Positions 1-64,000 of a stretch of 64,000 nucleotides of DNA are shown one piece after another (position 1 is the stretch's first letter; the number at the start of each line of letters is the position of its first letter). Under the pieces are notes generated by a model. The model made no database searches. It was given only the letters and a program-made list of their open reading frames with translations, and was not told where the DNA came from. Position numbers and translations under genes: made by a program. The DNA comes from Ophelia neglecta (Eukaryota). Location of the stretch: positions 21,142,001 through 21,206,000 of the forward strand of contig OZ260667.1 in the NCBI GenBank assembly GCA_965285935.1. The letters are read 5' to 3'.

Positions 1-40897
<40,897 letters not shown>

Positions 40898-40900
<3 letters not shown>

Positions 40901-41400
40901 GTGTCATCCTACATATTCCGTTCGTAGTGTATGTCCATGTTATGAAGAAGATTTCACACACAAAACAATATGAGCGACAGATGCAAACACATACCACCTA
41001 TCTACTCATATTATTCGGGGTGTTGGCAGTTTCCCGATGTCGACATTTTGTCCAAGCTGCTTTCAAAGTTGTGTTAAATATCCATGAAAGTTACACAGAT
41101 AAGTCCTAATTATCTACTGCGGGTTTGCTGTTATTGGCAATGGTAGTCCATACAGCTTGTGACGTACTTCCGGTCTAGTTTTTACTCGGCACAAGTCCAC
41201 TGAAAGCTGATTAATACTGTAAAATGTCAGAAATCATGCAGAAATAAAGTCCGACAGCCACAGAGTCGACTTATATTCTGACTGTGCTATAAGGCTTGCA
41301 ATCCAATCTAGTTTGTCAAACTAGGTCGACTGCCTCCTCGATGTATTGGTCATTGGTCACGCCTGCCGCATTCGTACAAAGGACTGGCCACTAGGTTGGT
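40898..41400 (-). promoter_or_regulatory. Probable promoter and first exon (5' UTR plus ATG only) of the SEA-Fz-SRCR gene
   Basis: Minus strand reads gga tga cac ATG|GTAAGT, with an in-frame upstream stop. A phase-0 splice to the acceptor ttaaag|GTCAATATG at 25649 gives MVNMENPGY in frame. ETS-like CCGGAAGT and a TATAAG lie upstream. Motif blocks are shared with 46620-47160. Confidence 0.55.
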
Positions 41401-43156
41401 CTCACCTCCTGTGTGTACACGGGCGGAAATAGGAAAGGTTATTCCAGTCTACCCCCTCATCTCCTTCTGGGAGATTTAATCGAGAGCTCATAAATGAAAA
41501 TGACTCAACCGATTTAAATCCCCCTAAAGGATAAAAAAAAAAGGCTAGCCTGCAAACAATTAAGTGGGCGAAAATAGGCGGTCGTCCTAGTCTTTACAGA
41601 AATAGTGAAATAAATACTCTCGAGAACGGCATATACCAACATTATAATAACATACTAAAGGGCGAAGGGCTGGGGTAATCTAGGAATCTAGCCATCGATC
41701 TATGGTTCAGTATATATATGGGAAAGACAGTATTTTATTTTGCAAATTTGTATTAGTATTGAAACGCAGAAAGGTGGGAAAATATTTGAATTTTGACAGG
41801 TATTCATGCTGCAAAAGAACCATCAGTTTTATTATACTATTTAATAATCTAACATTCAGCAACCCAATATGCCTGGCGATCAAGCAATGTGCTTCACTTC
41901 AATAGATTCACTGCGTCATAATTAAAGCTCATTTTGTTTAGACTAAATTATAACCGTTTTTTTATGTTAATGAGGCGGCCAGCCCCACTGGTCGACCCCA
42001 TCCCACCCGACAAACCCTCTCGTATGAACAAGTCATGATAGCTGGAGAATGATAATAGGCAATTAAATGCGTGTCAAATGTGTTTTATTTATCCAAATAA
42101 CAAAATATAAATAGGATACAATTTTTTCGATTATTTCCGTGTTATTATCGCCATATGGGACAAGTTCAAATATTATTGTCATTCACATAGTCGACCTCAA
42201 GACTGAAATTTTACCGCTCTTGTAATTGAAAAGAATCAAAAGTTACTTATTATTTTTTAAAGTGGTGTGTCTTTTTAATTCATATAAAACAATGTATCTG
42301 GTATAATTAACCATTGGTATCATTGTATTCATTAATATTATTTCCTTTTCGCGGATATCACTTACCTAATTCTATCATAGATAGCCACCTAGACATTTCC
42401 TAGGCACCGAAGCCACCTAGATATTTCCAACACTAATAGCCACCTAGATAGTTTCATCACGGAGAGCCCCTTGACAAATAATTCTCCATGTTGCATCCAT
42501 TTCAGTTGACTCTACAACTGAGATAGAGATAAAAGGATAGGATAAAAGAAATATCATATCTTAATAATCCATAAACCATAGTGTAAGTTGACTATAGGAT
42601 CATTAAATTGTCCAATACTCACATTTGAATTGATTAACCCAAACTAAAAATTAGTTTAGTTATGTTATCGTGGGTTCTCATATAAGTCCCTAATTTCCAG
42701 GTTTTGCTGTAGATTAATTAGTTTTCTTATATTGGTTTCATATTATATTGATATAACTCTGTCTTAATAATTTATTTAGTGATTAATTCTCGATGAATTC
42801 GTGCATGCGCTTATATTAATTTTCTGGCAAGATGAGATTATTTACACATAATTTTAATTTTGCACAGTATGCTTGGCTAAGTGAGAAAATTAATTACTGT
42901 ACAGAGTTAAACAAGGAGCGAAATTAAACTTGTACAATGGCGCGCAGTAAGCAGGTATGTTTGGGAGGGACAAATTTGAAAAATTGTCAGTATTCTGTCT
43001 CATGAAAAACGCAAATCACCTTTCTATATATATTTTACTGGAGGAATAAGTTAAGCTCAATCAGGCGCTTACAACCCTAAAATTGGCAGGCACAGGCCTA
43101 GATCCGATAAGTATAGCCTCAATATGGATTGAAGATCCAAGAAAACTACAGTGATT

Positions 43157-43323
43157 CAGTGAAACATGCTTTAAAGACCACCCCTATAATCAGCCCACCT
43201 GTCAATTCAGTCCACTACTCTGAAGACCATAATGCACACTTTCAATGTAACATAACCTGTGTTAAATATCAACTGTTTAATCAGACAGATATTTATGTAG
43301 GTCTTAATTTACGGGTTTCACTG
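43157..43323. mobile_element. MITE, same family as 15283-15461 (opposite orientation)
   Basis: CAGTGAAAC...GTTTCACTG|TA. The internal TTTAAAGACCACCCCTATAATCAG matches the reverse complement of part of the 15283 element. Confidence 0.7.
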
Positions 43324-44238
43324 TATATATAACTAGCCTTCAGGGGCCACTTAATTGGAGCTAGTCCAGCGCATGGTGAACATTTGAACGATAATGTTGC
43401 AGGAGGCCTTAGCTGCAAACTTACCGATTTTGTCCGAAAACTCTTCTATGACCATTAAATGCCATTGTGCTCATCCATAATAAAATACTCCGTGTCGGCG
43501 AGTGGTATTTTCCTATCAGAAAAACACCTGTATTTACTCGTTTGCATAGACCAACATTTAATTTGACTGCCTTCGTCTTGGGTCAAGTTCGCCAGGATTT
43601 ATTCCCAGGCGGGTCATACATTAAACACAAAAATAGATACTGACGATCGATAATGCTCCCTTAGAATGGCAACGTATAGTAAATGTAAAATCCTAATTTA
43701 AAAAAGCGAAATGCGTATTGAATGTCAAGGTCGCACTCCCTCAATACTGTCTTACGAAAACCAAGACATAAAAAAATACAGACCTAGCTTAGGCTTTTTT
43801 TTATATATCTTCGATCGAAAATCTGAAAAATTAATAGTTATATATATAGTATATGCTGTCTTTGATCATGGTGTCTTTTAACGTGTTGTGATCGAATTCA
43901 ATTCCTCCAGACAGCTTTCACCCAGTTAGTATTTTCGTGTTTACTGGGATCGCCGGTTTACAAGCCTTTCAGTGTTAACAATGTCCACCTCAGTAATTAG
44001 TAACGGCCTTGACCGCGAGACCAAAACAAAGGTATCTTATCAAGGCAAAGCGGGCATGCAAACATGAGTGCTAAGAAAATAATAATTGTAGACTAGAAAT
44101 GGTGTATTGCCGACGCGTACAATGCCACTGAATGGATATAGAACAGTTATAGGACTGAATTTGTAAGTTTGTATTTAATTTTATCATCCAAATTAAAGCT
44201 ACACTGTTTGAAGCACCTGTCTGTAAAATATGAGTCTA

Positions 44239-44387
44239 CCGTGAAGGCTAGTCAAGGAACTGACCGCATTATGTAGGTGACCTTTATAGGCAGTTAACAC
44301 GGGGAAAATCGAGACCGGGCTATTATTGGTGTACTTAGAGGGCAGGTGACCTTATTACACAGTTGACCACAAACACAGGTTTCCCTG
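44239..44387. mobile_element. Degenerate TA-flanked MITE inside the repeat unit (a related one at about 50731-50904)
   Basis: TA|CCGTGAAGG...CAGGTTTCCCTG|TA with internal AGGTGACC repeats. The paralogous block at 52200 lacks it. Confidence 0.55.
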
Positions 44388-44645
44388 TAACTTTATTTAT
44401 GTATATGGCTGATTAGGGAAATGTATTATTCCACCTAATGACCTCATGCCAAACAAGACGGATGTATTAAATGTAGAGTATAGACCCATACATTTATGGC
44501 CAGGGTGTGGGTCAAATTAAATGCCATTATTTAATTAATGCCATTAAATGGGACGCTCACCACATTTTTTATGCCAGCTATCAATAGGGTAAAATTTTCT
44601 CATTACCCTGGTAGATTAAAAAATACCATATATATATGGCCATAT

Positions 44646-44755
44646 AGATTATTAAGTACGTTGGATATAAGAATCTAGATTATTAAGTACCTGGGATATA
44701 AGAATCTAGATTATTAAGTACCTGAGATATAAGAATCTAGATTATTAAGTACCAT
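44646..44755 (+). repeat. 31 bp tandem repeat, 3.5 copies (also near 53370 and 62423)
   Basis: TAGATTATTAAGTACCTGGGATATAAGAATC repeated. Confidence 0.9.
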
Positions 44756-46619
44756 ATTATAATAGTGACCTGGGTAAAATGAATGCTGATGCCGGGCACG
44801 GCTGAAGGACGATCATTGTTTTTTTGTTTCCCCACAGTAGGTAACCTGATAATTTGTGCATAATGGCATAATTACAAACGAAGAGATTGTGTTGCATGCA
44901 AATAACAGCATAACAGTCTTACAGCAGGCATGCTGCGTATATACAAATGGCACAATTTGGAATAAGGTTACCTGCTGCGATGAATTAAAAGGTTGCGCGA
45001 GGTAAGCTTAACCCACCCAACTGAGGGCAGCCGCAAAAAAAAAACACTCACAAAAACGACATTACCTTTTTAAGGAGCTTCTATTAGTCATGGATGTTTT
45101 TATAATTATCTAATTAATATTATTATTGGAAACATGCATTTGAATAATAATTCATGCTCAGGTTGTGAGAGGGCTTAACTCTGGGTTTTTTTCTATTAAC
45201 GTTAATTTATGCGGTTAATAGCCAAAGAACCTTGAGCACAGAGTTAGGCTATTGACTAAACACGCAAATATCAGGATCGCGTACAACTGTATTTCTGCCT
45301 CATTATTATGGACATAATTATCTACCTTTGCTATTATAGCCTACAGTGGGCGCGAAATGTAACGATGCCTTAATTTACCCTAATATAACCACAACCTCGA
45401 ACACTCATTGGAAGTTGCTATTATGTAGGAATTGAAGCTTCTTTGAACCAGAAACTCGTGTTTTGTCATGGACATTGGTCAAGGTTTCCCTATCTGCAAG
45501 GAGATTATGGTAAATCGATGCTTTGATAACAATAGGTTTTGAGATATTTTGCCATTCAGCTTATGAATTAAGCTAATGAATTCAGCTATAATATCATGCT
45601 TTAGTTTTATTTTGCCTCACAATGACCAGGCAACCTGACAGTTACAATTGAACTCGAGCGACATTTATTTGTCTATCATTTTCTATCATTTCAATTTCAA
45701 ACTTGGTACAATTCTCGCTGGTACTGCCCTTTTCACAATGAACTTGGTCACTTTTAAGGAGGTATTGGATTACAAAAGGTAGGTCAAAGTTGTCAACGCC
45801 TGGAGGGGAAGAGGAAGGGCGCTTCAAGCATCTCTGAGGTGGCAGGAGAGGGGGAGGGGCGCTTCATGCGACTTAGAGATGGATTATGTTGAGGGGTTCT
45901 TACTAACCGATAGATCACATCAGGAAAAGTGGGCAGCACCACCAAACAAGATCCTAAACCTAAATAGTTAAATGAGAGATGTATCGGTGGAGTTTATGGC
46001 GATTATTCCCTGCCGAGTAGTCCACAGTGTCCAGGGTATTGCAATGTCTTCACACTCTAATCATTATATAGGAAAATAATTCATTAATATCATAGAATGC
46101 GACATGTTCGGACTATCAGCTGTCAAGCCGGGTTACACCGCCTCATTGTGTTCTGGTGTATAGTCAAATGATTAATCAATTAAAAGAGTTGTCCCAGATA
46201 TTTGTCTATATAGGGCATTGAGGGAAAATAAAGTATGAAGTATTAGATAAATCAGTGTTTTAATCATATTGTATCAAGTTACTCAAGAGAAAGACTAATG
46301 TTGTTTTACTGACATATTTTCTTTGAGTGTTTTTTTTTAATCCTTATCATTGGTTTCTTTGTCAGGACGATGTTGCTGTGGTGTTTAAGATTACACACAC
46401 CGCCTCTAAACCGAAAAATGGAACCCTGTGGGGCCACAGTTGGTGCTCTAGGGTGGCAAAAAAAATTCTGACCCGCCAGTCACCACGGATTGCGCCTATG
46501 ATCACATGGAACATGTGCCTCCCCCTGTCAGCCAGGTGTTGATATCCAGGTGTACTAGCAGGCAGACCGCCCATTGTTATCCGGCGAGGGCACTTGAAGC
46601 CGCCTTCTTCAGCCAAACT

Positions 46620-47156
46620 GCCAATTCACCTAGTGTCCAACCCACCGTGACGAGTGACCACATACGTTACACAACACTGTACAAACAGTGCTTGACAGTG
46701 GGTTTCTTGCCATTGCCACAGTATAAGTCAACACTGAAATCAACGTGGTTCATTTGGGCCGGACTCTCGCATTTAACGCTGCAAATTGATATTTCTTGGA
46801 CTTGTCAGGACAAAAGTTTGACCGGAACTGCTTGGCCGTGTGCTTTATATACACATGCGCAGCTACTGAGTTAGCTAGCATAAGTCGCAGTGTTTACTTG
46901 TGGATAAACAGGACATATTAATATTATCATACAGGACTTCTTCGGAATATTTTACTATTCACATTCTCATTCAGGACTTTATGGAGCATTTTACTAAACG
47001 GACACTCCATTGGAGGACGCTTTGGATTCTGAGGAACTACAACTACGCCCCGAACAATGTGACATGATAGATGTTAATTATATTTTCATCTGTCACTCGT
47101 ATTGTTTAGTGTGTAACACTTTATCAGAATATTGACATAAGCTGTAACGAGACATG
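46620..47156 (+). promoter_or_regulatory. Paralogous promoter and ATG-terminated first exon, copy 1
   Basis: Homologous to the reverse complement of 40898-41400. Ends GAGAC ATG|GTAAGT (ATG at 47154-47156). Confidence 0.55.
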
Positions 47157-47609
47157 GTAAGTTAATATTATTTATTTTATCTGTGGTTCGTCACCTGTCT
47201 TCATGGTTCCTTTGAACCTCCTGGTTTCTACTCCCTCGGTTGCTTGGCTTGTTTAGCACAGGCCCTTATATATTTTTCATTGTATAGCTGCTTATTTGCT
47301 TATTCCAACTTTGATAGCTGACAACTGATTTCGACATTTCTTTTGCTATCATGTATATCTGTTAATTACAGTTGTGATTACCACTTCATGTTGCAGATTT
47401 TCTCGGCTGCCTCCATTTCTTAGGGTGTTTTTGATTTAAGGACACCCCCAACCCCTTGTTTAGCATTACTTCATGCAAATTAATAACATTCGGCTAGCTT
47501 AGAGTTGGTTTTTAGTGACTTTGAGCATTTCAAGGCGCCTAGAAGTGATTGAAAGCACTGAATGGCGATATATATTTTTGCTTTAGGACATTTTTCGTCA
47601 GAAAACCAA

Positions 47610-48110
47610 TAAAATGCTGATTTGATCAGAAAAGCTTACACATGGCTTTTCAGAATTACCCATGTACTTTAAATGCATTTTTTCATTTATGTGCTAGTAA
47701 TATCATCCCGAAGCACTTGCGGAAGTTTCAGAGCTCTAGGATTGACTTTAAAAGACCATTTATTTATGTTTCCGTCAAAAATGTTGATTTTTATTAGAAA
47801 AGCATTTAAAGTGGCTTTTCAGAATGATCCCATGTGCTTTTCAATGCAGTTTTTCGTTTGTGTGCTTGTAATATCATTTCGAAGCTTTTGTTGGAGTTTC
47901 AGAGCTCTGGGATTAATTTTAAAATGCCAATTTTAATATTTTTTGGTAAAATGTTGTTTTTCATCATAAAAGCCTAAAAAATTGCTTTTCCGAATGACCC
48001 CATGCACTTTTCAATGTATTTTTTATATTTTGTTTTTGTAATGCCATTCTGAAGCGTTTGTGAAAGTTTCGAAGCTCTAGCGTTATTTTTAAAGGCCCAT
48101 TTTTTTATTT
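47610..48110 (+). repeat. ~168 bp tandem repeat, 3 diverged copies (also about 56695-57190)
   Basis: AAAATGYTG...GCTTTTCAGAATGACCCATG...AAGTTTCAGAGCTCT recurs near 47611, 47777 and 47948. Confidence 0.85.
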
Positions 48111-48453
48111 ATTGTGCTGAAATCATATTTTTATTCATATTCTCACTGTATTGCAGTAGTAGGGCTCTTAGTAGAACTATCGGTAGACAGTAGGGGCTAA
48201 ACGAGAATGTGTAATGCATGTATTTAATTATTTATTTTATTTCAGGCAAAAAAAAAAAAAAAAATCGGAATATGAAAAATTTCAATCCGCCCCTCTCTCC
48301 TCCCTTCCTGTCCTCTCCCTCTCCTCTCTGCCTCCATCTCCGTCTCCCCTCTCTGGCTCATCTCGGTTCTGCTCAGCTCCCTCCTGATCTCTTCTGCTGG
48401 AATGAAACACATATCAATGTTAGTACAGTGCGACGACTTCAATTTCATTTTCT

Positions 48454-48525
48454 TACCTCTGTCCAGGATCGAACCCCGGACTCTAGCGTGGCAGGCCCGC
48501 ACTCTATCCACTCACCCACGTAGGC
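48454..48525 (-). pseudogene. tRNA-Gly(GCC)-like element (pseudo-tRNA or SINE head), copy 1
   Basis: GCCTACGTGGGTGAGTGGATAGAGTGCGGGCCTGCCACGCTAGAGTCCGGGGTTCGATCCTGGACAGAGGTA has an A box, a B box and the tRNA-Gly GCCTGCCACGC anticodon loop. Acceptor and D stems are mismatched. Confidence 0.75.
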
Positions 48526-49295
48526 GCGCCTGAGTGAATAAAGTTGGAACTTTGTGCAATGATGTTAACCGGAAGTACTCTACTATAGTGCAAACGTGCC
48601 CGCATGGTGGCAGCACGTGGTCTGCTTCACTACTCACAATGAAAGTAGTATCTTAAAACTACTTCCCTCTCGTCTGAGAGGATCAAGTTGTATCTTCTTG
48701 TCATGACTTTAACCGGAAACTACTTGTCTATAGTACATTTTTTTAGCAGGGTGGCAGCACGGGGTTTGTTTTACTACTTACAATGACGCAGTATGAAAAA
48801 CTACTTTCCAGTGGATCCTTCATAACATTATATGCATTTTTAAATGGGCAGTTTTTATTTCGAACTTCACCACATAACATTATCAAAGATTTTGGCTGCT
48901 GAAAGAATATTTTAGCCAGCTACCAATTTAAGGATATAAGGCATTTCAAAACATACAGGGGGTAATTGGAAACACTGAGTAAAAACAAATAGCGAACACA
49001 ATAATAGTCTGCAGAAATGTACACACAAAAGAATGCGGGTGACAGATAAAAATATGTAACATCTATCAATCCGCATGATTCTATGCGTTTCTGCAGTATC
49101 GCCAAGTATGTAGATTTATCTAAAATGCTTTCAAATTGGGTAAAGGAAGTCGTACAAAGTATGTCCTATTAATCCACACCCGGCCAGGTTGATAAATCAT
49201 ATTCCACTCGAAGCTAAGTACATGAAGGTCTGCCCTGGCTGGTCTCAATTGTCTGCTTATGTCCAAGTTCCTTGCCATGGTGTTCCGATCTAGCT

Positions 49296-49311
49296 TGACC
49301 TAGTATGACCT
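49296..49311 (-). promoter_or_regulatory. Perfect DR4 nuclear-receptor response element (also 58361-58376)
   Basis: TGACCT agta TGACCT equals AGGTCA-N4-AGGTCA on the minus strand. Function is not shown. Confidence 0.4.
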
Positions 49312-52300
49312 CCGCATACGTCGAATGTAGTAAAATCTTGAGAAAATACATAAATTAGTCCAAATTGCTTCAGTTTCAAGTAGTAAAATCCATACTGGTC
49401 TTGTTAAAAATTGTATAATGTGTTGCCGGCCTGCGTGCGAAAGCATGGTCACTCGTCTCGCTCGACTGAAATTGGCAGCTTGCTTGAACACAACACCGTC
49501 CGAGTTTATGACATGAGCACTAGGTAGATTTTGACCTTGTATACACCAGGGCGCAGTACGTATTACGTACGTACAACGTAGAACGATGTATCTGAAGGGC
49601 GTGTCTGTGTGGTATATGAAAGACGACAGCCGTCCACCCGGGATGACCATTCCATTCGAACTGGACCGCTTTCGGACATCCTAACCCCTCTTACCGGTCC
49701 TCTCTGCAGCCTTAAGACAAGGAAGAGGGGGGGGGGGGTCCTAATGATCCTCCTGAAAAAATAAAAAAAGGACCCCTGTGCAAAGATCTACACATACCCG
49801 GGTTATTTAATGATTCAGGCCATGTCCTAAAATAAAATACTCCCGTCAGGGTTATACAGTCTTACCCATATGCTGATACTTTGATAATCGTTGTTTCATT
49901 TATGTCTCTTCAGTTTAAGACTGAAATGACCAAGACCAAATCCAGCTTTCAGGAACCCGGCTTAGCCATTTGAGAACGATGAAGCACTTAAATCATGATT
50001 TTAATTCAAGTTGTGAGTCAAGTTTGTTACAAGAGACTGGGACCAGATGGTTCAATTATTTATTCTTGAGTTATTAAAGCCGAGCCTGAGTTTCAAAATT
50101 CACGACTTACATGCATGATATATATTCGTTTTAAAAAATGGATGCTAAATCTAATATCACTTTGACTGTGCTTAGTTTATTCCTCAGTAGAAATGAGATT
50201 TTGAATCTTGGGCCCTTCCTACAATAGTTTACCAAGCCAATATACTGCCAGTCTGTGAATTGATGGAATTTGTGGCCGACAATCCACACATTGACAGATA
50301 AGAATAAATCGCCCCATGAATGCTTTGAAGTAAAAACCTCCCCCCCCCCTCCCCCCACCGGCATAGGGTTAACCTCATGACCAATGGACGAGGTGTGTTT
50401 GGGGATTTACATGGCATTCAACATCAGACAGGGTACCCCACCCTGTCACACATGGCCAGTGTGGTAATCCATGTGAAGGTGTATCGATTACAAGGGTCTT
50501 GTAATTTGGGTCCAAAAATTCTCTAAGAGAAAAACTGATAACATTGAAATAGACGGCATCACAGAGAATGGTTCTAAATGTCCATGCATACATGATGCTG
50601 AATTAGGGTTTATAAATCAATACTATTTTATGGTCATGGTAACAGGTGTTAACTCCGCTAGGTGGTAAGACGGTCGATTAATTGCACAAACATAGGCATG
50701 TGAAATTGCCCATCTCTTTATACTGGCATCAAAAGTGAAACCTATCTAATCAGGAAAGTCAAGGGAAAAAATTGACCACATTATGCAGGTGGCCTTAATA
50801 GACAGGTCAGTTAACATAGGGATCGGCTTTTATTTTCTTACCTTTGTAGGGCTGGGGACCTTATTACCTTATTACAAAGGTGACCGCAAATATAGGATTC
50901 ACTGTATATATATCATATACATGCACATGCACACAGGAAAATGACCCACTCTATATTAGCTATGCTGGTCAATCCCAATAATTAAAACTTGGTATCACCC
51001 TGGTGACATATATGAGTTAACTTAAATTAGATGAAGGATTATCTACAATGTACAGTGTTAATCGTCAAAAGAAATTGGTGAGTCGCACCAGCGATAACTT
51101 AGGGTAGAAGTATGATTAATGGCCTAGTAACAATAAGCCCAGAGGTGGCTCACCTATGAAATACGCCCCTCCCGAGAAGCACATATTGAATTCCGCTAAT
51201 AAATATCCCGGAAAATGTGGATTTATCCATATCTTGATAACAACATCCGAATACAAATATTTTGAACTCAGGTGTACGCGTTGTATAGAAGTTCGCGGTC
51301 ATGCGATCTCGACAATCGAGGCTTGGACACAGGTCAGCGTAGTTTTAGGGCTCCCCTTTTATTCCTAAAGGGGGGGGGGTAAGTTTTCTATGTTTTCACA
51401 TTAGTACCATTGTAAATTTTTCTACCGGTGTCATTTATGTATCTTAGCTGCTTCCCGTCCTGATCACATAACATATCAATTTAGTTTCCTACTATTGATT
51501 AATTAACCCTCGATTGGTGTGCTGATAATAAACACCTGAAAAATGGGATGAGAAGATATGCATACTCTTATTTATTTAAAATGCATTGTTTTAGCCCGTG
51601 TTATTAACTAGTGTTTATTATCTCCACTGGAACATTTATTTAGTAGGGCCCATTACTCGGGGAGTTTTCCAACTGGTCGATAGGTTGCAATGGGCATTCT
51701 ATTGTTCAAGAAGGGAGTAACAAATGATAATTGGAACTATCGACTTTTCGGTACATCCCCTCTTCTCAAAATGGTTTGAGAACATAGTATATTCTCGGTT
51801 ATCTGATTTTAATAATGATAATCTGTTTTTATAAAATTTCCCATTTTTGTCCCCTGTTTGGCGCTTCATTTTACAACCACATGTATGTTATTTGTTCATA
51901 AGTCCCCCCCCCCCCCCCGGTAATCATTTCAATGTATACATTACGCTGGTCTCACCCGAGTAATTAGTAACGACCTTGATAGCGAGATCCAAAACAAAAC
52001 ATCAAGACATATGGCGGTCTGCAAACATGTCTATATTAATGATACGTAAATCACATTTGGATATTAGGAATGCTGTATATGGACGCGTGTAATGACACTT
52101 AATGGATATAGAACAGTTATCTGAATCTGTAAGTTATAGTTTATAATATCATCGAAAATCACTGTAATGTGTGAAGCACCTGTCTGTACAATAGGAGTCT
52201 AGTTCTGTATACAAATGTGGCCGATCTCCCATATTGGTTCTAATTGATTTTAAGCGAAATTTGGGCAGGTATTCTTCGCGCTATCCGGTATCATTTTCCT

Positions 52301-55300
52301 ATCATATGGGTCATCATGTTTATAATGATACTATCAAATGGATCCCTCTTATGTTGTCAAATGGATCATCACATTTGTATGGTTGTCAGATGATCAAATT
52401 TTGCCCATGACACATGTAGATGATACAGACCTCATATGGCCATCCCCGTACACATACCTACCTATGATTAATTGGTTGGCAAGTAAGTTTTCTTGTAGAA
52501 TCAAATGATACCTTTTGGGACAGAAGAAGTATTGAGGGAGGGGGAGGGGAAACCAGTGCAGTTTAAGCAATAATACAGATATAAATTTACCCCAAACACC
52601 TTAGTTGTCGTGGTACTAGGCACCCCTATAGTAATATAATAAACTTAGATAAAGATGGTTGGATAACTTATAATAGTAAGATTGGGGGGGGGGGGGTACT
52701 CCCATCTATGGCACGGTTAGATATCCCCGCGGTCGGGTACCTGTATCTTTATCCCTATCAAATGGATTATCTTTTTTATAATACTGATGCTATCAAATGG
52801 GTCCCTTTTTCACATTTAAACAAATGGTGTTTTGCCGACGCGTACAATGCCACTGAATGGATATAGAACAGTTATAGGACTGAATTTGTAAGTTTGTATT
52901 TAATATTATCATCCAAATTGAAGCTTCACTGTGTGAAGCACCTTTCTGTAAAATATGAGTCTACCGTGAAGGCTAGTCAAGGGACTGACCGCATTATGTA
53001 GGTGACCTTTATAGGCAGTTAACACGGGGAAAATCGAGACCGGGCTATTATTTGGTGTATTTAGAGGGCAGGTGACCTTATTACACAGTTGACCACGAAC
53101 ACAGGTTTCCCTGTAACTTTTTTCTATGTATATGGCTGATCAGGGAAATGTATTATTCCACCTAATGACCTCATGCCAAACAAGACGGATGTATTAAATG
53201 TAGAGTATAGACCCATACATTTATGGCCAGAGTGTGGGTCAAATTAAATGCCATTATTTAATTAATGCCATTAAATGGGACGCTCACCACATTTTTTATG
53301 CTAGCTATCAATAGGGTAAAATTTTCTCATTACCCTGGAAGATTAAAGAATACCATATATATGTCCATATAGATTATTAAGTACGTTGGATATAAGAATC
53401 TAGATTATTAAGTACCTGGGATATAAAAATCTAGATTATTAAGTACCTGAGATATAAGAATCTAGATTATTAAGTACCATATTATAATAGTGACCTGGGT
53501 AAAATGAATGCTGATGCCGGGCACGGCTGAAGGACGATCATGGTTTTTTGTTTCCCCACAGTAGGTAACCTGATAATTTGTGCATAATGGCATAATTACA
53601 AACGAAGAGATTGTGTTGCATGCAAATAACAGCATAACAGTCTTGCAGCAGGCATGCTGCGTATATACAAATGGCACCATTTGGAATAAGGCTACCTGCT
53701 GCGATGAATTAAAAGGTTGCGCGAGGTAAGCTTAACCCACCCAACTGAGGGCAGCCGCAAAAAAAAACAAAAAACGACATTACCTTTAAAGGAGCTTCTA
53801 TTAGTCATGGATGTTTTCATAATTATCTAATTAATATTATTATTGGAAACATGCATTTGAATAATAATTCATGCTCAGGTTGTAACTTACAAGGCTTAAC
53901 TCTATGTTTTTTTCTATTAACGTTAATTTATGCGGTTAATAGCCAAAGAACCTTGTGCACAGAGTTAGGCTATTTACTAAACGCGCAAATATCAGGATTG
54001 CGTACAACTGTATTTCTGCCTTATTATTATGGACAGAATAATTATCTACCTTTGCTATTATAGCCTACAGTGGGCGCGAAATGTAACGATGCCTCAATTT
54101 ACCCTAGTATAACTACAACCTCGAACACTCATTGGAAGTTGCTATTATGTAGGAATTGAAGCTTCTCTGAACCAGAAACTCGTGTTTTTGTCATGGACAT
54201 TGGTCAAGGCTTCTGTATCTGCAAGGAGATCATGATGAATCGATGCTTTGGTAACAATAGGTTTTGAGATATTTTGCCATTCAGCTTATGAATAAAAGCT
54301 AATGAATTTAGCTATGATATCATGCTTTAGCTTTATTTTGCCTCACAATGGCCAGGCAACCTGACAGTTACAATTTAACTCGAGCAAGAACCAGAAACTC
54401 GTGTTTTGTCATCGACATTGGTCAAGGCTTCTCTATCTGCAAGGAGATCATGATGAATCGATGCTTTGGTAACAATAGGTTTTGAGATATTTTGCCATTC
54501 AGTTTATGAATAAAAGCTAATGAATTTAGCTATGATATCATGCTTTAACTTTATTTTGCCTCACAATGGCCAGGCAACCTGACAGTTACAATTGAACTCG
54601 AGCAAGAACCAGAAACTCGTGTTTTGTCATGGACATTGGTCAAGTTTTCCCTATCTGCAAGGAGATTATGGTGAATCGATGCTTTGGTAACAATAGGTTT
54701 TGAGATATTTTTGCCTGACAGTTACAATTGAACTCGAGCGACATTTATTTGTCGATCATTTTCTATCATTTCATTTTCACACTTGGTACAATTCTCGCTG
54801 GTACTGCACTTTCACTAATTGAACTTAGTCACTTTTTAGGAGGTCTCGGATTAAAAAAGGTATTTCAAAGTTGTCAACGCCTGGAGGGGAAGAGGAAGGG
54901 CGCTTCAAGCGTCTCGGAGGTGGCAGGAGAGGGGGGAGGGGCGCTTCATGCGACTTAGAGATGAATTATGTTGAGGGGTTCTTACTAACCGATAGATCAC
55001 ATCAGGAAAAGTGGGCAGCACCACCAAAAAGGATTCTAAACCTAAATAGTTAAATGAGAGATGTATCGTTGGAGTTTATGGCGATTATTCCCTGCCGAGT
55101 AGTCCACAGTGTCCAGGATATTGCAATGTCTTCACACTCTAATCATTATATAGGAAAATAATTCATTAATATCATAGAATGCGACATGTTCGGACTATCA
55201 GCTGTCAAGCCGGGTTACACCGCCTCATTGTGTTCTGATGTATAGTCAAATGATTAATCAATTAAAAGAGTTGTCCCAGATATTTGTCTATATAGGCCAT

Positions 55301-55701
55301 TGAGGGAAAATAAAGTATGAAGTATTAGATAAATCAATGTTTTAATCATATTGTATCAAGTTACTCAAGAGAAAGACTAATGTTGTTTTACTGACATATT
55401 TTCTTTGAGTGTTTTTTTTTAATCCTTATCATTGGTTTCTTTGTTAGGACGATGTTGCTGTGGTGTTTAATATTACACACACCGCCTATAAACCGAAAAT
55501 TGGACCCCTGTGGAGCCAAAGTTGGTGCTCTAGGGTGGCAAAAAAAATTCTGACCCGCCAGTCACCACGGATTGCGCCTATGATCACATGGAACATGTGC
55601 CTCCCCCTGTCAGCCAGGTGTTGATATCCAGGTGTACTAGCAAGCAGACCGCCCATTGTTATCCGGCGAGGGCACTTGAAGCCGCCTTCTTCACCCAAGC
55701 T

Positions 55702-56239
55702 GCCAATTCACCTAGTGTCCAACCCACCGTGACGAGTGACCACATACGTTACACAACACTGTACAAAACAGTGCTTGACAGTGGATTTCTTGCCATTGCC
55801 ACGGTATAAGTCGACACTGATATCAACGTGGTTCAATTGTGCCGGACTCTCGCATTTAACGCTGCAAATTGATATTTCTTGGACTTGTCAGGACAAAAGT
55901 TTGACCGGAACTGCTTGGCCGGGTGCTTTATATACACATGCGCAGCTACTGAGTTAGCTAGCATAAGTCGCAGTATTTACTTGTGGATAAACAGGACATA
56001 TTAATATTATCATACAGGACTTCTTCTGAATATTTTACTATTCACATTGTCATTCAGGACTTTATGGAGTATTTTACTAAACGGACACTCCATTGGAGGA
56101 CGCTTTGGATTCTGAGGAACTACAACTACGCCCCGAACAATGTGACATGATAGATGTTAATTATATTTTCATCTGTCACTCGTATTGTTTAGTGTGTAAC
56201 ACTTTATCAGAATATTGACATAAGCTGTACCGAGACATG
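55702..56239 (+). promoter_or_regulatory. Paralogous promoter and ATG-terminated first exon, copy 2
   Basis: As copy 1. Ends GAGAC ATG|GTAGGT (ATG at 56237-56239). Confidence 0.55.
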
Positions 56240-57523
56240 GTAGGTTAAAATTATTTATTTTATCTGTGTTTCATCACCTGTCTTCATGGTTCCTTTGAAC
56301 CTCCTGGTTTCTACTCCCTCGGTTGCTTGGCATGTTTAGCACAGGCCCTTATATTTTTTTCATTGTATAGCTGCTTATTTGCTTATTCCAACTTTGACAG
56401 CTGACAACTGATTTCGACATTTCTTTTGCTATCATGTATATCTGTTAATTACAGTTGTGATTACCACTTCATGTTGCAGATTTTCTAGGCTGCCTCCATT
56501 TCTTAGGGTGTTTTTGATATAAGGACACCCCCAACCCCTTGTTTAGCATTACTTCATGAAAATTAATAACATTCGGCTAGCTTAGAGTTGGTTTTTAGTG
56601 ACTTTGAGCATTTCAAGGCGCCTAGAAGTGATTGAAAGCACTGAATGGCGATATATATTTTTCCTTTAGGACATTTTTCGTCAGAAAACCAATAAAATGC
56701 TGATTTGATCAGAAAAGCTTACACATGGCTTTTCAGAATTACCCATGTACTTTAAATGCATTTTTTCATTTATGTGCTAGTAATATCATCCCGAAGCACT
56801 TGCGGAAGTTTCAGAGCTCTAGGATTGACTTTAAAAGACCATTTATTTATGTTTCCGTCAAAAATGTTGATTTTTATTAGAAAAGAATTTAAAGTGGCTT
56901 TTCAGAATGACCCCATGTGCTTTTCAATGCATTTTTTCGTTTGTGTGCTTGTAATATCATTCCGAAGCTTTTGTAGGAGTTTCAGAGCTCTGGGATTAAT
57001 TTTAAAAGGCCAATTTTAATATTTTTTGGCAAAATGTTGTTTTACATCATAAAAGCCTAAAAAATGGCTTTTCCGAATGACCCCATGCACTTTTCAATGT
57101 ATTTTTTATATTTTGTGCTTGTAATGCCATTCTGAAGCGTTTGTGAAAGTTTCGGAGCTCTAGCGTTATTTTTAAAGGCTCATTTTTTATTTATTGTGCT
57201 AAAATCATATTTTATTCATATTCTCACTGTATTGCAGTAGATCTATCGGTAGACAGTAGGGCTAAACGAGAATGTGTAATGCATGTATTTAATTATTTAT
57301 TTTATTTCAGGCAAAAAAAAAAAAAAAAATCGGGAAATATGAAAAATTTCAATCCGCCCCTCTCTCCTCCCTTCCTGTCCTCTCCCCCCTCTCCTCTCTG
57401 CCTCCATCTCCGTCTCCCCTCTCTGGCTCGTCTCGCTTCTGCTCAGCTCCCTCCTGATCTCGTCTGCTGGAATGAAACACATATCAATGTTAGTACAGTG
57501 CGACGACTTCAATTTCAATTTCT

Positions 57524-57595
57524 TACCTCTGTCCAGGATCGAACCCCGGACTCTAGCGTGGCAGGCCCGCACTCTATCCACTCACCCACGTAGGC
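57524..57595 (-). pseudogene. tRNA-Gly(GCC)-like element, copy 2
   Basis: Same sequence as 48454-48525. Confidence 0.75.
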
Positions 57596-60500
57596 GCGCC
57601 TGAGTGAATAAAGTTGGAACTTTGTGCAATGATGTTAACCGGAAGTACTCTACTATAGTACAAACTTGCCCACATGGTGGCAGCACGTGGTCTGGTTCAC
57701 TACTCACAATGAAAGTAGTATCTTGAAACTACTTCCCTCTCGTCTGAGAGGATCAAGTTGTATCTTCTTGTCATGACTTTAACCGGAAACTACTCGTCTA
57801 TAGTACATTTTTTAGCAGGGTGGCAGCACGGGGTTTGTTTTACTACTTACAATGACGCAGTATGAAAAACTACGTTCCGGTGGATTCTTGATAACATTAT
57901 ATGCATTTTTAAATGGGCAGTTTTTATTTCGAATTTAACCACATAACATTATCAAAGGTTTTGGCAGCTGAAAGAATATTTTAGCGAGCTTAAGGATATG
58001 AGGCATTTCAAAACATACAGGGGGTAATTGGAAGCACTGAGTAAAAACAAATAGCGAACACAATAATAGTCTGCAGAAATGTACACACAAAAGAATGCGG
58101 GTGACAGATAAAAATATGTAACATCTATCAATCCGCATGATTCTATGCGTTTTTGCAGTTTCGCAAAGTATGTAGATTTATCTAAAATGCTTTCAAATTG
58201 GGTAAAGGAAGTCGTACAAAGTATGTCCTATTAATCCACACCCGGCCAGGTTGATAAATCATATTAATCCACTCGAAGCTAAGTACATGAAGGTCTGCCC
58301 TGGCTGGTCTCAATTGTCTGATTATGTCCAAGTTCCTTGCCATGGTGTTCCGATCTAGCTTGACCTAGTATGACCTCCGCATACGTCGAATGTAGTAAAA
58401 TCTTGAGAAAATACATAAATTAGTCCAAATTGCTTCAGTTTCAAGTGGTAAAATCCATACTGGTCTTGTTAAAAATTGTATAATGTGTTGCCGGCCTGCG
58501 TGCGAAAGCATGGTCACTCGTCTCGCTCGACTGAAATTGGCAGCTTGCTTGAACACAACACCGTCCGAGTTTATGACATGAGCACTAGGTAGATTTTGAC
58601 CTTGTATACACCAGGGCGCAGTACGTATTACGTACGTACAACGTAGAACGATGTATCTGAAGGGCGTGTCTGTGTGGTATATGAAAGACGACAGCCGTCC
58701 ACCCGGGATGACCATTCCATTCCAACTGGACCGCTTTCGGACATCCTAACCCCTCTTACCGGTCCTCTCTGCAGCCTTAAGACAAGGAAGAGGGGGGGGG
58801 GGGGTCCTAATGATCCTCCTGAAAAATAAAAAAAGGAACCCTGTGCAAAGATCTACACATACCCGGGTTATTTAATGATTCAGGCCATGTCCTAAAATAA
58901 AATACTCCGGTCAGGGTTATACAGTCTTACCCATATGCTGATATTTTGATAATCGTTGTTTCATTTATCACTCTTCAGTTTAAGACTGAAATGACCAAGA
59001 CCAAATCCAGCTTTCAGGCACCCGGCTTAGCCATTTGAGAACGATGAAGCACTTAAATCATGATTTTAATTCAAGTTGTGAGTCAAGTTTGTTACAAGAG
59101 ACTGGGACCAGATGGTTCAATTATTTATTCTTGAGTTATTAAAGCCGAGCCAGAGTTTCAAAATTCACGACTTACATGCATGATATATATACAATTCGTT
59201 TTAAAAAATGGATGCTAAATCTAATATCACTTTGACTGTGCTTAGTTTATTCCTCAGTAGAAATGAGATTTTGAATCTTGGGCCCTTCCTACAATAGTTT
59301 ACCAAGCCAATATACTGCCAGTCTGTGAATTGATGGAATTTGTGGCCGACAATCCACACATTGACAGATAAGAATAAATCGCCCCATGAATGCTTTGAAG
59401 AAGACCTCCCCACCCCTCCCCCCTCCGGCATAGGGTTAACCTCATGACCAATGGACGAGGGTGTGTTTGGGGATTTACATGGCATTCAACATCAGACAGG
59501 GTACCCCACCCTGTCACACATGGCCAGTGTGGCAACCCATGTAAAGGACGGTCGATTACAACGGACTAGTAATCGGAATTGGGTCCAAAAATTCTCTAAG
59601 AGAAAAACTGATAACATTGAAATAGACGGCATCACAGAGAATGGTTCTAAATGTCTAATCTAAATTGCCCATCTCTTTATACTGGTATCCAAAGTGAAAC
59701 CTATCTAATCAGGACAGTCAAGGGAAAAAATTGACCACATTATGCAGGTGGCCTTAATAGACAGGTCAGTTAACACAGGCTTAAATAGGGATCGGCTTTT
59801 ATTTTCTTACCTTAGTAGGGCAGGGGACCTTATTACCTTATTACAAAGGTGACCGCAAATATAGGATTCACTGTATATATATCTTATACATGCACATGCA
59901 CACAGGAAAATGACCCACTCTATATTAGCTATGCTGGTCAATCCCAATAATTAAAACTTGGTATCACCCTGGTGACATATATGAGTTAACTTAAATTAGA
60001 TGAAGGATTATCTACAATGTACAGTGTTAATCGTCAAAAGAAATTGGTGAGTCGCACCAGCGATAACTAAGGGTAGAAGTATGATTAATGGCCTGGTAAC
60101 AAAAGGCCCAGAGGTGGCTCACCTATGAAATACGCCCGAACCGAGAAGCACATATTGAATTTCGTTAATAAATATCCCGGAAAATGTGGATTTATCCATA
60201 TCTTGATAACAACATCCGAATACAAATATTTTGAACTCAGGTGTACACGTTGTATAGAAGTTCACGGTCATGCGATCTCGACAATCGAGGCTTGGACATA
60301 GGTCAGCGTAGTTTTAGGGCTCCCCTTTTATTCCTAAAGGGGGGGGGGGTGGTAAGTTTTCTATGTTTTCACATAAGTACCATTGTAAATTTTTCTACCG
60401 GTGTCATTGATGTATCTTAGCTGCTTCCCGTCCTGATCACATAACATATTAATTTAGTTTCCTACAATTGATTAATTAACCCTCGATTGGTGTGCTGATA

Positions 60501-61873
60501 ATAAACACGTGAAAAATGGGATGAGAAGATATGCATACTCTCATTTATGTAAAATGCATTGTTTTAGCCCGTGTTATTAACTAGTGTTAAGTATCACCAC
60601 TGGAACATTTATTTAGTAGGGCCCTTTACTCGGGGAATTTTCCATCTGGTCCTTAGGTTGCAATGGGCATTCTATGATTCAAGAAGGGAGTAACAAATGA
60701 TAATTGGAAACTATCGACTTTTCGGTACATCCCCTCTTCTCAAAATGGTTTGAGAACATAGTATATTCTCGGTTATCTGATTTTAATAATGATAATCTGA
60801 TATTATAAAATTTCCCATTTTTGTCCCCTGTTTGGCGCTCCATTTTACAACCACATGTATGTTATTTGTTCATAAGTCCCCCCCCCCCCCCCCCCCCCGG
60901 TAATCATTACAATGTATACATTACGCTGGTCCCACCCGAGTAATTAGTAACGACTTTGACAGTGAGATCCAAAACAAAACATCAAGACATATGGCGGTCT
61001 GCAAACATGTCTATATAAATGATACGTAAATCACATTTGGATATTAGGAATGCTGTATATGGACGCGTGTAATGACCCTTAATGGATATAGAACAGTTAT
61101 CTGAATCTGTAAGTTATAGTTTATAGTATCATCGAAAATCACTGTAATGTGTGAAGCACCTGTCTGTACAATAGGTGTCTAGTTCTGTATACAAATGTGG
61201 CCGATCTCCCATATTGGTTCTAATTGATTTTAAGCGAAATTTGACAGGTGTATTGCGTTTAGACCCCGGTGGAGATGGGTGGGGGTGACTCCCATGGCCA
61301 TCTAGGGCAGGTATTCTTCGCGCTTATGCGGTATCATTTTCCTATCATATGGGTCATCATGTTTATAATGATACTATCAAATGGATCCCTTTTATGTTGT
61401 CAAATGGATCATCACATTTGTATGGTTGTCAGATGATCAAATTTTGCCCATGACACATGTAGATGACACAGACCTCATAATTTATGGCCATCCCCGTACA
61501 CATACCTACCTATGATTAATTGGTTGGCAAGTAAGTTTTCTTGTAGAATCAAATGATACCTTTTGGGACAGAAGAAGTATTGAGGGAGGGGGAGGGGAAA
61601 CCAGTGCAGTTTAAGCAATAATACAGATATAAATTTACCTCAAACACCTTAGTTGTCGTGGTACTAGGCACCACTATAGTAATATAATAAACTTAGATAA
61701 AGATGGTTGGATAACTTATGATACTAAGATTGGGGGGGGGGGGAGGGGTACTCCTATCTATAGCACGGTTAGATATCCCCGCGGTCGGGTACCTGTATCT
61801 TTATCCCTATCAAATGGATTATCTTTTTTATAATACTGATGCTATCAAATGGGTCCCTTTTTCACATTTACAC

Positions 61874-64000
61874 AAATGGTGTTTTGCCGACGCATAAAAT
61901 GCCACTGAATGGATATAGAACAGTTATAGGACTGAATTTGTAAGTTTGTATTTAATATTATCATCCAAATATAAGCTGCACTGTGTGAAGCACCTGTCTG
62001 TAAAATATGAGTCTACCGTGAAGGCTAGTCAAGGGACTGACCGCATTATGTAGGTGACCTTTATAGGCAGTTAACACGGGGAAAATCGAGACCGGGCTAT
62101 TATTTGGTGTATTTAGAGGGCAGGTGACCTTATTACACAGTTGACCACGAACACAGGTTTCCCTGTAACTTTTTTTTTATGTATATGGCTGATCAGGGAA
62201 ATGTATTATTCCACCTAATGACCTCATGCCAAACAAGACGGATGTATTAAATGTAGAGTATAGACCCATACACTTATGGTCAGAGTGTGGGTCAAATTAA
62301 ATGCCATTATTTAATTAATGCCATTAAATGGGACGCTCACCACATTTTTTATGCTAGCTATCAATAGGGTAAAATTTTCTCATTACCCTGGTAGATTAAA
62401 AAATACCATATATATGGCCATATAGATTATTAAGTACGTTGGATATAAGAATCTAGATTATTAAGTACCTGGGATATAAGAATCTAGATTATTAAGTACC
62501 TGAGATATAAGAATCTAGATTATTAAGTACCATATTATAATAGTGACCTGGGTAAAATGAATGCTGATGCCGGGCACGGCTGAAGGACGATCATGGTTTC
62601 TTGTTTCCCCACAGTAGGTAACCTGATAATTTGTGCATAATGGCATAATTACAAACGAAGAGATTGTGTTGCATGCAAATAACAGCATAACAGTCTTGCA
62701 GCAGGCATGCTGCGTATATACAAATGGCACCATTTGGAATAAGGCTACCTGCTGCGATGAATTAAAAGGTTGCGCGAGGTAAGCTTAACCCACCCAACTG
62801 AGGGCAGCCGCAAAAAAAAACACTCACAAAAAACGACATTACCTTTAAAGGAGCTTCTTTTAGTCCTGGATGTTTTCATAATTATCTAATTAATATTATT
62901 ATTGGAAACATGCATTTGAATTATAATTCATGCTCAGGTTGTGTGAGGGCTTAAATCTGGTTTTTTTTCTATTAACGTTAATTTATGCGGTTAATTTATG
63001 CGGTTAATAGCCAATATAATATACCTTGTGCACAGAGTTAGGCTATTGACTAAACGCTCAGGTTGTGTGAGGGCTTAAATCTGGTTTTTTTTCTATTAAC
63101 GTTAATTTATGCGGTTAATTTATGCGGTTAATAGCCAATATAATATACCTTGTGCACAGAGTTAGGCTATTGACTAAACGCGCAAATATCAGGATTGCGT
63201 ACAACTGAATTTCTGCCTTATTATTATGGACAGAATAATTATCTACCTTTGCTATTATAGCCTACAGCGGGCGCGAAATGTAACGATGCCTTAATTTACC
63301 CTAATATAACTACAACCTCGAACACTCATTGGAAGTTGCTATTATGTAGGAATTGAAACTTCTTTGAACCAGAAACTCGTGTTTTTGTCATGGACATTGG
63401 TCAAGGCTTCTCTATCTGCAAGGAGATTATGGTGAATCGATGCTTTGGTAACAATAGGTTTTGAGATATTTTGCCATTCAGCTTATGAATAAAGCTAATG
63501 AATTCAGCTATAATATCATGCTCTAGTTTTAGTTTGCTCACAATGGCCAGGCAACCTGACAGTTACAATTGAACTCGAGCGACATTTATTTGTCGATCAT
63601 TTTCTATCATTTCAATTTCACACTTGGTACAATTCTCGCTGGTACTGCCCTTTTCACTATTTGAACTTAGTCACTTTTTAGGAGGTCTCGGATTAAAAAA
63701 GGTATGTCAAAGTTGTCAACGCCTGGAGGGGAAGAGAAAGGGCGCTTCAAGCGTCTCTGAGGTGGCAGGAGAGGGGCGAGGGGCGCTTCATGCGACTTAG
63801 AGATGGATTATGTTGAGGGGTTCTTACTAACCGATAGATCACATCAGGAAAAGTGGGCAGCACCACCAAAAAAGGTTCTAAACCTAAATAGTTAAATGAG
63901 AGATGTATCGTTGGAGTTTATGGCGATTATTCCCTGCCGAGTAGTCCACAGTGTCCAGGATATTGCAATGTCTTAACACTCCAATCATTATATAGGAAAA
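61874..64000 (+). repeat. Large tandem repeat unit, copy 3 (partial, runs off window)
   Basis: Colinear with about 44097-46080. Confidence 0.95.

What the first reader, a model, noticed from the sequence alone, without database searches (positions are those of the whole stretch)
40898..47160. Head-to-head inverted paralogous promoters and first exons
The reverse complement of 40898-41400 aligns in order with 46620-47160. Matching blocks: ACCTAGTGGCCA/ACCTAGTGTCCA; CGTGACCAATGACCA/CGTGACGAGTGACCA; TATAAGTCGACTCTG/TATAAGTCAACACTG; TGGACTTGT..GACCGGAA in both; CCCCGAATAATATGA/CCCCGAACAATGTGA; CATCTGTCGCTCATATTGTTTTGTGTGT/CATCTGTCACTCGTATTGTTTAGTGTGT; and ACATG|GTAAGTTA in both. Similarity fades just after the donor, as expected for a constrained exon. 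The minus copy splices in frame to exon 2 of the large gene. This points to an old inverted duplication with a divergently transcribed partner on the plus strand, which the ORF track cannot show.
Basis: partly seen in the sequence, partly recalled or inferred. Interest (0 to 1): 0.8.

Follow-up and report, generated by a model that had tools for sequence, protein, structure and literature searches.

The report
High-copy repeat with conserved RNA hairpin
The two inverted "promoter plus first exon" blocks are really similar, but they are two members of a non-coding repeat family with about 3,000 copies that shares a conserved strand-specific hairpin and a splice-donor-like site; they are not the 5' ends of two paralogous genes.

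Summary
Revcomp 40867-41023 matches 47045-47184 (67% identity, E 4e-13), and the upstream promoter-like parts also align collinearly (z = 7.1).

- Block 1 has at least 41 copies on three chromosomes.
- Block 2 lies in a roughly 9.06 kb tandem unit (44097-64000) that recurs in many arrays on this chromosome.
- The shared 27-nt hairpin arm occurs 2,474 times exactly and 3,122 times with up to 3 mismatches. DNA word depth over it is about 3,000 times the single-copy level.
- No Pfam domain was found in 38-53 kb.
- No paralog of the Fz/SRCR protein lies in the rest of the window or in the next 50 kb, and its exon-2 peptide is unique in the genome.
- Within a subfamily, homology runs about 2.7 kb past the "donor", through internal tandem repeats.
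- At other loci, two family-1 arms form head-to-head palindromes.

The conserved core is about 285 bp: a roughly 70-nt hairpin (22 pairs, 98.5% paired, compensatory changes, 140 G-U cells against 1 A-C cell) followed 42-59 nt later by GTAAGT.

My best reading is a DNA-amplified repeat whose unit is, or derives from, a small non-coding Pol II transcription unit. Transcription could not be tested because no RNA runs were available. An earlier scan note on this window (s1-732047) had already recorded the 9 kb array.

The parts
38210..41466 (-). Solitary 'arm' of repeat family 1. In sense order it holds a promoter-like block, the hairpin, a donor-like site, spacer, 139-bp tandem repeats and a terminal region.
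   Evidence: Homology to copies on C8, C9 and C12 runs from 41427-41466 down to 38245, and about 35 nt further across an indel.
41268..41275 (-). TATA-like motif TATAAGTC of block 1.
   Evidence: Read directly. It is a conserved island in 24 family-1 copies and aligns with 46722-46729.
40956..41026 (-). Core hairpin, type A.
   Evidence: R1 covariance model 110 bits, E 1.6e-21. Folds at -30.8 kcal/mol.
40890..40901 (-). Donor-like site ACATG|GTAAGT; last exon base 40898.
   Evidence: In family 1 the GT is changed (GC, GG, AA and others) in more than half of the 24 copies.
39154..39865 (.). Internal 139-bp tandem repeat of the family-1 arm.
   Evidence: It is also present in family-1 copies elsewhere.
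44097..64000 (+). Tandem array of ~9.06 kb units of repeat family 2, about 96% identical. It continues about 4.2 kb beyond the window.
   Evidence: Self-blastn. L025 shows the array ending near C12:21,210,200. Collinear units at 78-90% identity occur in other arrays on C12.
46590..47211 (+). Family-2 promoter-like block plus the core module. The TATAAGTC motif is at 46722-46729.
   Evidence: There is a sharp common 5' homology boundary at 46590-46600 in 8 loci.
47044..47114 (+). Core hairpin, type B. The donor-like site follows, with last exon base 47156.
   Evidence: R1 127 bits, E 3.6e-25; the antisense strand scores only 23.7 bits.
47611..48114 (.). Internal ~170-bp tandem repeat of family 2.
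49002..49179 (-). Partial module, type C. The hairpin is 49021-49091, with an extended ~33-bp stem and no donor.
   Evidence: R1 116.5 bits. Folds at -39.6 kcal/mol, z -6.0. It is the best-conserved piece against a 78%-identical array (83.7%).
56127..56197 (+). Core hairpin, type B, in the second 9 kb unit. The donor-like site has last exon base 56239.
58083..58153 (-). Type C hairpin in the second 9 kb unit.
25473..25649 (-). It has its own ATG at 25643.
   Evidence: Acceptor, ATG and donor read. The 57-aa peptide is unique in the genome. Fz and SRCR domains lie downstream.

Best explanation
Both blocks are copies of one large non-coding repeat superfamily, and they belong to two different subfamilies.

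The shared core is a ~285 bp module. It holds a ~70-nt hairpin whose 3' arm is almost invariant and whose 5' arm changes only in ways that keep pairing on one strand. A 5'-splice-site-like GTAAGT follows 42-59 nt downstream.

In the two subfamilies present in the window, about 400 bp of promoter-like sequence (TATA, ETS-like CCGGAA) precedes the core, and internal tandem repeats (139 or 170 bp) follow it.

Units multiply at the DNA level in three forms: tandem arrays (1.36, 1.84 and 2.32 kb on C1; ~9 kb on C12), head-to-head palindromes, and tail-to-tail pairs. This behaviour is foldback- or satellite-like.

The head-to-head pair in the window is a solitary family-1 arm lying next to the first unit of a family-2 array. 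It is not an inverted duplication of a gene's 5' end.

Inferred, not shown: each unit is, or descends from, a small RNA polymerase II transcription unit read TATA -> hairpin -> 5' splice site. Its constrained product would be the hairpin RNA, either a pri-miRNA-like precursor or another structured non-coding RNA. The 5' splice site would act as a U1 site or an occasional donor.
For: Copy number:
- Block 1 gives 41 scored matches from 157 candidates, at 76-88% identity, on C8, C9 and C12.
- Block 2 gives 40 scored matches from 1,557 candidates.
- The 27-nt arm pattern has 2,474 exact hits (reversed control 0) and 3,122 hits with up to 3 mismatches (control 32).
- Summed DNA word depth in the 47000-47199 bin is 88,651, against about 20-36 in single-copy bins.

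Non-coding character:
- No meaningful Pfam hit in 103 frames of 38000-53300 or in 50 frames of three other arrays.
- No paralog of the large protein nearby.
- The exon-2 peptide is unique.

Architecture:
- 9.06 kb tandem units.
- C1 arrays built from 780 bp of unique sequence plus n x 483-bp repeats.
- Palindromes of two family-1 arms, for example L039 3010-8426.
- Convergent pairs.
- The C1 type shares only 46956-47211 with family 2.

Hairpin:
- 22 pairs, 98.5% of cells paired, against 27-58% when the partners are slid.
- 30 cells changed on both sides, reached by 0 of 500 shuffles.
- 140 G-U cells against 1 A-C cell, so the pairing is constrained on the sense strand only.
- The covariance model scores 110-127 bits on the sense strand and no more than 24 bits on the antisense strand.

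Promoter motifs and the family-2 donor are conserved islands.
Against: - No RNA data exist for this organism in the tools, so transcription, the TSS, splicing and any small-RNA product are all untested.
- About 2,270 of the ~3,100 copies are one young, homogeneous subtype. The near-invariance of the arm is therefore partly recent amplification; the case for constraint rests on the comparison across subfamilies.
- The donor GT is lost in more than half of the sampled family-1 copies, and it reads GTACAT in the sampled C1 array units (L027, L028).
- The sequences used for covariation are related to one another, which inflates the shuffle statistics.
- G-T pairs are also tolerated in single-stranded DNA hairpins, so a DNA-level role is not excluded.
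- No target-site duplication or transposase partner was found, so the mode of spread is undefined.
Confidence: 0.6

Rival explanations
1. Exapted promoter. The solitary family-1 arm is a repeat copy, but it is used as the promoter, or an alternative promoter, and 5' non-coding exon of the Fz/SRCR gene, with 40898 spliced to 25649. This is compatible with the repeat reading and rescues part of the first reader's idea.
For: The arm's sense strand points at the gene. A GTAAGT donor is intact at 40898. Exon 25649-25473 has a good acceptor and looks like the start of the coding region, so an upstream 5'-UTR exon is plausible. TATA and ETS-like motifs are conserved.
Against: The arm lies 15 kb upstream, with other repeats in between, including an RT fragment at 31654-32580. 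Dozens of other family-1 copies have no such gene downstream. The in-frame argument is empty, because exon 2 carries its own ATG. No RNA evidence is available.
Confidence: 0.2
2. DNA-level element. The hairpin acts in single-stranded DNA during transposition or replication of a foldback-like or rolling-circle-like mobile element. The resemblance to a promoter and a splice site is incidental or a relic.
For: Long inverted arms with internal tandem repeats and dispersed arrays in both orientations. Central 139-170-bp repeat arrays resemble the tandem-repeat-carrying Helentron derivatives of oyster (PMC7492417). G-T pairs are tolerated in DNA hairpins.
Against: No subterminal inverted repeat of 8 nt or more joins the two ends of the window's arm. 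No clear target-site duplication flanks the L039 palindrome. The hairpin is internal, about 450 bp from the inner boundary and 2.7 kb from the outer one, not terminal. No transposase or Rep/helicase domain was seen. The TATA -> hairpin -> GTAAGT order on the constrained strand fits an RNA better.
Confidence: 0.17
3. One reading: an old inverted duplication created two paralogous genes whose promoters and ATG-only first exons face away from each other.
For: Real collinear inverted similarity of about 500 bp.
Against: High copy number. No plus-strand paralog within 88 kb. Unique exon 2. The plus copy is part of a non-coding 9 kb tandem unit. The two blocks belong to different subfamilies.
Confidence: 0.02
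4. Spliced-leader RNA genes: tandem arrays of short genes whose exon ends in AUG before a GT donor and is trans-spliced onto mRNAs.
For: Tandem arrays of 1.4-2.3 kb with thousands of copies and a donor after ...ATG. The C1 subtype has an AATTTTGG Sm-like motif about 75 nt after the donor.
Against: The 42-59 nt between the hairpin and the donor differ in sequence and length between subtypes, whereas a leader should be the conserved part. The Sm-like motif is absent from types A and B. There is no Rfam match. The donor is degenerate in many copies.
Confidence: 0.03

Closest known systems
Foldback-type repeats (Drosophila FB, sea-urchin TU elements; recalled from memory, not looked up here)
   Same: Long inverted arms of 2.2-2.7 kb that contain internal tandem repeats. 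Copies are dispersed and clustered in both orientations. No coding capacity was found in the sampled copies.
   Different: In these copies the unique, promoter-like and hairpin-bearing parts lie at the centre and point outward. No target-site duplication was found. Many copies are plain head-to-tail arrays or single arms.
Tandem-repeat-carrying non-autonomous Helentrons (Cg_HINE of Crassostrea gigas, PMC7492417)
   Same: Short central arrays (2-6 monomers) of 139-170-bp repeats between conserved flanks. Related flanks carry unrelated monomers in different subfamilies. A palindrome lies in one flank.
   Different: No 11-12-bp subterminal inverted repeats were found. The hairpin is far from either end. 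The flanks are kilobase-sized and promoter-like. No Helitron protein was seen.
Tandem microRNA gene arrays with a promoter in each repeat (zebrafish miR-430, Xenopus miR-427; recalled from memory. only listed titles and abstract openings of miR-430 papers, and none was read.)
   Same: Many tandem units, each with a promoter-like region and a hairpin of pre-miRNA size. One arm is nearly invariant, the loop varies and pairing is preserved.
   Different: No small-RNA evidence and no match to any Rfam family. The copy number is one to two orders of magnitude higher. Units also form palindromes and carry satellite repeats.
Macrosatellites with a transcription unit in each repeat (for example human D4Z4; from memory)
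   Same: Kilobase-scale units (here ~9 kb) in chromosome-specific arrays, each with promoter-like sequence.
   Different: No ORF was found in the unit. The unit shares its core with a far more abundant 1.4-2.3 kb satellite.

Membership tests
Paralogous divergent gene pair (inverted duplication of a gene's 5' end) | The blocks are low-copy and specific to the two genes. | tested here: not met
   At least 41 and at least 40 scored copies. The core has 2,474-3,122 copies. Word depth is about 3,000x.
Paralogous divergent gene pair (inverted duplication of a gene's 5' end) | A paralogous coding partner lies downstream of the plus copy. | tested here: not met
   tblastn of all minus-strand frames of the large gene found only a SINE-like repeat in window 26001-64000 and in the next 50 kb. 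No Pfam domain in the 9 kb unit.
Paralogous divergent gene pair (inverted duplication of a gene's 5' end) | Spliced transcripts use the donors at 40898 and 47156. | not testable with these tools
   No RNA run is served for this organism. The three runs that were laid are DNA-like contigs.
Foldback transposon | Long terminal inverted arms with internal tandem repeats. | tested here: met
   L039 has arms 3010-5215 and 5697-8426. L026 and L040 hold head-to-head pairs. In the window itself only a single arm is present.
Foldback transposon | Target-site duplication flanking the arms. | tested here: inconclusive
   The flanks of L039 show no obvious duplication, and the boundaries are uncertain by a few nt. 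Only one complete element was examined.
Helentron / HINE non-autonomous element | 11-12-bp subterminal inverted repeats and a 3' palindrome next to the terminus (PMC7492417). | tested here: not met
   No inverted match of 8 nt or more between 38150-38330 and 41380-41520. The hairpin is internal.
LTR retrotransposon (block = LTR) | Direct repeats flanking gag/pol-derived sequence. | tested here: not met
   No RT, integrase or gag domain in the units. Copies occur head-to-head and in plain tandem.
Animal microRNA gene cluster | A hairpin of about 60-80 nt with a 22-35-bp stem, with arms more conserved than the loop and pairing kept by compensatory changes. | tested here: met
Animal microRNA gene cluster | Discrete ~22-nt reads from both arms with a 2-nt offset, or membership of a known miRNA family. 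| not testable with these tools
   No RNA runs. No Rfam family matches, so it is not a known family. The sequence is not found in the paper library.
Spliced-leader RNA gene | A short, strictly conserved leader directly upstream of the donor, and an Sm site downstream. | tested here: not met
   The segment between hairpin and donor varies in length and sequence between subtypes. An Sm-like motif occurs only in the C1 subtype.

The most novel reading that the evidence does not exclude
The ~3,000 units are a family of self-contained hairpin-RNA genes, miRNA-like or another small structured RNA. Many would carry their own Pol II promoter and a U1 site, having been amplified as satellites and palindromes. 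That would be a much larger small-RNA gene array than miR-430 (the comparison is from memory), with the invariant 3' arm as the functional product.
Probability: 0.15. Interest if true: 0.75.

Novelty: new variant of a known kind. Interest (0 to 1): 0.4.

Why it matters
For annotation: these 'promoter plus ATG-only first exon' modules will keep being mistaken for the variable first exons or alternative promoters of neighbouring genes. Other first-stage notes on this genome may describe the same family, though that is untested. The modules should be masked or labelled as a repeat family.

For biology: this is a repeat whose only deeply conserved part is a strand-specific, covarying hairpin placed between a TATA-type promoter and a 5' splice site, in thousands of copies. 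It is a concrete and cheap target for small-RNA and CAGE sequencing. If it is transcribed, it would show how a satellite can spread a functional RNA gene, or spread promoters that neighbouring genes could capture.

Tried and rejected
- Rfam, gathering thresholds on the whole window and E-value mode on both blocks: only chance-level hits.
- tRNA/tmRNA scan: none.
- Pfam on all frames of at least 45 aa in 38000-53300 and at least 70 aa in three other arrays: nothing meaningful.
- RNA evidence: the look-up of sequencing runs returned only three DNA-like runs from one sample. Read laying on 41200-47199 therefore gave copy-number information only. The donor at 40898 lay outside the 6,000-letter limit.
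- Exact-sequence search of the paper library, 5 words from the hairpin arm: 0 papers.
- Metagenome scan with the 27-nt pattern: 0 hits.
- ESM Atlas search on an Fz exon, tried to place the organism: uninformative.
- Spliced-leader, LTR and Helentron readings: considered and rejected for the reasons given in the membership table.
- Alternative pairing of the invariant arm with the donor region: not conserved between types.
- The joined exon 1 + exon 2 model was not built or searched. Exon 2 was searched alone, by reference.


Full report

Yes. blastn with word size 7 aligns 40867-41023 (minus) with 47045-47184 (plus) at 67% identity over 159 nt, E 4e-13.

The upstream, promoter-like halves were not picked up by blastn, but a local alignment of 41040-41470 (revcomp) against 46570-47040 scores 29. 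The 300 dinucleotide shuffles give 14.2 +/- 2.1 (maximum 22), and the wrong orientation gives 13. The alignment runs collinearly from the CGTGAC motif through TATAAGTC to GACCGGAA.

**2.

- 46400-47400 recurs at 55482-56483 with 97% identity.
- A shorter piece recurs on the minus strand at 49003-49177 and 58065-58239.
- A whole-window self-comparison shows that 44097-64000 is a tandem array of ~9.06 kb units, about 96% identical.
- Each unit holds one plus-strand block and, 1.9 kb downstream, one minus-strand partial copy.

**3. Copy number in the genome.**

The window is C12:21142001-21206000 of a 762 Mb assembly.

- Block 1 (40860-41420) gave 41 scored matches out of 157 candidates, at 76-88% identity, on C8, C9 and C12. 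Many lie in arrays with 8 or 18 kb spacing, or in head-to-head pairs.
- Block 2 (46600-47200) gave 40 scored matches of 1,557 candidates, all on C12 between 14.5 and 28.8 Mb, mostly in arrays with ~9 kb spacing.
- The best-conserved 27 nt, ATCTGTCNCNCNNATTNTTTNGTGTGT, occurs 2,474 times exactly (reversed control 0) and 3,122 times with up to 3 mismatches (control 32).
- About 2,270 of these copies are one subtype, which forms arrays with 1,357, 1,840 and 2,323 bp periods on C1. Each unit is about 780 bp of unique sequence plus 1.2 to 3.2 copies of a 483-bp repeat.
- Independent DNA evidence comes from the three public runs that hold this region. The summed word depth of the 47000-47199 bin is 88,651 in X1, against about 20-36 in single-copy bins. 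The ratio of roughly 3,000 agrees with the pattern count.

**4. Extent and architecture of the repeats.**

Against other family-1 copies, the window's block-1 homology does not stop at the donor. It runs from 41427-41466 down to 38245 in five independent comparisons, and about 35 nt further across an indel. On the way it passes a 139-bp tandem repeat at 39154-39865.

At other loci, two such arms stand head to head. L039 (C8:41.19 Mb) has arms 3010-5215 and 5697-8426, with the promoter-like blocks at the centre and both outer ends at the equivalent of window ~38210. L026 and L040 are similar. Convergent pairs also occur (L029, L033). No clear target-site duplication flanks L039.

The window's single arm has no inverted repeat of 8 nt or more between its two ends.

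Family-2 homology covers essentially the whole 9 kb unit in other arrays (L022, 84-89%). It has a sharp common boundary at 46590-46600 in front of the block and a 170-bp tandem repeat at 47611-48114.

The abundant C1 subtype shares only 46956-47211 with family 2. That stretch is about 95 nt upstream of the hairpin, the hairpin itself, the donor, and about 55 nt beyond. This ~285 bp module is the common denominator of the superfamily.

About 2.6 kb of mostly single-copy DNA separates the window's family-1 arm from the first unit of the family-2 array (depths).

**5. Coding content and the proposed partner gene.**

- None of 103 open frames of at least 45 aa in 38000-53300 has a meaningful Pfam hit.
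- None of 50 frames from arrays on C8 and C9 does either.
- The minus-strand gene to the left has Fz and SRCR domains.
- tblastn of all its frames against window 26001-64000, against all fetched loci, and against the 50 kb to the right of the window found only a SINE-like repeat.
- The array ends about 4.2 kb beyond the window. The next plus-strand coding candidate seen by eye is about 39 kb to the right of the window's end and resembles a glutamate-receptor ligand-binding domain; it is not a paralog.
The 'in-frame' junction therefore says little.
- The exon's 57-aa peptide is unique in the genome, while block 1 has dozens of copies. The block is not the promoter of a gene family.

**6. What is actually conserved: a hairpin.**

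All five window copies fold into the same hairpin, at -25 to -40 kcal/mol with z-scores of -2.7 to -6.2.

An alignment of 36 distinct copies from four subtypes (A2) gives a 22-pair consensus:

- 98.5% of 792 cells form standard pairs, against 27-58% when the 3' partners are slid by 1-3 columns.
- Four pairs show changes on both sides, covering 30 cells; 0 of 500 shuffles reach that number. The sequences are related, so these shuffle figures are an upper bound on significance.
- The complementary strand would therefore be only about 81% paired.
- A covariance model built from A2 scores 110-127 bits on the sense strand and at most 24 bits on the antisense strand. It finds exactly five copies in the window.

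The 3' arm is nearly invariant, the 5' arm varies with wobble or compensation, and the loop varies in sequence and length. No Rfam family matches. The sequence occurs in no paper of the library and in no metagenome contig.

**7. Promoter and donor.**

In 24 family-1 and 18 family-2 copies, the TATA region, the CCGGAA region and the stretch before the hairpin are conserved islands. These are the same islands that survive between the two families.

The donor differs between families:

- In family 2, ACATG|GTAAGT is almost invariant.
- In family 1, the GT is GC, GG, AA or otherwise lost in more than half of the copies.
- In the sampled C1 array units (L027, L028) it reads GTACAT.

The hairpin, not the donor, is the constrained core.

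**8. Interpretation.**

Shown:
- a high-copy, non-coding, DNA-amplified repeat superfamily;
- a strand-specific structured core.

Inferred:
- The order TATA, hairpin, GTAAGT on the constrained strand, together with the G-U asymmetry, suggests that the unit is, or was, a Pol II transcription unit producing a hairpin RNA.
- The size and conservation pattern resemble an animal pri-miRNA, but nothing here shows processing.

Rivals:
- A DNA-level role for the hairpin in a foldback-like or rolling-circle-like element remains possible.
- Occasional capture of a copy as a host promoter remains possible, including capture of the 40898 donor by the Fz/SRCR gene.
- The spliced-leader and LTR readings fail defining features.

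**9. Limits.**

- No RNA run for this organism is available.
- Read laying was limited to 6,000 letters and to DNA-like contigs from one sample.
- Only one complete palindrome was inspected for target duplications.

Earlier scan notes: s1-732047 had already noted the 9 kb array on this window, which I confirm. s1-733622 proved unrelated. s1-733707 and s1-733649 may describe other arrays of the same family, but I did not test them.

Noticed in passing
window 1-25649 (minus strand): A large multi-exon gene with several Fz and SRCR domain exons and Thr/Pro-rich mucin-like stretches. The probable first coding exon is 25649-25473, with an ATG at 25643 and a Lys/Glu-rich tail. The architecture is reminiscent of corin-like type II membrane proteins.
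   Followed up: partly
window 44200-44400 and 44642-44753: A very high-copy short repeat. DNA word depth in bin 44200-44399 is about 41,000-51,000 in runs X1 and X2, which is more than 1,000 times the single-copy level. Nearby is a 31-bp tandem repeat that also forms a near-perfect inverted repeat.
   Followed up: no
window 43000-43400 and 15235-15513; also L023, L024, L025, L026: A SINE-like dispersed repeat with word depth of about 1,400-2,700. It was the only thing the large gene's frames matched elsewhere, and it gives spurious tblastn hits.
   Followed up: no
window 31654-32580 (minus strand): A 309-aa open frame that looks like the C-terminal part of a non-LTR retrotransposon reverse transcriptase. 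It had no Pfam hit at E 0.01.
   Followed up: partly
window 33125-33478 and 33660-33978: Two blocks of a short-period (~28 bp) minisatellite, about 85-90% identical to each other.
   Followed up: no
G000 C1:47026339-47034274: An array with a 1,133-bp period carries the segment that follows the hairpin in the C1 subtype. It gave no exact hit to the hairpin-arm pattern except at its two ends, so it may be a deletion derivative of the unit that lacks the hairpin.
   Followed up: no
window 38210-38300 and the outer ends of arms in L026, L038, L039, L040: The outer terminus of the family-1 arm carries splice-like signals on both strands. The antisense strand has a long pyrimidine tract plus CAG and a CTG|GTAAGC donor. 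The sense strand has a CAG acceptor, a 23-27-nt mini-exon, a GT and AATAAA motifs. This could be a small terminal exon of the unit, or an exon trap for transcripts entering from outside.
   Followed up: partly
L027 3130-3170 (C1 array unit): An AATTTTGG Sm-site-like motif lies about 75 nt after the donor-like site, at the start of each 483-bp internal repeat. It is absent from the two subfamilies present in the window.
   Followed up: partly
right of window, C12:21245367-21245990 (plus) and C12:21226136-21226450 (minus): Open frames resembling an ionotropic glutamate-receptor ligand-binding domain and a CAP/SCP domain. These are the nearest coding candidates beyond the array. The assignment was made by eye only.
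   Followed up: no
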